Assembly (NCBI GenBank): GCA_042088665.1 | Contig: JBELMB010000004.1 | Coordinates: 5,054-69,053, forward strand | Length of the DNA: 64,000 bases | From: Sagittula sp. | GTDB lineage: Bacteria > Pseudomonadota > Alphaproteobacteria > Rhodobacterales > Rhodobacteraceae | Direction: 5' to 3' | In this document: piece by piece, positions 1 through 64,000 of the stretch | Layout of the letters: each line of letters opens with the position of its first letter | Position numbering within the stretch: the stretch's first letter is position 1 | Notes under the pieces: model-generated | Databases searched by the model: none | Told to the model about the DNA's origin: nothing | Seen by the model: the letters and a program-made list of their open reading frames with translations, nothing else | Made by a program: the position numbers and the translations under genes

Positions 1-41
1 CCCCCTCCCATGCAACCAATCCATTTGTCAGAATAGGACAT
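1..41 (-). CDS. 5-prime end of an unidentified CDS running off the left edge (MSYSDKWIGCMGG...)
   Basis: ATG at 41-39 (minus strand) has an AAGGAG Shine-Dalgarno at 53-48 with a 6-nt spacer. The frame is open to position 1. It lies directly downstream of clpV in the same orientation. Only 13 codons are visible. Confidence 0.3.
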   Translation of the reverse strand, partial: MSYSDKWIGCMGG

Positions 42-55
42 TCAAATCTCCTTGT

Positions 56-86
56 GGCAAAGACCCGGGGGTAAAAGCCCCCAGGG
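56..86 (-). terminator. hairpin/attenuator downstream of clpV
   Basis: Minus strand reads CCCTGGGGG-CTTTTA-CCCCCGGG followed by TCTTTGCC, just after the clpV TAA stop (95-93). The U-tract is short and the next RBS follows immediately, so this may give only partial termination. Confidence 0.35.
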
Positions 87-92
87 CCTGAT

Positions 93-2840
93 TTATGAAA
101 ACTCGTAATCGAACCCGCTTTCCCCGACCTTGACTGTCACGCTTGTCATGTCCTCGCCGGACACCATCCGGCTGAGCACCTGGCGCGACAGATCGGGCAG
201 GATGGAATTGGTGATGATGTTGTCGATCATGCGGCCACCGCTGTCGGGGTCGCGGCACTGTTCGACGATGTAATCGATGACTTCGTCGCCATAGACGAGG
301 CTGGCGTTGTGCGCATCCTTGAGACGCTTTGCCACCGACCCGATCTTGAGCCGGGTGATGCCGCCCAGCACCTCCTTGCCCAGCGGGAAATAGGGGATCG
401 ACACGATCCGGCCCAGAAGGGCAGGGGGGAAGACTTCCAGCTGGAAGGGCTTCATCGCGGCTTCGAGTTCGTCCACGTCCGGCGAGGTGTTGCCGCCCTC
501 CGCCATCTCCATGATGACATCGGTGCCGACATTCGACGTCAGCAGGATCAGGCAGTTCTTGAAGTCGATCCGGCGGCCATTGCCATCCTCCATGATGCCC
601 TTGTCGAACACCTGAAAGAACAGCTCGTGCACGTCCGGGTGCGCCTTTTCCACTTCGTCCAGCAACACCACCGAATAGGGCTTGCGCCGCACGGCCTCGG
701 TCAGGCGACCCCCTTCGCCGTGCCCGACGTAGCCCGGAGGCGCGCCTTTCAGCAGCGAGACGGTATGCGCCTCCTGATATTCGGACATGTTGATGGTGAT
801 GACGTTGTCCTCGCCACCGTACAGCTGCTCTGCCAAGGCCAAGGCGGTTTCCGTCTTGCCGACACCAGAGGGGCCACACAGCATGAAGACGCCAATGGGC
901 TTGTTGGGGTTCGACAGGCCCGCGCGGTTCGTTTCGATCCGTTTGGCGATGGCCTTCAGCCCGTGGTCCTGACCGATCACGCGCTCCTGCAGGTGCGAGG
1001 CAAGGTTGAGCACCGCCTGCAATTCATCCTGCACCATGCGTCCGGCGGGGATCCCCGTCCAGTCAGAGATGATCGAGGCGACCGATTGCGCGTCCACATG
1101 GGAATAGACCATGCGGTCATCCGCATCGCCGGATTCCAACCGTTCCAGCATGGCGTGCAATTCTTCGCGCACGGCTTCGGGGTCGGCTGGCGGGGCCTCG
1201 GCGCTGGTGTCCTCTTCGGTGGTGTCTGCAGCCGCTTCGGCAGGTGCGGCATCGCCTTCGGCCTCCTCGGCGGCAGCGGGCCCAACCTCCGGCGCGGCGG
1301 CACCGATGGATTTGCGCAGCTCCAGCACCTTGTCGACCAGCTCCTTCTCGGCGGCGTATTTGACCTCAAGCTCCGCAAGTTTTTCCTCTTGCTCGGTCTT
1401 TTCGGCCTGCGCTTCGAGGATGCGTTCCTCGTTGCTTTCGCCCAGATCGCGTTGCGCCAGCTTGCCGTCGATCTCCACCTGAAGGGAGACGATCTTTTCG
1501 CGCGTGTCCTGAATGCGGGCCGGGGTCGAGGACTGGCTCACCGCGACGCGTGCACAGGCCGTATCCAGCAATGACACCGCCTTGTCAGGGAGCTGCCGCG
1601 CCGGGATATAGCGGTGCGAAAGCGACACGGCCGATACGATCGCCTCGTCCGAGATCCGCACACCGTGGTGCGTTTCCATCGGGTCGAGGATGCCACGCAG
1701 CATATAGCAGCACTGCTCCACCGACGGCTCTTCGACATTCACGGGCTGGAATCGCCGGGTCAGGGCCGGGTCCTTTTCGAAATACTTGGCGTATTCTGAC
1801 CATGTGGTCGCCGCCACGGTGCGCAGCGTGCCACGCGCCAGCGCCGGTTTCAGCAGGTTGGCTGCGTCTCCTGTCCCGGCCTGTCCCCCGGCACCGATCA
1901 GCGTATGCGCCTCGTCGATGAAGAGGATGATCGGGATCGGGCTGCTTTGCACTTCGTCGATGACAGATTTCAGGCGCTGCTCGAATTCACCCTTCATGGA
2001 GGCACCGGCCTGCATGGCCTGAATATCCAGCATGAACAGTTTTGTGCCTTTCAGCTTGGGCGGCACGTCACCCGCTGCCAGCCGCTGGGCAAAGCCCTCC
2101 ACGACGGCGGTCTTGCCCACGCCCGCCTCGCCGGTGAGGATCGGGTTGTTCTGACGGCGGCGCAGCAGCACATCGATGATCTGGCGGATCTCGTCATCGC
2201 GGCCCTTGATCTTGTCCATCTTGCCGCTTGCCGCCTCGGCGGTCATGTCCACGGCAAAGCGGCCCAGCGCGGTCGACGCCCCGGCGCGGGTGTCATCTCC
2301 TGAATCCGGATCCGCGGCAGAGGGCGAGGCAAGGCCCGACCCATCCATCGGCCGCATGCTTTCCTCTTCGGAATCGGCCCACAGACGGCGGCTTTCCTTG
2401 CTCAGCACATCGGCAGAAATGTCGCCGAAAACCGAGGAATAGCGCATGACGTGGCGGCGCAGGTGATCGTCCTGCAGAATACCCGTCAGCACATGGCCAG
2501 TGCGGATCTGGCTTTCCCCAAAGAGCAGCGTGGAATAGGTCCATGCATGTTTGAGACTGTCGACGAACTGCTCCGAGATGCCGGGCGCCTCCGTCACGTT
2601 CTTGTCCAGACGGGCGAGCGTGTTCTGCAGGTCCTTGAGCACCTGACCACGGTTCAGCCCCAAGGCCTGCAAGGTCACCGACACGTCAGAGTTCTTGTTC
2701 GACACCACGGGCCAAAGCCAATGGCACAGGTCGATCTGGCGGTTCTTGTCCCCGCGCGCCTGTCGCATGCCTTGAATAAAGGCGTTGTAGCCTGCCTGGT
2801 TCATCTTGAGCGCGTAGCTCTCGATTTCAATTCCGGCCAT
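93..2840 (-). CDS. tssH: T6SS AAA+ ATPase ClpV (TssH)
   Basis: 915-aa ORF with a ClpV/ClpB-like N-domain. Two Walker A motifs are visible (GEAGVGKT and GPSGVGKT). A coiled-coil, acidic middle insert is present. AAGGGGA RBS upstream. Sits in a T6SS gene context. Confidence 0.93.
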
Positions 2841-2933
2841 GTTGAAAGTCCCCTTCTAGAAACGTTTTTTGTCAGCCGCCGCAGTGGCCGCCGTTTCGGT
2901 CCGGCTTATGACGCCGATCCCGCTCTCCCTGTT

Positions 2934-2951
2934 CAGGCCCCGCGGGGCCTG
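2934..2951. repeat. 18-bp perfect GC-rich palindrome CAGGCCCCGCGGGGCCTG in the tssG-clpV spacer
   Basis: Read directly from the sequence. The palindrome is self-complementary over all 18 nt. Confidence 0.8.
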
Positions 2952-2958
2952 TCTGTGC

Positions 2959-3095
2959 GCGCTGCCGCTTCGCTGCGTGAGCGCTGGTTGCTTGCGCTGC
3001 CGCTTCGCTGCGTGAGCGCTGGTTGCTTGCGCTGCCGCTTCGCTGCGTGAGCGCTTGTTTGTTTGCGCTATCGCTTCGCTGCGTGAGCGCGTTAT
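2959..3095. repeat. tandem array of four copies of a 35-36-bp unit (GCGCTGCCGCTTCGCTGCGTGAGCGCTGGTTGCTT)
   Basis: Copies at 2959-2993 and 2994-3028 are identical. The copy at 3029-3064 is 36 bp and diverges at its 3-prime end. The copy at 3065-~3095 is degenerate and abuts or overlaps the tssG stop at 3092-3094. Each unit contains GCGCT...AGCGC inverted arms. Confidence 0.9.
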
Positions 3096-5557
3096 GCTGC
3101 CTCCTTCTCGTCCCTCTCCTTGAGGGGCAAAAGTTTGAATTCCGTTGCGCGCACCAGAACGTCAGGGCTGCCTTTGGGCGGCGCGATGCAGGCCATCCAG
3201 CCGACAACCGCGTTCTGCCCCATGACCGCGGGCTGCACTTCGGGCTCGGGCAGCCACAGGACCACTTCGATCTCGTAGGCCTCGCCGAGGTACCAGAACA
3301 CCAGATCGCGCAGATGAGGGTGATAGCTGCCCGAGGGCAGAAGGCGAAAATAATCGCCGATTGTCTTCACTTCGAGGTGTACGCGGATCTTCTCTCCGAC
3401 AGAACGCACCCGGCTGCCCAGATGCGTGTCCATGCCCATCGTCGCCGATTGCATGCCGATATGGCTCAGCGTGTCCGGTTCGAAATCCAGCCATGTTGGC
3501 ACCAGCTCCTCGATCCGGACCGTCAGCTTGCCATCGAAGTGCAGTTGCAGGATCTGCCGCAGCCGCACCGGGCTCTTGACCCGGCCCGAGGCAAGCCCGG
3601 CATAGCGCGCCTTGATCGTGTCGGGCACGGCGTCCCGGTCCTGCATGGCCGGTGTGCCATTGCCCGCGAAGGACAGCAGGAAATCCTTGAACCGGTCCGC
3701 AGAAGGGTGGTCGAATTGCGTGATCGCATGGGCATCGGACCAGGCGCGGAAATACAGCTCCTGAAAGCGTTCGGTAAAGATGTCCACAAAGGCAACAAAA
3801 CTGTCGTCGCCATGGCGGAACCAGTGGTCGATCTCTTCGGTCCAGTTCAGCGGGAAAGCCCCGAACGGTCCAAAGAAACCAAGGAACTGCGCTCGCACGC
3901 GCGGCACCTTCTTTGTCGGGTCATAGCGCGCCATATCGGCTGGCGGCGGTCCCATGTAGGGATCCTGACCCATCCGCACCAACTGGTCATGCAGGCGGCT
4001 GTTCTTGCCGATCTGGGGCTTGTCGCCCGCCCGCCGCTCCAGCTTGCGCAGGAGTTGGAACAGCCCCTTGCCAAGCGCCTGCCACTCATGTTGCTCGCGG
4101 TCCGACAGGCCCGACGGCATGTCTTCCATCGGGTCATGCGTGTCGAGAGAAAGCTCCTCGATCCGGGTCGTCACCAGCCCGCGGAAGGTTTCCAGCGCCG
4201 CATCGTCCAGAAAGGCGTCCTGCGGATGACTGAGCCGCTGCGATGCCTCGCGCATGAATTGCAGCCGCGTGCCAGAGCGCAGGCCGCCCTTGGACCGGCG
4301 CCAGACGCGACGCAGGGTCGATGATAGCCCGTGTCCCTTCAGCGCCTGATCGAGGATCTCTTCGCGGGTCCAGGCCTCGCGCGGGACGTAACTCTGGAAG
4401 GCGGCGGGCGGGCGCGGTGCGGCAAGGGCAAAGCCCTCCGCCGGAGGGGACGCACTGTCGCTCGCCACGGGGGGGAAGGCGCTGGGCGGCTGGGTCGGGT
4501 CGTCGAACCAGTCCAGTTCGGTCGAGGCCGCGGCGGTGCCCATGGCGGGTGTGCGCGGCACCGGGGGACTGGTTTGCTCGTCGAACCAGTCGAGGCGCCC
4601 GTCTTCTGTCTGGATCTCTTCGCGGACCTTTTCGGCGGCCACAGGCGCCGGGGTGTCCGCCGGGGGTGTGTCAGGGGCTGCCGCAGCAGGGCCGCCCCCG
4701 AGGGGAGAGGCAACCTGAGGCAAATCCACTGGCGCGGGTGCGGGCTGTGCACCGGGCAACGGCGGAAAGGCCGGCGCGCCGGTCGCCGGTCCGGGGGGCA
4801 CCCGTCCGGGGGCAGATGCTTCGGGCAGCGGAGCAGCGGAGCGGCCTTTGGGAGGGGCAAACGGATTGCCGGGCGCGGGTCCGGGCGCAACAAACGGATT
4901 GCGAGGCGCCGCTGGCACATCCGCGGCAGGTAGAGTCTCGGGCAGATTTTCGGGCAGATTTTCGGGCAGGCTGCCGGGGCGCTGCGCAGCGGGCTGGCTG
5001 GAGGGCGCAGGCGCAGGTGATGGTGTTGGCGCTGCAAATGGATTGCGTGGGGACTGCGCATTGTCCGGCGCGACGAAGGGGTTGCGCAGCGGTGGCAACG
5101 CGCCCGACGCCGCAGCATCCGGAGAAGGCCCCGGGGGCGTGCTGGCGGGTGGCGCAAAAGGGTTGCGCGCCGGAGCGGGCGAAACAAAGGGATTGCGCGG
5201 TGCCTCGGACCCGGCAACGAAAGGCGTCGAGGCCTTTGGCAACGATGGCATTGGCGCTTGTGGAACGGAGGGCATCGGTCCCCCCGGAACAGGTTGGTTT
5301 TGTGCCCCCGGCAAGGGCTGGTCTTGCGCCCCCGGCACGGGTGGTCTTTGCGCCTCTGGCAAGGGCGGCCTCGGTGCCTCTGGAAGGGGCGGTCGCTGCG
5401 CCTCTGGCAGGGGGGGCGCGCCCGGTACTGCGGCTGGCGCACCAGTTGTCGCCGGGGCGTCCTTCTTCGTGGGCTGCGACGCGCCGGGTGGGGTCTGGTC
5501 CAGCCAGCCCATCACCGTCTTTTCGTCGTCATCATCCCAACCGGAGGATCCGCTCAT
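3092..5557 (-). CDS. tssG: T6SS baseplate protein TssG (ImpH family) with a ~490-aa N-terminal proline-rich extension
   Basis: The C-terminal ~330 aa fit the TssG pattern and typical TssG length (LFQLLRKLE..., FLGFFGPFGAFPLNWTEEI...). The start is placed at ATG 5557 because it forms an ATGA overlap with the tssF stop (5554-5556). The ORF track offers an upstream ATG at 5590. Confidence 0.85.
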   Translation of the reverse strand: MSGSSGWDDDDEKTVMGWLDQTPPGASQPTKKDAPATTGAPAAVPGAPPLPEAQRPPLPEAPRPPLPEAQRPPVPGAQDQPLPGAQNQPVPGGPMPSVPQAPMPSLPKASTPFVAGSEAPRNPFVSPAPARNPFAPPASTPPGPSPDAAASGALPPLRNPFVAPDNAQSPRNPFAAPTPSPAPAPSSQPAAQRPGSLPENLPENLPETLPAADVPAAPRNPFVAPGPAPGNPFAPPKGRSAAPLPEASAPGRVPPGPATGAPAFPPLPGAQPAPAPVDLPQVASPLGGGPAAAAPDTPPADTPAPVAAEKVREEIQTEDGRLDWFDEQTSPPVPRTPAMGTAAASTELDWFDDPTQPPSAFPPVASDSASPPAEGFALAAPRPPAAFQSYVPREAWTREEILDQALKGHGLSSTLRRVWRRSKGGLRSGTRLQFMREASQRLSHPQDAFLDDAALETFRGLVTTRIEELSLDTHDPMEDMPSGLSDREQHEWQALGKGLFQLLRKLERRAGDKPQIGKNSRLHDQLVRMGQDPYMGPPPADMARYDPTKKVPRVRAQFLGFFGPFGAFPLNWTEEIDHWFRHGDDSFVAFVDIFTERFQELYFRAWSDAHAITQFDHPSADRFKDFLLSFAGNGTPAMQDRDAVPDTIKARYAGLASGRVKSPVRLRQILQLHFDGKLTVRIEELVPTWLDFEPDTLSHIGMQSATMGMDTHLGSRVRSVGEKIRVHLEVKTIGDYFRLLPSGSYHPHLRDLVFWYLGEAYEIEVVLWLPEPEVQPAVMGQNAVVGWMACIAPPKGSPDVLVRATEFKLLPLKERDEKEAA

Positions 5558-7482
5558 AGCACGCGGCCTCCACCTAGCCGCGGAGGCCATGTCTTCAGGT
5601 GTCCGCGCTGATGCGAACGAATCACCGTCTTCGTGAACGAATTGACAGAGGCGTATTCCGCCAGAAACCGGTCCAGCACCGCGCCCAGCAGCATCACACC
5701 CGACCCTTCAAAGGCGTCTTCGTCAAAGGTCAGCGTCACCTCAAGGCCCCGCGCGGTGTGAAAGCCCTCCGGGTGCGGGATCGAGGCGGGCACCTGCCGC
5801 GTCTCCACATTCAGCAGACCGTCGATCTGCATCTCCATGAAGCTGTCCGACAGATCGGCAAAGATGCGCATCATTTCGCGCAGCGCCGCCGCCGCATCGT
5901 CCCCCGTGCGTCCGAGCAAACCGTAGGTGTTCAGGGACAAGTGGCTGAGCAACCGCCAGTAGACATCACCCGACTGGGTGCGGTGCGGCGCGCTGGTTTC
6001 CAGATCCGCAAGGCTGTCGCGCGGTGACGTTGGCCCGTCGATGCAGGCGAGACGGATCGTGCTCTCGTCGCAGAAATAGAAATCCTCTTCGCCCTGCTTG
6101 ATCGGCAGTTCCCCGGCAAGATGCCGGTTGGAACACAGCCCCTTGATCTGCAACCGCTGCACCGGCTGGTCCTCGGGCGGCTCGTAGAGGGTGATAAATG
6201 TCTCTGTCCCCCGATAGCGCGACCGCGACACGCCTTGTCTGCGTTCCTGCACCGTCATGCGCCGCTTCTTCTTGCGGTCGGTGAAATACAGCGCATGGCG
6301 CGGGTTCGACCCCACGGAGGGCAGGGTGTACAGCTCAAACACCCGGGTCTTGCCGGTGTTGCCCTTGTAGTGGGCGAAGACTTCCGTGACACGGTGGAAC
6401 TCGTAGTGGGTGACGGGGCTCGACAGCGGTTGCACCACGTAGTCATGGCGCTTTTCGTCCAGCCGCACCGGCGCGGCGGCCTCTTCGAACAGATTGACCG
6501 CAGGCGCACAATGCAGGCGCACGTGACCGGTCGAAAGCTGCGCCGCAAGCTTTTGATTTGCCTTGTCAAACTCAAAGATGATCTGAGCGCGCGATCCCGG
6601 CACACGCTTCCAGAAATCGCCCAGCCCGGACACCCTGAACCCAAGGAATTTGCGCGGATAGACGAACATCTCACGCAGAAGGGCAAAGCCCTCAAAGAGC
6701 CGGTCGTCATGGGGAAACAGCCGTTCCGTGCTGTCAAAACCGACCTGCTCGATCTGGTGCGGGGCCAGCGTCTGGAACACGTCGTCGCCCAGCTTGTTCT
6801 GCCAGCGCAGCGAAACCTTGATCCGGTCGCAAAAGATCTGCTCGTACAATGCGACGGCCTCATCCATCGGTGCCGCGAGATGAAAGACGAGCGCGTCAGC
6901 GGCCAGATCGGTGATCTTTTCGCTGTCGTCGGTCTGTCCAGTGGCGCCCAGTCGCGCAATGTCCAGCAGGACACCGGCCTGCGTGCCCTTGGCGGGCTCC
7001 GGCACCACCGCGCCCACCTGACCCGTGCGCGACAGGTAGCGCACTTCGGCCATCTCCACCGGATAAAGCTCCATCGGCGCGGCGAGGGCAAATCGGCAGG
7101 ACACACGTTTTTCGGAATCCACGTAGCGCGCTTCGAGGTAGTCGCCCGGGTTGAAACGCAGCCCCTCGACGGTCTTGGGATCCTCGTGCGGTGGGTTGGC
7201 GCGCACGGTCATCACGCTTGGCGTGGGTTCCATAAGACCGGGTAGAAGCTGGTCCAGAAGCTCACGGGTGAACCCGCGGAACTCCTCCTCCATCTTCAAC
7301 TGGACGCGCGCCGCAAGGAAGGCGCTGCCTTCCAGCAGAGCCGCCGCGGTCGGGTCCATGTTCTCTTCGAGCAAGCCGCCAAGGCGGTCGGCAAGCCCCG
7401 GATATTCCTGTGCAAATTCCTTGGCGCGTTCTTTCAGAAGCGCCAGTTCCCGGTTGTATGAATCGCGAAAGGCCTGTTTCAC
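5554..7482 (-). CDS. tssF: T6SS baseplate protein TssF (ImpG family)
   Basis: 642 aa. The N-terminus (MKQAFRDSYNRELALLKERAKEFAQEYPGLADRL) matches the conserved TssF start. The GTG start at 7482 overlaps the tssE stop (GTGA). Confidence 0.9.
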   Translation of the reverse strand: MKQAFRDSYNRELALLKERAKEFAQEYPGLADRLGGLLEENMDPTAAALLEGSAFLAARVQLKMEEEFRGFTRELLDQLLPGLMEPTPSVMTVRANPPHEDPKTVEGLRFNPGDYLEARYVDSEKRVSCRFALAAPMELYPVEMAEVRYLSRTGQVGAVVPEPAKGTQAGVLLDIARLGATGQTDDSEKITDLAADALVFHLAAPMDEAVALYEQIFCDRIKVSLRWQNKLGDDVFQTLAPHQIEQVGFDSTERLFPHDDRLFEGFALLREMFVYPRKFLGFRVSGLGDFWKRVPGSRAQIIFEFDKANQKLAAQLSTGHVRLHCAPAVNLFEEAAAPVRLDEKRHDYVVQPLSSPVTHYEFHRVTEVFAHYKGNTGKTRVFELYTLPSVGSNPRHALYFTDRKKKRRMTVQERRQGVSRSRYRGTETFITLYEPPEDQPVQRLQIKGLCSNRHLAGELPIKQGEEDFYFCDESTIRLACIDGPTSPRDSLADLETSAPHRTQSGDVYWRLLSHLSLNTYGLLGRTGDDAAAALREMMRIFADLSDSFMEMQIDGLLNVETRQVPASIPHPEGFHTARGLEVTLTFDEDAFEGSGVMLLGAVLDRFLAEYASVNSFTKTVIRSHQRGHLKTWPPRLGGGRVL

Positions 7483-8075
7483 AGCTGCACCCGCAGTTTG
7501 GACATGCGCAGCTTGCCAGCGCCCAGATCAACCTCGGCGTCGAAATCCAGCGGGATGTCCACCGGGTCGCCCATCAGGTCGGCCGATACGAAAAGGTTCA
7601 TCCGCTGGTCCTTGCCGCCTTCGCCCCGTTTCACCGTCACCTCGATGGAATCGGGCACCAGCCGGGGTTCATGGTCGATCAGGCTTTGCTTGATGCTGTC
7701 GCGAATCGAGGCGGAGTTCAGATCCCGCAAGGTCACGCTGGACAGGTCGCGAAAGCCGTAGTTGAGGATCGAACTTGCCACATGCGGCGCATCCTTCATC
7801 GAAACAGCGGAATCGAGCCGGATGGTGTTCATCAATGCGTTCAGATCCGCCTCGATGTGGTGACGCAGCTGGTCCTCGCTGACCGCCTCGCGAAAATCGA
7901 TGCTACGGGTTTCCGTCACTTCGCCATCGCCGTCCAGCGTGCGCTTGGCGTGTTTCTTCTTGCGACGCTCATGATGGTGCGAGCGAAAAATCTGCATGAT
8001 CGACACCTTCGCGCGATCTTCCTTGCGCCAGACGCGGGTCACTTGCGTCGAAAGGTCCGAATCGTCGGAAGTCAT
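7479..8075 (-). CDS. tssE: T6SS baseplate protein TssE (gp25-like)
   Basis: The C-terminal two thirds resemble the gp25/TssE family (NYGFRDLSS...IKQSLIDHEPRL...LFVSADL). Its position between hcp and tssF supports the call. The N-terminal basic segment is longer than usual, so the true start could be the internal ATG near 7997. Confidence 0.8.
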   Translation of the reverse strand: MTSDDSDLSTQVTRVWRKEDRAKVSIMQIFRSHHHERRKKKHAKRTLDGDGEVTETRSIDFREAVSEDQLRHHIEADLNALMNTIRLDSAVSMKDAPHVASSILNYGFRDLSSVTLRDLNSASIRDSIKQSLIDHEPRLVPDSIEVTVKRGEGGKDQRMNLFVSADLMGDPVDIPLDFDAEVDLGAGKLRMSKLRVQL

Positions 8076-8149
8076 GTCACGCTCTCGGTAATGGATTGGT
8101 CCCGTTACAAAACGTAGCGGGCGGGATCAGAGCAATAAAGGAAAATATA

Positions 8150-8176
8150 CACGAAAAGGCGGGCCACTGGCCCGCC
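8150..8176 (-). terminator. rho-independent terminator after hcp
   Basis: Minus strand reads GGCGGGCC-AGT-GGCCCGCC (8-bp GC stem) followed by TTTTCGTGTATATTTTCC. It begins about 30 nt after the hcp TAA stop. Confidence 0.75.
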
Positions 8177-8205
8177 TCGGTTGCATGAGGGGAAGAGGAA
8201 CCCGC

Positions 8206-8703
8206 TTACAGCGTGGCTTCCTTGTTTTCCGCGATTTCCCAGCCTGCCGGGAATTCGCCGTCGGTGCCACCCTTCTGGTTCTGCTTGGTGTAGGTCACCT
8301 GGAACACGCGGAAGTTCAGGGTCAGGTTCTCCTGAACACGGTCCAGACCGTCCTTCATGCCGCCGGTGTTGTAGGACGTGATCATGACGTCCTTCAGCTT
8401 GATCTGCATGTACTTGACGGGCTTTGCGCCGCCAGCCTTGCGCACCACCAGCAGGCCGGTGTCGATGTGCTCGCCCGAGCAGCAGCGCTTGATCAGGTCA
8501 TGCGAAGCGGAGTCGACGTATTTGGTCAGAGCGATGTCACCAACGTCGACCTTGCCGCCGCCGCCGCCGCCGCCCATGTGGGTGGTGCCGGACTGGGACA
8601 TGCCCCAGGACCAGGACAGAACGTCAATCCAGTCCTTGTGATCCACGTCCTGGCATTCGCCCTTGATTCCGTTGCCGAGCTTCAAAAAGCAATCGATGGC
8701 CAT
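8206..8703 (-). CDS. hcp: T6SS tube protein Hcp (TssD)
   Basis: 165 aa. N-terminus MAIDCFLKLGNGIKGE...HKDWIDVLSWSWG and a poly-Gly loop (GGGGGGGKV) are typical of Hcp. GGAGAA RBS. Confidence 0.95.
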   Translation of the reverse strand: MAIDCFLKLGNGIKGECQDVDHKDWIDVLSWSWGMSQSGTTHMGGGGGGGKVDVGDIALTKYVDSASHDLIKRCCSGEHIDTGLLVVRKAGGAKPVKYMQIKLKDVMITSYNTGGMKDGLDRVQENLTLNFRVFQVTYTKQNQKGGTDGEFPAGWEIAENKEATL

Positions 8704-9122
8704 GATTCAGTTCTCCGTTTTTAATTGCACCGTCTTGGGCGGGTGCGGGTTAATGAATGGATTGCGCAGCCTGATAGTGGTCCCAGTTCAAGTGCGCTCG
8801 CGCTGTTCCAAATTTCCTGAGGCACACCGCGCGCGAAGCGGTTCCGGGTGATGCAGACGCTCTCCTTCTTGCCGTCTGCAGTCCCGGGCCAATCGGGAAT
8901 TTCGTGGTGAGGGGCGGGTTCCGCCCATCTCCGGTTTTCGTGTCGAGCGAGAATGTGACATCTGCTCCCGGATCCGCTGACTGTCTGACTTGGCCGAGGC
9001 CTGCTGTCTAAGCCGTTGTTTCCGTGTTGGGATAAAGATGATGCAGCTTGGTGATTCCCGCAAGGTAAGGCATTCCGTAAGTTCCGCCGCCGCGAGGTAC
9101 GTAAAGTGGCACGAACCGGGGG

Positions 9123-9171
9123 CAAAAATGACGGGGACCCCGGGCACAAGGCCCAGGGTCCGCGGCCTTGT
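9123..9171 (-). terminator. possible terminator/attenuator after tssC
   Basis: Minus strand reads ACAAGGCC-(10 nt)-GGCCTTGT, overlapping the tssC stop. A second GC-rich segment and ATTTTTG follow about 17 nt later. The geometry is not canonical. Confidence 0.3.
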
Positions 9172-10673
9172 CACTTTGCCGGCAGCTTCGACACAAGGCT
9201 CATGCCGATGTCCATGCCTTCCATCTGGAAGTGCGGCTTGAGGAAGAACTTGCCCTGATAGTAACCCGGGTTCAGCTCGTCCTCGACCACTTCGACCTTT
9301 GCACCCGCAAGCGGGCGCTTGGCCTTCTCCATTTCGGTGGCGGTATCCGGGTTGCCGGTCACGTATTTCATGATCCACTCTTGCAGATCCGCTTCCAGCT
9401 GCTGACGCGTCGGGCTGGTGCCGATCTTGTCGCGCACCATGACCTTCAGATAGTGGCTGAAGCGCGACACGGCAAAGATGTACGGAATGCGCGAGGACAT
9501 GTTGTCCGAGGCTGTCGCCAGATCATCCACGTATTTCTTTGGCTTGTAGAGCGACTGCGCCCCGATGAAGGCCGCCTTGTCGGTGTTCTGACGGTGGATC
9601 AGGCCGATCAGGCCCGCCGCCGACAGTTCGCCTTCGCGACGGTCGGTGATGGAGGCCTCGGTCGGGCATTTCATCTGCTTTTCGCCGTCCCCGGTGTCAA
9701 AGACGTGGGTCGGCAGGTTGGTCACTTCGCCACCCGACGTCACGCCGCGGATCCGAATCGTCCAGCCGTGCTCCTTGAAGGCGCGGTTGATGTTCGACGC
9801 CATCGCATGAGACGCGTTCATCCAGCCGTATTTCTTGCCGCCGTGGCCGTCGGTCTCTTCGCGGAAGTCGAATTCTTCCACCACGGAGGTGCTGTCCGGG
9901 CCATAAGGCTCACGCGCAAGGGCACGCGGCAGGGTCAGTGCGATAAAGCGCGACACTTCCGACTCCCGCAGGGAATTCCACTGCGCGTAATCCGGGTTGA
10001 GGAAGATTTCGGACAGGTCCGGCGGTGTTGCCACCTCGTTCCAGCTGTCCAGACCCAAAAGGGTCGGATCCGCGCCGGAGATGAACGGGCAAAGCGACGC
10101 CTCGGCGATTCGGCCCATGAAGCGCAGCATGTTCACATCAGCCGACGAGTGGTTGAAGTGGTAGTCGCCCACGAGGCAGCCAAAAGGCTGGCCGCCAAGG
10201 GTGCCCAGCTGCTGTTCATAGACCATCTGGAAGATCGGCGACTGTTCCCACTTGTTCTTGGGATAGCGCCGGGTCATCGCTGCCAGCTCTTTCTTGGAGA
10301 TGTTGAGAACCTTCACCTGAAGGCTCGCATCGGTCTCCGCGTTGTTGAGCGTGTAGGCGAGGCCGCGCCACTGCGATTCAAACTGCTGGAATTCCTCGTT
10401 GTGGAGGACAGCGTTCATCTGGTCGGTCAGCTTCTGGTCCAGCTTTGCCAGCATCGCGTCCAACGTGTCGATCACGTCTTCTTCGATGATGTTCTGGTCG
10501 TCCAGCGCCTCGCGCACCAACGTCACGAGCGCGTTGTCGACTTCGCGCTCTGCCACGTCGGTGCGTGGCTTGATCGTCTGTCTCAGGATGTCGGAGAATT
10601 CCGCAAGTTCGTTTACGGATTCGCCAACTGCGCCAGCGGCGCCCTGGGCTTCGAGTTCTGCATCATTTGCCAT
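9171..10673 (-). CDS. tssC: T6SS contractile sheath large subunit TssC (VipB)
   Basis: 500-aa ORF with the length and sequence pattern of TssC. It lies immediately downstream of tssB. Confidence 0.93.
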   Translation of the reverse strand: MANDAELEAQGAAGAVGESVNELAEFSDILRQTIKPRTDVAEREVDNALVTLVREALDDQNIIEEDVIDTLDAMLAKLDQKLTDQMNAVLHNEEFQQFESQWRGLAYTLNNAETDASLQVKVLNISKKELAAMTRRYPKNKWEQSPIFQMVYEQQLGTLGGQPFGCLVGDYHFNHSSADVNMLRFMGRIAEASLCPFISGADPTLLGLDSWNEVATPPDLSEIFLNPDYAQWNSLRESEVSRFIALTLPRALAREPYGPDSTSVVEEFDFREETDGHGGKKYGWMNASHAMASNINRAFKEHGWTIRIRGVTSGGEVTNLPTHVFDTGDGEKQMKCPTEASITDRREGELSAAGLIGLIHRQNTDKAAFIGAQSLYKPKKYVDDLATASDNMSSRIPYIFAVSRFSHYLKVMVRDKIGTSPTRQQLEADLQEWIMKYVTGNPDTATEMEKAKRPLAGAKVEVVEDELNPGYYQGKFFLKPHFQMEGMDIGMSLVSKLPAK

Positions 10674-10701
10674 GTATCAGGCTCCCTGTGTCCCGAGGCT
10701 G

Positions 10702-11208
10702 TCAGTCGTCTTTGTCGTCGCCGACCTGATCGCCGAGCGCCTTCAGCAGCTCGGGGTCGCTCAACAACTTCTTGATGTGTTCCTGCGCCTTCGGCTTGGA
10801 GCTCATGTACCGCTGCAACGAGGCCAGCTGTTCACGGGCTTCCAGCAGCTTTGCCATGGCGGGCACCTGACGCGCGATCTGCGTGGGTTCGAGATCGTCC
10901 ATCGAGTTGAACTTCAGATCCACGCCCAGCTTGCCGCCAGAGGGGTCGAGCTTGTTTTCCACGTGAAACGCCATGCCGGGCTCGATGGAGGCCATGTAAT
11001 CGTCCAGCGTGTCTTTGGTGACACCCTTGAACGTACGCTCTGTCACGTCTTCTTTTTCGACGCCGGGATTGTTGCCCGAGAGGTCGGACATCATGCCCAT
11101 GACAAAGGGCAGTTCCACCATTTTCTGGCTGTCATATGGATCTTGATAGGCAATCTGAACGCGTGGTGGGCGGTTGCGTTTGACGTAACCGGAGCCGGAA
11201 TCAGACAT
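10702..11208 (-). CDS. tssB: T6SS contractile sheath small subunit TssB (VipA)
   Basis: 168 aa. The segment PPRVQIAYQDPYDSQKMVELPFVMGMMSDLSG matches the conserved TssB N-terminal region. Confidence 0.93.
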   Translation of the reverse strand: MSDSGSGYVKRNRPPRVQIAYQDPYDSQKMVELPFVMGMMSDLSGNNPGVEKEDVTERTFKGVTKDTLDDYMASIEPGMAFHVENKLDPSGGKLGVDLKFNSMDDLEPTQIARQVPAMAKLLEAREQLASLQRYMSSKPKAQEHIKKLLSDPELLKALGDQVGDDKDD

Positions 11209-11356
11209 CTCAAATTCTCCCTGAAGTAAGGCGTGTTTGTTTGTTGTTGAAATTCAAACGTCAAGCGGACGCAAAGTCAACGAAAGAGATATGTTCAAAA
11301 TGGCGCGCACCCCAAACGGGCACGCCGCCAAACTAGGCCACCCTTCGCCGGTCAGG

Positions 11357-12700
11357 TCAATAGGCGCTGCCACTGGACTCGTCTTCCTTCGGAATCAGTT
11401 CCTCGATGATCGATTGGAAATCGCGGTCCAGATAGCTGCGCGCCCGCTGCAAGAGCGCGGGCACCGGGCTGGAGCGTTCGACCTTGCGGAAGTAATCCTC
11501 GACCGAACGGATCGTGCTCGCCGCGGCGGTGGCGTCAGGCACGTTGACCTCTGGCCCTTCTTCGGGTTCGGGCAGCGGGTTTTCGGGATCCTCGTGCATG
11601 TCCTCGGTCAGCGCCCGCAACCGCGAGATCCCCATGGCAAAGCCGGTGTCGTCGCTGAAATTGACAACCGCCTGTTCGACATTGTCGGGCAGCAGCGTTT
11701 CCAGCGCCTCCAGCAGCGGTTTGCCGATCAGGGAACGCGCCTGCGTGACCAGAAGCAGCGTGGCCGAAGAGGGCTCATAGGCGCGGTAGTAGGCCTCGCA
11801 GGCCTCCAGCATGCGGCGCGCGTGGACATGGCTGACCACGGCTGTGGTGCCAACCTGCGCCGCTGCCGCCGCCATGCCGCCGCCGGATCCTTCGCCGCCG
11901 CCCTCAACCTCGGCGGGGGCCTCTTCGACAGGGGCAACAGCCGCTGCCAGATCCGAGTTGGCGCTGGTGATCGCCTCGATCATGTCATTGATCGTCTCGG
12001 TGAACAGGCTCAGTTCCGGCGTGAATTTCGCGCTCTCGCTGCTCTCGCAGGCGGCCACGATCCGATTGCGGGCATCGCGGATCGCCAGCAACGAGTTGAG
12101 CGTCTTTTCCACGTCCTTGGCGTTCTGGACAGAGCCGAGCGCATCAAGGATCGGCCCCTGTTCCAGGTCCGCTTCGGATTGCAACGGGCTCATCTCGCCG
12201 CGCACCACTTTGAGTTTGCGCAGAGAGGCGTCGCCGGTGGGCGTCAGCCCGACAAAGCACAGCGGCTGCACCACGGACGTGTTGTCGTTCAGGTCGCTGA
12301 ACATGGTGCGCCGGTCACCGGCGTCCTGCGGGTGCACGTCGCTGTCGAATGTTTCCAGCAGGGCCGCCAGCCATTCCATGCATTCGGCGAACTTGACAAG
12401 GTTGCCCGACATGATGGCCCATTGTCCGCGCAGCAGCACAAGGCGCAGGTCCTTGGTGCGTCCCAGAACCGGGTCGATCAGTTTGCATTCGTCACGAAAG
12501 TTGACTGTCTTGGGGTCAAAGACAGTGTCCGCCGTCATCGAGCCGTCTGGCTTTTCCACGCCGGGCCGGTAGTAGTACTCCGGCATCTCGCCCATACGGT
12601 CGAAATAGGCGCTGTCGTAGTCAAAATCGCCCTCGGGTTCGAGATCGGGCCCACAGGGGGCATCCTCCGAGATCGGTGTCAAAAGCTTTTCGAGATCCAT
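11357..12700 (-). CDS. tssA: T6SS protein TssA (ImpA N-terminal domain)
   Basis: 447 aa. The N-terminus (LLTPISEDAPCGPDLEPEGDFDY) is the ImpA_N signature. Its position upstream of tssB supports the call. Confidence 0.88.
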   Translation of the reverse strand: MDLEKLLTPISEDAPCGPDLEPEGDFDYDSAYFDRMGEMPEYYYRPGVEKPDGSMTADTVFDPKTVNFRDECKLIDPVLGRTKDLRLVLLRGQWAIMSGNLVKFAECMEWLAALLETFDSDVHPQDAGDRRTMFSDLNDNTSVVQPLCFVGLTPTGDASLRKLKVVRGEMSPLQSEADLEQGPILDALGSVQNAKDVEKTLNSLLAIRDARNRIVAACESSESAKFTPELSLFTETINDMIEAITSANSDLAAAVAPVEEAPAEVEGGGEGSGGGMAAAAAQVGTTAVVSHVHARRMLEACEAYYRAYEPSSATLLLVTQARSLIGKPLLEALETLLPDNVEQAVVNFSDDTGFAMGISRLRALTEDMHEDPENPLPEPEEGPEVNVPDATAAASTIRSVEDYFRKVERSSPVPALLQRARSYLDRDFQSIIEELIPKEDESSGSAY

Positions 12701-12745
12701 GACGGCCCCCCTTGATATGTGTCACCCTCTGACGGGGCGTAGCAA

Positions 12746-14362
12746 TTATTCCCGGTGCACGTTGGCCTCGGCATAGGCGCGCGCAAAGGCTTGCAGGAAG
12801 GCATCGAGAATGCCGTGTTCCCCGGCCTGGGCCTTGCTGTCCCAGCGTTCCACATAGGCCTGCCACAGCTTGGCCGCGCCGCCCCCGCCCCCAAAGAGGT
12901 TGGACCCGGTGCCGTCGCAGGCGGCTTCGATCTCTTCGGGGGACAGACCGCCAAAAACCTCGGCCAGCGCCGGTTGCAGCGCGCGGAACACGGCCTCCTG
13001 ATGCAGGCGGATGTCCTTGAGCGCATCGTCAAAGCTGTCCGCCCCCATCATGAAACCGTCGCGCGGGGCGACGAACATCAGTTCCAGCGCCTGCTGGCTG
13101 TCGGGCATGAATTTCATCGGGTTGTTGGCATTGGCCGACAACATCGTCCGCACGCCGCCGCGGGTAAAGTTCTTTACGTCGGCGCGCGCCTTGAGCATCA
13201 GCATGATCTCTTCGGTGGCGATCCGCGAACACCGGCCCAGCATGTGCATCAGGCCAATGGCATCCTCGGGCTTCAGCGCATTGGGATCCAGCCCGGCGCC
13301 TTCGCAAAAGGCGCGTAGGGCCGCCGTGACATCCCCGCCCTGTCCGCCACCCTGTGCACCGGGCGTTGCGGGGGCTGCAGCGGCTATCTGCGATGCCGCC
13401 TCTGGCAATGGCCCCGGTGTCGAAACCGGGCTGGGCACGGGCGAGGGGATCGGTGCCGACGTGGGCCGCGGCATCGGTGCGGCGGGTGTTGGTTCCCCCA
13501 GGGATCGGGGCGCGGGCGAGTCGAACTCATCCTGCGGCGGAGATGCCGGGGGCGCAGAGGGGATCTCTGCCACCGGTGCAGGCTCCGGCGGTGTGTCTTG
13601 ACCCAATGTCGGCACATAGGCAGGCGTCAGCGCGGGCTCCGGCGCGGCCGGAATCGGCGGAGGCGCCGGTGGGATCGGCAAACCACCCGGGGCCGCGGGG
13701 GGCACCGCATCGGTCTGGGCGGGGGTCTGGGGCGGGGTTTGGGGCGGGCCTGCAGGCACCTGCACGCCGGGGGTTTGCATGCCCGGAGTTTGCACACCGG
13801 GCATGCCGCCCTGCGTGTACATGGGAATCTGCAACGAGTTTTCTGTCTTCAGGCCCGGCTGCGCGCCCGGCCCGGTCTGCAATCCGCGTGGCCCACCCGG
13901 CAGTGGCACGAACCCTCCACCAAGGTCGTCCAGCGATCCCCCGGGGGACATGGGCCGCGACGGTGGCGGCGCCACCGGTTCGGACGGCCCCGGAAAGACG
14001 TCCCATTCATCCGGTCCCCCCGCAGCGACCTGCGGCTGCGCGCTGGGCAGGTCAACGGCGATGATGTAGTGACCCACGATCAGCCGTTCACCGCCGCGCA
14101 GCGCCAACTCGCCCTGAATGCGGTGGCCCTGGCCGTCCACAAAGGTGCCGTTGGTGGAGACATCCGTCAGCAGGTAGATGCCATCCCGGAACGTGACATC
14201 GAAATGGTGGCCAGAGATCATCTTGCTCGGGTCCGGCAAGGTCCAGTCCATCGACCCGCGCCGGCCAATGCTTGCGCCATGGCCGTCGAGCTGCAGCCAG
14301 GTTGGTCCGCCTGTCTCCAGCTGGTCAAAGTTCTCGATTCGCAAAATCAGTGTCATCGGCAC
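12746..14362 (-). CDS. tagH: T6SS-associated FHA-domain protein TagH (Fha)
   Basis: N-terminal FHA domain (GRRGSMDWTLPD...ISGHHFDV...YLLTDVSTNGTFV). A Pro-rich linker follows, then a C-terminal region like the TagH C-domain. Confidence 0.88.
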   Translation of the reverse strand: MPMTLILRIENFDQLETGGPTWLQLDGHGASIGRRGSMDWTLPDPSKMISGHHFDVTFRDGIYLLTDVSTNGTFVDGQGHRIQGELALRGGERLIVGHYIIAVDLPSAQPQVAAGGPDEWDVFPGPSEPVAPPPSRPMSPGGSLDDLGGGFVPLPGGPRGLQTGPGAQPGLKTENSLQIPMYTQGGMPGVQTPGMQTPGVQVPAGPPQTPPQTPAQTDAVPPAAPGGLPIPPAPPPIPAAPEPALTPAYVPTLGQDTPPEPAPVAEIPSAPPASPPQDEFDSPAPRSLGEPTPAAPMPRPTSAPIPSPVPSPVSTPGPLPEAASQIAAAAPATPGAQGGGQGGDVTAALRAFCEGAGLDPNALKPEDAIGLMHMLGRCSRIATEEIMLMLKARADVKNFTRGGVRTMLSANANNPMKFMPDSQQALELMFVAPRDGFMMGADSFDDALKDIRLHQEAVFRALQPALAEVFGGLSPEEIEAACDGTGSNLFGGGGGAAKLWQAYVERWDSKAQAGEHGILDAFLQAFARAYAEANVHRE

Positions 14363-14411
14363 CAGTTAACCAATCTTGGACACGCAGGGCCAGTGGCGCT
14401 GCAGATCAAAT

Positions 14412-15014
14412 TCAACGGATCCGGAAAAGCTCTGACGTTTGGTCGATAAATCGCTGCAGGCGCACCGGACGCTGCTGCAGTTCGGCCCGCGCCAGACTGG
14501 ACAGCACGGCGGAATTGATCGCGCGCGGTGCGCGGTGCACGGGGACCTGCGCGGTGTCGTTGGGCGCAATCGGCCCGCCGGACCAGCCCACCGCCAGCCC
14601 GAGAAAGACCGCCGGGCTGCGCTGCGGTGCGAAAAGCGCGCGGTGCATCACCTGATAGCGATTCTCGTTGTCGGAGTAGCTGCACCATTTGGCCACCAGT
14701 TCCATAAGCTCGCGGTCTGCATGGCTCATGTCATCGCTGGCCACGCGCAGACACTCATAGGCCCACCAGATCGCCATCGGTGGCACCGCTGCAAAGGCCG
14801 CGAAGGTGACCGCCTCTTCGGGGGTGGTGGATCCCGCAAGTCGCTGCAGGTAGGCGAGGTTGTCCTCGTCATCGCGTGGGCGGTGCTGGGTCATGTGCTT
14901 GACCTGCGGCATCGCGCCATAAAGTTCGAACGGGGTCTCGTAACGCAGCGCCGACATGGGCGGCTGCGTCTTTTCGGTTTCCTCGTCGTCGATGTCTTGC
15001 ACGTCGCTTGCCAT
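14412..15014 (-). CDS. uncharacterised protein, first gene of the T6SS operon
   Basis: 200-aa ORF, same strand, 49 nt upstream of tagH. Acidic N-terminus and no signal peptide. From memory it resembles a DUF (possibly DUF6931-type) seen next to T6SS loci. This has not been verified. Confidence 0.6.
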   Translation of the reverse strand: MASDVQDIDDEETEKTQPPMSALRYETPFELYGAMPQVKHMTQHRPRDDEDNLAYLQRLAGSTTPEEAVTFAAFAAVPPMAIWWAYECLRVASDDMSHADRELMELVAKWCSYSDNENRYQVMHRALFAPQRSPAVFLGLAVGWSGGPIAPNDTAQVPVHRAPRAINSAVLSSLARAELQQRPVRLQRFIDQTSELFRIR

Positions 15015-15340
15015 GATTCGACTTTTTCCCGTGTCGCCGCGCCGGTCAAGTCAGGTTTCACGATATTTTCCGCTCAAAGAGCGCTACAGGTCGTATTTCC
15101 GCGGCAAGGACCCCCAAAATCCGCCTTTGGCACCCAGATGGGCCTGACGGATCGGCGTGCTGTCGCGGATGTGGCCCAGATGCCCCGAAGGATGCGCGCC
15201 CCGGGGACGGGCGCCGCTTGCACAGTATAATGCTTCACAGCGGAGGATCGTTGCCGTTGCCCAAGCGCCAATACGGGGCGTCACAGAGGCGCAACCGCCC
15301 CTTGGCAGGTGTCGTCTGGATGCGAGCGGATCCGACGCAA

Positions 15341-15415
15341 GACAACAAAGCCGCCCACGCCGGATCAAGGGCGCGGGCGGCTCTTGTGTCAGGTTGGGGC
15401 GCAGCAAGCTGCGCC
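15341..15415 (-). terminator. icd terminator region (two hairpins)
   Basis: Minus strand, after the icd stop: GGCGCAG-CTTG-CTGCGCC (15398-15415). Then AGCCGCCC-(18 nt)-GGGCGGCT (15349-15382) followed by TTTGTTGTC. Confidence 0.55.
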
Positions 15416-15423
15416 GGGGACCG

Positions 15424-17628
15424 TCAGCCGATGATCGCGTTCAGCGTCGCCGAGGGGCGCATTACGGCCGCCACCTTGGCCGGGTCGGTGTGGTAGTAGC
15501 CACCCAGATCCGCCGCCGCGCCCTGCGCTGCCGCGAGTTCAGAGATGATGGCCGCTTCACCCTCGGCCAAAGCCTTGGCAATGGGGGCGAAATGCGCCGC
15601 GAGATCGGCATCCTCGGTCTGCGCCGTCAGGGCCTCTGCCCAGTAGCGCGCAAACCAGTAGTGGCTGTCGCGGTTGTCGGGCTGGCCCACCTTGCGGCTG
15701 GGCGAGTGGTTGTTGTCGAGGATCCCCTGCGTCGCGAGATCGACCGCTTCGCCAAGGACACCCGCCTTGGCGTTGCCCTTGACCTCCGCCAGGAACTTGA
15801 AGCTCTCGCCAAGGGCGCAGAACTCGCCAAGGCTGTCCCAGCGCAGGTGGTTCTCTTCCTGCAGCTGCTGCACGTGCTTGGGGGCGGACCCGCCCGCGCC
15901 GGTCTCGAACAAACCGCCGCCCTGCATCAGTTTCACGATCGACAGCATCTTGGCCGAGGTCGCCAGTTCGAGGATCGGGAAAAGATCGGTCAGGTAGTCG
16001 CGCAGCACGTTGCCCGTGATCGCGATGGTGTTCTCGCCGTTGGTGATCGTTTCGAGGCTGGCCTTGGTGGCCTCTGCCGGGGACATGATCTCGAACTTGT
16101 CCGCGACACCGGCGGCCTCCAGCAGCGGCGTCACATAAGCGATCAGCTCTGCGTCATGGGCGCGGGTCCCGTCCAGCCAGAAGATCGCGCGATATCCGGT
16201 GAGCCGCTGGCGGTCGATGGCCAGTTGCACCCAGTCCTCGATCGGGGCCTTGCGGGTGGAGGCGGACCGCCAGATGTCCCCCTTCTCGACGCTGTGCTGG
16301 TGGATCACGGTGCCGTCTGCCGCCACCATCTTGACCACACCATCGGCGGGGATCTCGAAGGTGGTCGGGTGAGAGCCGTATTCTTCGGCCTTCTGCGCCA
16401 TCAGGCCGAGGTTCTGCACGGTGCCGACAGTGGCCGGGTTCAGCTTGCCATTGGCTTTGAAGAACTTGATCGTCTCGTCGTAGACCGGCGCATAAGAGTT
16501 GTCCGGGATCACGCAATTGGTGTCGGATTCCTTGCCATCCGGCCCCCAGCCCTTGCCACCTGCACGGATCAGCGCGGGGATCGAGGCGTCGATGATCACA
16601 TCGGACGGCACGTGCAGGTTGGTCAGACCCTTGTCCGAATCCACCATGTACATGGGCGGACGCTCTGCGGTGACGGCATCGATGGCGGCCATGATCTCTG
16701 CGTCGTCCTTGACGCGCGCCAGCAGGTCACCCAGACCCTGATTGGGATTGACGCCCAGCTCGGCCATGCGGTCGCCGAACTGCTCGAACACCGGTGCCAG
16801 CCAGACCTTGACTGCGTGGCCAAAGATGATCGGGTCAGAGACCTTCATCATCGTGGCCTTCAGGTGAATGGAGAAGAGCGTGCCTTCGTCCCGCGTCTTG
16901 GCAACTTCTTCGGTGAGGAAGGCCGACAGCGCCTTCGCGGACATGAAGGCGGCGTCCAGAACCGTCCCGGGCGTGAAGCTCAGCCCATCTTTCAGAACGA
17001 CCTCGCCGGCCGCGCTTTCCAGCACGATCTTGACCTCTGCACCGTCGGTCAGCGTGGCCGACACCTCGTTGGTGCGGAAATCGCCGCCTGACATGGAGGA
17101 CACGCGGGTCTTGCTCTCGGACGTCCACTCCCCCATGCGATGCGGGTTGTCCTGCGCATACTTCTTTACGGCGGCGGCGGCGCGACGGTCAGAGTTGCCT
17201 TCGCGCAGGACCGGGTTCACGGCGGAGCCCTTGATGGTGTCGTATTTTGCGCGCACGGCCTTGTCTTCGTCGCTGGTCGGGCTCTCGGGGTAGTCGGGCA
17301 GGGCGTAGCCTTGCGACTGGAGCTCTTTCACCGTTGCAACAAGCTGCGGCACGGAGGCCGAGATGTTCGGCAGCTTGACCACATTGGCCTCGGGTGTCTT
17401 CACCAGCTCGCCAAGGATCGCCAGATCGTTGGGGATCTGCTGCTCTGCGGTCAGCGCCTCGGGGAAGGTCGCGATGATGCGTCCCGCGAGGCTGATGTCC
17501 TTGGTGCCGATGGTGACGCCGGCGGCGCTCGCAAAGCTCTTGATGATCGGCAGCAGGGAGGCCGAAGCCAACTCAGGTGCTTCGTCAACCTTGGTATAAA
17601 TAATGTCGGGCGTGGTCTGATCGGACAT
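15424..17628 (-). CDS. icd: NADP-dependent isocitrate dehydrogenase, monomeric type
   Basis: 734 aa. The length and the N-terminus ([21 protein letters not shown]) are typical of monomeric IDH. Confidence 0.93.
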
Positions 17629-18197
17629 GGGATCCCTCTTGAGTGTGCTGGCGCGAGTGTTGCGCCTTCCCTAGAGCATCACCGGCAATGCGTCTACAGT
17701 ATGCGGCGGTATACACTGTCGCATGTCGTCGCGGCAAAGTCCTGCGCTTCGAGGATCAAGACACCCTCGGCAGGCCGCGAAATTCATAGTCTTCCGCACC
17801 AAGGGGTGGCTGGCCTGTCCCAATCAGGGCTATATCTGGAGGCCGCAAACCCACTCTGAGGCCTTTTTGTCCCAGTTTGGCGGCCGGGATGCGCGCTCTC
17901 GCGTTAACACTTTATGAACAAGCAAGCTGGTGCCGAATCGGTCTTGAAACAGAAAGCATGGGATTCCAGCCGCTTGGAAAACGTCGCGCCAGTCACCTGC
18001 TGCCTTGCTGTGGATAAAACCTGCCTGTGTTGCAGATTTACCCCGCTCAGGGGTTTCCGCGCATCAATCGAGGTTCAAATTGTCGCCTCTTTGACCGTTC
18101 GCGTGTAGCCATGTTCCGAAAGCGGGCAAAATACGTCGGGTAACGTCCTCGGCGTGCATCAGGCTTTGCATAAAAAACGTTTAAGACGAGGACGACA

Positions 18198-19598
18198 ATG
18201 AGCGGTTTCTCCTATGCGCGTGGCAGCCTGGGTTCGGGATTCATATGGCTCTCGGCCCCATTGAGACGCGCGCTGTTAGGGGCCGCCTTGGTTTTCCCCC
18301 TCACCGCCTGCGGTGTGACCTACAACAGTTCCGCAGTCACCGAACGCGATGACGAGGCGCCGGTCACGGTTGTCACCATGACGCCGAGCGCGATCCGCGC
18401 CGCGAATGCGACACCCTACGCCCCGCGCGGTCTGCCCAGCGTGTTCTACGCCGTGGCGGGCAGCGGAAACGTGGCGACCGCCGGTGGCGTGCCAGCGCCG
18501 CCCTACCTGCCCAACGAACAGCGCGAGGCGCTGGAGTATCGCCCGCTGCCCGACGTCGCACCGCAATCCTATCGCATTGGTGTGGGCGACGTTCTGCTGC
18601 TGGCGACCCGCGGTCGCGGCGACACCATCGAGCAGCTGACCGGCCTTCTGGCCGCTGCGAACCAGCGCGAAGGCTATACCGTGCGCGACGATGGCACGAT
18701 CTCCATCCCGGATGTCGGCGCTTTCAACGTTCTGGGCCTGACCGTCGATCAGGTCGAGCAGCAGCTCTTCCAGCTTCTCGTGGAAAACCAGATCGACCCG
18801 TCGTTCAGCGTCGAGATCAGCGAATTCAACTCGCAGCGCGTCGCCGTCGGTGGTGCCGTGCGCACGCCGCAGCTGGTGCCGATCACGCTGAACCCGCTGA
18901 CGCTGGGGGATGCGCTTGTGGCCGCCGGTGACATCGCCGTCCGCGACCGCGAGTTTGCCTCGATCCGCGTCTATCGCGACGGCACGCTCTATCAGATCCC
19001 TCTGGACCTCTACTTCGAGAATCAGGGCCTGCAGCGCAAGGTGCTGCAGCCGGGCGACGCCGTGTTCGTCGACACCAACTACGACCTCGACCGCGCGCTC
19101 GAATTCTATCAGGCCCGCATCGACGTGATCTCCCTGCGCACCGAAGTGCGTTCGCAGGCGCTTGATGCGCTGGCGACGGAAATCACCCTGCGCCGCAACG
19201 TGCTTGAGGATCAGCGCCGCAACTTCGAACGTCGCGAAGCGCTGGGCGCGGAGAAGCGCGACTACGTCTACCTCTCCGGCGAAGTGACAAAGCAGACCCG
19301 TCTGCCGCTGCCCTACAACCAGCAGGCCACGCTTGCGGATATCCTCTACGGTGCCGGCGGGTTCGACAACACGACAGGCGATCCGACCAACATCTACGTG
19401 ATGCGCGGAAGCGCCTCCGGGGTGGTTGCCTATCACCTGAACGCCCGCAACGCGGCAGATTATGTCCTGACGACGCATTTCCAGATGCGCCCAAGCGATG
19501 TGATCTTCATCGAAGAGCAGCCCATCACCAAATGGAATCGCTCTGTCAGCCAGTTGGTGCCATCGCTCATCCAGGCGGCGAACGCAGCGACCAACTGA
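18198..19598 (+). CDS. polysaccharide export outer-membrane lipoprotein (Wza-like)
   Basis: Lipobox (LVFPLTAC). Poly_export-like motif (YRIGVGDVLLL) and repeated SLBB-like segments. Confidence 0.75.
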   Translation: MSGFSYARGSLGSGFIWLSAPLRRALLGAALVFPLTACGVTYNSSAVTERDDEAPVTVVTMTPSAIRAANATPYAPRGLPSVFYAVAGSGNVATAGGVPAPPYLPNEQREALEYRPLPDVAPQSYRIGVGDVLLLATRGRGDTIEQLTGLLAAANQREGYTVRDDGTISIPDVGAFNVLGLTVDQVEQQLFQLLVENQIDPSFSVEISEFNSQRVAVGGAVRTPQLVPITLNPLTLGDALVAAGDIAVRDREFASIRVYRDGTLYQIPLDLYFENQGLQRKVLQPGDAVFVDTNYDLDRALEFYQARIDVISLRTEVRSQALDALATEITLRRNVLEDQRRNFERREALGAEKRDYVYLSGEVTKQTRLPLPYNQQATLADILYGAGGFDNTTGDPTNIYVMRGSASGVVAYHLNARNAADYVLTTHFQMRPSDVIFIEEQPITKWNRSVSQLVPSLIQAANAATN

Positions 19599-19764
19599 TA
19601 AACCTAAAGATGAACAATGCGTCGGGGGCCAAGTGCCCCTGCGCTGGATTCTGCCCAATAGGCAGGAACTCGCCATAAATTTGAGCGGTATTCCCCGGAG
19701 GAAGCCCCCCTGACACGACTGATATCTTGTCAGAACTTAACCGCCTGCCCATATACGAGTCATT

Positions 19765-20529
19765 ATGAGCTGGTTAAGAACATTGGTGTCCAAGCGCCCT
19801 GATCGCCCAATAGCGTCAGGGTTCCCGTCCTTCACGGCCCCGGTGGCACCTGACGCACCCTTTTACGCGATCGGAGATATCCACGGCTCCATTACAGCCC
19901 TGGAAGCCCTCCTGATCAAAATCGAATCCGTGGATTCAAATCCCCGGGTGGTCTGTGTGGGTGACTACATCGACCGAGGTGACGACTCCGCCAACGTCCT
20001 GCGTTGGCTGAAACGCTTGAACGAGGAATTCGGCGACAGCTTCACCTGTCTGATGGGCAACCACGAACAGATGCTGCTGCGGTTCCTCGAAAACCCTTCC
20101 ATGTATGGCGACCGCTGGTTCCGCCATGGCGGGCTGCAGACCCTTGCGAGCTACAACGTGTCCCGGCCGTCGAATGGCAGCGACGAAGGTGTGCGGGACA
20201 ACCTCTTTGACGCCATGGGCGAAGATATGGTGGTCTGGCTCGCGAACCTGCCGCTGGTCTGGCAAAGCGGCAACGTCGCCGTCGTGCATGCCGCCGCAGA
20301 TCCCATTCTGCCGCTGGAGGCGCAGTCCGATCAGGTGCTGCGCTGGGGTCACCCGGACTTCTTCTCGGTGCCGCGGACGGATGGCATCTGGGTCGTGCAC
20401 GGCCATACCATTGTCGATCAGGCGGAGGCCGTCGACGGACGCATTTCCGTCGATACGGGGGCCTATGCCACCGGCAGCCTGACCGCCGCCTACGTGGCGC
20501 CCGGCGGCGTCAGCTTTCTGTCCACCTGA
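19765..20529 (+). CDS. metallophosphoesterase / PPP-family Ser/Thr phosphatase
   Basis: GDIHG, GDYIDRGDDS and GNHE motifs occur in the canonical order. Confidence 0.85.
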   Translation: MSWLRTLVSKRPDRPIASGFPSFTAPVAPDAPFYAIGDIHGSITALEALLIKIESVDSNPRVVCVGDYIDRGDDSANVLRWLKRLNEEFGDSFTCLMGNHEQMLLRFLENPSMYGDRWFRHGGLQTLASYNVSRPSNGSDEGVRDNLFDAMGEDMVVWLANLPLVWQSGNVAVVHAAADPILPLEAQSDQVLRWGHPDFFSVPRTDGIWVVHGHTIVDQAEAVDGRISVDTGAYATGSLTAAYVAPGGVSFLST

Positions 20530-20690
20530 ACACGCCCACGCGCTGCGCGTGAATTGGGCAGCGCACAAAAAAAACCGGCGCGCGGCTGGCCAAGCGGTTT
20601 GACGAGCGTCCCCTGTGCTCCAGAGCCCTTGCCCTTTGAAATCCTATCGATACCCTCGGCGCCACGAAACGATAGACAGGGAGCTCTAAC

Positions 20691-21521
20691 ATGACACGTT
20701 TTTCCACAGCCATGGCCACTGTGCTGGCCACCTTGATCCCCGCAACCGCCATTGCCGAATGCACCAATGACACCTGGAACAAGGTGATGGAGCGCGGCAA
20801 ACTCGTCGTTGGCGTAAAGGCCGACTACAAGCCCTGGGGCTTCCGTGACACCGACGGCAGCCTCGTCGGCATGGAAATCGACATGGCCGGCGATGTGGCC
20901 GCGACCATGGGCGTCGAGCTTGAGCTCGTGCCGGTGCAATCCTCCAACCGGATGCAGTTCCTCGAGCAGGGCAAGATCGACCTGATGATCGCCACCATGT
21001 CCGACCGTCTGGACCGTCGCGAGATCGTCGGCATCGTCGGCCCGAACTACTACACATCCGGCACCAACCTGCTGGCCCCAAAGGCGCTCGGCCTGAGCGA
21101 CTGGAACGAGCTGTCCGGCAAGCCCGTCTGCGGCAAGCAGGGTGCCTTCTACAACCAGATCGTCGAAGAGCGCTATGACGCAACCATTGTGGCTTTCGTC
21201 GGAAACGCCGAGGCCAAGCAGGCGCTGCGCGACAAGAAGTGCATCGGCTGGGTCTATGACGACAGCTCCATCATGGCCGACCTCGCGTCCGGCGAATGGG
21301 ATGACTTCGAAATGCCCATGGCCACCGAAGACGACAACCCCTGGGCGCTGGCCGTGCCGAAAGCCGAAGAAAACTGCGTCTTTGGTCGCTTCATGTCTGG
21401 CATGCAGTACTCATGGCACAAGGACGGCACGCTGATCGAGCTCGAAGCCAAATGGGGCATCCAGCCGACCAGCTACCTGGCCAACGAGTCCGAAAAGTTC
21501 AGCGACTGGCTGGCGGAATAA
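20691..21521 (+). CDS. amino-acid ABC transporter substrate-binding protein
   Basis: Signal peptide plus family-3 SBP pattern (KLVVGVKADYKPWGFRD...). First gene of an ABC operon. Confidence 0.85.
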   Translation: MTRFSTAMATVLATLIPATAIAECTNDTWNKVMERGKLVVGVKADYKPWGFRDTDGSLVGMEIDMAGDVAATMGVELELVPVQSSNRMQFLEQGKIDLMIATMSDRLDRREIVGIVGPNYYTSGTNLLAPKALGLSDWNELSGKPVCGKQGAFYNQIVEERYDATIVAFVGNAEAKQALRDKKCIGWVYDDSSIMADLASGEWDDFEMPMATEDDNPWALAVPKAEENCVFGRFMSGMQYSWHKDGTLIELEAKWGIQPTSYLANESEKFSDWLAE

Positions 21522-21733
21522 CCTTCTCGCAACGTGGCAGGGGGCCCCTTGGGTGCTCCCTGCAGACCGGTCGCCCTTGGCTGCGTCGCGCCGTGAGTAT
21601 TTGAAAAACAGAGAAGCCCAGAGCGCTTGTGTTTCTCTGTTTCGAAAATACTCCGGGGGAGCGCGTCAGCGCGGGGGCAGAGCCCCCTCTTGCGGGGCAA
21701 CTGGACCAGCCGATACGTCAAACAGGGGCATGC

Positions 21734-22489
21734 ATGCTTGACGCCTTCACGGAGTTCTTCCGCCAACTGGCCGCAGATCATCCGACGTGGAACTTCATCT
21801 TCTTTTACCAAGAGCGACAATGGAACAAGGTGGTCGGCGGTCTCTGGCTGACGATCCAGCTGTCGATTGCCTGCGTGATCTTTTCCGTGATCATCGGCAT
21901 TCTTGGCGCCGCCATGCAAGGCGCGCGGTCGCGGCTCGCGCGCGGGGTGGTGAATGGCTACATCCAGTTCTTTCGCAACACGCCGCCCTTTGTGCAGCTC
22001 TTGTTCTTTTACTTTGCACTCGGACGGTTCACGCCCACCTACAGCCCTGACGGCTGGTTGGAAGTGCCGATCATTTCTGCGACAGGTTGGGCGATCATCT
22101 CGCTGAGCTTCTTTGCAGGCGCTTTCAACGTCGAGATCTTTCGTGCCGGTATCGAAGCCGTGCCCAAGAGCACGCAGGAGGCGGCGCAATCGCTCGGGTT
22201 CACGCGGCTTCAAACCTATCGTTTGATCGTCCTGCCGCTGGCGATGCGGGTCTCGCTGCCCGCGCTGAACAACAACCTTGTGAACCTCGTCAAGACCACC
22301 ACGCAGGCCTTTGTCATTGCGGTGCCGGAATTGCTGTACCAGTCGATCACCATCTGGAACGATTTTCCCTCTGCGCAGAACCCCATGATGTTGGTGCTGT
22401 TTGTCAGTTATCTCTGCCTCGTCGGGGTCCTGGTCATGGGTATGACCCGTTGGGAGCGCAAGATGCGCATCCCGGGCTACGGAGGCTGA
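21734..22489 (+). CDS. amino-acid ABC transporter permease
   Basis: His/Glu/Gln/Arg-type permease pattern (NTPPFVQLLFFYF, EAAQSLGFTRLQTYRLIVLP). The start is set at the internal ATG (MLDAF...) rather than the ORF-track start at 21629. Confidence 0.8.
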   Translation: MLDAFTEFFRQLAADHPTWNFIFFYQERQWNKVVGGLWLTIQLSIACVIFSVIIGILGAAMQGARSRLARGVVNGYIQFFRNTPPFVQLLFFYFALGRFTPTYSPDGWLEVPIISATGWAIISLSFFAGAFNVEIFRAGIEAVPKSTQEAAQSLGFTRLQTYRLIVLPLAMRVSLPALNNNLVNLVKTTTQAFVIAVPELLYQSITIWNDFPSAQNPMMLVLFVSYLCLVGVLVMGMTRWERKMRIPGYGG

Positions 22490-22490
22490 C

Positions 22491-23387
22491 ATGAGATCCT
22501 TTCCCGGCATCAACGCCCCCGCCCGCACTGACCTTCCCGTCATGCATTCGCACGCCGCGCTGTACCGCGCGCCTTCCCGCATCGGCTTTTCCGAATGGCT
22601 GGCGGCGATCCCCCTTTGGGTTTTCTGCCTTGCCTCGGTCAGCCTCGTGCTTTGGCCTCTGATGGCCGGGGCGCAGGCCATCGGCACCGACGACCTGCCT
22701 CAGGGGCCGCTGGTCTCGCTGTGGCGCTGGGTGCCCTTCATCCTGTTTCAGGGCTTTGTCTTCACCCTGATCATCAGCTTTCTGACCATGGTCGTGGGCA
22801 CCTTTCTCGGGGTCTTTCTCGGGTTGGGACAGCTGTCCCCGATCAAGCCGCTGTCCTGGGTGTCGATGGTGATCACCCAGATCTTTCGCAACTCGCCCTG
22901 GTTGGTGCTCTTGTTCATCGTGATGCTGTCCTTCCCGTTCGAGTTCGAAGTGGCGGGCATGATCATCCCGGTGCCCGATTGGGCCAAGGCGGTCATTGGC
23001 CTCGCCCTTCCGGTCATGGCCAACATCTCGGAAATCGTGAGGGGCGCGGTGAACTCCGTCCCCACCGGCCAGTGGGAGGCCGCCGAAAGCCTCGCCTTCA
23101 GCCGCCGTCAGACGCTTTTCCAGATCATCCTCCCGCAGTGTATCAAGCGGATGATCCCCCCCTGGATGAACTGGTACGCGATCCTCACCATGGCCACACC
23201 GATCGTGTCGATCCTCGGCGTCGAAGAGGTTCTGAACCTCACCCGTCAAGCCATCGAGGCAGAAAACAACCGTCCCGAACTGCTTGTGCCGTTCTACGGC
23301 TTTGTCCTGCTGATCTTCTTTCTCTACTGCTATCCGATCGCGCTTCTGACCGTACGGTTGGAAAAACGCTTTGTGCTGAAACTGTGA
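22491..23387 (+). CDS. amino-acid ABC transporter permease
   Basis: Second permease. EAA-loop-like segment EAAESLAFSRRQTLFQIILPQ. Confidence 0.82.
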   Translation: MRSFPGINAPARTDLPVMHSHAALYRAPSRIGFSEWLAAIPLWVFCLASVSLVLWPLMAGAQAIGTDDLPQGPLVSLWRWVPFILFQGFVFTLIISFLTMVVGTFLGVFLGLGQLSPIKPLSWVSMVITQIFRNSPWLVLLFIVMLSFPFEFEVAGMIIPVPDWAKAVIGLALPVMANISEIVRGAVNSVPTGQWEAAESLAFSRRQTLFQIILPQCIKRMIPPWMNWYAILTMATPIVSILGVEEVLNLTRQAIEAENNRPELLVPFYGFVLLIFFLYCYPIALLTVRLEKRFVLKL

Positions 23388-23397
23388 AGGTGCCCGA

Positions 23398-24144
23398 ATG
23401 ACCTGGACCCCCGACATGCCCATCGTCTCCATCAAGGAGGTGCACAAGAGTTTTGGCGATCTCGAAGTGCTGAAGGGCGTTTCGCTTGATGTGATGAAGG
23501 GCGAGGTGATCTGCATCATCGGTCCGTCCGGCTCCGGCAAATCGACCTTGATCCGCTGCATCAATGCGCTGAACGACATCCAGTCCGGATCCATCAAGGT
23601 GGAGGGCCAAGAGGTGCACACCCCCGACCTTGACGCATTGGAACTGCGCAAGAAGGTCGGCATGGTGTTCCAGCAGTACAACCTGTTTCCGCACAAGACC
23701 GCGTTGGAAAACATCATGATGGCGCCGGTGAAGGTGCTCAAGGAACCCCCCGAAGAAGTGGCCGCCCGCGCCCGCATGCTGCTCAAGAAGGTGCGGCTGG
23801 AGGGCAAGGAAGACGCCTTTCCCGGAGAGCTTTCCGGCGGCCAGCAACAGCGCGTGGCCATCGCCCGCAGTCTGGCAATGCAGCCCGACGTGATGCTGTT
23901 CGACGAGGTCACCGCCGCGCTGGACCCGGAGACGGTGAAAGAGGTGTTGGTCACGATCAAGGACCTCGCCGCCGATGGAATGACCTGCATTCTTGTCACG
24001 CACGAAATGGGCTTTGCCCGGGAACTGGCGGATTGCATCTATTTCACCGACCGTGGTGTGATCGTCGAAAGCGGCCCGCCCGCGACCTTTTTTGACGAGG
24101 CAAAGGACCCGCGGACCAGGGAATTCCTCAGTCAGATCCTGTGA
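23398..24144 (+). CDS. amino-acid ABC transporter ATP-binding protein
   Basis: Walker A (GPSGSGKST), signature (LSGGQQQRVAIAR) and Walker B (MLFDE). Confidence 0.93.
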   Translation: MTWTPDMPIVSIKEVHKSFGDLEVLKGVSLDVMKGEVICIIGPSGSGKSTLIRCINALNDIQSGSIKVEGQEVHTPDLDALELRKKVGMVFQQYNLFPHKTALENIMMAPVKVLKEPPEEVAARARMLLKKVRLEGKEDAFPGELSGGQQQRVAIARSLAMQPDVMLFDEVTAALDPETVKEVLVTIKDLAADGMTCILVTHEMGFARELADCIYFTDRGVIVESGPPATFFDEAKDPRTREFLSQIL

Positions 24145-24346
24145 CACCCCGCGCATGGGTCTTGTCATGGAGGTCCGCGATCAGTCGGCTTGCCGTGCGC
24201 GCGCACAGCGCGGGGATTACCGCGTGCAGGGCAGCAGCCCCGGCAGCCAAGGCCAGTCGTGCCGAGATTCCCGCAGCAAAGCGCGCGTGTTGCAGATAGT
24301 TTTCGTCGACAGACCGCGGATGGGCGAGAAAAATACGTGTCATCAT
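24128..24346 (-). CDS. small hypothetical protein (72 aa), possibly DUF6356-like
   Basis: Only the last 72 codons of the 307-aa ORF-track entry look coding. ATG at 24346 with an AAGGAG-containing RBS (AAAGGAGCC) upstream. The family name is from memory only. Confidence 0.45.
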   Translation of the reverse strand: MMTRIFLAHPRSVDENYLQHARFAAGISARLALAAGAAALHAVIPALCARTASRLIADLHDKTHARGVTGSD

Positions 24347-24451
24347 CAGGGGGCTCCTTTTGCCGTTGCGCCCAACCTGCACAAGATCTCGCGAGAGCTG
24401 ATCCCAATTTTCATGCCAGATGCGTTGATCTTGGGATAATCTCCCAATACT

Positions 24452-24919
24452 TTGCCGGGTATGGAGACACTCGACAGTTTCGACCGCAAGATCCTGACCC
24501 TGTTGCAGGCCGACGCCGCCCTGTCGCTGGACGATCTTGGGGCGCAGGTCGGCCTGTCCCGCAACGCATGCTGGCGCCGGGTCCGCCTGCTGGAAGAGCG
24601 CGGCGTGCTGAAGGGCCGCGTGGCTCTGGTCGATCCGGACAAGGTCGGGTTGGGTCTTCAGGTCTTTGTCCAGTTGCGCGCGCCCCGGCACAGCGCCGAC
24701 TGGCTGCGCGCCTTCCGACAGGCGGTGTCGGCCATGCCCGAAATCCTTGGCGTCTACCGGATGAGCGGGGATCTGGACTATCTGATCCGCGCCCGGGTGG
24801 ACACGATTGCAGGCTACGATGCCTTGTATCAGAGGCTGATTTCCAAGGTCGAGCTGCGCGATGTCTCCGCCAGTTTCGTGATGGAAGAGCTCAAGGACAG
24901 CACCGCCTTGCCCCTGTGA
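24452..24919 (+). CDS. Lrp/AsnC family transcriptional regulator
   Basis: 155 aa. HTH region (LDSFDRKILTLLQADAALSLDDLGAQVGLSRNACWRRVRLLEERGVL) followed by an AsnC-type ligand domain. Confidence 0.9.
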   Translation: MPGMETLDSFDRKILTLLQADAALSLDDLGAQVGLSRNACWRRVRLLEERGVLKGRVALVDPDKVGLGLQVFVQLRAPRHSADWLRAFRQAVSAMPEILGVYRMSGDLDYLIRARVDTIAGYDALYQRLISKVELRDVSASFVMEELKDSTALPL

Positions 24920-25276
24920 CAGGCAGAGCGGCGGGCGAACGGGGGACCGTTGTGAGGGATCCCGTCTTTTGCACATGGGTGCCCGGCGGGGGGGGGCTGC
25001 CCGGGGGGGACATCTGGCCCGTCTGAGGTGACATTGCGCCGTGGTGCCCACGGCCCGTGAGGCCGGATCGCATCCGGTGTTCCGGTGGTGGCCAGATCAC
25101 TTCACGGCTTTCAGGGCGCTCTGTAGGATCTTCAGGAAACCTTCACCGAATCGCCCAACAATAAAGGGCGGTAGGGAGAGGGATACTCCGGTTTTGCCCT
25201 CTGATCGCAGGCACGCTTGGGCCTTGGACCGGGCGCGCGATGACCCAAGCCTGCAATCACTGGCCTCTGCCCGCCG

Positions 25277-25930
25277 TCAATTCCCGCTTTGCGAAAAGTG
25301 CTGGTAGTCCTTCAACGACGACCAGTCGCCGCCCCACCCCCAGCCGCGCGCCTTGAACGCCCGCACGACCACATCCCCCGAACGGATCACGCCCGGCACA
25401 TCCGCACCACGCTCGCCGCTGTCGTCATAATCCTGCCCCGCGACCGGAGACGTCTTGCGCGCCGTCACGAAAGGGTTGTGAACCGGGTTGATGTCCACTG
25501 CGAGGCCAAAGGCGTGTTGCGACATGCGGTTGCTGCCTCCCACGCGGCGACAGTTGAAGGCAGAGGTGTTGTTGGCGGCCATGGACATGCCATCGTCACC
25601 GGCAAATTCATGCACCAGCCGCATGCTCTGGATGGGAAAGCCGGCCGCGTGGATCTCTGCGAAAACATCCAACACGTCCTCGGCCACATCGCTGGCGACG
25701 ATCAGCGCACCAAGGCGCGTGTCACCATAGAAATCGACAAAGGGAACCGTCAGCAAGCTGAGCGCCTCGCGCGCCGGACAATCGAGATGGCTGTGCCAAC
25801 TCACGCCCTGCATCTTCGCCCAGATGTCGTCCGGGATGGGGGCCTGCGTGCCACGCTCCGGTGTCTGCGCCAGCGTGGCAGAGCCTGCCAGAGCCATCAC
25901 CGCGCCCACGTTTCTGATCTGCTGCCACAT
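25277..25930 (-). CDS. secreted M15-family peptidoglycan metallopeptidase (VanY-like)
   Basis: SQHAFGLAVD motif (SxHxxGxAxD). The start is placed at MWQQIRNVGAVMALAGSATLAQ, a signal peptide, rather than at the ORF-track start 26128. Confidence 0.75.
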   Translation of the reverse strand: MWQQIRNVGAVMALAGSATLAQTPERGTQAPIPDDIWAKMQGVSWHSHLDCPAREALSLLTVPFVDFYGDTRLGALIVASDVAEDVLDVFAEIHAAGFPIQSMRLVHEFAGDDGMSMAANNTSAFNCRRVGGSNRMSQHAFGLAVDINPVHNPFVTARKTSPVAGQDYDDSGERGADVPGVIRSGDVVVRAFKARGWGWGGDWSSLKDYQHFSQSGN

Positions 25931-26040
25931 CCCGTGCGTCCTTTTGTCGGCATCATCTGTCGCCAGTAAAGGCTGACGCAGAGGCGCGCTCAAGTCACGG
26001 ATCCCTGACCCGCATCCGGCGGGAGATTGCCGAAAGATCC

Positions 26041-27465
26041 TCAGTCCAGCAGGAACTTGCGGCTGACAAAGCCCGCGCGATTTTCCGAATCGCGCACTTC
26101 GTACCACAGGATATTTGCAGCGATGCACCGCTTTACCCGCGCGTCTTCCTCCGTGTCCGCCGGGTCGAGCGCCACGGCGTCACAGGCCTCAAGGCAGCGC
26201 TCCGCGACGCTTTCGTCGCCGGGGGTGCGCAGGCTCTGGGTGCCGATGACCCGCAACCGCTCCCCAAGGGGGACCTGTCGCAGCACCGGAGCAGAGAATC
26301 CGGCCTCCTCTCGCAGGTTCACATATTCCGAGACGTTGACCACGGTCACCTCCGGTCGCAGCACCCAGCAGCGGTCCAGCGCGGTCTCGGTCAATGCGGC
26401 GCGCGCCCGGTCCCCCAGCGCCGCCACATAGGTCGCTTGTGCGTCGGGCTCGGGCAGGGGCAAGTCCTCAAGGCGGTGGTCGGCAGGATAGAGCATATAG
26501 GCTTGCAGGGGCGCAGCCTCAGGCGTGGCAAAGGGCCGGAGTGGCTGCCGGATCTCTCCCAGCGGGGCTGTGCCGGTCCCGTCGCGCAGGTCCAGCGCAC
26601 AGGGCGCGCCGGTGCTGCCGTCGTCGCGCAGGGCCACCGTGCCCTCACCCAGCCCGACAAAGCGGAACGCAGTGGGGGTCTGCGCATCTGGCAGGTCTTC
26701 GGGGTGCAGATCCTCGCGGGCCGCGCGGGCGTTCAGGCACGCAAGGCGAAAGGCGCCGTCGTCATCCGTTTCGGGCAGGTCCACGGGGGCCACTGCAATG
26801 CCCCAGCGCGCCGCTTGCCCAACGGTGGCGACCGCGGTCATCCCGCCGGGCGGTGTCCCCAACAGCGCGTGCAACAGCGAATCAGGAAACAACAGATCCC
26901 GGCGCGTGCGCAGCACAACCACTTCGGCAAGGGCAGACAGCGCGCGGCGATAGGCCCGGGCGAGGGCCTGCGGATCGTCACCCGCCGATCCGTCCGGCAC
27001 ATCCAATGGCGGCGCATGAAATCCCAAAAGCCCGCGCGGATGCAGCACGCGGTCGGGCCGCGTGCCCCCGTCGTCGCGGGCGACTCCCGCCATGAAGATC
27101 ACGGCGCAGGGGCCGGTGCACCGCGCCCCACGCGCAACTGCCGCGCCCCATCCGCGACCGGCCAGCGCCTCGGCCAACCGCGTCGCTTCGAGCATGTCAC
27201 CCATGGCGCTGTCGAGGCAAAGCCGCCTTGGCGCCTGCGTCCCGGATGCCTGCCTGTCGATGAAATCCAGCGCCACGGCCAGCGCCTCTGCATCGCCCTC
27301 GGTGATCTCTCCGCGCAGATGCAGCGCACAGCCCATCTCGGCCTCGCCTTCATCGGCATCCCCAAGATCCGCGGCCTGTACCGCGCCGCACAGCGCCAGA
27401 GCCACAACCGCCACGGTTCGGGCAGCAATGGGCCAAATCAAGAGACGTCGAAGCAGTGCCATCAT
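26041..27465 (-). CDS. secreted hypothetical protein with a C-terminal SH3-like region
   Basis: The internal start MMALLRRLLIWPIAARTVAVVALALCGAVQA gives a signal peptide. The N-terminal part resembles periplasmic ClpP-fold proteins (recollection). The C-terminal ~100 aa look SH3b-like. Confidence 0.55.
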   Translation of the reverse strand: MMALLRRLLIWPIAARTVAVVALALCGAVQAADLGDADEGEAEMGCALHLRGEITEGDAEALAVALDFIDRQASGTQAPRRLCLDSAMGDMLEATRLAEALAGRGWGAAVARGARCTGPCAVIFMAGVARDDGGTRPDRVLHPRGLLGFHAPPLDVPDGSAGDDPQALARAYRRALSALAEVVVLRTRRDLLFPDSLLHALLGTPPGGMTAVATVGQAARWGIAVAPVDLPETDDDGAFRLACLNARAAREDLHPEDLPDAQTPTAFRFVGLGEGTVALRDDGSTGAPCALDLRDGTGTAPLGEIRQPLRPFATPEAAPLQAYMLYPADHRLEDLPLPEPDAQATYVAALGDRARAALTETALDRCWVLRPEVTVVNVSEYVNLREEAGFSAPVLRQVPLGERLRVIGTQSLRTPGDESVAERCLEACDAVALDPADTEEDARVKRCIAANILWYEVRDSENRAGFVSRKFLLD

Positions 27466-27794
27466 GCCCGTAAGACAGGCGAAATCGGACCCGGTTGCAA
27501 CGCCTAATCGACGGGGGCCGTGCCGGTTCCCCCGCGGCAGAAGGGGCCCGACACCGGTGCTTGCCATCCGTGAGGCCACGATGTGAAACGCGGCGATGCC
27601 ATAGCGCCACCGCCGTTTCACAACGATCCGGAAACCGTCAACCCAGCGGCGAAAGGGGGCCGGGTCAGAGCACAAGACCTGCCCGGGTCCATCTGCCCAA
27701 CTGTCTGAAAGAAAGACGATAGTGCCGTGTGAATCACCCGGCCATCGACACGCACATGCCAGATGCGCCGCTGCAAAGCCCTGTCAGGGAAAAC

Positions 27795-28109
27795 TCAGGT
27801 GGACCACTGATCGATGCGGTCGATCTGCAGGATCGAGCCGGAGTAGAAATCATGCGGACCCTTGTTTTCGGCCGAAAACACTCCCTCGATCAGCATGGTC
27901 TTGCCATGGAACTCTGCCAGGTTCATCTCGGGCGGCAGGTCAAGGTGGATGCCGTTCTTGGTCACCGACTGGTTGTAGAACTCCGCCGCAGCCCACATCA
28001 CCGCGCTCTCCGCGCCAAAGGTGCACAGGCCGATCACACGGATTTTCTGTTCCTCATAGATCTCCGGCGCGTGGATCAGCGCCAGCAGGGATACGAATTC
28101 CATCTCCAT
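27795..28109 (-). CDS. small cytoplasmic protein, paralog B of a tandem pair (candidate immunity protein)
   Basis: 104 aa. Strong AGGAGG RBS 8 nt upstream of ATG 28109. About 40-45% identical by hand alignment to the upstream paralog. No signal peptide. Confidence 0.75.
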   Translation of the reverse strand: MEMEFVSLLALIHAPEIYEEQKIRVIGLCTFGAESAVMWAAAEFYNQSVTKNGIHLDLPPEMNLAEFHGKTMLIEGVFSAENKGPHDFYSGSILQIDRIDQWST

Positions 28110-28140
28110 CGTTCATTCCTCCTGTGTGGCGCGGGGCCAG

Positions 28141-28455
28141 TCAGCCTTTCCAGGGTTCGATGCGGGCAATCTGCTGGATTGAACCCGAGAACATGCCCAT
28201 GTGGCCATTGCTTTGCGCAGAAAAGATCCCCTCGATCAGCATCACCTGTCCATCGTGCTGCACCAGATCGCGCATGCCGATGCTCAGCCAGACGGCATTC
28301 TTCGAGATATACTGCGTGCGGTATTCCTGAGCGGCCCACACGGCGTTGCCTTCAAATTCGAACGAACACAGGCCCACGACACGCACCGCTTGCCCGTCGT
28401 ACATTTCGGGTGTGCCAATCAGGGCATGCACCGCCACGGGTTCGAAACTGCTCAT
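28141..28455 (-). CDS. small cytoplasmic protein, paralog A of a tandem pair (candidate immunity protein)
   Basis: 104 aa from ATG 28455, with a GAGGAAA RBS (the ORF track starts at GTG 28458). Shares motifs with paralog B: VxGLCxF, WAAxE, MLIEGxFSA, SGSIxQIxRI. Confidence 0.75.
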   Translation of the reverse strand: MSSFEPVAVHALIGTPEMYDGQAVRVVGLCSFEFEGNAVWAAQEYRTQYISKNAVWLSIGMRDLVQHDGQVMLIEGIFSAQSNGHMGMFSGSIQQIARIEPWKG

Positions 28456-28478
28456 CACGTCTTTCCTCTGGTTTGGGT

Positions 28479-28955
28479 TTATCGGGTCGGTGCTGTCTGT
28501 GGCAGGGTGTCTTCACTGCTGTCAGAGGGGTTGTAGCGTTTGATCACACCCGTTGGTGTAGACACGTAGACGGGCGCATTGTTCGAATCGCCAAATCTGC
28601 GGTCCGCATTCGAAAAGTTCTCACTGTCGTATCGCGGGTCGGGGCCACCGTGTGTGTGCCAGACCGCGACGTCACTGGCACCTTTGGGACCCGGATCGGC
28701 GCTGTCTATATCACCGGCCACTGGCGCGCGCGGCGTGAAGGTGCCGTCGCCATTGTCCTGAACCCAACCTGCGGTCTCGCTGTTGGAGGCCACGGAGCCG
28801 GGGTTTTCATGTTGCATGGCCGCGACGGCCGCATCCTCGGCCGAGCCATAAGACTTTTCGTATGGGGTCGCCGCGTTGCAACCGCTCACACAGCCACCGG
28901 CTTCTGATCCACCATTGTTGGCGGCTGGCGGGGTCGATTCCTTTTCGCCGCTCAT
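28479..28955 (-). CDS. DUF4329-like protein (candidate toxin/effector component)
   Basis: The start at ATG 28955 forms an ATGA overlap with the upstream gene's stop. The core (SAEDAAVAAMQ...ETAGWV...WHTHGG...ENFSNAD...VYVSTPTGVIKRY) matches my recollection of the DUF4329 pattern found at Rhs/YD C-termini. Confidence 0.7.
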   Translation of the reverse strand: MSGEKESTPPAANNGGSEAGGCVSGCNAATPYEKSYGSAEDAAVAAMQHENPGSVASNSETAGWVQDNGDGTFTPRAPVAGDIDSADPGPKGASDVAVWHTHGGPDPRYDSENFSNADRRFGDSNNAPVYVSTPTGVIKRYNPSDSSEDTLPQTAPTR

Positions 28956-29722
28956 AGCGGTTGTCCCTCTGCATGGCGCGTCAGGACGGCTTCGAGCCAG
29001 ATCCGCGACTTGCGTTCGACCTGCGCGATTCGGGCATCTGCATTGGCCGGACCGGGCTGGTAGAGGGTCTTGGCGATCCACGGATACAGCGGATCAGAGA
29101 TGCAGCCATGGCCAAAGGCCAGCATCAGCGACATCATCACCCAGTCCGACCAGCGCGCCTGCGCGCCCAACCGTCCGGTCACGCCACGCGCGCGCAGCGT
29201 CAACCGGCCAAAGCTCAGCCGGCCCATATGTGCCAGCTTCTCCGGAAAGATCTGCTGAAAGGTCGCATGCATGGCGTCGAACTCGGTCGGATGCGCGCCC
29301 ACTTCTGGCGGTGCCTTGAAATCCACAAGGGCCTGCAACGCCTTCATGACGTTCTCGCCTTCGGGTCCGGCGACGGTCTTGGTGTACTCCAGCGACAGCT
29401 TGTGCAGGTCTTCGGCACGGGCCATTTCCTTGCCGCCGCTGCGCAGCGGCGGCGCGTAGAGTCGGTATTGCGGGTCGGTGTCGAAATAGCTGCCGCGCAA
29501 CAGCGACAGTTCAATGAACAACCGGATGGGACCGCGCAGGGTGAAACCATAAAACCTTGCACGTTCAATGCTGTTTTGCACAAAGGCATTCACGCCTTCG
29601 TTGCCCAATGTCTTGCACAGGGCCGGGGAAAATTCCCAGCAGTGGTGTCGCATCTCGGCTTCGAAATGGGCCGCGACAACCTGGTCGAATTCTGCAATTT
29701 GTTCGCGTTTGATTGTGATCAT
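28952..29722 (-). CDS. hypothetical protein (256 aa), first gene of the operon divergent from vgrG
   Basis: Long ORF with good coding look. Translationally coupled to the DUF4329 gene. No recognisable family and no signal peptide. Confidence 0.7.
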   Translation of the reverse strand: MITIKREQIAEFDQVVAAHFEAEMRHHCWEFSPALCKTLGNEGVNAFVQNSIERARFYGFTLRGPIRLFIELSLLRGSYFDTDPQYRLYAPPLRSGGKEMARAEDLHKLSLEYTKTVAGPEGENVMKALQALVDFKAPPEVGAHPTEFDAMHATFQQIFPEKLAHMGRLSFGRLTLRARGVTGRLGAQARWSDWVMMSLMLAFGHGCISDPLYPWIAKTLYQPGPANADARIAQVERKSRIWLEAVLTRHAEGQPL

Positions 29723-29914
29723 GGGCGGATGTCTACCACAAGGAGGCGGGCGCCGAGAGTATTGAAATTATGACTTTAAAAGAAGGCCACAGTCCTCATA
29801 TGGTAGCCCACAGCGAATGTTTTTTCAAATAGGCATTGCACGGGCAACGGGTTTTTGACGTTGCTCGGGGGCATGTCTGGGGTACACTCACTTTAGATCA
29901 CGTCAGGTTCACCG
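29723..29914. promoter_or_regulatory. divergent promoter region between the unknown operon and vgrG
   Basis: 192-bp comparatively AT-rich spacer between two divergently oriented start codons. No specific promoter motif could be assigned. Confidence 0.4.
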
Positions 29915-32251
29915 ATGCCTTTTAAACAAGATCTCCGAATGGGGCAGTTGAAGACCACGCTTGGTCCGGACGCCCTGGTGCTGCAACGCTTCGAAGGCGT
30001 GGACCGGATGAACGGTCTGTTCGACTACCATGTTGCGTGCCTTTCTGCCGATCCAAATGTCGATTTCGACGCCCTGCTGGGCACCCATGCCACCGTCAAA
30101 CTGATTGGTCAGGACGGGGCGGACAACTTCTTTGACGGGCTGGTCACAGAGGCGCGCTGGATCGGCGATGGCGATGGCGGCAGCCGCTATGAACTGGTGC
30201 TCCAGCCCTGGTTCTGGCTCACGACACTAAAGCGCAACCAGAGGATTTTCCACGAAAAAACGGTGATCGAGATCCTGCAGGAACTGCTGCAGCCCTATGG
30301 CTCTGCCGGCAGCGTGGTCGTGCAGTGCAACGAGACCTATCCGACGCTGGAATACACCGTTCAGTACCGGGAAACGGATTTCAACTTTGCCTGCCGGATG
30401 ATGGAACGGCACGGGATCAGCTATCACTTCAAACAGTCGGACGGCGCCCATGACATGGTGCTGACCGACAGCGCCGAAGTGCACACAGCCCACGGTGATT
30501 TCCCGGTAAAGCCCTATGTCGGCCACCATCAGGAAGACAAGGAACACCTCTGGGAATGGCGGCCCGAGCGGCGCATGGTCACGGGCGCGATCCGCATGAC
30601 GGATTACAACTTCAAGACGCCGACCGTCGCGATGGAGAAGGACCAGCAAGGCACGGCCTCTTATGAACACGGCCAGATCGAGAGCTTTGACTGGCCGGGC
30701 GACTACCTCGATCCGGGGCGCGGCGCCCAGTTGGCGCAGCTGCGGCTGAAGCGCGAACAGGGTCAGGACAAGCGCTACGAATCGCTTGGCGACATCACCG
30801 GTCTGCGCGCGGGCCTGAAGATCACCATCGCAGGCGACAGCGAGAATGTGCCCGGCAAGGGAGAGGACTTCCTCTGCCTCGTGGCGCACCACAGCTATAC
30901 CTCCGACAACTACCGCTCCGGCGGGACGGCTGGCGACGGGTTTGCCTATACGGGGCGCTACGTCTTCATGCCCGCGACCGCGCCCATGGCGCCGGACCTC
31001 AAGACCCGGCATGCGGATGTGCGCGGGCCGATGACCGCCGTGGTGGTGGGGGCCGAAGGCGAAGAGATCGACTGCGACGAACATGGCCGCATCCTTGTGA
31101 TGTTCCCCTGGGACATCAATCAGTCGGTGTCGATGCGCTGCCGCGTGGCCCAGAACTGGGCTGGCGGCGGCTGGGGCGGCATGATCGTGCCCCGCATCGG
31201 CATGGAGGTGCTGGTCGAGTTCCTCAACGGCGACCCGGATTTCCCGCTGGTCACCGGCTGTGTCTACAATGGGCGCAACATGGCGGCCTATCCGCTGCCG
31301 CAGCACAAGACCAAATCGGTCTTTCGTACCGACACGCACAAGGGCAACGGCTTCAACGAAGTGGTCTTTGAGGATGAACTGGGCGAAGAGCACATCGCCT
31401 TCAAGGCGCAAAAGGACATGTCGCGGCTGGTGCTGAACGATTCGATCAGCCGGGTGAAACGGCATGACATCGAATCGGTCGGGGCCAACAAGATGGTCGA
31501 GGTCGGCAACAACTTCAAAGTGGACGCAGGCGGCTCGGTGAACTTTACCGTTGGCGGCACCGGCCCGCAGGCAAAACAGCTGCTGAGCGGTCTGTCCGGG
31601 CTCGCCGGCAAGACCAAGACGCTGATCAGCCAGGGCCTGTCCAAGGGCGGTGGCAGTTCCGGCGGCGGGGCCGGGAAATGGTCGAGCTCTGTCGGCCAGT
31701 CAAAGCTGGGCTTTATCGGCGGCGAGGGCAGCTCTGGCCGCAGCGGGATGCGCGACGCGGATGAGACCGGGTCGGACGGCAACCACAAGCTGCGCGAAGA
31801 CGGCACCAAGCTCGGCCAGAGCGGCTACAGCCTGTTCGAGACCCCCGGCACGATGAACACCATGGCGTCGAACTTTCGGTCTGACACCACCGGCGTGGCC
31901 TCCGCGGAACAGGTCGGCGTCACCAAGGTGTTGAACGTCGGCGGCGCGCTGATGGAACAGGTCGGCAAGGAGATGCACACAACCGTCGGCCAGAAGCAGA
32001 CAAACACCGTCGGCCAGTCGATCCTGAACCAGACGATGAAGCACACGCTGATCGCGACGCAGAAATTCACCATCGCAGCGCCCGGCGGCTCGATCGAGAT
32101 CGACATGAGCGGCATGACGATCAAGGCCTTCCAGCTGAAGATCCTGTGCCCCTCGGTGGACTTCAACCCGGGCGCGCCGAGTCAGGCGGCGGTCCTCATG
32201 GCGCAGCAAGCCTTTGCAGAACAATGCCAAGGCACGGCGGGGAACAACTGA
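29915..32251 (+). CDS. vgrG: T6SS spike protein VgrG
   Basis: 778 aa. Contains a gp27-like N-terminal region, a gp5 OB-fold/beta-helix region (VAQNWAGGGWGGMIVPRIGMEVLVEFLNGDPDFPLVTGCVYN), and a C-terminal repeat region. Confidence 0.95.
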   Translation: MPFKQDLRMGQLKTTLGPDALVLQRFEGVDRMNGLFDYHVACLSADPNVDFDALLGTHATVKLIGQDGADNFFDGLVTEARWIGDGDGGSRYELVLQPWFWLTTLKRNQRIFHEKTVIEILQELLQPYGSAGSVVVQCNETYPTLEYTVQYRETDFNFACRMMERHGISYHFKQSDGAHDMVLTDSAEVHTAHGDFPVKPYVGHHQEDKEHLWEWRPERRMVTGAIRMTDYNFKTPTVAMEKDQQGTASYEHGQIESFDWPGDYLDPGRGAQLAQLRLKREQGQDKRYESLGDITGLRAGLKITIAGDSENVPGKGEDFLCLVAHHSYTSDNYRSGGTAGDGFAYTGRYVFMPATAPMAPDLKTRHADVRGPMTAVVVGAEGEEIDCDEHGRILVMFPWDINQSVSMRCRVAQNWAGGGWGGMIVPRIGMEVLVEFLNGDPDFPLVTGCVYNGRNMAAYPLPQHKTKSVFRTDTHKGNGFNEVVFEDELGEEHIAFKAQKDMSRLVLNDSISRVKRHDIESVGANKMVEVGNNFKVDAGGSVNFTVGGTGPQAKQLLSGLSGLAGKTKTLISQGLSKGGGSSGGGAGKWSSSVGQSKLGFIGGEGSSGRSGMRDADETGSDGNHKLREDGTKLGQSGYSLFETPGTMNTMASNFRSDTTGVASAEQVGVTKVLNVGGALMEQVGKEMHTTVGQKQTNTVGQSILNQTMKHTLIATQKFTIAAPGGSIEIDMSGMTIKAFQLKILCPSVDFNPGAPSQAAVLMAQQAFAEQCQGTAGNN

Positions 32252-32847
32252 TGACGGACGTTGTGGTGCATATGTCCGATCCGGCAGAAAGCCCGGACGA
32301 GGCGCTGGCAACCGCGCTTCTGAAAGCGCGGCGCGAAGGCCAGCAGGTCTATTTGCTGGTGGATGCCAGCCGCTCTCCGGCGATCCAGTTCGTGATCGAG
32401 ACGCTGACCGACGAGGGGCTGTGCCTCTTTGATGGACAGGCCTTCGAGGATCTGTCGGGCTTTGCGCCGTGGCTGGTGCCCCTGTCGCTTGAGAACGACG
32501 GCGTGTTTTCGTGGTTCATGGACAACGGCTGGGGCAAGGACTGGGGCCTGTTCCTGATTGCCGGAACGGATGCGCGGCGGGTGAAAACCTCGCTGAAGCG
32601 CGCTCTGCGGGTGCAGACCGAAGACAATCAGGAATTGTTCTTCAAATTCTACCGACCCGGTGTCTTCAACACCTACCTGCCCGCGCTTGAACCGCAGCAA
32701 TCGGTCTATGTGATGCGCGACCTCGTGCAGGTCTGGGCCGAAGATGCCGACAACCCGGCGCTTGTGCACCGTTTCGCCGTGCGCGAGGGAACGCTGCGCC
32801 GGGCCGATCTGATGCTGAACGTGGTCGATGAGGTCGCGGAGGCCTGA
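32251..32847 (+). CDS. DUF4123-family T6SS adaptor/chaperone
   Basis: 198 aa. The ATG shares one base with the vgrG TGA stop (TGATG). Motifs VYLLVDASR, LFDG...FAPWLVPL and FFKFYRPGVF fit the DUF4123 pattern. Confidence 0.82.
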   Translation: MTDVVVHMSDPAESPDEALATALLKARREGQQVYLLVDASRSPAIQFVIETLTDEGLCLFDGQAFEDLSGFAPWLVPLSLENDGVFSWFMDNGWGKDWGLFLIAGTDARRVKTSLKRALRVQTEDNQELFFKFYRPGVFNTYLPALEPQQSVYVMRDLVQVWAEDADNPALVHRFAVREGTLRRADLMLNVVDEVAEA

Positions 32848-32894
32848 GCGCCGCACCGCAGCTTTCGACACCACAGAACATACAGGAGAGAAAC

Positions 32895-33239
32895 GTGGGA
32901 CAACCGGTCTGCTGCATGGGTGACATGCACATCTGCAACATCACAATCCCGCCCACCCCGGTCTCTCCGGCGGTCAAACACCTTGGGGGACCCGTGGTCC
33001 AGCCGGGGCAGGCGATTGTCCGGATAATGGGGCGCCCGGTGGCCGTGGTCTCCGGCATGACCATCTGCATGAACCTGATCACCCCGCCCGGCGCGCCGCC
33101 GGTGCCGACCCCCGACCCGATGGTCAAGGGCTCCATGATGGTGCGCATCACGAGCCTGCCGGTGATGCGGATCTCCGACATGTGCTCTCACGGTGGCACC
33201 ATGTCGACAGGCAACCCGATGGTGAAGATCGCCATGTGA
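32895..33239 (+). CDS. PAAR-domain spike-tip protein (no toxin extension)
   Basis: 114 aa. GTG start with an AGGAGAG RBS. Three PAAR-like repeats (GDMHIC, PVAVVSGMTIC, PVMRISDMCSHGG). Confidence 0.85.
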   Translation: MGQPVCCMGDMHICNITIPPTPVSPAVKHLGGPVVQPGQAIVRIMGRPVAVVSGMTICMNLITPPGAPPVPTPDPMVKGSMMVRITSLPVMRISDMCSHGGTMSTGNPMVKIAM

Positions 33240-33316
33240 TCCCCCGCGTCCCGGACCTGCACGGCAGGGCAGGGCGCGCCTCGGTTGACAGCCAGCGACA
33301 GAACCGCTTTACGTAA

Positions 33317-33346
33317 CGCCGCCCGCCGATCCGGGCGGCGATTTTC
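33317..33346 (+). terminator. rho-independent terminator ending the vgrG-DUF4123-PAAR operon
   Basis: CGCCGCCCG-CCGATC-CGGGCGGCG (9-bp stem) followed by ATTTTC. Confidence 0.7.
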
Positions 33347-33357
33347 ATCAAAGAGGT

Positions 33358-33879
33358 TTGTCCATGTCGCTGCGTTCCTTCGCTTTTGCTGCTTTCGGGC
33401 TGTTCGCCGCAGCACCCGCCCTGGCCCAGGATGCCGTGGCCAATGGCGCCCGCTTTGGTGCATGGACGGTCTCTTGCGAAGCCTTGGGCAAGGATCGCAC
33501 CGCCTGCGTCCTCGTCCAGCGCCTGAACCGCGACAGCGACGGGGCGTTCATCGCGCAGATGCTCGCCTTCTGGTCGGCAGACGGGACCAAGGCCTATGTC
33601 GGCGCCCGCGTCCCGACGGGCGCTTACCTGCCCACGGGTTTCGCCATTCAGGCCCCCGGCGCAGAGCAAAGCGTGCCCTTCATCTGGCAGTCCTGCAATG
33701 GCACCATCTGCGAAGCCCTGCGCGAGATCGATGTCGAAGCGATGGGGGCCTTTGACACCACCGAGGGCGCAGTTCTGGGCCGTTTTCGGCCACGTCTGGG
33801 GATGGAGCCGCTGGTGTTCAGCTTCTCCATGCAGGGCGTGACCGACGGATTGGTGGCACTGTTTCCCGACAGCGAGTAA
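33358..33879 (+). CDS. invasion-associated locus B (IalB)-family secreted protein
   Basis: Signal peptide (FAAFGLFAAAPALAQ). FGAWTVSCE...CVLVQRL and ...SCNGTICEA patterns are typical of IalB-like proteins. Confidence 0.8.
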   Translation: MSMSLRSFAFAAFGLFAAAPALAQDAVANGARFGAWTVSCEALGKDRTACVLVQRLNRDSDGAFIAQMLAFWSADGTKAYVGARVPTGAYLPTGFAIQAPGAEQSVPFIWQSCNGTICEALREIDVEAMGAFDTTEGAVLGRFRPRLGMEPLVFSFSMQGVTDGLVALFPDSE

Positions 33880-34043
33880 CGGCCCCGCCTTTGGCGGTCC
33901 ACCGGCGACCCGCAGGTATGTCTGAACTGGTGTGACCCCTGTAAGGCGCTGAAATACAGCGACATCCGTTAGGCTCTGTCTTCCGGGCATTCAGGATTGG
34001 CGACATGCGCGCGTATCGGCCTTCTCCCTCCGGGCAGGCTGGC

Positions 34044-34304
34044 TCACGGCCCGATCTCGAACAGCTTGTCGCGCCCGGTTTCCCCGCGCAACAGGCGCAG
34101 CCGTGACTTGGGCACCCCCAACGCCTTGGCGAGGATCTTGATCACGGCGCGGTTCGCCTTGCCCTTCTCTGGTGCCGCGGTGACGGTGATCCGCAACCCA
34201 TCCGGACCACGGCTGAGTCCATCCCGCCGCGCCGAGGGCGTGACCCGACACCACAGCCGCGCACCGGCATGCGCAAGGTCGGACAGATCGGGCAAGTCCT
34301 GCAT
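34044..34304 (-). CDS. DUF167 (YggU) family protein
   Basis: 86 aa from the internal ATG. Motifs RLWCRVTPSARRDGL...GLRITVTAAPEKGKAN and LLRGETGRDKLFEI. Confidence 0.75.
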   Translation of the reverse strand: MQDLPDLSDLAHAGARLWCRVTPSARRDGLSRGPDGLRITVTAAPEKGKANRAVIKILAKALGVPKSRLRLLRGETGRDKLFEIGP

Positions 34305-34485
34305 CCCCTCAGCTTTCCCTGTTGAAACCGGGCCGGTCAACGCCTTCATTAAGAGCGCGTCCCCGTGAACCGGTTTGCACCGGCGCCGGGCGGCGCGTAC
34401 CCCTTCGCCAAGGGACCCCGTCGCCGCGTGACCCGCCACCGCGTGTTCCGCCGCCGGGCGTCCCGCCCCAAGAAGGCCCTGCAAG

Positions 34486-35094
34486 ATGGAGAGGCGCATG
34501 CCCACCCCCAACCCTGACGCCATGGCGTTTCTGCTGACCCGCCGCTCGCGCCCTGCCAAGACGCTCACCGGCCCCGGTCCCGACCGGAGCGCGCTGGAAC
34601 GGATCCTGACCGCCGCCGCGCGCTCTCCCGATCATGGCAAGCTGGAACCATGGCGCTTTGTCGTCCTGACGGGGGAGGCGCTGGACCGCATGGCCGACGA
34701 AGTGGCCAAGGCCGGTGCCCGTCTGGGCAAATCCGAGGCGGACATCGTCAAGGCGCAGGATGCCTATCGCAAGGCGCCGATCTGCGTGGCCGTGATCGAA
34801 GTGCAGAAACCCTCCGAAAAGATCCCCGCGATCGAGATGACCTATTCCGCCGGAGCCGTCTGCCTCGCGCTTTTGAACGCGGCGCTGGCCGAGGGTTGGG
34901 GCGCCAACTGGTTGTCCGGCTGGGCGAGTCATGACCGGGGGTTCGTCGAGGCCGCACTGGGCCTCGCACCTCGGGATGGGGCCCTGCCCTACGAACGGGT
35001 GGCCGGACTGATCCACATTGGAACCGAAACCGCACCACCGCCGGAACGGCCCCGCCCCGACCTTGCCCAGATCACCACCTGGGTGACGGCATGA
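34486..35094 (+). CDS. nitroreductase family protein
   Basis: Motifs LLTRRSRPAK...ILTAAARSPDHGKLEPWRF. Confidence 0.85.
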   Translation: MERRMPTPNPDAMAFLLTRRSRPAKTLTGPGPDRSALERILTAAARSPDHGKLEPWRFVVLTGEALDRMADEVAKAGARLGKSEADIVKAQDAYRKAPICVAVIEVQKPSEKIPAIEMTYSAGAVCLALLNAALAEGWGANWLSGWASHDRGFVEAALGLAPRDGALPYERVAGLIHIGTETAPPPERPRPDLAQITTWVTA

Positions 35095-35798
35095 TCTTCG
35101 AGGCGTTCTTCAAGGCCCTCGGCCAGATGGGCGATCCCCGGTTCCGCGGCGTTCTGCTGCGGGCCATCGGGATCACGCTCCTCGTGCTTTTCGGGTTCAG
35201 CGCACTCATGGTCTGGGGCGCGGGCTGGCTGGTCGGCGACAGCCTGACCCTCCCCTGGGTGGGAGAGATCACCTGGGTCGACAATGTCCTCAGCTGGGCC
35301 ATGGTGCCGGTGACAATGGTGCTGTCGATGGTGCTGATGGTGCCGGTCGCCTCTGCCGTGACGGGCCTCTTTCTCGAAGAAGTCGCGCAGGCGGTGGAGG
35401 ACCGGCACTACCCGCATCTCGGCCCGGCCAGCCCCGTCAGCTTCGCCGAAGGCCTGCAGGATTCGATCGGCTTTCTGGGTACGATGGCGCTGGCCAATCT
35501 CGTGGCGCTGGTGCTCTACGTGCTCTTCGTGCCGCTGGCACCGTTCATCTTCTGGGGCCTGAACGGCTTTCTTCTGGGACGAGAGTACTTTGTGCTGGCG
35601 GCCATGCGCCGCGTCGGTCGGACCGCCGCGAAACAGCTTTTCCGCCGTCATGTGGCGACGATCTGGGCCGGGGGTGTGCTGATGGCGATGCCGCTGTCCG
35701 TGCCGCTGGTGAACCTGCTGGTGCCGGTGCTGGGGGCTGCCACCTTCACGCATATCTTCCACCGGCTCACGCGCGCAGACGCCACGGCTCGGGCCTGA
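35091..35798 (+). CDS. EI24/CysZ-like membrane protein
   Basis: 235 aa, multi-pass membrane protein. ATGA overlap with the nitroreductase gene. N-terminus FFKALGQMGDPRFRGVLL. Confidence 0.7.
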   Translation: MIFEAFFKALGQMGDPRFRGVLLRAIGITLLVLFGFSALMVWGAGWLVGDSLTLPWVGEITWVDNVLSWAMVPVTMVLSMVLMVPVASAVTGLFLEEVAQAVEDRHYPHLGPASPVSFAEGLQDSIGFLGTMALANLVALVLYVLFVPLAPFIFWGLNGFLLGREYFVLAAMRRVGRTAAKQLFRRHVATIWAGGVLMAMPLSVPLVNLLVPVLGAATFTHIFHRLTRADATARA

Positions 35799-35927
35799 GC
35801 GCTTGCGGCCCACCACCCCAGGCCCACCACCCCAGGCCGACCATCCCGGGCGCGCCATCCGGGCGGGTGACACGAACAGCCCCGCCCGGCGCAACGGCGT
35901 GTAGGCCGGGGTTGACCCCGGCCCGCC

Positions 35928-36215
35928 TCACTCTGCCGACAGCGGTTCCATCCGGTTGTACATCCAGCTGTCAATATCGCGCACCGTGATCACTTCGAAG
36001 ATGATGATCGACGCGATGACCACCCACAGCACCGCCGCGATGGCCGTCGTCAACCAGGCCTTGCGCCTGAGGTTGTGCACTTCGGGGCTGCCCGCATGGG
36101 TCCCCGGCACCACGTCGCCCAGATCCCCCTGTGTCTTCAGCCGGATCGGGATCACGATCAGAAAGGTCATGAACCAGATCACCGCATATAACACCAGCGC
36201 AGAGGTCACACCCAT
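35928..36215 (-). CDS. DUF1467 family membrane protein
   Basis: 95 aa with two TM segments. Shares one base with the mce stop. Confidence 0.7.
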   Translation of the reverse strand: MGVTSALVLYAVIWFMTFLIVIPIRLKTQGDLGDVVPGTHAGSPEVHNLRRKAWLTTAIAAVLWVVIASIIIFEVITVRDIDSWMYNRMEPLSAE

Positions 36216-36619
36216 CAGACCTGCTCCAGCTCGATCAGGCAGCCGTTGAAGTCCTTGGGATGCAGGAACAGAACCGGCTTGCCATGGGCGCCGATCTTCG
36301 GATCTCCCGTGCCCAGAACCCGCGCGCCGGTGCCCTTCAGATGATCGCGCGCCGCAATGATATCGTCGACCTCGTAGCAGATATGGTGGATCCCGCCCGC
36401 GGGGTTCTTTTCCAGAAAGCCATTGATCGGGCTGTTTTCACCCAGCGGATACAGCAGCTCGATCTTGGTGTTCGGCAGCTCGATAAAGATCACGGTCACA
36501 CCGTGGTCGGGTTCGTCCTGCGGGGCGCCGACCGTGGCTCCCAGCGCGCCACGGTATTGCGCGGCCGCGGCCTCCAGATCCGGCACGGCGATGGCGACGT
36601 GGTTCAGGCGTCCGATCAT
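36215..36619 (-). CDS. mce: methylmalonyl-CoA epimerase
   Basis: 134 aa from MIGRLNHVAIAVPDLEAA... VOC/glyoxalase fold with GGIHHICYEV. Confidence 0.85.
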   Translation of the reverse strand: MIGRLNHVAIAVPDLEAAAAQYRGALGATVGAPQDEPDHGVTVIFIELPNTKIELLYPLGENSPINGFLEKNPAGGIHHICYEVDDIIAARDHLKGTGARVLGTGDPKIGAHGKPVLFLHPKDFNGCLIELEQV

Positions 36620-36822
36620 GTCATCTCTCCTTCGTGGTTCGCCGTGGATATGCCCTCGCGCCCGCGCAGCGGCAAGTGGTCCAGACCGCGCAGCGACAAG
36701 AGGCGCAGCACGCCCGCGCCGTTGCACCCGGGCCGCGCGTTAAAAGCCTTTGCCGACCTTAACCGCTTGTTCACCAGCTTCCGCCCATCATGCCCGTGAC
36801 TCGTGACCCGGAGGGATGAGAC

Positions 36823-37539
36823 ATGGAAAAAAAAGACTACCTCGCCGCACACCTGCGACCCACGGCATCCCGACCGCTGCTCGGATTGACGGTGCTCGTG
36901 GTCGAGGACAGCCGCTTTTCATGTGATGCCATGCGCCTGTTGTGCCTGCGATCGGGGGCGCGCATCCGGCGGGCCGACTGCCTGAAATCCGCCCGGCGCC
37001 ACCTGCAGGTTTACCGCCCCAGCGTGGTGATCGTGGACCTTGGCCTGCCCGATGGCTCCGGCGCGGAACTGATTTCGGAACTGTCCGTCGCCTGTCCGCG
37101 CGTCGACGTGGTGATCGGCACCTCCGGCGACAGCTTTGCCGAAGAGGTCGCGCTGGCCGCTGGCGCAGACGGCTTCCTGTCGAAGCCGGTCAGCTCGGTG
37201 ATCACGTTCCAGAACACCGTCCTCTCCGCGCTTCCGCCAGAACGACAGCCCACGGGTCCGCGTCTGGTCAGCGACGATCCGATCCTGCCCGATCCGCTGG
37301 CCTATCGCGACGACATGGCGCATGCCGCCGACGTGCTCGACGACCGGGAGAATGAGCGCTCCATGAGCTATGTCACCCAGTTCCTCGCAGGCGTGGCGCG
37401 CAGCGCCGGGGATGGCCCCCTGCAAAAGGCCGCAGAGGATCTGGCCGAAGCGCGCCGCATGGGCCTGCCCACGCAATCCAACCTCGCGCGCGTCGCGGCC
37501 ATGGTGCACGACAGGCTGACGGACCGCGTCGCGATCTAG
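36823..37539 (+). CDS. response regulator (receiver domain plus uncharacterised C-terminal region)
   Basis: LVVEDS...VVIVDLGLPDGSG...GADGFLSKP receiver signature. No recognisable DNA-binding output domain. Confidence 0.8.
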   Translation: MEKKDYLAAHLRPTASRPLLGLTVLVVEDSRFSCDAMRLLCLRSGARIRRADCLKSARRHLQVYRPSVVIVDLGLPDGSGAELISELSVACPRVDVVIGTSGDSFAEEVALAAGADGFLSKPVSSVITFQNTVLSALPPERQPTGPRLVSDDPILPDPLAYRDDMAHAADVLDDRENERSMSYVTQFLAGVARSAGDGPLQKAAEDLAEARRMGLPTQSNLARVAAMVHDRLTDRVAI

Positions 37540-37683
37540 CAACCCCCGGCAGTCCCGGATGACATGCGCAGCTATGCCACATGCCGCAGTGCGGTCCACG
37601 CTCTGGCCCGGAGCAGCCCTTGCCCGGGCAGGACACGGGGTGAGACCCCCCAAGGTCAGGCGTTTGCCCGATCACAAACACGG

Positions 37684-38922
37684 TCACAGCAACAGGCGCG
37701 GATCGCCCTCCATCTGCAATCCCGGAAAGAGGGAGGCTTCGATCACGTTGCGATCCAGCCCGAACAGCCCGTGGATCAGCCAGCCCAGATGCGCGCGCAA
37801 GTCCCGCGTCGGCATCAGATCGCGCCGGTCATAGAGGTCAGCCTCTGACAGGCCGGGCCAGTCCCCGATCACACGCCCCCCCTTCAGCGCGCCACCCGCA
37901 AGGATCATCGCACCACCGGTGCCATGGTCCGTGCCCTGTGTGCCATTCATCCGCGCCGTGCGGCCAAACTCGGTGACCGCCACCACGGTCGTACGTTCCC
38001 AGCGGCGCGCGCCCAACTCTGCCTGCAACGTCAGGATGGCCTCTGAAACGGCGCCAAGGGCCCGCCGCAAAGAGGCCTCCTGCCGCGCATGGGTGTCCCA
38101 GCCGTTGATCGAAAAGCTCGCGATGCTGGCATCCTTGCGCAACCGCTTGCCGGCGAATTCCGCCATGCGCTGCACCACGCTCTGGCCGCGGTTCGCCTGC
38201 ATGTCGGCCACCATCTGTGACATCATCTCTTCGCTGCCGCCGTCCAGCATCAGCGCATCGCCGTCTTCTTCGGCAAGGGCAAAGGCCGCGTTCAGCGCCG
38301 CTGTCATGGCCGGATCGTCCTGCATGACCAGGCGCGCCAGCCGGATCGCCTGCGGTGACAGCGCAAGATCGGCCTCGGGCGACCAGCGCGTGATCGGCGC
38401 AGGCCCGCCAAGGATCGCCAAAGGATCGTTGCCGATCGCATAGGCGGTTTCCGCTGTCGCCTCCGGCAACTGTTGCACCAACCGGTTGAGCCAGCCGTCG
38501 CGCACGGCATCGAGGTCGGCGTTTTCCGGGATGCCCGCCTCCAGCAGATCCTGCCCGTCAAAATGACTGCGCTTGTCGCGGTAAGGCGTCGACACCGCAT
38601 GCACAAAGCTCAGCTGCCCCGCCCGCCACAGCGGCATCAGCGGATGCAGCCCCGGGTGCAGCGCAAAAAACCCGTCCAGATCCGCCGCGCCCGTCTCACC
38701 GCCGATCTCGGGCGTGCCGCGCAGGGCCGCAAAGGCCGGATCGCCGTAGGGGGCCACCACCGACAGCCCGTCCATCCCCCCGCGCAACACGATCACCACC
38801 AGCCGCTGGTCCCCCGGCACCGCGGCAAAGCTGACCGGGGTCACCAGCGGGCTCGCCGCGAGAGAGCAGCCAAGCACTGCGCTGCGACTCAGAAAGGCAC
38901 GCCGGTTCAATGTCTTGTCCAT
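37684..38922 (-). CDS. DUF1501 domain protein (Tat-exported)
   Basis: Twin-arginine leader (NRRAFLSRSAVLGCSLAA). Sulfatase-like DUF1501 pattern (TEFGRT...GTDHG). Confidence 0.85.
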   Translation of the reverse strand: MDKTLNRRAFLSRSAVLGCSLAASPLVTPVSFAAVPGDQRLVVIVLRGGMDGLSVVAPYGDPAFAALRGTPEIGGETGAADLDGFFALHPGLHPLMPLWRAGQLSFVHAVSTPYRDKRSHFDGQDLLEAGIPENADLDAVRDGWLNRLVQQLPEATAETAYAIGNDPLAILGGPAPITRWSPEADLALSPQAIRLARLVMQDDPAMTAALNAAFALAEEDGDALMLDGGSEEMMSQMVADMQANRGQSVVQRMAEFAGKRLRKDASIASFSINGWDTHARQEASLRRALGAVSEAILTLQAELGARRWERTTVVAVTEFGRTARMNGTQGTDHGTGGAMILAGGALKGGRVIGDWPGLSEADLYDRRDLMPTRDLRAHLGWLIHGLFGLDRNVIEASLFPGLQMEGDPRLLL

Positions 38923-38925
38923 GGG

Positions 38926-40311
38926 TCAGGTCCTTTGAAACGCGGGGGAGGCCAGCACCATGCCGACACCGTCGGCGCGGCTTTCGGCGGCACTTGCAGC
39001 AAAACGCACGGCATCTGGCGCGTCCGGACCCAAGGCCGTGTCCACGAAACGCCGCGGGTCCGGCAGGGCGGACACCAAAAGCTGGGGCACCGCGATGGCC
39101 CATTGCAGCCGCGCCGCGACACCCTGCGGGGTGATCCACGCGCTGTCGGTCTCTTCCAGCCCGTCGGGGCCGTCGGGCTTTTGCCAGGTGTGTCCCATCA
39201 GCCGCATCGGCGTGTGGATGCGCTGTCGGAACTGGGCCTCGCTCAACTCGGCGAGCGCGGCATGCGGCACCGCCAGCGCCCGACAAGCCGACGCGACAAA
39301 ATCGAACGGCTGCTTGACGTTGCGCAGCTTGCGTGACCACGCGGCGGGGTGGTTCAGCAGCGCGTCATAGACCGCCATCAAATCACCGCCGGTCTCCTGC
39401 CAGCGCCCGGCGATGTGGTTCACCAGATCCGGATCCGGCGTGTCCGAGACAAAATGCACCGCCAGTTTGGCCGCCATGTGCTGCGCCGTCACCGGGTGCA
39501 CGGCAAGGTCGCGCAACACCGCCTCGATGTCGCGGAAATGCGGGTTCTTCGTGCCGCCATAGGTCTTGCCCAGCACCACTTCGGCCCCCGGTTCTGCCCG
39601 CCCCTTGAGAAACTTGCGCCCGTTGTTGGAGCTGTGCGTGAGCCCGGTCAGCAGCTCCGCCAGTTCGCGCACATCGACCTGCGTATAGGGCCCGCCGACG
39701 CCCAGCGTGTGCAGCTCCAGAATTTCGCGGGCGAGGTTCTCGTTCATGCCGCGCTTTTCGGGGTTCTTCAGCGCACTGGGCGAGTTGGGGCCAAAGGACC
39801 GGTTCTGGTCGAGGTAATCCTGCATCACCGGATGCGTCACCGCGGCGATCAGCAGATCCTCGAATCGGCCGGTCAGATGCGGGCGCAGCGCGCTTTGCAT
39901 GTAAGGCGAGGTCGCGCGGCGCAGCAGCCCCTGTTTGCCCGTCGCCGTAAAATGATCCGCCCAGAAAAACACCAGCCGCTCGCGCAGCGGAGTCCCTGTC
40001 CCGACCCGGCGCGAGATATGCGCGGCCATCCACTTCAGATGGTCCTCGCGGGCAATCCGGTTCAGCACGCGGATCGCCTTGCGCGCGGCCTGCGCCGCCT
40101 CGCTGCCGCGGTTCTTGCGCCGCACATCCGCCTCGACGTTGCGGGCGATGATCCGCTGGCGAAAGCTGGGGTAATCCTCGATGGGAAATTGCACCGCCAT
40201 GGGGTCCGCGCCCAGAAGGCCCGCCAACATGGCGGGTACATCCGTCGGGGGCGGCACATCGGGGGACAGCCCGCAGCCAAAGCGGGTTTCGGCAAGGATG
40301 GGATCGAACAT
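38926..40311 (-). CDS. DUF1800 domain protein
   Basis: 461 aa. FWADHFT and ELHTLGV motifs. It is the usual partner found upstream of DUF1501. Confidence 0.82.
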   Translation of the reverse strand: MFDPILAETRFGCGLSPDVPPPTDVPAMLAGLLGADPMAVQFPIEDYPSFRQRIIARNVEADVRRKNRGSEAAQAARKAIRVLNRIAREDHLKWMAAHISRRVGTGTPLRERLVFFWADHFTATGKQGLLRRATSPYMQSALRPHLTGRFEDLLIAAVTHPVMQDYLDQNRSFGPNSPSALKNPEKRGMNENLAREILELHTLGVGGPYTQVDVRELAELLTGLTHSSNNGRKFLKGRAEPGAEVVLGKTYGGTKNPHFRDIEAVLRDLAVHPVTAQHMAAKLAVHFVSDTPDPDLVNHIAGRWQETGGDLMAVYDALLNHPAAWSRKLRNVKQPFDFVASACRALAVPHAALAELSEAQFRQRIHTPMRLMGHTWQKPDGPDGLEETDSAWITPQGVAARLQWAIAVPQLLVSALPDPRRFVDTALGPDAPDAVRFAASAAESRADGVGMVLASPAFQRT

Positions 40312-40563
40312 GAACGCGCCTGTGATTTTTCCCGCATCCTACGCGAGACGGCCGGGAATTTCACGGCTTCCGCAGGGCAGCGGCAAAAAGGCGCCGGATT
40401 GCCCGACCCATGCGCGGGGACTTGCCCCGCTGCCTGCAAAGACGCCATGCACGGGGTCGGTGACGTCACCGCGCGCATGAAGGGTGATGCCCCCGCGCGC
40501 ATGAAAAAAGGGCCGCCGAAGCCGCCCTTTTCCAATCAATGTTCCGGGCCGTCAGGCGCCTGT

Positions 40564-42420
40564 TCAGTCCTGCGGGATCACGCGCAGCGACAGCTCCATC
40601 AGCTGGTCCGAAGACGGGTCCGACGGGGCGCTCATCATCAGGTCCTCGGCGCGTTGGTTCATCGGGAACATGATGACCTCGCGGATGTTCGACGTGCCCG
40701 CCAGCAGCATCACGATCCGGTCAATGCCCGCAGCACAGCCGCCGTGCGGCGGGGCGCCAAAGTGGAACGCATTGTACAGCGCGCCAAAGCGGTTCTTGAC
40801 CTCGTCCTCGCCGTAGCCCGCCAGTTCAAAGGCCTTCAGCATCACGTCCGGCTTGTGGTTCCTGATCGCGCCGGAGACCAGCTCATAGCCGTTGCAGGCC
40901 AGATCGTACTGGAAGCCCCGGACCGCCAGCGGATCGCCCATCAGCGCGTCCATCCCGCCCTGCGGCATGGAAAACGGGTTGTGCTCGAAATCGACCGCGC
41001 CGGTCTCTTCGTCCTGCTCGTAGATCGGAAAATCCACGATCCATGCAAAGGCAAAGCGGTTCTCGTCGATCAGCTTCAACTCGTGACCCAGCGTGTCGCG
41101 CGCCTTTCCGGCCACGCGCTGGAAGGCCGCAGGCTTGCCACCGAGGAAGAAGGCCGCATCGCCCACGTCCAGTCCAAGCTGCTGGCGGATCGCCTCGGTG
41201 CGCTCCGGGCCGATGTTCTTGGCCAGCGGACCGGCGGCTTCCATGCCACCGGCAATCTCGCCGGATTTCATCTTGGCCTGTGCTTCCTTGACCTTGATGC
41301 CCAGCTCCTGTGCGACCGCATCGGCGGTCTTCTCGCGCCAAAAGATGTAGCCCATCCCCGGCAGGCCCTCTTTCTGGGCCCAGGCGTTCATCCGGTCGCA
41401 GAACTTGCGCGACCCGCCGCCCGGCGCCGGGATGGCGCGGATCTGGGTGCCGTCCTGTTCCAGCAGCTTGGCAAAGATCGCAAAACCGGAGCCCGCGAAA
41501 TGCTCTGACACGACCTGCATCTCGATCGGGTTGCGCAGGTCCGGCTTGTCGGTGCCGTATTTCAGCGCCGCCTCGGCATAGGGGATCTGCGGCCAGCTTG
41601 CGGGATCGTCGACCACCTTGCCTTCGCCGAACTCTTCGAACACCCCGGCAATCACCGGCGAGACGGTGTCAAACACGTCCTGCTGCGTGACAAAGCTCAT
41701 CTCGACGTCGAGCTGGTAGAAATCCGTGGGCGAGCGGTCGGCGCGCGGGTCCTCGTCGCGGAAACAGGGCGCGATCTGGAAATACTTGTCGTAGCCAGAG
41801 ACCATGATCAGCTGCTTGAACTGCTGCGGCGCCTGCGGCAGCGCGTAGAACTTGCCCGGATGCAAGCGCGACGGCACAAGGAAATCGCGCGCGCCCTCGG
41901 GCGAGGAGGCGGTGATGATCGGCGTCTGGAATTCGCGGAAATCCTTCGCCCACATGCGTTTGCGGATCGAGGCCACAACGTCGGACCGCAGCGTCATGGA
42001 CTTTTGCATCGCCTCGCGCCGCAGGTCCAGATAGCGGTACCGCAGGCGGGTTTCCTCGGGGTATTCCTGATCGCCAAAGACCATCAGGGGCAGCTCGTCT
42101 GCCGCGCCAAGGACTTCCAGATCGCGGACAAAGACCTCGACTTCGCCGGTGGCCAGCTTGGGGTTCACAAGGCTTTCGTCGCGCGCCTTCACGTTGCCGT
42201 CGATGCGGATGCACCACTCGGACCGGACCTTTTCCATCTCGGCAAAGACCGGGCTGTCGGGGTCACACAGAACCTGCGTCGTGCCGTAGTGGTCGCGCAG
42301 ATCGACGAAAAGCACGCCGCCATGATCTCGGATGCGGTGCACCCAGCCGGACAGGCGGACGGTGTCGCCCACATTGGCCTTGGTCAGATCGGCGCAGGTG
42401 TGGCTCCGGTAGGCGTGCAT
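40564..42420 (-). CDS. aspS: aspartate--tRNA ligase
   Basis: [12 protein letters not shown]...[22 protein letters not shown] plus class II motifs. The start is set at the internal ATG 42420. Confidence 0.93.
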
Positions 42421-42901
42421 TTTGGGCTCCTCGCATGGGGGGTAGATCCGCGCCGATACACCGCGCCCCGGCCAGAAAGTCAAGCAAAGAGGGCAGGCGC
42501 GCGCCGCTGCTCCTGCCCGCACTGTGACGCCATGACAGGGCTGGTTTCCAAAGCCCCTGAGGATCGGGTGAGGACCGCGCAGGGCGCGCCTCTCGCCGTC
42601 ACCCCTGCTTCGATGGAAAACAGCCGCTGTCGCGCCGGGCCTCGTTGCGCAGGGGCCGGATCAGCGCGCAAGGCACCGGGTCAGGCCGCGCGGCAAAATC
42701 TGCGCCGCAGGGGGCAGATAGAACGCCGCTGCCACCGGGATCATGCAATAAGGCAGGCGCAGGGGTGACCAGGGATCGAATCCCGGGGCCAGAGCGCCAC
42801 AGAGCCGCAGCCGATCCGGCCTTGAACCCGGCCTCTGGGCGCGTATAACCCGCTCCAATTTGGGCAATGCCGCCTGCGTGCCAGAAATTCCGGGGACCCC
42901 T

Positions 42902-46258
<3,357 letters not shown>

Positions 46259-46267
46259 ACCGGGCCA

Positions 46268-46290
46268 GCCGGAGCGGTGATCGCTCCGGC
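46268..46290 (+). terminator. hairpin after carB
   Basis: GCCGGAGCG-GTGAT-CGCTCCGGC, a 9-bp stem 10 nt after the stop. No U-tract follows. Confidence 0.35.
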
Positions 46291-46501
46291 AGAGGCATCC
46301 TCGTTGGAAACTGCCGCACAAAGACAGGCCTGCGCCGATCGCATCTGCCTGCCGTCTTGAGTTTGCGAAACCGGACGGGGCCTGGGGTGCCCCAAAATCA
46401 CGCCTTTTGGGTGGGCGCAGCCGGGACGCTCTGTGCACGGCGCGGCATCCGGCGACTTCCGCTCCTGTGCATAGGCTGATCTGGCGCTGCCCCGGTCGTC
46501 G

Positions 46502-46570
46502 CCAGCCAGTGTTTCCCAGCCTGTGTTTTCCGGCCCGTGTTTTCCGGCCCGTGTTTTTCGACCTGTCCCA
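46502..46570. repeat. tandem 14-bp repeats (CCRGCCNGTGTTTY), about 4-5 copies
   Basis: The copies read ccagccagtgtttc, ccagcctgtgtttt, ccggcccgtgtttt, ccggcccgtgtttt and tcgacctgtccca. Confidence 0.8.
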
Positions 46571-46651
46571 CAGGCAGGCCCCGGCGGCGGTGTCAGCCAA
46601 ACGTGCAAACGTCACTTTCCCTGACGTAGCAGGGCCCTACCTGACGCAACG

Positions 46652-47464
46652 ATGTCAGAGCCTTCGCCCCTCACCCGTCTCCTGACCCTCGCCACCGGCG
46701 TGCTGTCCCCGCCGCCCGGTCGTGGGCGCATCGTCATGGCCTTTGCCTACGGGCTGCTCTGTCACACGGTCTTTGCTGCGGCGGTTCTGGCGATGATCCT
46801 CGCGATGTTCTTTGGCATGAGCGAGAGCCTCGGCGCCGTGCCATGGCCATGGGCGGCGCTGGCCAATCTGGCGCTCGTGATGCAGTTCCCGTTGGGGCAC
46901 TCGCTCTTGCTGACGGGACCGGGCGGTCGCTTGCTGGCCCGGCTTGCGCCCGCGCCGCACGGGCAGACGCTGGCCACCACCACCTACGCGATGATCGCCT
47001 CGTTGCAACTTCTGGCGCTGTTTGCGCTCTGGACGCCCAGCGGCATTGTCTGGTGGCGCGCCGAAGGGAGCGCGCTCTGGGGCATCGCGACGCTCTATGC
47101 CGCGGCATGGCTCTTGCTGATCAAGGCGAGCTATGACGCCGGGGCCGAAGTGCAATCCGGCGCGCTGGGCTGGATGTCTCTGGCCGCCAAGCGCCGCCCG
47201 GTCTTTCCCGACATGCCCACCGGCGGACTGTTCCGCCTGATCCGCCAACCGATCTACGTGGCCTTTGCGCTGACGCTCTGGCTGGTGCCGGTCTGGACAC
47301 CGGACCAATTGGGACTCGCGCTGGGCCTGACCGCCTACTGCCTGCTCGCCCCCCGTCTGAAGGAACGCCGGTTCAAGACCCGCTACGGAGACCGCTTTGA
47401 GACATACCGCGCGGCCACCCCCTATGCGCTGCCGCGTCTCGGGTTTGGCAAGGGGCGTCTGTGA
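46652..47464 (+). CDS. membrane methyltransferase-family protein (ICMT/PEMT-like)
   Basis: Multi-pass membrane protein. The C-terminal GGLFRLIRQPIYVAFALTLW resembles the ICMT/PEMT motif. Confidence 0.6.
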   Translation: MSEPSPLTRLLTLATGVLSPPPGRGRIVMAFAYGLLCHTVFAAAVLAMILAMFFGMSESLGAVPWPWAALANLALVMQFPLGHSLLLTGPGGRLLARLAPAPHGQTLATTTYAMIASLQLLALFALWTPSGIVWWRAEGSALWGIATLYAAAWLLLIKASYDAGAEVQSGALGWMSLAAKRRPVFPDMPTGGLFRLIRQPIYVAFALTLWLVPVWTPDQLGLALGLTAYCLLAPRLKERRFKTRYGDRFETYRAATPYALPRLGFGKGRL

Positions 47465-47588
47465 GCAGGCCCGCGCGCGGTCAAGGGGCTTTGAGCAGGC
47501 ATTTGGCCCCCGATCCAGACCGGCCTCACGCAATCGTGAGAGCCCATTCTCCCCCGTCCTGCAGCCCGCAAAGGCCCCGCGTCCAATC

Positions 47589-47701
47589 TGTACCAAAAGC
47601 GCCCCGTTTTGTACCAAACCGCGCCGGCCACGCGCCCTTGCCCACGATCCGGCCCAGGGTGAGGCGCAGCAATATGTACCAAACGCGCGCCCTTTTGTAC
47701 C
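47589..47701. repeat. two ~30-bp repeat modules, each carrying two TGTACC direct repeats 21 bp apart
   Basis: TGTACC at 47589, 47610, 47675 and 47696. The modules tgtaccaaaagcgccccgttttgtaccaaa and tgtaccaaacgcgcgcccttttgtaccgat match at 25 of 30 positions. Confidence 0.8.
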
Positions 47702-47838
47702 GATTGATGCCTGCAAGGCAGCCGTTTTGCGCAGGCGCGACCGCGGTTAACGCCGCGTGCGCCGCGTCAACCATTGGCCTCTCCCCTTCTCGTGCAACCC
47801 CTGCTAAACCCCCGCCAAAGCGATAGGAGACCGCCCGC

Positions 47839-49344
47839 ATGAAACCCGTCATCCTTTGCATTCTCGATGGTTGGGGCCTGAGCGAAGACACCACCGCCAA
47901 CGCGCCATTGCTCGCCAACACGCCGACCATCGACAGGCTGACACAGACCTGCCCAAACGCGACCCTGATCACCCATGGGCCCGATGTGGGCCTGCCGACG
48001 GGACAGATGGGCAACTCCGAGGTGGGGCACACCAATATCGGCGCGGGCCGGGTGGTCGCCATGGATCTGGGCCAGATCGACCTTGCCGTCGAGGATGGAT
48101 CCTTCTTTGAAAACAGCAGCATACTGGATTTCGCAGAGGCGGTTCAAACCGCCGGGGGCCGCGCGCATGTCATGGGTCTGACCTCTGACGGCGGCGTGCA
48201 TTCCCACTCCGTGCACCTTCTGGCGGCTTGCAAGGCGCTGACCGACAAGGGGCTTTCCGTTGCCGTGCATGTGATCACAGATGGCCGCGACGTCGCCCCG
48301 GAGTCCGCCGCCACGCAGGTCGCCGCGTTTGAGGCCGCGCTGCCGGAGGGCGCCGAAATCGTCAGCGTCTCCGGGCGCTACTACGCGATGGACCGCGACA
48401 CCCGTTGGGAGCGCGTCGAACTGGCTTACCGCGCCATGGTCGACGCAGAGGGCGCCGTGTTTCCGGATGCCCTGACAGGAATAGATGCAAGCTATGTGGC
48501 TGATATAAAAGATGAATTTGTAAGACCCCTTGTGATCGAAGGCTTCGCCGGGATCCAACCGGGCGACGGCATCTTCTTCACCAATTTCCGGGCTGACCGC
48601 GCGCGCGAGATCCTCGCAGCCATCGGTGACCCCGCGTTCGACGGGTTCGCACGTGATCCGGTGCCACTGTCCGGATTGCTCGGCATGGTCGAATACTCCG
48701 ACAGTCACAGCACCTATATGACCACCGCCTACCCCAAGCGCGAGATCGTCAACACCCTTGGCGCATGGGTGGCATCGCAGGGCAAGACGCAGTTCCGGCT
48801 GGCCGAGACCGAGAAATACCCCCATGTCACCTTCTTCCTGAACGGCGGCGTCGAGACGCCCGACCCGAACGAAGATCGCTTCATGCCGAAATCCCCAAAG
48901 GTGGCCACCTATGATCTGCAACCGGAGATGTCCGCGGGCGAGGTCACGCAAAAACTCCTTGAGGCCATCGGGTCCGGCTACGATCTGATCGTGGTGAATT
49001 ATGCCAATCCGGATATGGTGGGGCACACAGGGGATCTGCAGGCCGCGATCAAGGCGTGCGAGACCGTGGATCAAGGGCTGGGTCAGGTGGTGACCAAGCT
49101 TGAAGAGACGGGAGGCGCGCTCTTGGTGATCGCCGATCACGGCAACTGCGAAACCATGGTGGACCCGGTCACCGGCGGGCCACACACGGCGCATACCACG
49201 AACCTTGTGCCGGTGATCCTGCATGGCGGACCGGCGGGTGCGGCGCTGCGCGACGGGCGGCTTGCGGATGTGGCGCCGACGCTCTTGCAACTGATGGGCC
49301 TGCCGCAACCCGATGAGATGACCGGGGAGAGCCTGATCCAGTGA
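47839..49344 (+). CDS. gpmI: 2,3-bisphosphoglycerate-independent phosphoglycerate mutase
   Basis: MKPVILCILDGWGL...GNSEVGHTNIGAGR... 501 aa. Confidence 0.95.
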   Translation: MKPVILCILDGWGLSEDTTANAPLLANTPTIDRLTQTCPNATLITHGPDVGLPTGQMGNSEVGHTNIGAGRVVAMDLGQIDLAVEDGSFFENSSILDFAEAVQTAGGRAHVMGLTSDGGVHSHSVHLLAACKALTDKGLSVAVHVITDGRDVAPESAATQVAAFEAALPEGAEIVSVSGRYYAMDRDTRWERVELAYRAMVDAEGAVFPDALTGIDASYVADIKDEFVRPLVIEGFAGIQPGDGIFFTNFRADRAREILAAIGDPAFDGFARDPVPLSGLLGMVEYSDSHSTYMTTAYPKREIVNTLGAWVASQGKTQFRLAETEKYPHVTFFLNGGVETPDPNEDRFMPKSPKVATYDLQPEMSAGEVTQKLLEAIGSGYDLIVVNYANPDMVGHTGDLQAAIKACETVDQGLGQVVTKLEETGGALLVIADHGNCETMVDPVTGGPHTAHTTNLVPVILHGGPAGAALRDGRLADVAPTLLQLMGLPQPDEMTGESLIQ

Positions 49345-50474
49345 CGCGGCGCGGGGGCATTCTGGCGATCTGCTGTGCCTTGCTTCTGAGCGGGGCTTTC
49401 TCAGGTGCCGGACAGGCGCAGGAGTCTGGCCGCGCGGCGCAGGACGCAGCCGAGGCGCTGCAGGCGGCCTCTGTCCTTCTGGACACGGCCGAAGGCGCGC
49501 AGGACCGTGTCGCGGCCCTGACCGAAACGGTGCGCGCCTACGAGGACGGCTTGGCCGCGATGCGTGAGGGGTTGCGCCGCGCCGCCATCCGAGAGACCGA
49601 GTTGAGCCGACGTCTTGAGGCGCAAGAGGCTGAAATTGCGCAGCTTTTGGGGGTGTTGACCGCCATGGGCGGGCGCGCGTCCCCCGGGGCGCTGGTGCAT
49701 CCGCAGGGTCCTTTGGGCACAGCAAGATCCGGCATGCTGGTGGCGGCGGTGACACCGGGGCTGGCCGCGCAGGCCGCAGCGTTGCAGAATGATCTGACCG
49801 AAGTCAGCGCCCTGCGGGCCCTGCAACAGAACGCCGCCTCGCGCCTGTCCGAGGGGCTGTCCGGTGTTCAGGCCGCGCGCACCGCGCTCAGTCAGGCGAT
49901 CGCCGACCGGACCGATCTGCCGCGCCGCTTCACCGAGGACCCGGTGCGCACCGCGATCCTGATTTCGGCAACGGAGACGCTGCAGGGCTTTGCCTCCGGT
50001 CTCAGCCAGATCGCCGAGGACGAAAGCGGCCCGGCGCTGCCCGACATCCGGTCTCTTGCCGGCAGTCTGCCCCTGCCGGTGCGCGGTGTGATCCTGCGCC
50101 GCGCCGGGGATCCGGACGCGGCTGGCGTCTCGCGCCCCGGGATCGTGGTCGCCACCCGGCCCGGCGCGCTGGTCACCACGCCCACGGCCGCGACCATTCG
50201 CTACAACGGGCCTTTGCTGGACTATGGCCTCGTCACGATCCTCGAACCGCAGCAGAACGTGCTCTTTGTGCTGGCCGGGATGGAAGTCGTTTACGGCGAG
50301 ATCGGCCAGGTTTTGCCACCAGGAAGCCCGGTTGGTCTGATGGGTGGGGTGGGAAATCGGTCAACTCCCGGTGAAGGGGGTGGCGCAGGTCGTACGGAAA
50401 CGCTCTATATAGAGGTCAGAGAGGGCGATGCGCCCAACGATCCGCTTTTGTGGTTCGCAACCGACAAGGGATGA
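49341..50474 (+). CDS. murein hydrolase activator / M23 peptidase-family protein (EnvC-like)
   Basis: Signal peptide, coiled-coil N-half, and a C-terminal LytM-like region. GTGA overlap with gpmI. Confidence 0.75.
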   Translation: MTRRGGILAICCALLLSGAFSGAGQAQESGRAAQDAAEALQAASVLLDTAEGAQDRVAALTETVRAYEDGLAAMREGLRRAAIRETELSRRLEAQEAEIAQLLGVLTAMGGRASPGALVHPQGPLGTARSGMLVAAVTPGLAAQAAALQNDLTEVSALRALQQNAASRLSEGLSGVQAARTALSQAIADRTDLPRRFTEDPVRTAILISATETLQGFASGLSQIAEDESGPALPDIRSLAGSLPLPVRGVILRRAGDPDAAGVSRPGIVVATRPGALVTTPTAATIRYNGPLLDYGLVTILEPQQNVLFVLAGMEVVYGEIGQVLPPGSPVGLMGGVGNRSTPGEGGGAGRTETLYIEVREGDAPNDPLLWFATDKG

Positions 50475-50477
50475 TAC

Positions 50478-51812
50478 ATGCAGAAATTCGTGATGGCCGC
50501 CCTCGCGGGCACCTTGGCCTCCGTGGTCGCGACCACGCAATTCGTGGGTCCGCTTCTGGCCCAGGAAACCAACCGCCCATCCAGCGTCTACCAGCAGCTG
50601 GACCTGTTCGGCGATATTTTTGAGCGGATTCGCGCGCAGTACGTCGAAGACGTGGACGAGTCGGATCTGATCGAGGCCGCCATCAACGGGATGCTGACCT
50701 CGCTGGATCCGCATTCCAGCTATCTGCCGCCCGACGATGCGGCTGACATGCGCGTGCAGACGCGCGGCGAATTCGGTGGTCTCGGGATTGAGGTCACGCA
50801 AGAGGACGGCTTTGTAAAGGTCGTCTCGCCCATCGACGGGACGCCCGCGATGGAAGCCGGAATCGAAGCGGGGGATGTCATCACCCATGTCGACGGCGAT
50901 TCCGTGCTGGGTCTGACACTGGACCAGGCGGTGGACCTGATGCGTGGGCCTGTCGGCTCCGAGATCATGATCACCGTGGTGCGCGAAGGCGAGGACGAAC
51001 CATTTGACGTCTCGATCATCCGTGACGTGATCCAGCTGACGGCGGCACGGTCGCGCCTGCAGGGCGACACCGTGGTGCTGCGCGTGACAACGTTCAACGA
51101 TCAGACCTATCCGCAGATGTCCGAAGGTCTCGCCAAGGAGATCGAGAACGCCGGTGGCATGGACAGTGTCAACGGCGTGGTCCTGGATCTGCGCAACAAC
51201 CCCGGCGGGCTGCTGACGCAGGCGATCCGTGTGGCGGATGCCTTCCTTGAGAAGGGCGAGATCGTCTCGACCCGTGGCCGTGACCCGGCGGACGGAGATC
51301 GCTACAACGCAAAGCCGGGTGACCTTGCCGACGGCAAGCCGCTGGTGGTGCTGATCAACGGTGGCTCTGCCTCCGCATCCGAGATTGTCGCGGGCGCGCT
51401 GCAGGACCATCGTCGCGCCATCGTGGTGGGCACCAAGAGCTTTGGCAAAGGCTCTGTCCAGACGGTGATGCCGCTGCGCGGGGACGGTGCCATGCGCCTG
51501 ACCACGGCGCGGTATTACACGCCGTCGGGACGTTCGATCCAGTCGCTTGGGGTGTCTCCCGACATCGTGGTGGAACAGCCGCGCCGCCGCCCTGACGCGG
51601 AAGAGGAAGAAGAGACGAACCGCTTCTCCCGCTCCGAGGCAGACCTGCGTGGCAGCCTCGACAACGACAGCCTGACGCCCGAAGAGATCGAACAGATCGA
51701 AGCGGACCGCGAAAAGGCCGAGGCCGCCGCGGCGCTGCGCGAAGAGGATTATCAGCTGGCCTATGCCATCGACATCCTCAAGGGCCTGTCCGCGCTCGGT
51801 CCTCAGGACTGA
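50478..51812 (+). CDS. ctpA: S41 carboxy-terminal processing peptidase
   Basis: PDZ segment (GGLGIEV...GDVITHVDG) and the S41 core (NNPGGLL...GSASASEIVAGALQD...GKGSVQ). Confidence 0.92.
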   Translation: MQKFVMAALAGTLASVVATTQFVGPLLAQETNRPSSVYQQLDLFGDIFERIRAQYVEDVDESDLIEAAINGMLTSLDPHSSYLPPDDAADMRVQTRGEFGGLGIEVTQEDGFVKVVSPIDGTPAMEAGIEAGDVITHVDGDSVLGLTLDQAVDLMRGPVGSEIMITVVREGEDEPFDVSIIRDVIQLTAARSRLQGDTVVLRVTTFNDQTYPQMSEGLAKEIENAGGMDSVNGVVLDLRNNPGGLLTQAIRVADAFLEKGEIVSTRGRDPADGDRYNAKPGDLADGKPLVVLINGGSASASEIVAGALQDHRRAIVVGTKSFGKGSVQTVMPLRGDGAMRLTTARYYTPSGRSIQSLGVSPDIVVEQPRRRPDAEEEEETNRFSRSEADLRGSLDNDSLTPEEIEQIEADREKAEAAAALREEDYQLAYAIDILKGLSALGPQD

Positions 51813-52584
51813 GGTCGGGGGCGCCGCGTTGTTCAACGTTGCGCCCACACTCGGCGATCTACCGGATCCGGCGGCCTGGGGGCTGCCGGATCTTGCGTTT
51901 GAGCCGATGCCCGGCGGGCACCGCAACCGGGTCTTGCGCGGCATTGGTGTCGGCGCGGGCTTCGTGTTCAAGACCACCACGCGGACGCCGCAGGCCCTTG
52001 CCTGGCTGGCGGCGGTCAAGCGACCGGCCCTTGAGGCCGGGTTCGTTGTCGCGCTGCCACAGCCGACACGCTCGGGCGCGGTGGCAGCGGCGGGCTGGAC
52101 GATGGAGCCCTGGATCGAGGGAGCGCCCCTTGATGCCGGCGATCTGCCGCGCCTTGGCACCGCCATGGCGGATCTTCACCGGCGCACGCAGGGCATCGCC
52201 CAGCGGCCGGGTTTTGCCGCAGCGCGGGATCTGTTGCAGCAGACCCGTGGCGGCGACATCGACCTTGGCCAGATGCCAGAGCCGCTGGTGGCCATGTGCC
52301 GCGCCGCCTGGACTGTCTTGCCCGACGATCCCTTGACGCTGGTGCATGGCGACCTGAACCCGGGCAACATCCTGTTGACGCCTTCGGGGCACTTCGCCCT
52401 TCTGGACTGGGACGAGGCCCGTGCCGATCTGCCACTCTTTGACCGTATGGCGCTGGGAGAGACCGGCGACACGGTGGCGCGCACCGCCGCCCTTGCCTAT
52501 GAAATTGCTTGCTGTTGGGGTACAGAACCTGCACGCGCGCATCGGTTGGCGCGTGATCTGTCCAATGCTTTGGGACCGGCCTGA
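51763..52584 (+). CDS. aminoglycoside/choline-kinase-like phosphotransferase family protein
   Basis: [11 protein letters not shown]...LLDWDEA motif. The ORF-track start overlaps ctpA by 50 nt, so the true start may be the in-frame TTG at 51829. Confidence 0.7.
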
Positions 52585-52645
52585 GACAGCGCTGACGACA
52601 GCGCTGTTCTGGCCTGATCCCACCCGGCCGTGTGAGAAAAGACCC

Positions 52646-53134
52646 ATGACACCAGAAGAAATCGCCAAGCTCCCTTATCGCCGCAACGTCGGCGTGATGC
52701 TTGTGAACGCCGCAGGGAAGGCCTTTGTCGGTCAGCGCATCGACAGCGAAACTCCGGCCTGGCAGATGCCTCAGGGCGGCATCGACGCTGGCGAAGACCC
52801 AAGAGCCGCCGCGCTGCGTGAATTGCAGGAAGAAACCGGCGTTTCACCTGATCTGGTCACGGTTGAGGCCGAGACGGAGAGCTGGATCGCCTACGATCTG
52901 CCCCACCATATCGTCCCGAAAATCTGGAAGGGCCGCTACAAGGGGCAGGAGCAGAAATGGTTCCTGCTGCGGTTTCACGGCACGGATGACGCGGTGCGGC
53001 TGGACGCCGATGCGCATCAGGAGTTTTCCGAATGGTGCTGGCTCGCGCCGGATGACGTGGTGGCGCAGATCGTGCCTTTCAAACGGGACGTCTATGCGCA
53101 GGTTGTCGATGCCTTTCGCGAGCATCTGACATGA
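52646..53134 (+). CDS. rppH: RNA pyrophosphohydrolase (NUDIX)
   Basis: [11 protein letters not shown]...[27 protein letters not shown] Nudix box. Internal ATG at 52646. Confidence 0.9.
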
Positions 53135-53619
53135 GATGGGTCTGGGCCTTTCTGACGCTGGTCATGCTTGCACCCCCCGCACTGGCGCTGAGTTGCCTGC
53201 CCACGGACGTGGTGCGCACGTTCAAGGCGCTTGACGCCGATGAGTCCCGCTGGGGCGCCGTGGTGGGGCGGTTGGATTTCGACGAAAGACGCTTGCCGCA
53301 AGTGGACTGGGACCGGCAGGACGAGGTTCCACAGGAAAAACGATTGCGCGCGCAATTGATCGGGCATTCATTGGGGCCGCAGGGCTGGAAGAAGCCGTTT
53401 CAGAACAATGTGTCGCTGTATGTCCTGTGCTCTGGCCCGTGGTGCGCGTCGCCGTCCAGCGGCCAGACCTACCTCGTGTTCCTGAAGCGCGAGGGACGGC
53501 GGCACATGGCCTTTGCAGAGCCCTGCGGCGAAAAGCTGGTGCCGCGGCCGCCTGCGGTGGATCTTCAGCGCCTGCACAGCTGTTTCGTCGGTGGTCCTTG
53601 CGAAGAACGGGAGTTCTGA
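53131..53619 (+). CDS. secreted hypothetical protein
   Basis: ATGA overlap with rppH. Signal peptide ([15 protein letters not shown]). Several Cys residues. Confidence 0.6.
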
Positions 53620-53936
53620 AGCGGCAGCGCGGCGTCCGTTGTTTGGCGCGCGCGCCATGCGGATGCCTCTTGGCGCAGCCATGTGTGGTCCGTCGGGCCG
53701 GACGAGGGAAATCACATTCCTTGTGCGTCGCTCATTTGCACCGGCAAAGGGGGGCGCGGATCGGCAGAATGGTATCTGAGACCTGAGACCCGGTCGATTG
53801 CATCACACCGGCATTTCGGCGCTGGCGCTGTTCGAGAGAGCAGGCCAGCCGACGTCCCAAGCCCGGCCAAACGACCAGCAGCGCATCATGGCCCGTGGGT
53901 GGTCACTCGGACCACATCACGGATGCCTCTGTCCTG

Positions 53937-55316
53937 TCACCGCAAACGTTTCAGCAGGTCCAGAGAGGCATAGCCATCCGGCACCAGCCCCTTGCTGCGT
54001 TGAAAACCCCGCACGGCGTCGATCGTCCTCGGGCCGATCTTTGCATCGATCCCCCGGGTGTCAAATCCCGCCGCCGTCAGGCGCCGCTGCAATTCGATGC
54101 GTTCGTCATATGTCAGCGCGCGGTCTTCCCGGGGCCAATCGCTCAGGATCGGGGGGTGGCCCTTGATGCGATCCGCCAGATGGCCGACGCCGATCACATA
54201 GGCATCGGCGGTGTTGTAACGCTCGATCACCTCGAAGTTGCGGAACACAAGGAAGGCCGCACCGCGATGACCTGCCGGCACCAGCACCGAGGCGACCCCG
54301 TGGTCCGGGACCACTTTGCCCGTCATGTCCAGCACACCCTTGCGTGCCCATGCGGAAGGAAGCCGCTCAATCTCGCGGTTGGCCTGCGCGTAGTCAAAAC
54401 CCTTGGGCAATTGCACCTCGACGCCCCAGGGCACACCGGTGCGCCAGCCATTCTGCGCCAGATAATGCGCCGTTGAGGCCAGCGCGTCAGAGGGGTCATC
54501 GCCCCAGATGTCGCGCCGCCCGTCGCCGGTGTAATCCACCGCAAGCGACTGAAACGAGGTCGGCATGAATTGGGTGTGGCCCATGGCCCCGGCCCATGAA
54601 CCGACCATCCGGTCCGGCGTGGTGTGCCCCTGCTGCAGGATCTTGAGCGCGGCGATCAGCTGCGCCTCAAAGAATCGCTGTCGCCGCCCGTCATAGGCAA
54701 GGCTGGCCATGGAACGGATCACCGGGTTCTTGCCCTTGAACGTGCCATAGGCCGATTCCAGACCCCAGACCGCGACGACGATCTCTTTCTCCACGCCATA
54801 TTTGGCTTCGATCCGCTCCAGCAGGGCGCGGTGCTCGCGCAATGCGGCCTGGCCGTTTTTCACACGCGTGGCAGAGGCCGCGCTGTCGAGATAGTCCCAA
54901 AGCGTCTTGGTGAATTCCGATTGGTTGCGGTCCCGTTCCACCACCTTTGGATCAAAGCGCACCCCGGCAAAAGCGGCGTCAAAATTCGCCGGTTGGATCC
55001 CGCGCTGCAGCGCCCGCGGCCGAAAGCCCTGAAGCCAGTCCTGAAAACCAGCCTGTGTGCCGCTGACACCAACGGGTGCCTTGGCCGGTGCCCGCGCGAT
55101 TCCGGCGGGGCGCAGATTGGGCCGGGTGGATTTGCTGGGCGCGGTGACATTGGCGATGATCGGCAGGGCGCGGCTGACCACCTCTTCCTGCACGGTAAAG
55201 ACCTGCGCCGCGTCGCCGCGCGCAAGAGGCCGCAGGGAGACGTCCGGAGGCTGCGCCCCAAGGGGCGTCCAGAAGGCCAGAAAGGCGGCCGTCCCAATGC
55301 CAGGTATTCGCCACAT
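53937..55316 (-). CDS. lytic murein transglycosylase with a C-terminal peptidoglycan-binding domain
   Basis: MltB-like core (WGLESAYG...GAMGHTQFMPTSF) and a PG_binding_1-like tail (LQRRLTAAGFDTRGIDAKIGPRT). Confidence 0.88.
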   Translation of the reverse strand: MWRIPGIGTAAFLAFWTPLGAQPPDVSLRPLARGDAAQVFTVQEEVVSRALPIIANVTAPSKSTRPNLRPAGIARAPAKAPVGVSGTQAGFQDWLQGFRPRALQRGIQPANFDAAFAGVRFDPKVVERDRNQSEFTKTLWDYLDSAASATRVKNGQAALREHRALLERIEAKYGVEKEIVVAVWGLESAYGTFKGKNPVIRSMASLAYDGRRQRFFEAQLIAALKILQQGHTTPDRMVGSWAGAMGHTQFMPTSFQSLAVDYTGDGRRDIWGDDPSDALASTAHYLAQNGWRTGVPWGVEVQLPKGFDYAQANREIERLPSAWARKGVLDMTGKVVPDHGVASVLVPAGHRGAAFLVFRNFEVIERYNTADAYVIGVGHLADRIKGHPPILSDWPREDRALTYDERIELQRRLTAAGFDTRGIDAKIGPRTIDAVRGFQRSKGLVPDGYASLDLLKRLR

Positions 55317-55389
55317 GATTGTTTTCCTACCGCTCGAATGTTTTTTTTAGGTTATCGTCTGGGCGCGCAATTGCGAAGGCCAATGATGA

Positions 55390-56082
55390 TCACGCGCGGA
55401 AACTTGCATCCCGGGCTTCGGTATAGGCGCGCAGCAGCGGCACGCGACCGGGTCGAAAGGACCGCCCCGTGCGGGTCAGCGCATCCATTCTGTCCAGTCG
55501 GAAGGCGCGAAAATCCTTGCGCAAAAGGCACCATGCCAACAGGCAATGGGAGTTGTCAAAGAGCGTGATGGACAGCGGTTTGACTTCGCGCTCCGTCGCG
55601 CTGCCCTCTTTGTCCGTATAGGCGAAACGCACCTGTTCCTCGTCCCAGCAGGCCTTGCGCAGGGCCCGCGCGTCGATGGTCGGCGCAGGCGGGGGGGCAA
55701 AGCGATGCGCTGTCAGAACCGCGTGGCGCATGCGGTGGGCCTGCCGCTCGGGCAGCCGCGCCCTGAGCTTGGCCAAGGCCGTGCTCGCGGCCTCGGAGAG
55801 GGCGGGATCCCCGACGGCGGCCACTTCGCGCAGACCGAGGATCAGCGCCTCAAGCTCTTCGTCATCGAACCCCAACGGCGGCAGGTGCGCGTCTTCGATC
55901 AGGCGGTAGCCATAGCCTGCCGCCCCGTCGATCACCGCGCCCAGACCGCGCAAGGTGTCGATGTCGCGATATAGCGTGCGCTCTGACACGCCGGTTTCCT
56001 GCGCCAGTTGCGCGGCGGTGACCGGGGGCGGCAGGCGGCGCAACGTGGTCATCAGCTGAAAGAGGCGATGGGTGCGGGACAT
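55390..56082 (-). CDS. YafY-family (HTH plus WYL) transcriptional regulator
   Basis: N-terminal HTH (AAQLAQETGVSERTLYRDIDTLR). The C-terminal region is WYL-like. Confidence 0.82.
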   Translation of the reverse strand: MSRTHRLFQLMTTLRRLPPPVTAAQLAQETGVSERTLYRDIDTLRGLGAVIDGAAGYGYRLIEDAHLPPLGFDDEELEALILGLREVAAVGDPALSEAASTALAKLRARLPERQAHRMRHAVLTAHRFAPPPAPTIDARALRKACWDEEQVRFAYTDKEGSATEREVKPLSITLFDNSHCLLAWCLLRKDFRAFRLDRMDALTRTGRSFRPGRVPLLRAYTEARDASFRA

Positions 56083-56229
56083 GACGCCAATATGACTACA
56101 GCACGTGCCAGAAACTGTCAGGAGGCCAGGCTACTCAGGCAACAGTTTTCACGATCCCTGCGTGCAGGGACCGGCGCAGAAGGTCCCGTCACTGCCACCG
56201 CGCCGGGTCACAGATGTACGGAGCCGACC

Positions 56230-56943
56230 ATGCTCATCCTTCTGAGTTTTCCCTCGGGTTTTCATGAACCCAGTCTCAGCCCCTTTTGCACAAAGGCGAT
56301 GCTGCTCTTGCAGATGGCCGGTGTGGACTGGCGCCCGCAATGGACGTCCAATCCGGGGAAGGCACCGCTTGGCAAACTGCCTGCCTTGCGTCGCGAAGAT
56401 GGCGTGTTGCCGGACAGCAACCTGATCCTCGACTGGTTGGACCGGCAAGGCGCGCCGATGTTTCCCGATGATGCAGACAGGGGCGATGCGCATCTGATCA
56501 TGCGGTTGGCAGAGACCAGCCTCTACCACGGCATCGTCTATGACCGCTGGGCCCGGGCGGAGGGGTGGGGCCGGGCAAAACCGGTCTTCTTCGCCCCTGT
56601 CCCCGCGGCCCTGCGGTCTCTGGTGGCGGGGTTGGCGCGGCGCAAGGTGTTGGGACAGCTCAAGGCACAAGGCATCGCGGCGTTTTCCGATCCGGATCGG
56701 CTGACATATCTGCGTGCAGACCTCGACGCGCTGTCCGCCCATCTTGGCGCGCACCCTTGGATGCTGGGCAACCGTCCCAGCGCCGCGGATGCCAGCATCT
56801 TGCCGATGTTGAGCACGCTTGATCACTTGCCTGACGACACCGCATTGCGAGGCGCATTGCGGCGCGATGCCCGGCTGATGGACTATGTCGCGCGCGGCCG
56901 GGCGCAACTCTATGCGCCGCTGATGGCCCATATCGGGGCATAG
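56230..56943 (+). CDS. glutathione S-transferase family protein
   Basis: From the internal ATG: MLILLSFP...SPFCTKAMLLLQMAGVDW...GKLPAL thioredoxin-like N-domain. Confidence 0.75.
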   Translation: MLILLSFPSGFHEPSLSPFCTKAMLLLQMAGVDWRPQWTSNPGKAPLGKLPALRREDGVLPDSNLILDWLDRQGAPMFPDDADRGDAHLIMRLAETSLYHGIVYDRWARAEGWGRAKPVFFAPVPAALRSLVAGLARRKVLGQLKAQGIAAFSDPDRLTYLRADLDALSAHLGAHPWMLGNRPSAADASILPMLSTLDHLPDDTALRGALRRDARLMDYVARGRAQLYAPLMAHIGA

Positions 56944-57072
56944 GCCGATGCCGGGCAGGGGCGCGTTGATCGCAGGCACAGATGCGATTGGCGAGACCCC
57001 GTGACAGGACAGGCCGACAAAGATCACGACCGCGCCGGGTATCAGCCGCGCATCTGGTCAGTCACGGGTGTC

Positions 57073-59364
57073 TCAGGAGCGCGTGCGCCGGGTGCGGGCG
57101 ACCTTGCGCTTGGTCTTGGCGGCCCTTGTCTTGGCCTTGACCTGCTTGCGTCTTGGCGAGGGGCCGCCGCGCTTGCCCGGACCGCGGCGTGAAAACCCGC
57201 CGCCGACGGCGCTTTCGTAAGCCGTGTCATCCAGTTCCAGCAGCTCAAAGGCGATGCCGCCGGTGACTGGCGCCGCCTCGACCAGCTTGACCTTGGCGCG
57301 CATGGCAAGCCCGATCACCCGCCCCGTGTCAGAGCCCATCAGCGTGTTGCTCTCACGGTCAAAGTGGAAATACTCCGCGCCCAGCGTCCCGATCGGCACC
57401 AATCCGTCGGCCCCGGTTTCGTCCAGCTTCACAAAGATCCCGAACTTAGCGATGCCGGACACGCGCCCGGTGAATTCCGCGCCCAGCCGGTCGCTCAGAT
57501 AGGCGGCGAGGTAGCGGTCCGTGGTGTCCCGCTCAGCCATCATCGAGCGTCGCTCGGTGTCAGAGATGTGCTGCGCGGTGCTTTCGAGGCTGTCCAGATC
57601 CCGCGGTGTCAGCCCGTCATCGCCCCAGCCATGCGCGGTTATCAGCGCCCGGTGCACGATCAGGTCGGAATAGCGCCGGATGGGCGAAGTGAAATGCGCG
57701 TAATTCTGCAACGAGAGCCCGAAATGCCCAAAGTTCTTGGGGCTGTAGTAGGCCTGTGTCATTGACCTCAATGTCGCAAGGTTGATCAGATCGGCCTCTT
57801 CGCGCCCTGCCGCCTGATGCAAAAGCTGGTTCAGGTGGCGGGTCTTCAGCACTTGTCCCTTGGCCAGCACGAGCCCCGCGGATTGCGCGGTGTCCCGCAG
57901 GCTTTCGAGCTTGTCGGGCGAGGGCTCCTCGTGCACGCGAAAGACCAGCGGTGTGCGCTTTGCGGTCAGCGTCTCGGCAGCGGCGACATTGGCCAGCACC
58001 ATGCATTCCTCGATCAGCCGGTGCGCGTCCAGCCGTTCGGTGAAGGCCACAGACGTCACTTTGCCGTCGTCGCTGAGCATCACCTTGCGTTCCGGCAGAT
58101 CCAGATCCAGCGGCTGGCGTCGTTCGCGGGCTTTGCACAGCGCGGCATAGGCGGCGTAAAGCGGCCGCAGCACGGAGTCGAGCAGGGGCTCTGTTTCCGC
58201 ATCAGGGGTGCCGTTGATGGCCTCCTGCACCTGACCATAAGTCAGCGAGGCGGGCGAGCGCATCAGGCCGCGCACAAAGTGATGCGACCGTTTGCTGCCT
58301 TCGGCGTCCAGCACCATGCGCACGGCGATGCAGGCCCGTGGCACGCCGGCGTGCAGAGAACACAGATCCCCCGACAGCCGGTCCGGCAGCATCGGCACCA
58401 CGCGATCCGGGAAATACGAAGAATTGCCGCGCCGCCGCGCCTCCTGATCCAGATCGGACCCCGGACGCACGTAGTGGGCCACGTCGGCAATGGCGACCCA
58501 CAGGATGTGCCCCCCGGCGTTCTGCGGATCCGTATCCGCCTCGGCAAAGACGGCATCGTCATGATCGCGGGCGTCTGACGGGTCGATGGTGATCAGCGGC
58601 AGCGCGCGCAGGTCCTCGCGACCGTCCAGCTCTGCGGGTGTCATCTCATCGGCTTCGGCCACCGCTTCGGGTGGAAAATCATCGGGGATGCCGTGCTGGT
58701 GAATGGCGATCAGAGAGACGGCCCTTGGCGCCGTGGGATCCCCCAGCCGCAGCACGATCCGTGCCCTAGGCAGGCCAACGCGGGTCTTTGGCCCGGCTTG
58801 CTCTGCCTCGACCAACTCACCGTCGCGGGCGCCGCCCGTGGCGTCGGAGGGCACGATCCATTCCTTGTCGGATCCTTTCTCGATGGGCAGGATCCGGCCG
58901 CCTTCGGCGCTCTTGCGAAACACGCCGACGATCTTGCGCGGGCTGGACCCGATGCGGCGGATCAGCCGCGCCTCGTAGGTGTGATCCTCGCCCTGCACCC
59001 TTTGCAGCCGGGCAAGGATCCGGTCGCCTTCGCCCAGCGCCGTGTCCGCGACGCGCTGCACCATCAGGACCCGGGGCATCGGTCCTTCGCCCTGCCATTC
59101 CAGCGGCAGCGCAAAGAGATCGCCATTGCTGTCGGGGGCCTGCACCTGCAGCACGCTGACCGGGGGCAATTGGTCGGGATCTCGATAGGTCTTCTTGCGC
59201 TTTTCCAGATGGCCTTCGTCTTCGAGCGTGCGCAGGATACGCTTGAGGTCGATGCGCGCCGCCCCCTTGATGCCAAAGGCCTTGGCGATGTCACGCTTCG
59301 CGGTCAGGGTGGGGTTGGATGAGATCCACTCGAGGATCTGCTCTTTGGTGGGCATCTGGCTCAT
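57073..59364 (-). CDS. rnr: ribonuclease R
   Basis: 763 aa. RNB domain motifs (TIDPSDARDHDDAV). S1 domain and a basic C-terminal tail. Confidence 0.93.
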   Translation of the reverse strand: MSQMPTKEQILEWISSNPTLTAKRDIAKAFGIKGAARIDLKRILRTLEDEGHLEKRKKTYRDPDQLPPVSVLQVQAPDSNGDLFALPLEWQGEGPMPRVLMVQRVADTALGEGDRILARLQRVQGEDHTYEARLIRRIGSSPRKIVGVFRKSAEGGRILPIEKGSDKEWIVPSDATGGARDGELVEAEQAGPKTRVGLPRARIVLRLGDPTAPRAVSLIAIHQHGIPDDFPPEAVAEADEMTPAELDGREDLRALPLITIDPSDARDHDDAVFAEADTDPQNAGGHILWVAIADVAHYVRPGSDLDQEARRRGNSSYFPDRVVPMLPDRLSGDLCSLHAGVPRACIAVRMVLDAEGSKRSHHFVRGLMRSPASLTYGQVQEAINGTPDAETEPLLDSVLRPLYAAYAALCKARERRQPLDLDLPERKVMLSDDGKVTSVAFTERLDAHRLIEECMVLANVAAAETLTAKRTPLVFRVHEEPSPDKLESLRDTAQSAGLVLAKGQVLKTRHLNQLLHQAAGREEADLINLATLRSMTQAYYSPKNFGHFGLSLQNYAHFTSPIRRYSDLIVHRALITAHGWGDDGLTPRDLDSLESTAQHISDTERRSMMAERDTTDRYLAAYLSDRLGAEFTGRVSGIAKFGIFVKLDETGADGLVPIGTLGAEYFHFDRESNTLMGSDTGRVIGLAMRAKVKLVEAAPVTGGIAFELLELDDTAYESAVGGGFSRRGPGKRGGPSPRRKQVKAKTRAAKTKRKVARTRRTRS

Positions 59365-59438
59365 GCCGCCTGCGTAGCACGCCCGACCGCCGGGGTCATG
59401 CCGAAAGCTGCAGCGCAGCGAGCGGTGGGTGCGCAGCC

Positions 59439-60032
59439 TCAGGCCCGGTCGAGGTCCTGCGCCGTGTCCACGTCCCGCAGCCGGTCGACCAGCGCGATGC
59501 GTGCCCCGGGAAGGGAGGCGATGGTGTCGGCAAGCGCATGTTCCGTGGACCAGCGCACCCCGTCAAACAGCCCATGCGGCACGCGCGCGCTGTTGTGCAG
59601 GCCGATCAGCCAGTAGCCACCATCCTCAGCCGGGCCAAAGACCGCGTCATGGGATCCCAGCGCCCTGAACGCACGCCCCAGCGCTGCGCGGGAAAGGCCG
59701 GGAATATCGGCGCCGATCACACAGACGGGCCCGGGCGGGGCTGTGCCCAACTGGTGGCGCATCCGCGTGCCAAGATCGCCCGTTCCCTGCGGTCGGCGAG
59801 GCAATTGATGTGGCAGGCTGGCAGGCCATTGGCGGCTGTCAAAGGCGCAGGCGTCTGGCGAGACCGCCAGCACAACTCGCCAACGCGGGTCCACTATGCG
59901 ACGCAGGAGGCGCGCGCTCTGGTGTCGAAACCACCACGCCGCCGAGGTCATGCCGATGTCGCGACCCAGCCGGGTCTTGACCCGTCCGGCGCGTGGCTCT
60001 TTGACCATCACCACGACCGTGCGGGTCACCAC
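59439..60032 (-). CDS. DUF2064 / TIGR04282-type glycosyltransferase-like protein
   Basis: VVVMVKEPRAGRVKTRL... pattern. Confidence 0.7.
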   Translation of the reverse strand: MVTRTVVVMVKEPRAGRVKTRLGRDIGMTSAAWWFRHQSARLLRRIVDPRWRVVLAVSPDACAFDSRQWPASLPHQLPRRPQGTGDLGTRMRHQLGTAPPGPVCVIGADIPGLSRAALGRAFRALGSHDAVFGPAEDGGYWLIGLHNSARVPHGLFDGVRWSTEHALADTIASLPGARIALVDRLRDVDTAQDLDRA

Positions 60033-60463
60033 TTCATCACCATGTCCCGCTGCGGGACCCCGGCGTGTTTGCCCTCATCGCTGCGGGGGGCAAACCCCGG
60101 CATTTGGCAAACAGGGATGAGATGGCGCCGGGCGCTCAGCAAGGCGCGGAGGACATCTGGGGGCTCCGGACGCCTGTGGCGCGCAGAGCGCACCGGTGCC
60201 GTTCCAATCCCGCGTCCAAGGAGGCTTGGCAGAACGCAGATGCGGCTGATCCTGACCGTCTTTGCGAGTTCGCGGATGGCATCACAGAGCAACAGCCGCG
60301 TCGAGGCCAGCGAATTCGGATCCCTTTCAAGCGGTTGGATGGCCCGTCCATCCAGAGCATCCCGTTCGTCGGCCGCCGAGACGCCCCGCTCTCCCATGGG
60401 GGCAACGCGCCGCATGGCGTGACAGGCGTCAGGATCGTCGGTCCGTTCAACGTGCATTGTCAC
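60026..60463 (-). CDS. GNAT-family N-acetyltransferase (YjcF-like)
   Basis: [19 protein letters not shown] acetyl-CoA motif region and a GF...[12 protein letters not shown] tail. GTGA overlap with the dapE stop. The sequence is rather divergent. Confidence 0.55.
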
Positions 60464-61599
60464 GCAAAATAATCCGTCAGGATGCGGGCATAGATCGCTT
60501 TCAGTTGATGGATCTGCGCCACGTCCACCCGTTCGTCCACTGCGTGCATGGTCTTGCCGACAAGGCCGAATTCTACCACCGGGCAGTGGTTCTTGACAAA
60601 GCGTGCATCCGAGGTGCCGCCAGTGGTCGACAGCTCCGGCTGGATGCCGGTTTCGGCCTCGACCGAGGCGGCGATCAGGTCGGACAGCGGACCGGGTGGC
60701 GTCACAAAGCTTTCGCCGGAAATCTTGATCCTGACCTCTGTCCGGGTGCCGAAATCCGCATCAATTTCAGCGGCCTGTGCCCGCAGCCAGTCGGACAGCG
60801 ATGCGCCGGAATGCGTGTCGTTGAAGCGGATGTTCACACAGGCCGTGGTCTGTGCGGGGATCACATTGGTGGCCGGATTGCCCGTGTCGATGGTCACCAC
60901 CGCCAGCGTCGACGGGTCGAAATGATCGGTGCCCCGGTCCAGTTCATGGCTCGACAGCCTGTCCATCAGGCGCGCCATGGCGGGCAGCGGGTTCAGGGCG
61001 CGGTGCGGATAGGCGGAATGACCTTGCCGCCCGTGGGTCTCGAACCATGCGGTCAAAGAGCCCCGGCGCCCGATCTTCATCATCTGGCCCATGTGGTCGG
61101 GGCTGGTGGGCTCCCCGACAAGGCAGACGGACATGGCCTCGCCTTCGGTGTCCATCCAGTCCAGCAGGGCCGTGGTGCCGTGTAGGGCATCGGCCTCTTC
61201 GTCGCCGGTGATGGCGAGGATCACTGCGCCCTCGGGCGGGGTCTGTTGCACGAAATCAATCGCCGCCGCGGCAAAGGCCGCAACGCCCGATTTCATGTCG
61301 GTCGCGCCGCGCCCGTAGAGAAAGCCGTCCTTGATCTCTGCGCCGAAAGGGTCGAACTGCCAGTCCTCGCGCCGTCCGATGGGCACCACATCGGTATGAC
61401 CGTTAAAGCCAAAGCTGCGCGCGTGGCCCTTTTCGCCCCAGCGGGCAAAGAGGTTGCAGATGCCGCCGCGATCCACGCGCGTGCAGGCAAATCCCGCTTC
61501 TTCGAGCAGGCCTTGCAAGAGCACCAGCGCGCCGCCTTCTTCTGGCGTCACGGAGGGGCAGCGCACCAGTTGCGCGGTCAGGTCAGCGGGGTCGGTCAT
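60460..61599 (-). CDS. dapE: succinyl-diaminopimelate desuccinylase
   Basis: 379 aa. [14 protein letters not shown]...GHTDVVP...GRGATDMK M20 signature. Confidence 0.93.
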
Positions 61600-61954
61600 G
61601 CGTGCGTTCCTTGGGGTATCGGGGGAGTATCGGGGAGTGTCGGGCGGTTTGACGGCTCATGGTCGGGATCCTTGCGGTCTGCAACAGCAGGCCGCGTTGC
61701 AGCTCTGGCTAGCGGTTGTGCACCGGCAGCGCAAATGTGGCGGAATTGCATCATTTTCGCCGCGGCAACCGGGACTGACACAGAAGGAAAGGTTAACGCT
61801 CGCCCGGAGGATGTGCTAAGACTTGGCAAAAGAAACAATAATCGCTTTGGCAGGCGCGCAGTCCCAATTGGTTGGCACCCGTATGAAGAGTATCCGGCGT
61901 AGATCGGTCTTCTTCCTGTGGCGCCCCTGGTAAAGCATAAAACATGAGGCAGGC

Positions 61955-63586
61955 ATGGTTGCTCCGTCAGAGCTGCCACTGAACACCAATGCCTCCGCCA
62001 TGGACATGGCGGAAACCATCTTTGGCGAAGGTGTCTCGGTGCAGTCGGCCAGTTATACCGGCGACTCTCGGTCCTCCGGGATCTATTCGGATGGCTTGAA
62101 CACATCGTCAGGGTTCGTTCCCTCGGACTCGGGCGTGATCCTGTCCACGGGACGCGCGGCGGACATAACCAACGAAGCGAGCCCGTTCTGGTGGTACAAT
62201 TCGAACAATTCCAACGAGTCCAACAGCACCTCGACCAACACCAGCGGACCGAACAACCAGGCTGACTTCAACTCGGCGGCGGGCGCACGCACCTATGACG
62301 CGGCCTATCTGGATGCGGATTTCATTCCGACCGGCGACCAGATGACGATGCAATTCGTGTTCTCGTCGGAGGAATACCCGGAGTATCAGAACAGCATCTA
62401 TCAGGACTTTGTCGGCGTCTGGATCAACGGCGTTCAGGTGGAGGTCGAGGTGGGCGACGGTGATGTCGATCCGCGCAACCTGAACTCGGAGTCGAACGAG
62501 AACCTCTTTGTCGACAACTCACAGGATGCTTACAACACCGAGATGGACGGCTTTACCGTCACCATGACGCTGACCATTCCGGTGAATGCCGGGCAGTTGA
62601 ACTCCATCCGGATCGGCGTGGCGGATGTGCTGGACAGCCAGTACGATTCCAACCTGCTGATCGCTGCGGATTCGGTGCAGACAGAGCTTGTCGCCAACAC
62701 GGATACGGTCAACGTGAGCCCCCTTGGCAGCAGCACGCTGGATGCGCTGGCCAATGACGTCAACGTCACAGGTGGGTCGCTGACCATCACCCACATCAAC
62801 GGCCAGGAAGTCAGCGCCGGGGACACGATCGAACTCGCCACCGGTCAGGAAATCACGCTGAACGCCGATGGCACCATGCAGATCCTCGGGGATGGCGAAG
62901 AAGAGACGATCCACTACACCTATACCGTCGAAAGCACGACCGGCGAAACGGATGTCGGTTTTGTCACGGTCAACTCGGTGCCCTGTTTCGTTGCGGGCAC
63001 GCTGGTGGATACGGCCAAGGGGCCGCGGCCGGTGCATCTGCTGGAGCCGGGCGACCGCGTCTGGACACGCGATCACGGGTTGCAGCCGCTGCGCTGGATC
63101 GGGCGGCGGATGGTGGCGGCCAAGGGCGATTTTGCCCCGGTGCGCATCTCGGGCGGCGCATTGGGCGATCACGACACGGTCATGGTCTCGCCGCAGCACC
63201 GGGTGCTGGTGCAGGATGTGCTGGCCCACCTGATGTTCGATGCCCCCGAAGTGCTGGCCGCGGCCAAGCATCTGGTCAACGGGCGGTCGATCCGCATCGT
63301 GGAAGGGGGGCAGGTGGAATACGTGCACTTGCTCTTTGACCGGCACGAGATCATCCGCGCAAACGGGCTTTTGTCCGAAAGTTTCCTGCCCGGGCCGCAG
63401 GCAGGCGATATCTTTGAAGAAGAGACACTGGCCGAGATCTGCGCCCTGTTTCCCGAACTCGATTGCCGGACGGGGCAAGGTTATGGCCCGCCCGCACGGC
63501 GCATCCTGAAAGGCTATGAAGCGGCGGCCTTGACGCGGCGCAGTGCCGGGACGGTGGCAGGTCGGACGCCGGGGTCCGCTGCATGA
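61955..63586 (+). CDS. large extracellular-type protein: choice-of-anchor-L-like N-domain, cadherin/VCBS-like repeat, C-terminal Hint domain
   Basis: No signal peptide. N-domain motifs FVFSSEEYPEY...DFVGVWINGV...IGVADVLDSQYDSNLLI. Middle domain ALANDVNVTGGSLTIT. Hint-type CFVAGTLVDT...HEIIRANGLLSESF. Confidence 0.8.
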   Translation: MVAPSELPLNTNASAMDMAETIFGEGVSVQSASYTGDSRSSGIYSDGLNTSSGFVPSDSGVILSTGRAADITNEASPFWWYNSNNSNESNSTSTNTSGPNNQADFNSAAGARTYDAAYLDADFIPTGDQMTMQFVFSSEEYPEYQNSIYQDFVGVWINGVQVEVEVGDGDVDPRNLNSESNENLFVDNSQDAYNTEMDGFTVTMTLTIPVNAGQLNSIRIGVADVLDSQYDSNLLIAADSVQTELVANTDTVNVSPLGSSTLDALANDVNVTGGSLTITHINGQEVSAGDTIELATGQEITLNADGTMQILGDGEEETIHYTYTVESTTGETDVGFVTVNSVPCFVAGTLVDTAKGPRPVHLLEPGDRVWTRDHGLQPLRWIGRRMVAAKGDFAPVRISGGALGDHDTVMVSPQHRVLVQDVLAHLMFDAPEVLAAAKHLVNGRSIRIVEGGQVEYVHLLFDRHEIIRANGLLSESFLPGPQAGDIFEEETLAEICALFPELDCRTGQGYGPPARRILKGYEAAALTRRSAGTVAGRTPGSAA

Positions 63587-64000
63587 GCTGGATTGCCATG
63601 TCCGGGCAGGGGCGATCCTGGATCTGCCCCGACCGTTTCGGATCGGGTTTGGGTCAACGCGACATGCTGATGTCCACCGGCTCGATCCTGATCGAAACGC
63701 GGCTGTCGCCTGACGACCGTCCGCAGACATTGATGTCATACGAACGGCAGTACCCGTGGCGTGGCGCTGTTTCACTGCGGGCCTTGCCGGGCGGCGCGGT
63801 CGTTCTGGTCATGAGCCAGGGCGAAGACGTGTTCCATACTGTGCTGTCGCATCGGCACGACGCCCGTGCCGACGTGGTGCGCGTGACCTTCAGCTGGGAC
63901 AGCGAAGCCCGCTGGGGCCGGATCACGGTGGAACGACCGGATTCAGACAGCCTTGTGGCGCAGGATACACCCGCGCCGCCGCCGATGCTGCTGGAAGACA
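63583..64000 (+). CDS. hypothetical protein, 5-prime partial, translationally coupled to the Hint-domain gene
   Basis: ATG 63583 overlaps the Hint-gene TGA (ATGA). My manual translation is stop-free for 139 codons to the window end (MSWIAMSGQGRSWICPDRF...). It is not in the ORF track because no stop is reached. Confidence 0.5.
   Translation, partial: MSWIAMSGQGRSWICPDRFGSGLGQRDMLMSTGSILIETRLSPDDRPQTLMSYERQYPWRGAVSLRALPGGAVVLVMSQGEDVFHTVLSHRHDARADVVRVTFSWDSEARWGRITVERPDSDSLVAQDTPAPPPMLLED

Follow-up and report, generated by a model that had tools for sequence, protein, structure and literature searches.

A TssG baseplate protein with a long, largely disordered N-terminal arm in one clade of marine Rhodobacterales

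TssG, a subunit of the T6SS baseplate, stays in the cytoplasm and is not secreted. The known T6SS targets of phosphorylation are Fha itself (for example Fha1 of P. aeruginosa) and, in Agrobacterium, TssL. How the baseplate is recruited to the membrane complex and how the phosphorylation switch acts upon it are matters of debate, in which outside-in assembly is set against an inside-out assembly that Fha initiates. In A. tumefaciens, the kinase PpkA phosphorylates TssL at Thr14, and the FHA domain of Fha binds the peptide DNPSSWQDLPpTVVEITEESR only if it is phosphorylated (Lin et al. 2014, PMC3953482). TssG is pulled down by Fha in A. citrulli, TssG foci depend on Fha both there and in V. cholerae, and N-terminal sfGFP-TssG fusions work in both organisms (bioRxiv 10.1101/2023.12.21.572528). 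Fha and PpkA condensates recruit T6SS parts (PMC13389060; PMC12607579), and Vibrio Fha is made as two isoforms (PMC13389060). In the literature we found no description of an N-terminal arm on TssG, nor of TssG as a phospho-target.

A single tssG gene with an N-terminal extension

The window analysed here is a stretch of 64,000 nucleotides from Sagittula sp., in which tssG lies on the minus strand in the order tssE-tssF-tssG-tssH (Table 1). Its product is like canonical TssG (EAEC, PDB 6GIY and 6GJ1; 6N38 chain G) in its C-terminal 324 aa, in its predicted fold and in the position of its gene between tssF and tssH. The core is matched by Pfam PF06996 (residues 499-791, E=3e-70, 237.2 bits against a cut-off of 24.6) and by TIGR03347 (residues 498-791, 237.7 bits against a cut-off of 143.3), is modelled by AF2 with a pLDDT of ~90, and retrieves TssG chains as the top Foldseek matches to its predicted fold (6giy_C, E=7e-10; 6n38_G, E=9e-10). 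The protein is nevertheless 821 aa long, with 497 aa ahead of the core, and so falls outside the canonical TssG range of ~300-370 aa. This departure in size is a variant architecture, and membership in the TssG family stands. Whereas canonical TssGs, including most Rhodobacterales orthologues (50-73% core identity), have 0-40 residues before the core, the ~497 extra residues found here are made up of ~390 disordered residues and a clade-specific helical module. A first-pass annotation, made from the DNA letters, had proposed a genuine TssG with a core of ~330 aa behind a continuous N-terminal extension of ~490 aa; the family models and the one open frame uphold that proposal, and the measured lengths of ~324 aa and ~497 aa come close to its estimates.

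Table 1. Features of the tssG locus, with positions in the window and residues of the TssG protein where applicable.
Feature	Position	Strand	Basis or remark
tssG CDS	3092..5557	-	821 aa including the arm; ATG at 5557
Canonical TssG core, residues 498-821 and stop codon	3092..4066	-	PF06996, TIGR03347, predicted fold
Helical module, residues ~393-469	4151..4381	-	Clade-specific; four predicted helices
LDWFD motif 2, residues 348-358, LDWFDDPTQPP	4484..4516	-	Motif and repeat; DWF[DE] in clade
LDWFD motif 1, residues 322-332, LDWFDEQTSPP	4562..4594	-	Motif and repeat; DWF[DE] kept across long-arm clade
NPF array, residues ~118-237	4847..5206	-	Six [RG]NPF[VA][AS]P units in three pairs; lineage-specific
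12-nt tandem repeat, LPEN-LPEN-LPET	4938..4969	-	Site of natural deletion allele
In-frame 24/48-nt tandem repeats, PPLPEA(Q/P)R x3 and P(L/V)PGAQ(D/N)Q	5281..5417	-	
N-terminal cap, W7-DDDDE-K13-T14-V15-M16-G-W-L-D-QTPP	5486..5539	-	In most long-arm TssG N-termini; motif also in TssL and kinase of relatives
tssF	5554..7482	-	Directly upstream of tssG; translationally coupled
tagH	12746..14362	-	FHA domain, Pro-rich linker, T6SS_FHA_C; proposed reader of the arm Thr motif

The 821 codons form a single ORF whose frame is open across positions 3092-5590, and its start codon overlaps the tssF stop by 4 nt as ATGA. Sagittula homologues start at the identical overlap and are alike in N-terminal sequence, which confirms both the continuity of the frame and the start as they had first been read. 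The NCBI record for this protein cluster gives only 516 aa, starting at V306, so that the NPF region described below is unannotated in that record; the arm is cut off or absent in several public records, whose annotation is corrected by these results.

In a tree built on the TssG core, the long-arm proteins fall into one clade of Roseobacteraceae/Paracoccaceae that includes cultured Sagittula and in which arm length ranges from 102 to 497 aa. No more than 45 residues precede the core in 111 of the 127 relatives compared, and most relatives are ~350 aa long, so the earlier remark that canonical TssGs are without such an extension holds even for most of the close relatives. The cultured Sagittula strains have the arm, and in two of them RefSeq annotates 580-581 aa. 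A Loktanella-like lineage has an independent acidic arm, also with DNDRTVM. A profile search of genome contigs with a narrow alignment returned only two Sagittula loci and under-samples the taxonomic breadth, while a word-indexed homologue search with the whole protein, in which low-complexity words saturated the candidates, returned only the protein itself.

Three runs gave identical contigs, that is, three separate metagenome assemblies with the same ORF, and a second study lends partial support. Other genera keep both ends of the arm in the same reading frame, and complete plasmids of cultured strains are among these cases. Natural alleles are also found, namely a 12-nt in-frame deletion at the LPEN repeat in one metagenome and a 6-nt in-frame insertion behind position 5003, with P0139 (823 aa) among the allele evidence; all natural indels observed are in frame. 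A fusion or frameshift artefact, which the first-pass annotation had raised as a concern, is excluded by the three concordant assemblies and by variants that are in frame only. Comparison with Rhodobacterales orthologues likewise found the arm kept within the clade, and two separate genes at none of the orthologous loci compared. The extension is therefore a real part of a single-gene TssG with an arm, present in one clade of marine Rhodobacterales.

Composition and conservation of the arm

Residues 1 to ~390 are predicted to be disordered and contain 21% Pro and 16% Ala; AF2 assigns residues 1-390 a pLDDT below 50 and zero secondary structure. This agrees with the low-complexity, Pro/Ala-rich region seen at first reading. 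The motifs reported from that reading are also exactly as claimed, with six NPF units at residues 122, 132, 159, 172, 220 and 231 (RNPFV, RNPFA, RNPFV, RNPFA, RNPFV and GNPFA, respectively), two LDWFD motifs, each continuing as xxxxPP, and a GWLDQTPP at residue 17. None of 20,000 shuffles of the arm reached the observed six NPF and three W[FL]D, the mean counts per shuffle being 0.07 and 0.04. The six NPF units vary in their synonymous codons (AAT/AAC; CCC/CCT/CCA/CCG; TTT/TTC), and so are not recent copy-paste repeats. NPF is absent from all other members of the long-arm clade, which makes the array a lineage-specific elaboration, and the TagH, TssA and DUF6931 proteins of the window are without NPF or DWF motifs. 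We also considered whether the NPF units ([R]-N-P-F-[AV]-[AP]-P) might be decayed KTVF units ([KR]-T-V-F-[AG]-x-[LP]-P), but the likeness is confined to R-x-x-F-A-P and the NPF units are without an acidic run, and this idea stays speculation.

Between genera the middle of the arm cannot be aligned; what they have in common is the cap at the N-terminus, DWF[DE] and the helical module. The module corresponds to a possibly folded segment of ~100 aa that had been noticed just before the core, and the four helices that AF2 places there, at residues 398-469, are of modest confidence (pLDDT 53-70). When 1.84 billion representatives were searched exhaustively with this segment (104 aa), the clade member P0004 was recovered together with two spurious repeat proteins and nothing else, and neither a PDB profile search nor a Pfam scan at E<=10 gave a match. 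The helical module thus appears, by these searches, to be an orphan, with no homologues found outside this TssG clade. On an Azospirillum plasmid, what looked like a match to the helical segment proved to be an out-of-frame overlap with tssF and not an extension.

A threonine motif at the N-termini of TssG, TssL and a T6SS kinase

The best-conserved motif of the arm is an acidic run followed by [KR]-T-V-hydrophobic at the extreme N-terminus, which most long-arm TssGs carry. In the window protein its threonine, T14, sits in WDDDDEKTVMGW at a pLDDT below 50, that is, as an exposed Thr in a context like that of the proven site. The pattern [DE][DE].{0,2}[KR]T[VM][FLIM] was sought in coding-like frames over ~310 kb, made up of the window and six related loci, and the only matches were in TssG arms, TssL N-termini (Sagittula x2, Leisingera and Rhodovulum) and the N-terminus of the T6SS Ser/Thr kinase (Sagittula x2). 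The motif was read in TssL of other genera directly from the annotated tssL genes, and Paracoccus aminophilus TssL begins MAGRDEDRDKTVFG; a tblastn search with the N-terminal 60 aa of TssL, a short and low-complexity query, found Sagittula only. The TssL and kinase N-termini compared are those of relatives; the contigs of the window organism, followed leftwards from the window, run through ExbB-ExbD-ExbD and all break off 345-525 nt inside the gene that follows, short of any tssL, kinase or phosphatase gene. In Sagittula stellata E-37 and Sagittula sp. P11, tagF and genes for a PP2C phosphatase and a Ser/Thr kinase lie beside tssM, tssL and tssK on the T6SS replicon, and in E-37 the whole system is on a 106-kb plasmid. 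The TagH sequence of the window has the FHA signature residues GR, SxxH and NG.

Copies of the motif number from zero to eight per TssG arm across the clade, with up to eight in Sagittula and one KTV in the window protein. The closest relative of the window protein, P0003, has four DWF[DE] and no KTV, so an arm can do without the Thr motif, and P0009 and P0010 are without both motif types. A point against FHA docking is that position +3 from the Thr holds G, A or R instead of a residue that FHA domains classically prefer. Taken together, the conserved features of the arm are the N-terminal acidic-KTV-hydrophobic motif, the DWF[DE]/WLD motif and the helical module. Because the acidic-KTV motif also occurs in TssL and the kinase of the T6SS, the threonine-phosphorylation/TagH pathway is indicated rather than eukaryote-like endocytic motifs. 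The acidic-KTV-hydrophobic motif went unmentioned in the first-pass annotation.

The N-terminus resembles the region around pThr14 of Agrobacterium TssL (SSWQDLPpTVVEI) in having a Thr at residue 14 of a disordered N-terminus, a V and a hydrophobic residue after the Thr, and Trp and acidic residues just upstream. The Agrobacterium motif has no acidic run, whereas in the window motif a long one, together with a [KR], comes ahead of the Thr; the carrier here is the baseplate protein TssG rather than the membrane protein TssL. With regard to the rest of the Agrobacterium system, TagH/Fha is encoded here, and PpkA, PppA and TagF in related systems. The long-form TssL of Rhodobacterales (Sagittula, Leisingera, Rhodovulum and Paracoccus) has the same motif grammar as the TssG arm: it opens with an acidic-KTVFG at its extreme N-terminus, continues with a second motif, RTV[FI]G, and then has EDTW[LI]G, all in Pro/Gln-rich disorder. 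What follows this disorder in TssL is a DotU domain with a TM segment and an OmpA domain, whereas the TssG arm, with its extra helical module, leads into the baseplate core, and the two are unalignable outside the motifs. Long Pro-rich disorder in a T6SS assembly protein is also a feature of the Fha/TagH scaffold (A. citrulli, V. cholerae; PMC13389060, bioRxiv 2023.12.21.572528), although in those condensate systems the disorder is on Fha, whereas here it is predicted on TssG itself.

Possible roles of the arm

We favour, tentatively, an explanation in which the arm works as a docking region of the TssL kind and links the baseplate to TagH/PpkA. By analogy with Thr14 of Agrobacterium TssL, the acidic-KTV threonine is a candidate phosphorylation site for a PpkA-type kinase, and the phosphorylated motif would then be bound by the FHA domain of TagH. 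Through the arm, every one of the six wedges of the baseplate would have a TssL-like handle of its own for the TagH/PpkA assembly hub, and the phosphorylation switch would thereby be coupled to baseplate recruitment. The LDWFD and GWLD motifs echo the EDTW[LI]G of TssL and a DPW in TagH, and these acidic-Trp motifs together with the six NPF units would most likely provide further multivalent contacts ('stickers') for the same hub. A recruitment arm on the baseplate had been suggested in the first-pass annotation and is still the most reasonable class of function, but the emphasis placed there on NPF does not survive, since NPF is lineage-specific. A broader scheme, which we put forward with more doubt, is that one motif serves at the N-termini of the kinase, TssL and TssG, with TssG a new direct target of the switch, and that its copy number (0-8) and the NPF/DWF stickers tune assembly in each lineage. 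If true, a direct link would be gained between the PpkA/PppA/Fha switch and the baseplate. The arm also offers a clean example from nature of how short motifs evolve in a disordered region of a bacterial protein, with zero to eight copies and lineage-specific NPF arrays, and the question is testable in culturable strains.

Two alternatives are in our judgement unlikely, and to the same degree. The first is that the arm is a tolerated, near-neutral expansion of low-complexity sequence and its motifs by-products of repeat amplification. The N-terminus of TssG is solvent-exposed, so slippage could grow Pro/Ala-rich sequence there harmlessly, as the tolerance of N-terminal sfGFP fusions also suggests, and the spread of arm lengths within the clade, the in-frame tandem DNA repeats, the indel alleles in populations and the unalignable middle of the arm are all what such growth would leave behind. 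Harder to accommodate are the retention of the helical module, the cap and DWF[DE] across genera in which the rest of the arm cannot be aligned, the keeping of the NPF amino-acid motif while codons and flanks differ, the specific recurrence of KTV in TssL and the kinase, and the restriction of the indels seen to those that are in frame. The second is a sticker-and-spacer arm, in which NPF and DWF would bring TssG into TagH/Fha or PpkA condensates, or bind TssA, TssK, ClpV or DUF6931, and phosphorylation of the Thr would be dispensable. The recruitment of T6SS components by Fha and PpkA condensates is in keeping with this, as are the acidic-Trp motifs that TagH linkers and disordered parts of TssL also contain in this T6SS type and the P0003 arm with its four DWF[DE] and no KTV. 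It leaves KTV unexplained, however, as an element shared with TssL and the kinase, and it overlaps the docking explanation instead of excluding it.

It is considerably less probable that one tssG yields two products, the long form being accompanied or replaced by a form of canonical length from an internal start such as Met480. This residue (..EDMPSGL..) lies where canonical TssGs begin and is kept in the six closest homologues, and the two Vibrio Fha isoforms set a precedent (PMC13389060), but Met480 is not kept in the basal part of the clade, and a GGAGG ends only 2 nt before its ATG (codons read by eye). Annotation pipelines have picked internal starts (341 aa for S. salina, 516 aa for the NCBI record); these short versions are most simply model-guided truncations, and translation from 5557, coupled to that of tssF, is what the 4-nt overlap favours.

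Two further explanations are very improbable. That the extension is an artefact of assembly or annotation (a frameshift, a chimera or the merging of two neighbouring genes) might be suspected from the other frames that are also open in this GC-rich region and from the 516-aa NCBI annotation, but is contradicted by the identical contigs of three runs with the partial support of the second study, by arm ends conserved in the same frame in other genera and on complete plasmids, and by the want of a two-gene version at any orthologous locus. Epsin and Eps15 contain arrays of NPF, DPW and DWF, of which NPF binds EH domains and DPW/DWF bind AP-2 appendages. An analogy to short linear motifs of eukaryotes had been mentioned in the first-pass annotation as pure speculation. 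In the form of EH and AP-2 ligands, it would have the arm mimic endocytic motifs inside a eukaryotic host or prey, and has nothing in its favour but the letters, that is, motif arrays in Pro-rich disorder. We do not file the arm in the NPF/EH-domain ligand class: TssG is a structural subunit that stays in the cytoplasm, NPF is absent in all relatives, and the conserved motifs are common to the cytoplasmic regions of TssL, TagH and the kinase.

An extended TssG and its clade

The TssG of the window is a known protein of a known system in a new architecture. A single open frame spans the gene, the ATG of which overlaps the tssF stop (ATGA), and the 821-aa product contains a complete TssG at residues 498-791 (Pfam PF06996 and TIGR03347) behind an N-terminal extension, or arm, of 497 residues. 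An in-frame ATG at 5590 was rejected as the start, as it lies inside tssF and is unused by homologues. The surrounding genes are all on the minus strand (DUF6931, tagH, tssA, tssB, tssC, hcp, tssE, tssF, tssG, tssH/clpV), and vgrG is 15 kb distant.

The whole gene is identical in Logan contigs from three runs, and contigs of a fourth run from a different study cover parts of it. Two variants are in frame: a 6-nt insertion behind position 5003 in one run, giving an 823-aa allele (P0139), and a 12-nt deletion within the LPEN repeat in another metagenome. Other genera conserve both arm ends in the same reading frame, and a two-gene arrangement was present at no orthologous locus. The three-run identity, the in-frame variants and the conserved arm ends uphold the first-pass annotation in reading a single continuous frame rather than an artefact. 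Short public calls of this tssG family are annotation truncations at internal starts. An NCBI record in the same 90% cluster (P0140) is called at only 516 aa, from V306; the nr entry of Sagittula salina (P0020) has 341 aa, whereas its genomic ORF runs uninterrupted for 707 aa from the tssF overlap; and the Thetidibacter protein (P0022) is annotated at 403 aa, with a start inside the helical module. The arm is almost certainly a genuine extension that bears motifs and has been selected.

The arm is 21% proline and 16% alanine. In an AlphaFold2 model built on a 127-sequence alignment, residues 1-390 have pLDDT below 50 and no secondary structure, and four helices are predicted at 398-469 (pLDDT 53-70), in keeping with an earlier suggestion of a possibly folded segment before the core. 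The core is modelled confidently (pLDDT about 90), and the best structural matches are 6giy_C and 6n38_G, TssG chains of solved baseplate wedges. No relative of the helical module was detected elsewhere among 1.84 billion representatives, PDB profiles and Pfam.

A core search restricted to long proteins returned 12 relatives of 459-726 aa, and a core-only search returned hundreds of TssGs of ~350 aa at 47-63% identity (from Sulfitobacter, Leisingera, Rhodovulum, Thioclava, Paracoccus and others). Long TssGs with the helical module form one clade in the core tree (P0002-P0011, P0120, P0022 and the truncated P0020), with arms of 102-150 aa in basal and 257-497 aa in crown members, that of the window protein being the longest. 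The different acidic arm of a Loktanella-like lineage (P0012, P0013) was gained separately. The cultured Sagittula stellata E-37 carries tssG, annotated at 580 aa, on a 106-kb RepABC plasmid; other cultured long-arm carriers are Sagittula sp. P11, MA-2 and S175, and S. salina.

Motifs of the arm, TssL, kinase and TagH

Six [RG]NPF[VA], two LDWFD(E/D)xxxPP and one N-terminal GWLDQTPP motif, all noted in the first pass, are present exactly as described, and their counts were reached in 0 of 20,000 shuffled arms. The NPF units are spelled with different synonymous codons and lie in diverged flanks (68-82% DNA identity over 38 nt), so the motif has persisted at the amino-acid level through drift of the DNA. 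PPLPEA(Q/P)R and LPEN, each present three times, come from tandem DNA repeats that are in frame. The prominence first given to NPF does not hold across the family, since NPF occurs in no other long-arm clade member. Conserved instead are a cap at the very N-terminus, (S)-(D)-G-W-DDDE-K-T-V-[ML]-x-W-L-D; 0-8 further copies per arm of [acidic]-[KR]-T-V-[FLIM]-x-x-x-L-P; and DWF[DE]/WLD. The helical module comes after the arm. The window protein's cap reads W7-DDDDE-K-T14-V-M-G-W-L-D, and this protein has a single KTV motif (an acidic run, then [KR]-T-V-hydrophobic). Its closest relative, P0003, is without one, and two basal clade members lack both the KTV and DWF[DE] types.

On the S. stellata plasmid the rest of the T6SS machinery lies 14-26 kb past clpV (tssK, a 605-aa tssL with DotU and OmpA domains, tssM, tagF, a PP2C phosphatase and a 776-aa Ser/Thr kinase), and Sagittula sp. 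P11 has this gene set as well. The S. stellata TssL starts MASDDDNEKTVFGQAIP...DPERTVFGTPISP...EDTWLG and the kinase ...PEDDDDDERTVFRPPTPP; TssLs from short-TssG genera begin alike (Leisingera, MAEDDDKTVFGQPIP; Rhodovulum, MADNDDDDDKTVFGQPLP; Paracoccus aminophilus, MAGRDEDRDKTVFG...DRTVIG...EDTWIG). In about 310 kb of sequence, made up of the window and six related loci, a scan of coding-like frames for [DE][DE].{0,2}[KR]T[VM][FLIM] gave 11 matches, every one of them in a TssG arm, a TssL N-terminus or the N-terminus of the kinase; a rough calculation puts the chance expectation at well under one. D-[PE]-W is kept shortly after the FHA domain in TagH proteins of this T6SS type. The TssG arm thus has two motif types, acidic-KTV and acidic-Trp, in common with the disordered region of TssL.

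Long-form TssL of Rhodobacterales T6SSs has, before DotU, a 150-200-aa Pro/Gln-rich disordered region with a conserved series at its start: acidic-KTVFG near residue 10 is followed by a second motif, RTV[FI]G, and that by EDTW[LI]G. The series resembles a counterpart of Thr14 in Agrobacterium TssL and appears to be undescribed. The tssL of Sagittula sp. P11 has its N-terminal motif region (MASDDDDNEKTVFG...) out of frame with the annotated 505-aa DotU part, either through an assembly frameshift or as a real split. The Sagittula kinase carries a 177-aa disordered extension ahead of its kinase domain, beginning ...EDDDDDERTVF, then EDDDDEDERTQF; this motif class, common to TssL and TssG, may mark an autophosphorylation or FHA-docking site. 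The fuller TagH motif, an acidic D-[PE]-W-[GAD], lies 10-30 residues past the FHA domain (L001, L002, L006, L020, L025), and in the window GPDEWDVF opens a Pro-rich linker. DUF6931, the operon's first gene, adjoining tagH, encodes a further Thr-containing N-terminal motif after an acidic stretch, [DE]-K-T-[QR]-P-P-[MLV]-S-x-L-R-[YF], kept in homologues at L001, L002 and L020.

Coordinates of T6SS features in the window and related loci
Feature	Locus	Position	Strand
Open frame containing tssG	window	3092-5590	-
tssG start codon	window	5557	-
tagH	window	12746-14362	-
DUF6931	window	14412-15014	-
Long-form tssL	L007 (S. stellata)	1455-3272	
Long-form tssL	L020 (Leisingera), L021 (Rhodovulum), L025 (Paracoccus)		
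tssL 5' end	L019 (Sagittula sp. P11)	30640-30940	
T6SS Ser/Thr kinase	L007	8511-10841	
T6SS Ser/Thr kinase	L019	21529-23883	
clpV-to-kinase/tssK block	L006	26591-37959	
clpV-to-kinase/tssK block	L013 (window organism), L019, L020, L021, L025		
Contig ends after second exbD	L013	1-525	
Contig ends after second exbD	L015-L018		
Cargo-like genes	L009 (left of window)	2948-7553	

A possible phospho-dependent link to TagH

An acidic run before Thr and hydrophobic residues after it fit the preferences of bacterial Hanks-type kinases. Read by eye against the textbook FHA signature, the window TagH retains GR, SxxH and NG, which we take to be the signature residues. The PpkA of A. tumefaciens phosphorylates Thr14 of TssL, and the Fha FHA domain binds DNPSSWQDLPpTVVEITEESR only if phosphorylated, thereby activating secretion (PMC3953482). 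Fha binds TssG in A. citrulli, TssG foci need Fha there and likewise in V. cholerae, and sfGFP-TssG, an N-terminal fusion, is functional in both (bioRxiv 10.1101/2023.12.21.572528). Condensates of Fha and PpkA recruit T6SS parts (bioRxiv 10.1101/2023.12.21.572528; PMC13389060; PMC12607579). The Rhodobacterales acidic-KTV is in the same protein and at the same position as Agrobacterium Thr14, and shares T-V-hydrophobic; it could thus be the equivalent site. The kinase and TssG copies would then be further sites for the same kinase and the TagH FHA domain, and through the arm every baseplate wedge would have a TssL-like handle for the TagH hub. The simplest guess for NPF and DWFD is that they make multivalent 'sticker' contacts inside this hub. 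Given the single KTV motif of the window protein, its absence from P0003, the basal gaps and the reading of motif carriers in relatives, we put forward this specific phospho-docking mechanism only tentatively, at slightly under an even chance. We found no description in the literature of an extended TssG, or of TssG being targeted by the phosphorylation pathway, and it is plausible that the arm is a new regulatory link.

Other genes at the T6SS loci

At every inspected Rhodobacterales T6SS locus, that of the window organism included, a conserved block separates clpV from the kinase or tssK. It encodes ExbB and two ExbD together with DUF1036, one or two hypothetical proteins, a membrane protein that has a very acidic repeat region and, at most loci, an M23 peptidase, which suggests a T6SS-associated Tol/Ton-like motor module. 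Every metagenome contig of the window organism stops within the gene that follows the second exbD, after 345-525 nt of it; this gene is the homologue of the acidic-repeat membrane protein, and a repeat there probably defeats short-read assembly. In the window organism a transposase and a resolvase are inserted ahead of the M23 gene (L009). Downstream of clpV, the variable cargo-like genes of L009 encode 333, 376 and 369 aa, the last with a weak PG_binding_1 match, and this region varies among relatives.

Follow-up and report, generated by a model that had tools for sequence, protein, structure and literature searches.

Cargo recognition by the T6SS is still an open question, because effectors share no general signal. 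Bilobed Tap adaptors bind the effector through a helical C-lobe and VgrG through an N-lobe of ~177 residues (PMC11582642), and in Tap3 it is the C-terminal helical domain that touches the effector (PMC12909789). TecT / co-TecT has been described as a split form of the bilobed Tap (PMC11582642). The TecT / co-TecT / TseT / TsiT system of Pseudomonas aeruginosa, from Burkinshaw et al. 2018, is considered here as summarised in passages of PMC11582642, PMC6560169 and bioRxiv 10.1101/835710, which call co-TecT (PA3906) just a 'hypothetical protein'. On the toxin side, DUF4329 corresponds to Tox-JAB-2, which is predicted to act as a toxin domain in polymorphic toxin systems and was catalogued in 2012, already tied to T6SS, Rhs and PAAR delivery (PMC3482391).

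We analysed a 64,000-nucleotide stretch of Sagittula sp. DNA, referred to below as the window, in which ORF calls delimit four tightly spaced genes on the minus strand. The first (28952..29722) encodes a 256-aa protein that we designate F256, together with its family. It is followed by the gene for a 158-aa DUF4329 protein (28479..28955), whose start is an ATG internal to a longer GTG ORF, and by two small genes, one proximal (28141..28458; 105 aa when read from a GTG and 104 aa from an ATG) and one distal (27795..28109; 104 aa). Most of what the original prediction had described for this operon held on re-examination: it diverges from vgrG by 192 bp (F256 ATG at 29722, vgrG ATG at 29915); an ATGA overlap between the stop of the 256-aa gene and the start of the 158-aa gene couples the first two genes; both small genes have a strong Shine-Dalgarno sequence (AGGAGG 7 nt 5' of the ATG for the distal gene, GAGGAAAG for the proximal gene); and signal peptides appear to be absent, no hydrophobic signal-like stretch being seen by eye at any of the four N-termini. 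The claim that the region is AT-rich stood weakly, the operon having 59.9% GC versus 63.9% in the window (6th percentile of equal-sized windows). The divergent intergenic region (29723..29914; 51% GC) is presumed to be a shared promoter region. When the operon was scanned for promoters and terminators, matches were no more numerous than in shuffled sequence, and the single sigma-70-like match (minus strand, 29828-29800) was likewise within shuffle expectation.

The divergent operon, on the plus strand, encodes a VgrG spike protein of 778 aa (29915..32251; TIGR03361, E 2.4e-145; Pfam Phage_GPD, Phage_base_V and Gp5_trimer_C), a DUF4123 adaptor of 198 aa (32251..32847) and a PAAR tip protein of 114 aa (32895..33239; Pfam PAAR_motif, E 1.3e-12). 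The next gene after PAAR is an unrelated IalB gene, in agreement with the earlier claim that this operon carries no cargo. A T6SS core cluster identified with Pfam (93..15014, minus strand; ClpV, TssF, TssE, Hcp, TssC, TssB, TssA and DUF6931) is the machine that would fire the cargo.

The full gene set was found again beside VgrG, DUF4123 and PAAR in relatives. Across F256 loci, the recurring order is VgrG, DUF4123, an optional PAAR, F256, a variable gene and a second variable gene. The four-gene operon is thus very likely the cargo cassette of the vgrG-DUF4123-PAAR operon, as had been proposed. We quantified linkage in the 57 F256 loci whose upstream sequence extended for 5 kb or more, using DUF4123 and PAAR HMMs built from first-round matches only. 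An analysis of genomic co-occurrence had been suggested as a check; in these loci, DUF4123 lay within 1.5 kb of F256 in 35 of the 57 loci and VgrG within 10 kb in 34. Overall, about 65% of the cassettes were linked directly to VgrG, DUF4123 or PAAR; the other 20 of the 57 had none of these markers inside 10 kb, their upstream genes being housekeeping genes. These unlinked loci could be taken to mean that the cassette is not T6SS cargo at all and lies near vgrG by chance, as a conflict module in its own right, whether toxin-antitoxin-like or of another type. Toxins of the Tox-REase-5 family reportedly move between the toxin-antitoxin and T6SS settings (bioRxiv 10.1101/835710). We consider a conflict module of this kind very improbable, in view of the proportion of linked cassettes and of the position of the cassette beside T6SS genes both in the window and in its closest relative. 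Moreover, the orphan cassettes retain F256 as well as the N-terminal leader of the toxin described below, elements that would be without a role in a purely intracellular module. In genomes with a T6SS, it is common for orphan effector cassettes to lie away from vgrG.

In the window, the DUF4123 domain occupies residues 33-150 of the adaptor, corresponding to the N-lobe only. The same holds for F256-adjacent DUF4123 genes in general: all 43 of 43 stop no more than 33 residues (median 6) past the N-lobe match, and the 27 that we sampled were all bona fide DUF4123 proteins by Pfam. The PAAR motif spans residues 29-103 of the 114-aa tip protein, which leaves little room for a C-terminal extension, and it seems more likely that the adaptor of the window would dock on VgrG than on an extension of PAAR.

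Neither Pfam (none at E <= 1) nor NCBIfam contains a family for F256, which nevertheless comprises 5,612 cluster representatives. The protein is constant in length and strongly conserved over at least ten phyla and classes, with identity of ~40% across phyla; an alignment of 40 sequences from many phyla gave a mean column identity of 63% and 28 invariant columns. Invariant or near-invariant residues include His205, Cys207, Asp210, Asp83, Glu71 and Arg102, and the near-invariant motifs are GHGC, DTDPQY and RGP. Such conservation is unusually high for a chaperone, and the three motifs might belong to the active site of an enzyme. Searches with tblastn against 72,556 plasmids and with Foldseek against viral structures gave no match to F256.

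The AF2 model of F256 (pLDDT 93.8) is all-helical, with 12 helices. When compared by Foldseek with 350,542 PDB chains, it gave a sole non-trivial match, the DUF4123 adaptor Tap3 (9r8g_B), and this match was partial (probability 1.00, 111 columns, rmsd 2.5 Å, TM 0.36, E 1.1). The aligned portion of Tap3 may be its C-terminal lobe. At the sequence level, F256 resembled neither DUF4123 nor any PDB chain: a profile search against PDB sequences returned just chance TPR-like matches (E above 0.6), TPR_12 was matched weakly by nine of 40 family members, and DUF4123 (PF13503) by none of the 40. One locus (L033), from a metagenome assembly and possibly a frameshift error, contains a DUF4123-F256 fusion; other long F256 ORFs (296-631 aa) were rejected as fusions, since all but that of L033 result from upstream over-extension of the ORF call.

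While F256 is near-constant over phyla, the gene that follows it varies completely, which speaks against the earlier suggestion that the 256-aa protein is a toxin; it is probably not one. A conserved protein followed by a variable gene is what one would expect of a factor with a loading or accessory role, and we take F256 to be a detached adaptor lobe that, by analogy with co-TecT, would load leader-tagged toxins. The same data might be read differently, with F256 as a co-effector that binds the toxin, is secreted together with it and provides its delivery domain in trans, for which the MIX-bearing partner in the VP1388/VP1390 binary effector module is a precedent (PMC8728615). F256 is indeed conserved, encoded beside a variable toxin and translationally coupled to it; in one protein (P0250) it stands in front of a DUF4329-like toxin region, as an N-terminal delivery domain would, and MIX-type delivery domains are found stand-alone or fused (PMC10673891). 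We hold a co-effector to be unlikely, although deserving of some weight, because P0250, also from a metagenome assembly and possibly a frameshift error, is the single such fusion in the 150 top-ranking members of the family, and because we found neither MIX nor any other Pfam domain in F256. In addition, the consistent absence of the C-terminal lobe from the neighbouring DUF4123 proteins is better explained by F256 replacing that lobe, and the fold match to Tap3 favours an adaptor.

The proteins encoded immediately downstream of F256 have a mean column identity of 11% and range from 131 to 723 aa; their genes overlap F256 through ATGA in 42 of 71 cases. Their Pfam matches are few and toxin-like (DUF4329, Gln_deamidase_2, Peptidase_M91 and Peptidase_M6). 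What many of them share is an N-terminal leader of ~29 aa, with a consensus of roughly M[ST]xxKKPTPPSxGNGGxPA(6)C, in which Cys at position 26 is nearly invariant and Pro and Gly occupy fixed positions. An HMM of the leader matched 40 of the 71 downstream genes, in every case over residues 1 to ~29; of the 31 leader-negative genes, some are crude gene calls and others seem real. Over the 8,117 ORFs of the loci, the leader HMM gave 57 matches, 46 of them at the 3' end of F256. In the window, the DUF4329 protein bears the leader (E 3e-8) at residues 1-28 (MSGEKESTPPAANNGGSEAGGCVSGCNA; 28872..28955, minus strand), and it was the sole match among 859 ORFs of the window (E 1.2e-6). Within the N-terminal region of leader-bearing effectors, Pfam found no match in any of 38 proteins, the only families matched being C-terminal and toxin-like. 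We rejected the possibility that the leader is a lipoprotein or Sec signal, as the hydrophobic core is absent and the sequence is rich in Pro, Gly and Ser.

The nearly invariant Cys26 and the fixed Pro and Gly positions of the leader, together with the very strong conservation of F256 at the six residues given above, would also suit a model in which F256 enzymatically processes the leader, or modifies it, ahead of loading, for instance through cleavage or a reaction at the Cys. This seems to us quite improbable: F256 shows no likeness to a hydrolase or transferase in PDB, Pfam or NCBIfam, its all-helical TPR-like build is more typical of peptide-binding scaffolds, and the binding of two conserved partners would explain the conservation equally well.

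The rest of the 158-aa protein contains a predicted toxin domain. Pfam DUF4329 (PF14220) matched residues 41-146 (28518..28835, minus strand) with E 1.8e-21 and 76.7 bits, versus a gathering cut-off of 28.6, and reading of the sequence indicated that the catalytic motif is intact (H100-T-H102, S115-x-x-D118). The Tox-JAB-2 domain is predicted to be a metallohydrolase and is biochemically uncharacterised. The original prediction had stated that no component of the operon has an assigned function; this does not apply to the DUF4329 protein, a Tox-JAB-2 (PMC3482391), but holds for the other three, none of which has a Pfam or NCBIfam match.

The two small proteins were confirmed as paralogs, being 44% identical over 99 residues (E 7e-30), and neither had a match in Pfam or NCBIfam. 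The AF2 model of the distal paralog (pLDDT 93.9) resembled OB folds by Foldseek, such as those of RPA14, Ten1 and the AsnRS anticodon-binding domain, and by paralogy the same fold is expected for the proximal protein. A profile search identified 57 homologs of the family, versus three by single-sequence search. Members follow DUF4329 genes in F256 cassettes (L006, L007, L011, L091 and L093), after a PAAR-DUF4329 fusion (L086), after a 465-aa DUF4329 protein (L092) and after a DUF4329 protein of 182 aa whose neighbours include VgrG and TssK (L094). Two of six members looked up separately for context (P0157 and P0161) had no toxin nearby. Since the family trails DUF4329 genes in at least four architectures other than that of the window, an immunity function is very likely for the two small genes in tandem, as had been anticipated.

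The presence of two larger and two small genes, in combination with the lack of a known function for F256, might suggest that the 256-aa protein is a second toxin, giving an operon of two toxins plus two immunity proteins. However, three cassettes with F256 and DUF4329 (L006, L007 and L011) contain a single small gene each, and the small genes belong to one family that tracks DUF4329 and not F256. Furthermore, F256 is near-constant, whereas T6SS toxins are polymorphic, and it always has its own variable toxin-like gene after it. Of the readings considered, a second toxin is the one to which we give least credence.

Together, these results lead us to favour, with reasonable but far from complete confidence, a model in which this operon forms the cargo half of a module that loads the T6SS spike and is made up of F256 as adaptor half, the DUF4329 toxin with its leader, and the OB-fold immunity proteins. 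The divergent operon would supply the VgrG and PAAR spike, as well as a DUF4123 with just the VgrG-binding N-lobe, and F256 would be the detached effector-binding half of the DUF4123 adaptor, helical and partly TPR-like. Made just before the toxin by virtue of the ATGA coupling, F256 would then bind the leader of the toxin and dock onto the DUF4123 lobe, and thereby onto VgrG, so that the toxin could be fired together with the spike. Inside the producer, the OB-fold paralogs would neutralise the toxin, one of them possibly being a spare or orphan immunity protein. Our analysis directly supports the gene content, the assigned domains, the predicted folds, the constant synteny, the leader, the lack of a C-terminal lobe in all partner DUF4123 proteins and the proximity of immunity genes to toxin genes, and we infer all of the physical contacts in this scheme, along with the toxicity and the target of the toxin. 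We propose more tentatively, and with somewhat less than even confidence, that F256 and the ~29-residue leader constitute an undescribed, widespread system for targeting T6SS cargo, in which a short linear tag at the N-terminus, approaching a genuine secretion signal, would be read by a conserved stand-alone receptor that plugs into a DUF4123 without a C-terminal lobe.

A receptor-like protein paired with a short leader on unrelated toxins amounts to a testable rule of recognition. If F256-leader targeting is true, one conserved loader would serve hundreds of unrelated, mostly unknown toxins and would span Acidobacteriota, Verrucomicrobiota, Desulfobacterota, Myxococcota, Nitrospirota and Pseudomonadota. 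F256 also offers a handle for mining, in that each of the ~5,600 F256 clusters points to a candidate toxin gene immediately downstream and a candidate immunity gene after it, most of these candidates being without a known domain and from poorly studied soil and sediment phyla. Moreover, the Tox-JAB-2 toxin is now paired with a new family of putative OB-fold immunity proteins, providing a defined pair for biochemistry.

How far the locus represents a new effector/immunity system, as originally predicted, depends on the part considered. Its toxin domain has been listed since 2012 and an adaptor-effector-immunity cassette is standard, so in this respect the cassette is of an ordinary type. What is new is the leader on the toxin and the pairing of F256 with a DUF4123 that has no C-terminal lobe; the open-access papers that we searched contained no description of F256 or of the leader, and the F256-leader module looks undescribed, co-TecT having been compared by description only. 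As for the toxin, the protein in the window retains the motif given by Zhang et al. 2012 (E, H[ST]H, S, D; PMC3482391), but is a stand-alone 158-aa cargo with a leader instead of forming the C-terminal part of an Rhs protein or a PAAR protein, and its predicted OB-fold partners differ from the immunity family listed for Tox-JAB-2, Imm-NTF2 (PMC3482391).

As far as the summaries cited above describe it, the TecT module resembles the locus in several respects. Its DUF4123 likewise consists of the conserved N-lobe only; as in F256 loci, a separate 'hypothetical' protein lies between adaptor and effector, and in the TecT module this protein binds the effector; and, as in the window, the module includes a PAAR gene and an effector gene followed by an immunity gene. 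In contrast, the docking site of TecT is a C-terminal extension of PAAR4, whereas the PAAR of the window is short and vgrG lies inside the module, and the toxin is a Tox-REase-5 in one case and a Tox-JAB-2 in the other. Those summaries describe no conserved N-terminal leader for TseT, unlike the toxin of the window, and the two halves of the module are in divergent operons only in the latter.

MIX, FIX, RIX, WHIX and prePAAR are, like the leader, conserved N-terminal elements on polymorphic toxins that mark T6SS delivery and aid mining. However, MIX-type markers are folded domains of 100-300 residues, while the leader is a linear motif, always accompanied by a dedicated receptor-like gene upstream and having no Pfam match. 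In the binary effector module VP1388/VP1390 (PMC8728615), the toxin needs a conserved partner and the two are encoded with an immunity gene, an arrangement like that proposed for the window, although there the partner carries MIX, which F256 does not, and is secreted. The bilobed Tap/TEC adaptors (Tap-1, Tap6, Tap14 and Tap3) tether cargo to VgrG, and the F256 model overlaps with Tap3 in part; the corresponding two lobes would be encoded separately in the window. Finally, the C-lobes of bilobed adaptors are variable and matched to particular effector families, whereas F256 is highly conserved and seems to recognise one leader shared by toxins that are otherwise unrelated.

The original prediction placed an uncharacterised four-gene operon divergent from vgrG, and we confirmed this observation. 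Four close ORFs occupy the minus strand of the window at 27795-29722, encoding, in order, a 256-aa protein (F256; 28952-29722), a 158-aa protein (28479-28955) joined to it by an ATGA overlap, and a proximal (104/105 aa; 28141-28458) and a distal (104 aa; 27795-28109) small protein, which are paralogous (44% identity), each of these two small genes having a visible Shine-Dalgarno sequence. The ATG of F256 lies 192 bp from that of vgrG (29915), whose divergent operon encodes VgrG, a 198-aa DUF4123 protein and PAAR, and is followed by an unrelated IalB gene. As proposed, the 158-aa protein is DUF4329-like (Pfam DUF4329, E 1.8e-21), and the 256-aa protein has no Pfam or NCBIfam assignment; the former is the only one of the four assigned by Pfam, and none was assigned by NCBIfam. 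The operon is also AT-richer, with 59.9% GC as compared with 63.9% for the window, but only marginally so, ranking at the 6th percentile among windows of equal size.

A T6SS core cluster (ClpV, TssF, TssE, Hcp, TssC, TssB, TssA and DUF6931, from Pfam) occupies positions 93-15014 of the same strand. Approximately 12.8 kb of unrelated genes (15015-27794; isocitrate dehydrogenase, polysaccharide export, ABC transporter, Lrp, M15 peptidase and SH3 protein) separate it from the operon, whereas in the closest relative, locus L091, the four-gene operon directly adjoins DUF6931-Fha-TssA-TssB, suggesting an insertion or rearrangement. Genes for an SH3_3-domain protein (26041-27675) and a Peptidase_M15_4 protein (25277-26128), on the same minus strand, lie around 330 bp downstream of the operon. 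An SH3-like secreted protein flanks orphan F256-DUF4329 cassettes in Mesorhizobium (L007, L011).

A word-indexed search recovered 326 relatives of F256, nearly all of 250-260 aa and around 40% identical, the few named ones being from Verrucomicrobiota, Acidobacteriota and Gammaproteobacteria. When 1.84 billion cluster representatives were searched exhaustively with a profile, 5,612 matched at E ≤ 1e-3, of which 970 reached E ≤ 1e-30. The alignment of 40 members showed a mean column identity of 63% and 28 invariant columns, among them those of RGPxRLxxE...GSxFDTDPQY and FGHGCxxDPLYPWIxxTL; none of these 40 members contained a real Pfam family, and nine weakly matched TPR_12. From these comparisons, F256 is a large, highly conserved family without an existing family model. 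AlphaFold2 confidently (pLDDT 93.8) models F256 as a structure of twelve helices. The near-invariant motif G-H-G-C-x-x-D comprises H205, C207 and D210 in the window protein. One family member, P0197 (379 aa), has an N-terminal half internally duplicated in tandem.

To map gene neighbourhoods, we scanned one genome per GTDB species, obtaining 157 relatives and retaining 80 loci, which were annotated with our own ORF calls, locally built HMMs and pre-computed Pfam tables. These loci span Acidobacteriota, Verrucomicrobiota, Alpha-, Beta- and Gammaproteobacteria, Desulfobacterota, Myxococcota, Nitrospirota and Planctomycetota, and include one Bacteroidales and one Omnitrophota MAG. Gene order was stereotyped: VgrG, DUF4123, optionally PAAR, F256, and two variable genes, X and Y. 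In 57 loci the upstream sequence extended for 5 kb or more; of these, 35 had DUF4123 within 1.5 kb of F256 and 34 had VgrG within 10 kb, and the other 20 were orphan cassettes preceded by housekeeping genes. In a Nitrospirales MAG (L015, about 6282-12000), VgrG-DUF4123-PAAR precedes an F256 fragment and then three F256-X-Y cassettes in tandem; the arrangement resembles an array in which every leader-tagged toxin has a dedicated F256 copy.

The X proteins are mutually unrelated (131 to 723 aa; mean column identity 11%), and the positions they have in common, M1, P10, G15, P18 and C26, fall in an N-terminal leader of about 29 aa with the consensus M-[ST]-D-[DE]-K-K-[PT]-T-[PS]-P-[SA]-[AS]-G-[ND]-G-G-x-P-A-x(6)-C-P, whose Cys 26 is nearly invariant. 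An HMM trained on 21 leaders matched 40 of 71 X proteins, in every case from residue 1 onwards, including those of nine orphan loci and the DUF4329 protein of the window (leader at 28872-28955). The loci contain 8,117 ORFs with 57 domain matches, 46 of which lay at the 3' end of F256, the others being mostly secondary fragments inside the same X proteins; among the 859 ORFs of the window, the DUF4329 gene was the only match, starting exactly at its ATG. As in the window, 42 of 71 X genes share a 4-nt stop/start overlap with F256. X proteins seldom match Pfam, and the families matched are toxin-like (DUF4329, Gln_deamidase_2, Peptidase_M91 and Peptidase_M6). A conserved F256 next to a conserved leader on otherwise unrelated proteins suggests a receptor-like protein paired with a tag on polymorphic toxins, and we infer from this pattern that F256 binds the leader. 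Among chaperones, binding of short linear peptides by a TPR-like helical scaffold is a familiar arrangement. The F256 motif and leader Cys 26 may share a metal site or take part in a covalent step.

Tap (DUF4123) adaptors are bilobed, with an alpha/beta N-lobe (~177 residues) that binds the C-terminal helix-turn-helix of VgrG and an all-helical, variable, effector-binding C-lobe (Colautti et al., PMC11582642). All 27 sampled F256 partners matched Pfam DUF4123. The partners have a median of 182 aa, and all 43 F256-adjacent DUF4123 proteins extend at most 33 residues (median 6) beyond the N-lobe match, the extra length of longer ones being N-terminal extensions such as FHA domains. Foldseek comparison of the F256 model with 350,542 PDB chains returned one non-trivial match, Tap3 of the Tap3-Tke5 complex, as a partial superposition (probability 1.00, 111 columns, rmsd 2.5 Å, TM 0.36). 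Within its 318-residue chain, Tap3 has the DUF4123 N-lobe at roughly residues 70-178, and its C-terminal helical domain contacts the effector (PMC12909789). Additionally, a single MAG contains a 599-aa ORF with FHA-DUF4123 and F256 in one frame (L033:8999-10798). Taken together, the N-lobe-only partners, the Tap3 match and this fusion point to F256 as a probable detached equivalent of the adaptor C-lobe. In the related locus L004, a gap of 6 bp separates the DUF4123 and F256 genes, which already share a reading frame, so that such a fusion would arise if one stop codon were lost. The DUF4123 partners in L004 (7026-7994) and L044, both of 321-322 aa, carry an N-terminal, phosphopeptide-binding FHA domain, which hints that cargo loading could link to Fha/PpkA threonine-phosphorylation control of T6SS firing.

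DUF4329 overlaps Tox-JAB-2, a JAB/RadC-like domain (motif E, H[ST]H, S, D) predicted to act as a nuclease, not a peptidase, and present on Rhs, T6SS and T7SS toxins (Zhang et al. 2012, PMC3482391), and PAAR-Rhs-DUF4329 proteins are candidate effectors in Salmonella surveys; we found no biochemical study of the domain in the literature searched. The window protein reads WH-T-H...S-N-A-D and thus has an intact site. A metagenomic protein of 524 aa, P0250, carries F256 (residues 1-255) in frame with a DUF4329-like region (30% identity to the window toxin, E 1e-6) that reads ATHG at the HTH position; either loader and toxin are truly fused here, or the assembly contains a frameshift at the point where the genes normally overlap as ATGA.

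For the small paralogs, 57 relatives were recovered by profile search, none with a Pfam family, although DUF5818 was weakly matched by 7 of 48 members. Their genes follow DUF4329 genes in five F256 cassettes (L006, L007, L011, L091 and L093), and elsewhere follow a 256-aa PAAR-DUF4329 fusion (L086), a 465-aa DUF4329 protein (L092) and a 182-aa one beside VgrG and TssK (L094); the loci of two longer, more distant members contained no toxin gene nearby. Duplication recurs in L091 (74% identical relative), whereas L006 and L007 have a single gene, which speaks against a one-to-one match of paralogs and 'toxins'. The model predicts an OB fold (pLDDT 93.9), whereas the immunity listed for Tox-JAB-2 is of the NTF2 type.

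The proposal of a T6SS effector/immunity system thus holds as to a cargo cassette, with roles for its parts that differ from those first assigned. As judged from sequence, the four genes form a T6SS cargo cassette, with T6SS delivery and all physical contacts being presumptive: F256 would be a loading factor, either secreted or retained, the DUF4329 protein a putative toxin of predicted toxicity and target, and the OB-fold paralogs putative immunity proteins. This type of cassette and the toxin domain are already known. We found no description, in the literature searched, of an F256-leader pairing with a DUF4123 protein lacking the C-lobe, and this pairing appears to be undescribed, co-TecT having been compared by description only. 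TecT/co-TecT is a split form of the bilobed Tap (Colautti et al., PMC11582642) and, on that same comparison by description, F256 may be the co-TecT family.

Follow-up and report, generated by a model that had tools for sequence, protein, structure and literature searches.

A toxin-free vgrG-DUF4123-PAAR operon with a candidate split adaptor and a cargo cassette proposed in the divergent operon

The window, a stretch of 64,000 nucleotides, contains a type VI secretion (T6SS) spike operon of three genes, vgrG, DUF4123 and PAAR, and it was confirmed that this operon itself holds no toxin gene. The best reading of the locus, which is considered probable, is a split adaptor resembling TecT/co-TecT, with the cargo cassette in a separate transcription unit. 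The trio operon would be the conserved loading platform of the bacterium's only T6SS spike, and the cargo would be encoded in the divergent operon immediately 5' of vgrG. The DUF4123 N-lobe would dock on the C-terminal tail of VgrG, as in full-length adaptors, and the effector-recognising helical lobe would be supplied in trans by a 256-aa helper that contacts DUF4123. An N-terminal tag on the toxin is the likely handle bound by the helper, the toxin gene would be followed in the divergent operon by two immunity paralogues, and a hairpin would end the trio transcript. The features of the locus are as follows.

27795-28109, minus strand: candidate immunity gene 2, 104 aa, paralogue of the 28141-28458 product
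28141-28458, minus strand: candidate immunity gene 1, 105 aa, paralogue of the 27795-28109 product
28479-28955, minus strand: Tox-JAB-2 (DUF4329) toxin, the proposed cargo, 158 aa; Pfam DUF4329 (PF14220), 2.7e-21, 76.1 bits
28952-29722, minus strand: helper, proposed detached effector-binding lobe (co-adaptor), 256 aa, all-helical in its AF2 model
29723-29914, no strand: divergent intergenic region between the helper operon and vgrG, 192 bp, low GC (about 52%)
29915-32251, plus strand: vgrG, 778 aa; Pfam Phage_GPD (1.2e-73), Phage_base_V and Gp5_trimer_C; NCBIfam TIGR03361 (485 bits)
32251-32847, plus strand: short DUF4123 adaptor, 198 aa; Pfam PF13503, 82.5 bits
32895-33239, plus strand: minimal PAAR tip protein, 114 aa; Pfam PAAR_motif, 48.2 bits
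33317-33346, plus strand: GC-rich hairpin (33317-33340) and short U-run, candidate terminator; 9 G-C pairs, 6-nt loop
33364-33879, plus strand: IalB-family exported protein, 171 aa; Pfam IalB (3e-12), signal peptide

The spike operon, its single-lobe adaptor and its 3' end

Pfam detects exactly one Phage_GPD, one DUF4123 and one PAAR gene in the whole 5.66-Mb genome (gathering cut-offs of 25.8 bits for DUF4123, 27 bits for PAAR_motif and 28.6 bits for PF14220). VgrG shows the standard spike architecture, with no toxin domain by Pfam, and is 73-76% identical to its orthologues in Sagittula (CP021914.1, CP155732.1) and in the metagenomic locus L010. In its residues 550-778 a Gly/Ser-rich linker leads into ordinary beta-helix repeats and a short tail; this region is conserved whatever the cargo, which rules out an evolved VgrG as the cargo. 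The C-terminal tail (...KILCPSVDFNPGAPSQAAVLMAQQAFAEQCQGTAGNN) contains two cysteines that are conserved among relatives, and a two-cysteine feature has been described for Tap-binding VgrG tails (Colautti 2024, PMC11582642). The vgrG TGA and the DUF4123 ATG overlap as ATGA, which reads as translational coupling, and the spacer between DUF4123 and PAAR is only 47 bp and therefore has room for no gene in between. The PAAR gene starts at a GTG preceded by AGGAGA, and its product is 85-89% identical to the PAAR proteins of Sagittula and L010. The Pfam domain occupies residues 29-103 of this protein, with neither a toxin nor a C-terminal extension, in agreement with the first-pass annotation, which had described a minimal 114-aa PAAR protein. 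With the spacer, the minimal PAAR protein, and then the hairpin and IalB, the earlier description of a trio lacking its own effector gene was likewise upheld.

The Pfam match of the adaptor covers residues 33-150 of 198, and its AF2 model (pLDDT 91.4) is alpha/beta up to the last residues, ending in beta-strands (E158-188) with no helical C-terminal bundle. A Foldseek search of the PDB with this model gave Tap3 (9r8g_B) as the sole match with E <= 0.001 (E 1.2e-4, prob 1.00, TMq 0.57, 185/290 columns). Tap3 consists of an N-domain, residues 1-198, and a C-domain that is a five-helix bundle, residues 199-302. As modelled, the DUF4123 adaptor is the alpha/beta N-terminal, VgrG-binding lobe alone. 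In full-length adaptors the N-lobe contacts the VgrG tail and effector binding falls to the C-lobe, and TecT/co-TecT has been named as a natural split adaptor (Colautti 2024, PMC11582642). The premise of the first-pass annotation that an effector lies immediately 3' of DUF4123 is sound for full-length adaptors but does not carry over to this protein, which has the N-terminal lobe only; no effector gene lies immediately downstream, where PAAR, the hairpin and IalB come next. Identity of the adaptor to its counterparts is 76% in L010, 71% in Sagittula and 67% in L014, with a range of 58-77% among close homologues, and does not track cargo type: the higher value is to the cassette-less L010 and the lower to L014, which has the same cassette. 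Identity that is independent of cargo fits a generic N-lobe, short of proof.

It had also been proposed that the adaptor was repurposed for the PAAR protein. In that case it would chaperone or recruit PAAR as its only client, much as TecT binds PAAR4. DUF4123 and PAAR adjoin in many loci, and TecT provides a precedent for binding to a PAAR protein; however, the TecT site is the C-terminal extension of PAAR4, and the minimal PAAR protein of the window has no such extension to bind. An internal Pro-rich insert in PAAR (NLITPPGAPPVPTPDP) is present in Sagittula and L010 but missing in L014, where the same cassette is found, and in Thetidibacter, and the conserved VgrG tail with its two cysteines also speaks against PAAR as the only client. 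The proposal thus found no specific support and is considered very unlikely.

The 9-bp stem noted earlier was recovered as nine G-C pairs with a folding energy of -25.7 kcal/mol (z = -3.36 against shuffles), and is followed by a U-run of 4 nt (AUUUUCAUCA). The hairpin and a TTT lie at the same position in the two Sagittula strains and L010, and not in L014; the hairpin position is kept in four of five orthologous spacers, among which base-pair covariation is not significant (n=5 sequences). From its folding and position, the hairpin is a plausible terminator of the trio operon. The IalB gene starts 18 nt beyond the hairpin end and encodes a protein 62% identical to the Sagittula orthologue (CP021914.1, CP155732.1). 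It lies 3' of PAAR in Sagittula, L010 and L014, and 5' of vgrG in Thetidibacter. Transcription might read through the hairpin into IalB, making its product a partner of the trio as cargo, immunity protein or accessory factor, and the short U-run, the narrow gap to the IalB ATG and the synteny of IalB with the trio in five related lineages would all be compatible with this. However, the Sec signal peptide means that IalB does not load onto a spike in the cytoplasm, the Thetidibacter gene upstream of vgrG is outside any read-through, and the DNA between PAAR and the hairpin includes a promoter-like TTGACA element. Outside the clade, helper and DUF4123 loci have no IalB, and this includes the helper cassettes of distant taxa. 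Read-through to a trio partner is therefore considered extremely unlikely, and the IalB-family protein is neither a T6SS effector type nor cargo.

The divergent operon and three cassette states in relatives

The divergent operon spans 29722-27795, immediately upstream of vgrG, with 192 bp between the helper gene and vgrG, which lie on opposite strands. The intergenic region probably holds divergent promoters; its minus strand has a promoter-like site at 29828-29800, and the DNA from 29755 onward is conserved in the cassette-less L010. The helper gene is single copy in the genome by tblastn and adjoins the spike set. Its product has no Pfam or NCBIfam match and more than 326 homologues, and is built from two homologous modules, each about 100 residues long (repeat E 1e-14), indicating an internal duplication. 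The AF2 model is all-helical (pLDDT 93.8), and its only low-rmsd match in the PDB by Foldseek is again Tap3 9r8g_B (2.5 A over 111 columns, prob 0.98), with a non-significant E of 2.1 and an assignment to the Tap3 C-lobe by secondary-structure type and length only. A profile search with the helper against PDB sequences returned nothing meaningful.

The helper and toxin genes are translationally coupled, the helper stop and the toxin ATG overlapping as ATGA; the toxin start was set from the L014 orthologue. The toxin begins with a tag (MSGEKESTPPAANNGGSEAGGCVSGC) of about 28 residues with the pattern MS..K..TPP...G.GG.PA......C. DUF4329 corresponds to Tox-JAB-2, for which the motif E...H[ST]H...S...D has been defined (PMC3482391), and the motif residues are present in the toxin as WHTHG and SENFSNAD. 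The two immunity candidates share 44% identity with each other and are 65% and 50% identical to their L014 counterparts; neither has a Pfam match, and no NCBIfam family was found for the helper, toxin or immunity proteins. An M15_4 peptidase and an SH3_3 protein were ruled out as cargo, being backbone genes that are kept in the cassette-less L010.

A DUF4123 orthologue was found in none of 60 GTDB relatives, and synteny was therefore drawn from Sagittula, Thetidibacter and metagenomes. The backbone is shared at the DNA level and the cassette behaves as an indel, with three states. L010 has the backbone with no cassette. L014 has the same divergent cassette as the window, with helper, toxin and DUF4123 proteins 73.5%, 73% and 67% identical, respectively. 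Sagittula (CP021914.1, CP155732.1) has another cassette of 2.7 kb exactly between the 3' end of DUF4123 and the PAAR start, which encodes a 138-aa protein, a WHH/Colicin-DNase nuclease, a SUKH immunity protein and a D123-like protein. The 138-aa protein matches the helper weakly (hhalign prob 24%, E 9e-4), and was set aside as a helper homologue. The trio stands bare, with no cassette nearby, in L010 and Thetidibacter, and the whole Thetidibacter genome yielded no helper. Proteins of 1211 and 1412 aa that adjoin TssK in L010 and Thetidibacter were ruled out as DUF4123 cargo: they have Sec signal peptides and an autotransporter-like end (...RLQF), and their homologues in the window genome are on other contigs.

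The Sagittula arrangement is an effector cassette at exactly the place where the earlier proposal for a synteny check had looked for one, in one lineage, and it bears on the suggestion that the effector was lost. A former cassette between DUF4123 and PAAR would have been deleted, leaving the adaptor orphaned and the divergent cassette unrelated to it, and the four genes at the exact junction in Sagittula show that the site accepts cassettes. However, in most cases DUF4123 directly adjoins PAAR (the window, L010/L011, L014, Thetidibacter, L008/L009 and L012), and the order DUF4123-PAAR-helper recurs in about ten distant loci. The 47-bp spacer contains no remnant, the Sagittula cassette proteins have no tblastn matches in the window genome, an intact cassette lies next door, and the helper family is linked to DUF4123 on its own account. 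Loss of an effector is thus disfavoured, with little chance of being correct.

The helper family across phyla

The helper was surveyed at 80 loci from many phyla, 78 of which could be assessed for a DUF4123 gene within 6 kb. With an iterated HMM, a DUF4123-like gene lies within 6 kb of the helper in 49 of the 78 loci, directly upstream in 26, and was not found within that distance in the other 29. Pfam DUF4123 accounts for 22 of 73 first-upstream and 11 of 69 second-upstream ORFs. PAAR counts across the helper loci are those of Pfam, the labels of the iterated PAAR HMM having been left out owing to drift onto VgrG. The linked DUF4123 adaptors are mostly 133-233 aa, and in eight loci DUF4123 lies on the strand opposite the helper, as in the window. 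L017 reads PAAR-DUF4123-helper-DUF4329-immunity on one strand, and L018 and L019 read VgrG-PAAR-DUF4123-helper-effector. Across the 80 loci, ORFs 3' of the helper mostly begin at -3 and share the N-terminal tag, followed by variable bodies (DUF4329, PAD, Gln_deamidase_2, SLT, M6/M91 peptidases and Big_2); most of 74 such ORFs had no Pfam match. The N-module of the helper has a better match in a 116-aa protein of L008 (hhalign prob 86%, E 5e-6) than the helper has in the Sagittula 138-aa protein.

The spike could alternatively be generic and independent of cargo, the helper loading its cassette directly on VgrG or PAAR and DUF4123 serving in spike assembly or PAAR handling, or being vestigial. 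The 29 helper cassettes with no DUF4123-like gene within 6 kb, the position of the helper directly after VgrG in Nannocystis loci, and the bare trios of L010 and Thetidibacter are in keeping with such a spike. However, DUF4123 lies near the helper, or directly 5' of it, far more often than chance would give for a once-per-genome gene; it is an intact and conserved gene whose translation is coupled to that of vgrG, and an adaptor acting in trans would itself predict orphan cassettes. A generic spike is considered unlikely.

Comparative genomics, through the linkage of helper and DUF4123 and the L014 layout, strongly supports the explanation, among those raised earlier, in which the cargo is encoded elsewhere, for example in the divergent operon; of the candidates named then, at 28479-29722, one proved to be a Tox-JAB-2 toxin and the other a helper that is widespread and associated with DUF4123. 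A wider claim, with the odds slightly against it, is that the helper family and the tag together make up a previously undescribed system of co-adaptor and marker that spans phyla, in which cassettes plug in trans into a fixed, N-lobe-only DUF4123. If so, helper-toxin-immunity cassettes would be interchangeable and usable from any genomic position, whether in a divergent unit upstream, at the DUF4123-PAAR junction, downstream, or orphaned elsewhere in the genome, and the backbone in its empty, divergent and inserted forms would document such exchange of cassettes in nature.

As a separate observation, the orphan helper cassettes (29/78) suggest that the helper may also act without DUF4123, or at a distance.

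Comparison with known adaptor systems

Pipelines for effector discovery take DUF4123 as their marker and then examine one or two genes 3' of it (PMC7714669, PMC11582642). This locus and its relatives point to a whole subfamily of half-length adaptors that break this next-gene rule, with cargo lying behind an unannotated helper, sometimes on the opposite strand or elsewhere in the genome. The helper and the cargo tag, used as search handles, would recover many unannotated T6SS toxins, and the three backbone states would offer a clean comparative system for lobes acting in trans and for cassette exchange.

Full-length adaptors are represented by Tap3-Tke5 (PDB 9r8g; bioRxiv 10.1101/2025.07.04.663240), Tap6 and Tap14 (PMC11582642), and V. 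cholerae Tap-1 (PMC4557670). The adaptor of the window resembles the Tap/Tec adaptors in the position of its gene directly 3' of vgrG, in the predicted alpha/beta fold of its N-lobe and in the two-cysteine VgrG tail. Full-length adaptors, however, have their own helical C-lobe and an effector gene next, whereas the modelled adaptor has no C-lobe and is followed by PAAR and the hairpin. The Sagittula locus (CP021914.1, CP155732.1) has an orthologous backbone (VgrG 73%, DUF4123 71%, PAAR 85% and IalB 62% identical) but carries its cargo cassette between DUF4123 and PAAR, with none upstream of vgrG, and its nuclease, unlike the toxin of the window, does not have the TPP...G.GG tag.

The closest parallel in layout is the TecT/co-TecT/PAAR4/TseT-TsiT module of P. 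aeruginosa (Burkinshaw et al. 2018, as described in PMC11582642, PMC6560169 and PMC6684961). In both systems the DUF4123 protein appears cut to the conserved lobe, a small PAAR gene is included, and a stand-alone toxin is followed by immunity. Both also have a separate co-adaptor ORF as the proposed effector binder, the helper being likened to co-TecT by gene layout and not by sequence. TecT, in those accounts, docks on the C-terminal extension of PAAR4, and since the PAAR protein of the window has none, the conserved VgrG tail would be the likelier dock. Unlike the P. aeruginosa module, the window has its adaptor in one transcription unit and its putative co-adaptor and cargo in another, divergent one, and it combines a cargo bearing a conserved N-terminal tag with a helper from outside the Pfam and NCBIfam families.

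The spike operon and its adaptor

The trio of vgrG, DUF4123 adaptor and PAAR genes lies on the plus strand of the window, and a four-gene operon runs divergently on the minus strand, separated from vgrG by 192 bp.

Features of the window, with coordinates, strand and identity
93-15014: main T6SS cluster (ClpV, TssG, TssF, TssE, Hcp, TssC, TssB, TssA, Fha, DUF6931)
28458-28141 and 28109-27795, minus: two paralogs of about 105 aa each, 44% mutual identity
Start ATG at 28955, minus: DUF4329 (Tox-JAB-2) toxin, 158 aa; the ATG, fixed by ortholog comparison, overlaps the helper stop codon
29722-28952, minus: helper, 256 aa, without a Pfam or NCBIfam family
29915-32251, plus: VgrG, 778 aa; Phage_GPD (1.2e-73), Phage_base_V, Gp5_trimer_C; NCBIfam TIGR03361, 485 bits
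32251-32847, plus: DUF4123 protein, 198 aa; Pfam, 82.5 bits; ATG overlaps the vgrG TGA
32895-33239, plus: PAAR protein, 114 aa; Pfam, 48.2 bits; GTG start behind AGGAGA
33317-33340, plus: hairpin of nine G-C pairs, -25.7 kcal/mol, z = -3.36, U-run of four residues
33364-33879, plus: IalB-family protein with signal peptide; start eighteen bases after the hairpin

The first-pass annotation had described a vgrG-DUF4123-PAAR operon that runs into a hairpin with no cargo gene, and this arrangement is confirmed by the Pfam matches, a DUF4123-PAAR spacer of 47 bp, and the position of the hairpin, with the IalB gene next. TssK, TssL, TssM and TagF are encoded on a contig other than that of the window. 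The whole 5.66-Mb assembly contains one Phage_GPD, one DUF4123 and one PAAR match in total, and the trio is therefore the sole spike set of the sole T6SS. Residues ~548-645 of VgrG (window 31556-31849) form a Gly/Ser-rich low-complexity linker that leads from the gp5-like domain to the C-terminal beta-helix. The VgrG tail, ...LCPSVDFNPGAPxQxxVLxAxQAFAEEC..., is kept across relatives irrespective of cargo and possesses two cysteines, as has been described for Tap-binding VgrG tails (PMC11582642).

DUF4123 adaptors comprise two lobes, a conserved alpha/beta N-lobe that binds the VgrG C-terminal motif and a variable, helical C-lobe that binds the effector; TecT/co-TecT of Pseudomonas aeruginosa is a natural instance of the lobes as separate ORFs (Colautti et al. 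2024, PMC11582642). In the cryo-EM structure of Tap3-Tke5, the full-length adaptor Tap3 has an N-domain (residues 1-198) and a C-domain that forms a five-helix bundle (199-302). The AlphaFold model of the window DUF4123 protein (pLDDT 91.4, pTM 0.88) is alpha/beta as far as the C-terminus, its sole significant PDB match in Foldseek is Tap3 (9r8g_B; E 1.2e-4, prob 1.00, 185/290 columns), and a short-DUF4123 profile aligns to Tap3 residues 70-179. Together with the length of 198 aa, the model and these alignments indicate that the protein is the N-lobe alone of an adaptor, and the absence of a cargo gene downstream would follow from its being only half an adaptor.

The divergent cassette and its helper

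DUF4329, also called Tox-JAB-2, is a toxin domain from polymorphic toxin systems; it occurs in association with T6SS and Rhs proteins and carries the motif E...H[ST]H...S...D (PMC3482391); effectors of the Rhs-DUF4329 type are known (PMC10469887). The window DUF4329 protein possesses WHTHG and SENFSNAD. The helper that precedes it belongs to a family with over 326 members, each about 256 aa long, and 80 helper loci were recovered from 185,579 species genomes, distributed among Alpha-, Beta-, Gamma- and Deltaproteobacteria, Acidobacteriota, Verrucomicrobiota, Planctomycetota, Nitrospirales, Bacteroidales and others. In most of these loci the ORF after the helper starts 3 nt ahead of the helper stop, and these ORFs share an N-terminal tag of ~28 conserved residues, MS..K..TPP...G.GG.PA......C, which the window toxin N-terminus MSGEKESTPPAANNGGSEAGGCVSGC matches. 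The bodies behind the tag are varied (DUF4329, Big_2, peptidases M6 and M91, PAD, Gln_deamidase_2, SLT), and most have no Pfam match. A constant tag ahead of varied bodies is a pattern typical of a delivery marker.

The helper loci are also linked to DUF4123 genes. By Pfam, DUF4123 occurs in 22/73 first-upstream and 11/69 second-upstream ORFs of the helper, PAAR or PAAR-like domains in 10 first-upstream ORFs, and VgrG in 4 first-upstream and 11-14 second-upstream ORFs. With an HMM iterated on these loci, a DUF4123-like gene was detected within 6 kb of the helper in 49 of 78 assessable loci; in 26 it is the helper's immediate upstream neighbour on the same strand, in 8 it lies on the opposite strand, and in the other 29 loci none was detected within that distance. 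The linked adaptors are mostly 133-233 aa long. One locus (L017) is ordered PAAR-DUF4123-helper-DUF4329-immunity on one strand, two (L018 and L019) are ordered VgrG-PAAR-DUF4123-helper-effector, and another (L020) is an orphan helper cassette. Several loci are ordered vgrG-DUF4123-PAAR-helper-effector, which is the trio order of the window with the cassette downstream in place of divergent.

The helper model has eleven helices (pLDDT 93.8) and superposes on Tap3 9r8g_B at 2.5 A over 111 columns (prob 0.98); with a Foldseek E of 2.1 and aligned residue ranges not given, the match is suggestive at most, and nearly all PDB matches apart from this one deviate by about 11-45 A rmsd. Internally, the helper consists of two tandem copies of a ~100-residue helical module (18-118 versus 146-248; hhalign prob 98.4%, E 1e-14), and such a module is similar in size to the Tap3 C-domain. 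Other cassettes contain relatives of 116-138 aa with one module only, at L008 11359-11709 and perhaps at L005 10588-11004. Genetic linkage is stronger evidence than structure here, and the helper is likely to be the missing adaptor lobe.

A shared backbone in relatives

No ortholog of the window DUF4123 protein was present in 60 GTDB relatives; a protein search retrieved homologs from Sagittula (71% identity), Thetidibacter (63%) and metagenomes. Relative loci and DNA alignments resolve into a single backbone in three states. In the first (L010, a metagenomic locus, and L011; DUF4123 76% identical), M15_4-SH3_3 lies divergent from vgrG-DUF4123-PAAR-IalB without any cassette, and the alignment covers window positions 25281-26956 and resumes from 29755, so the 27.0-29.75 kb segment with the four-gene cassette is an indel. 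In the second (the window and the relative L014; DUF4123 67%), the helper/DUF4329/two-immunity cassette is divergent from vgrG-DUF4123-PAAR-IalB, with the helper 73.5% identical, the toxin 73%, and the two putative immunity proteins 65% and 50%. The L014 vgrG is split into three ORFs (7516-10001) on a contig labelled 2x coverage, probably through assembly errors rather than as a pseudogene.

In the third state, that of two other Sagittula genomes (L005 and L015; CP021914.1 and CP155732.1), the alignment with the window spans 29853-32831 and 32896-33831, and a 2.7-kb cassette fills the junction precisely, from the DUF4123 3' end to the start of PAAR. Its four genes specify a 138-aa protein, a WHH/Colicin-DNase nuclease, a SUKH immunity protein and a D123-like protein. 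The D123-like/R2K ATP-grasp-like protein (245-265 aa; L005 12438-13235, L015 12452-13189) closes the cassette between the SUKH gene and PAAR and is an unusual component for T6SS cargo. The proposed synteny check for an effector at this junction was thus positive in Sagittula but negative in L010/L011, L014, Thetidibacter, L008/L009 and L012. Since PAAR directly follows DUF4123 in these relatives, adjacency is the common state and, from this comparison, the Sagittula insertion looks derived. Loss of an effector from the window, one of the explanations put forward at first pass, is therefore unlikely, as the spacer contains no lost-gene remnant and a tblastn search of the source genome with the Sagittula cassette proteins gave no match.

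The trio adjoins repC-parB-parA of a repABC replicon in Sagittula stellata (L015 14319-17971) and L010 (9366-13081), on records of 106 kb and 348 kb, and no rep genes lie near it in the window, so the module resides on differing replicon types among relatives. Large proteins (1042-1412 aa) of autotransporter-like appearance, with a Sec signal peptide and a C-terminal ...RLQF, are encoded immediately upstream of tssK in two relatives (L010 13760-17395; Thetidibacter, L007 11064-15302), and the source genome has homologs on contigs C103 and C260, outside the window contig.

A hairpin followed by TTT occupies the same position in 4/5 orthologous spacers, across which stem covariation is not significant. 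Between PAAR and the hairpin there is a palindrome that includes TTGACA: this interval holds the perfect 14-bp TTGACAGCTGTCAA in Sagittula (L005 about 13646-13663), two copies of it in L010 (within 8630-8735), and a degenerate version, GGTTGACAGCCAGCGACAG, in the window (33283-33300). The palindrome might serve the IalB gene as an operator or as its -35 element, in which case the hairpin would fall within the IalB leader. An exported IalB-family gene adjoins the trio in five related lineages, 3' of PAAR in four (the window; L005 13728-14252; L010 8793-9308; L014 11026-11541) and upstream of vgrG in Thetidibacter (L007 7047-7550). The window gene is the sole close IalB copy in the source genome, and in distant taxa the helper or DUF4123 loci have none nearby; IalB and the T6SS may be functionally tied.

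Proposed mechanism and comparison with TecT/co-TecT

That the cargo is encoded in the divergent operon, as had been suggested, is well supported by the helper-DUF4123 linkage, the Tox-JAB-2 toxin and the L014 synteny. The DUF4123 N-lobe would dock on the VgrG tail, the helper would provide the effector-binding lobe and hold the tagged toxin, and the two ~105-aa proteins would shield the producer, with the trio as a constant platform and the cassette as the exchangeable part. Repurposing of the adaptor for PAAR, also raised at first pass, is unlikely, and PAAR is the less likely dock because the window protein lacks the extension used by TecT.

The Sagittula stellata chromosome carries an orphan cassette distant from any vgrG (L101 1501-3277). 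Its three products are a 247-aa helper-like protein (E 6e-12 to helper positions 1-135), a protein of 189 aa with AHEAYH (HExxH), and a 133-aa protein; this cassette fits action in trans. The Thetidibacter genome yielded no helper. Since some cassettes are orphans (29/78) and some trios are bare (L010, Thetidibacter), the helper and DUF4123 might each also act without the other.

The proposed mechanism matches that of the split adaptor TecT/co-TecT but differs in that the likely dock is the VgrG tail, whereas TecT docks on a PAAR extension, in its division into two transcription units, and in its helper, which belongs to an unannotated family and is accompanied by a cargo tag.
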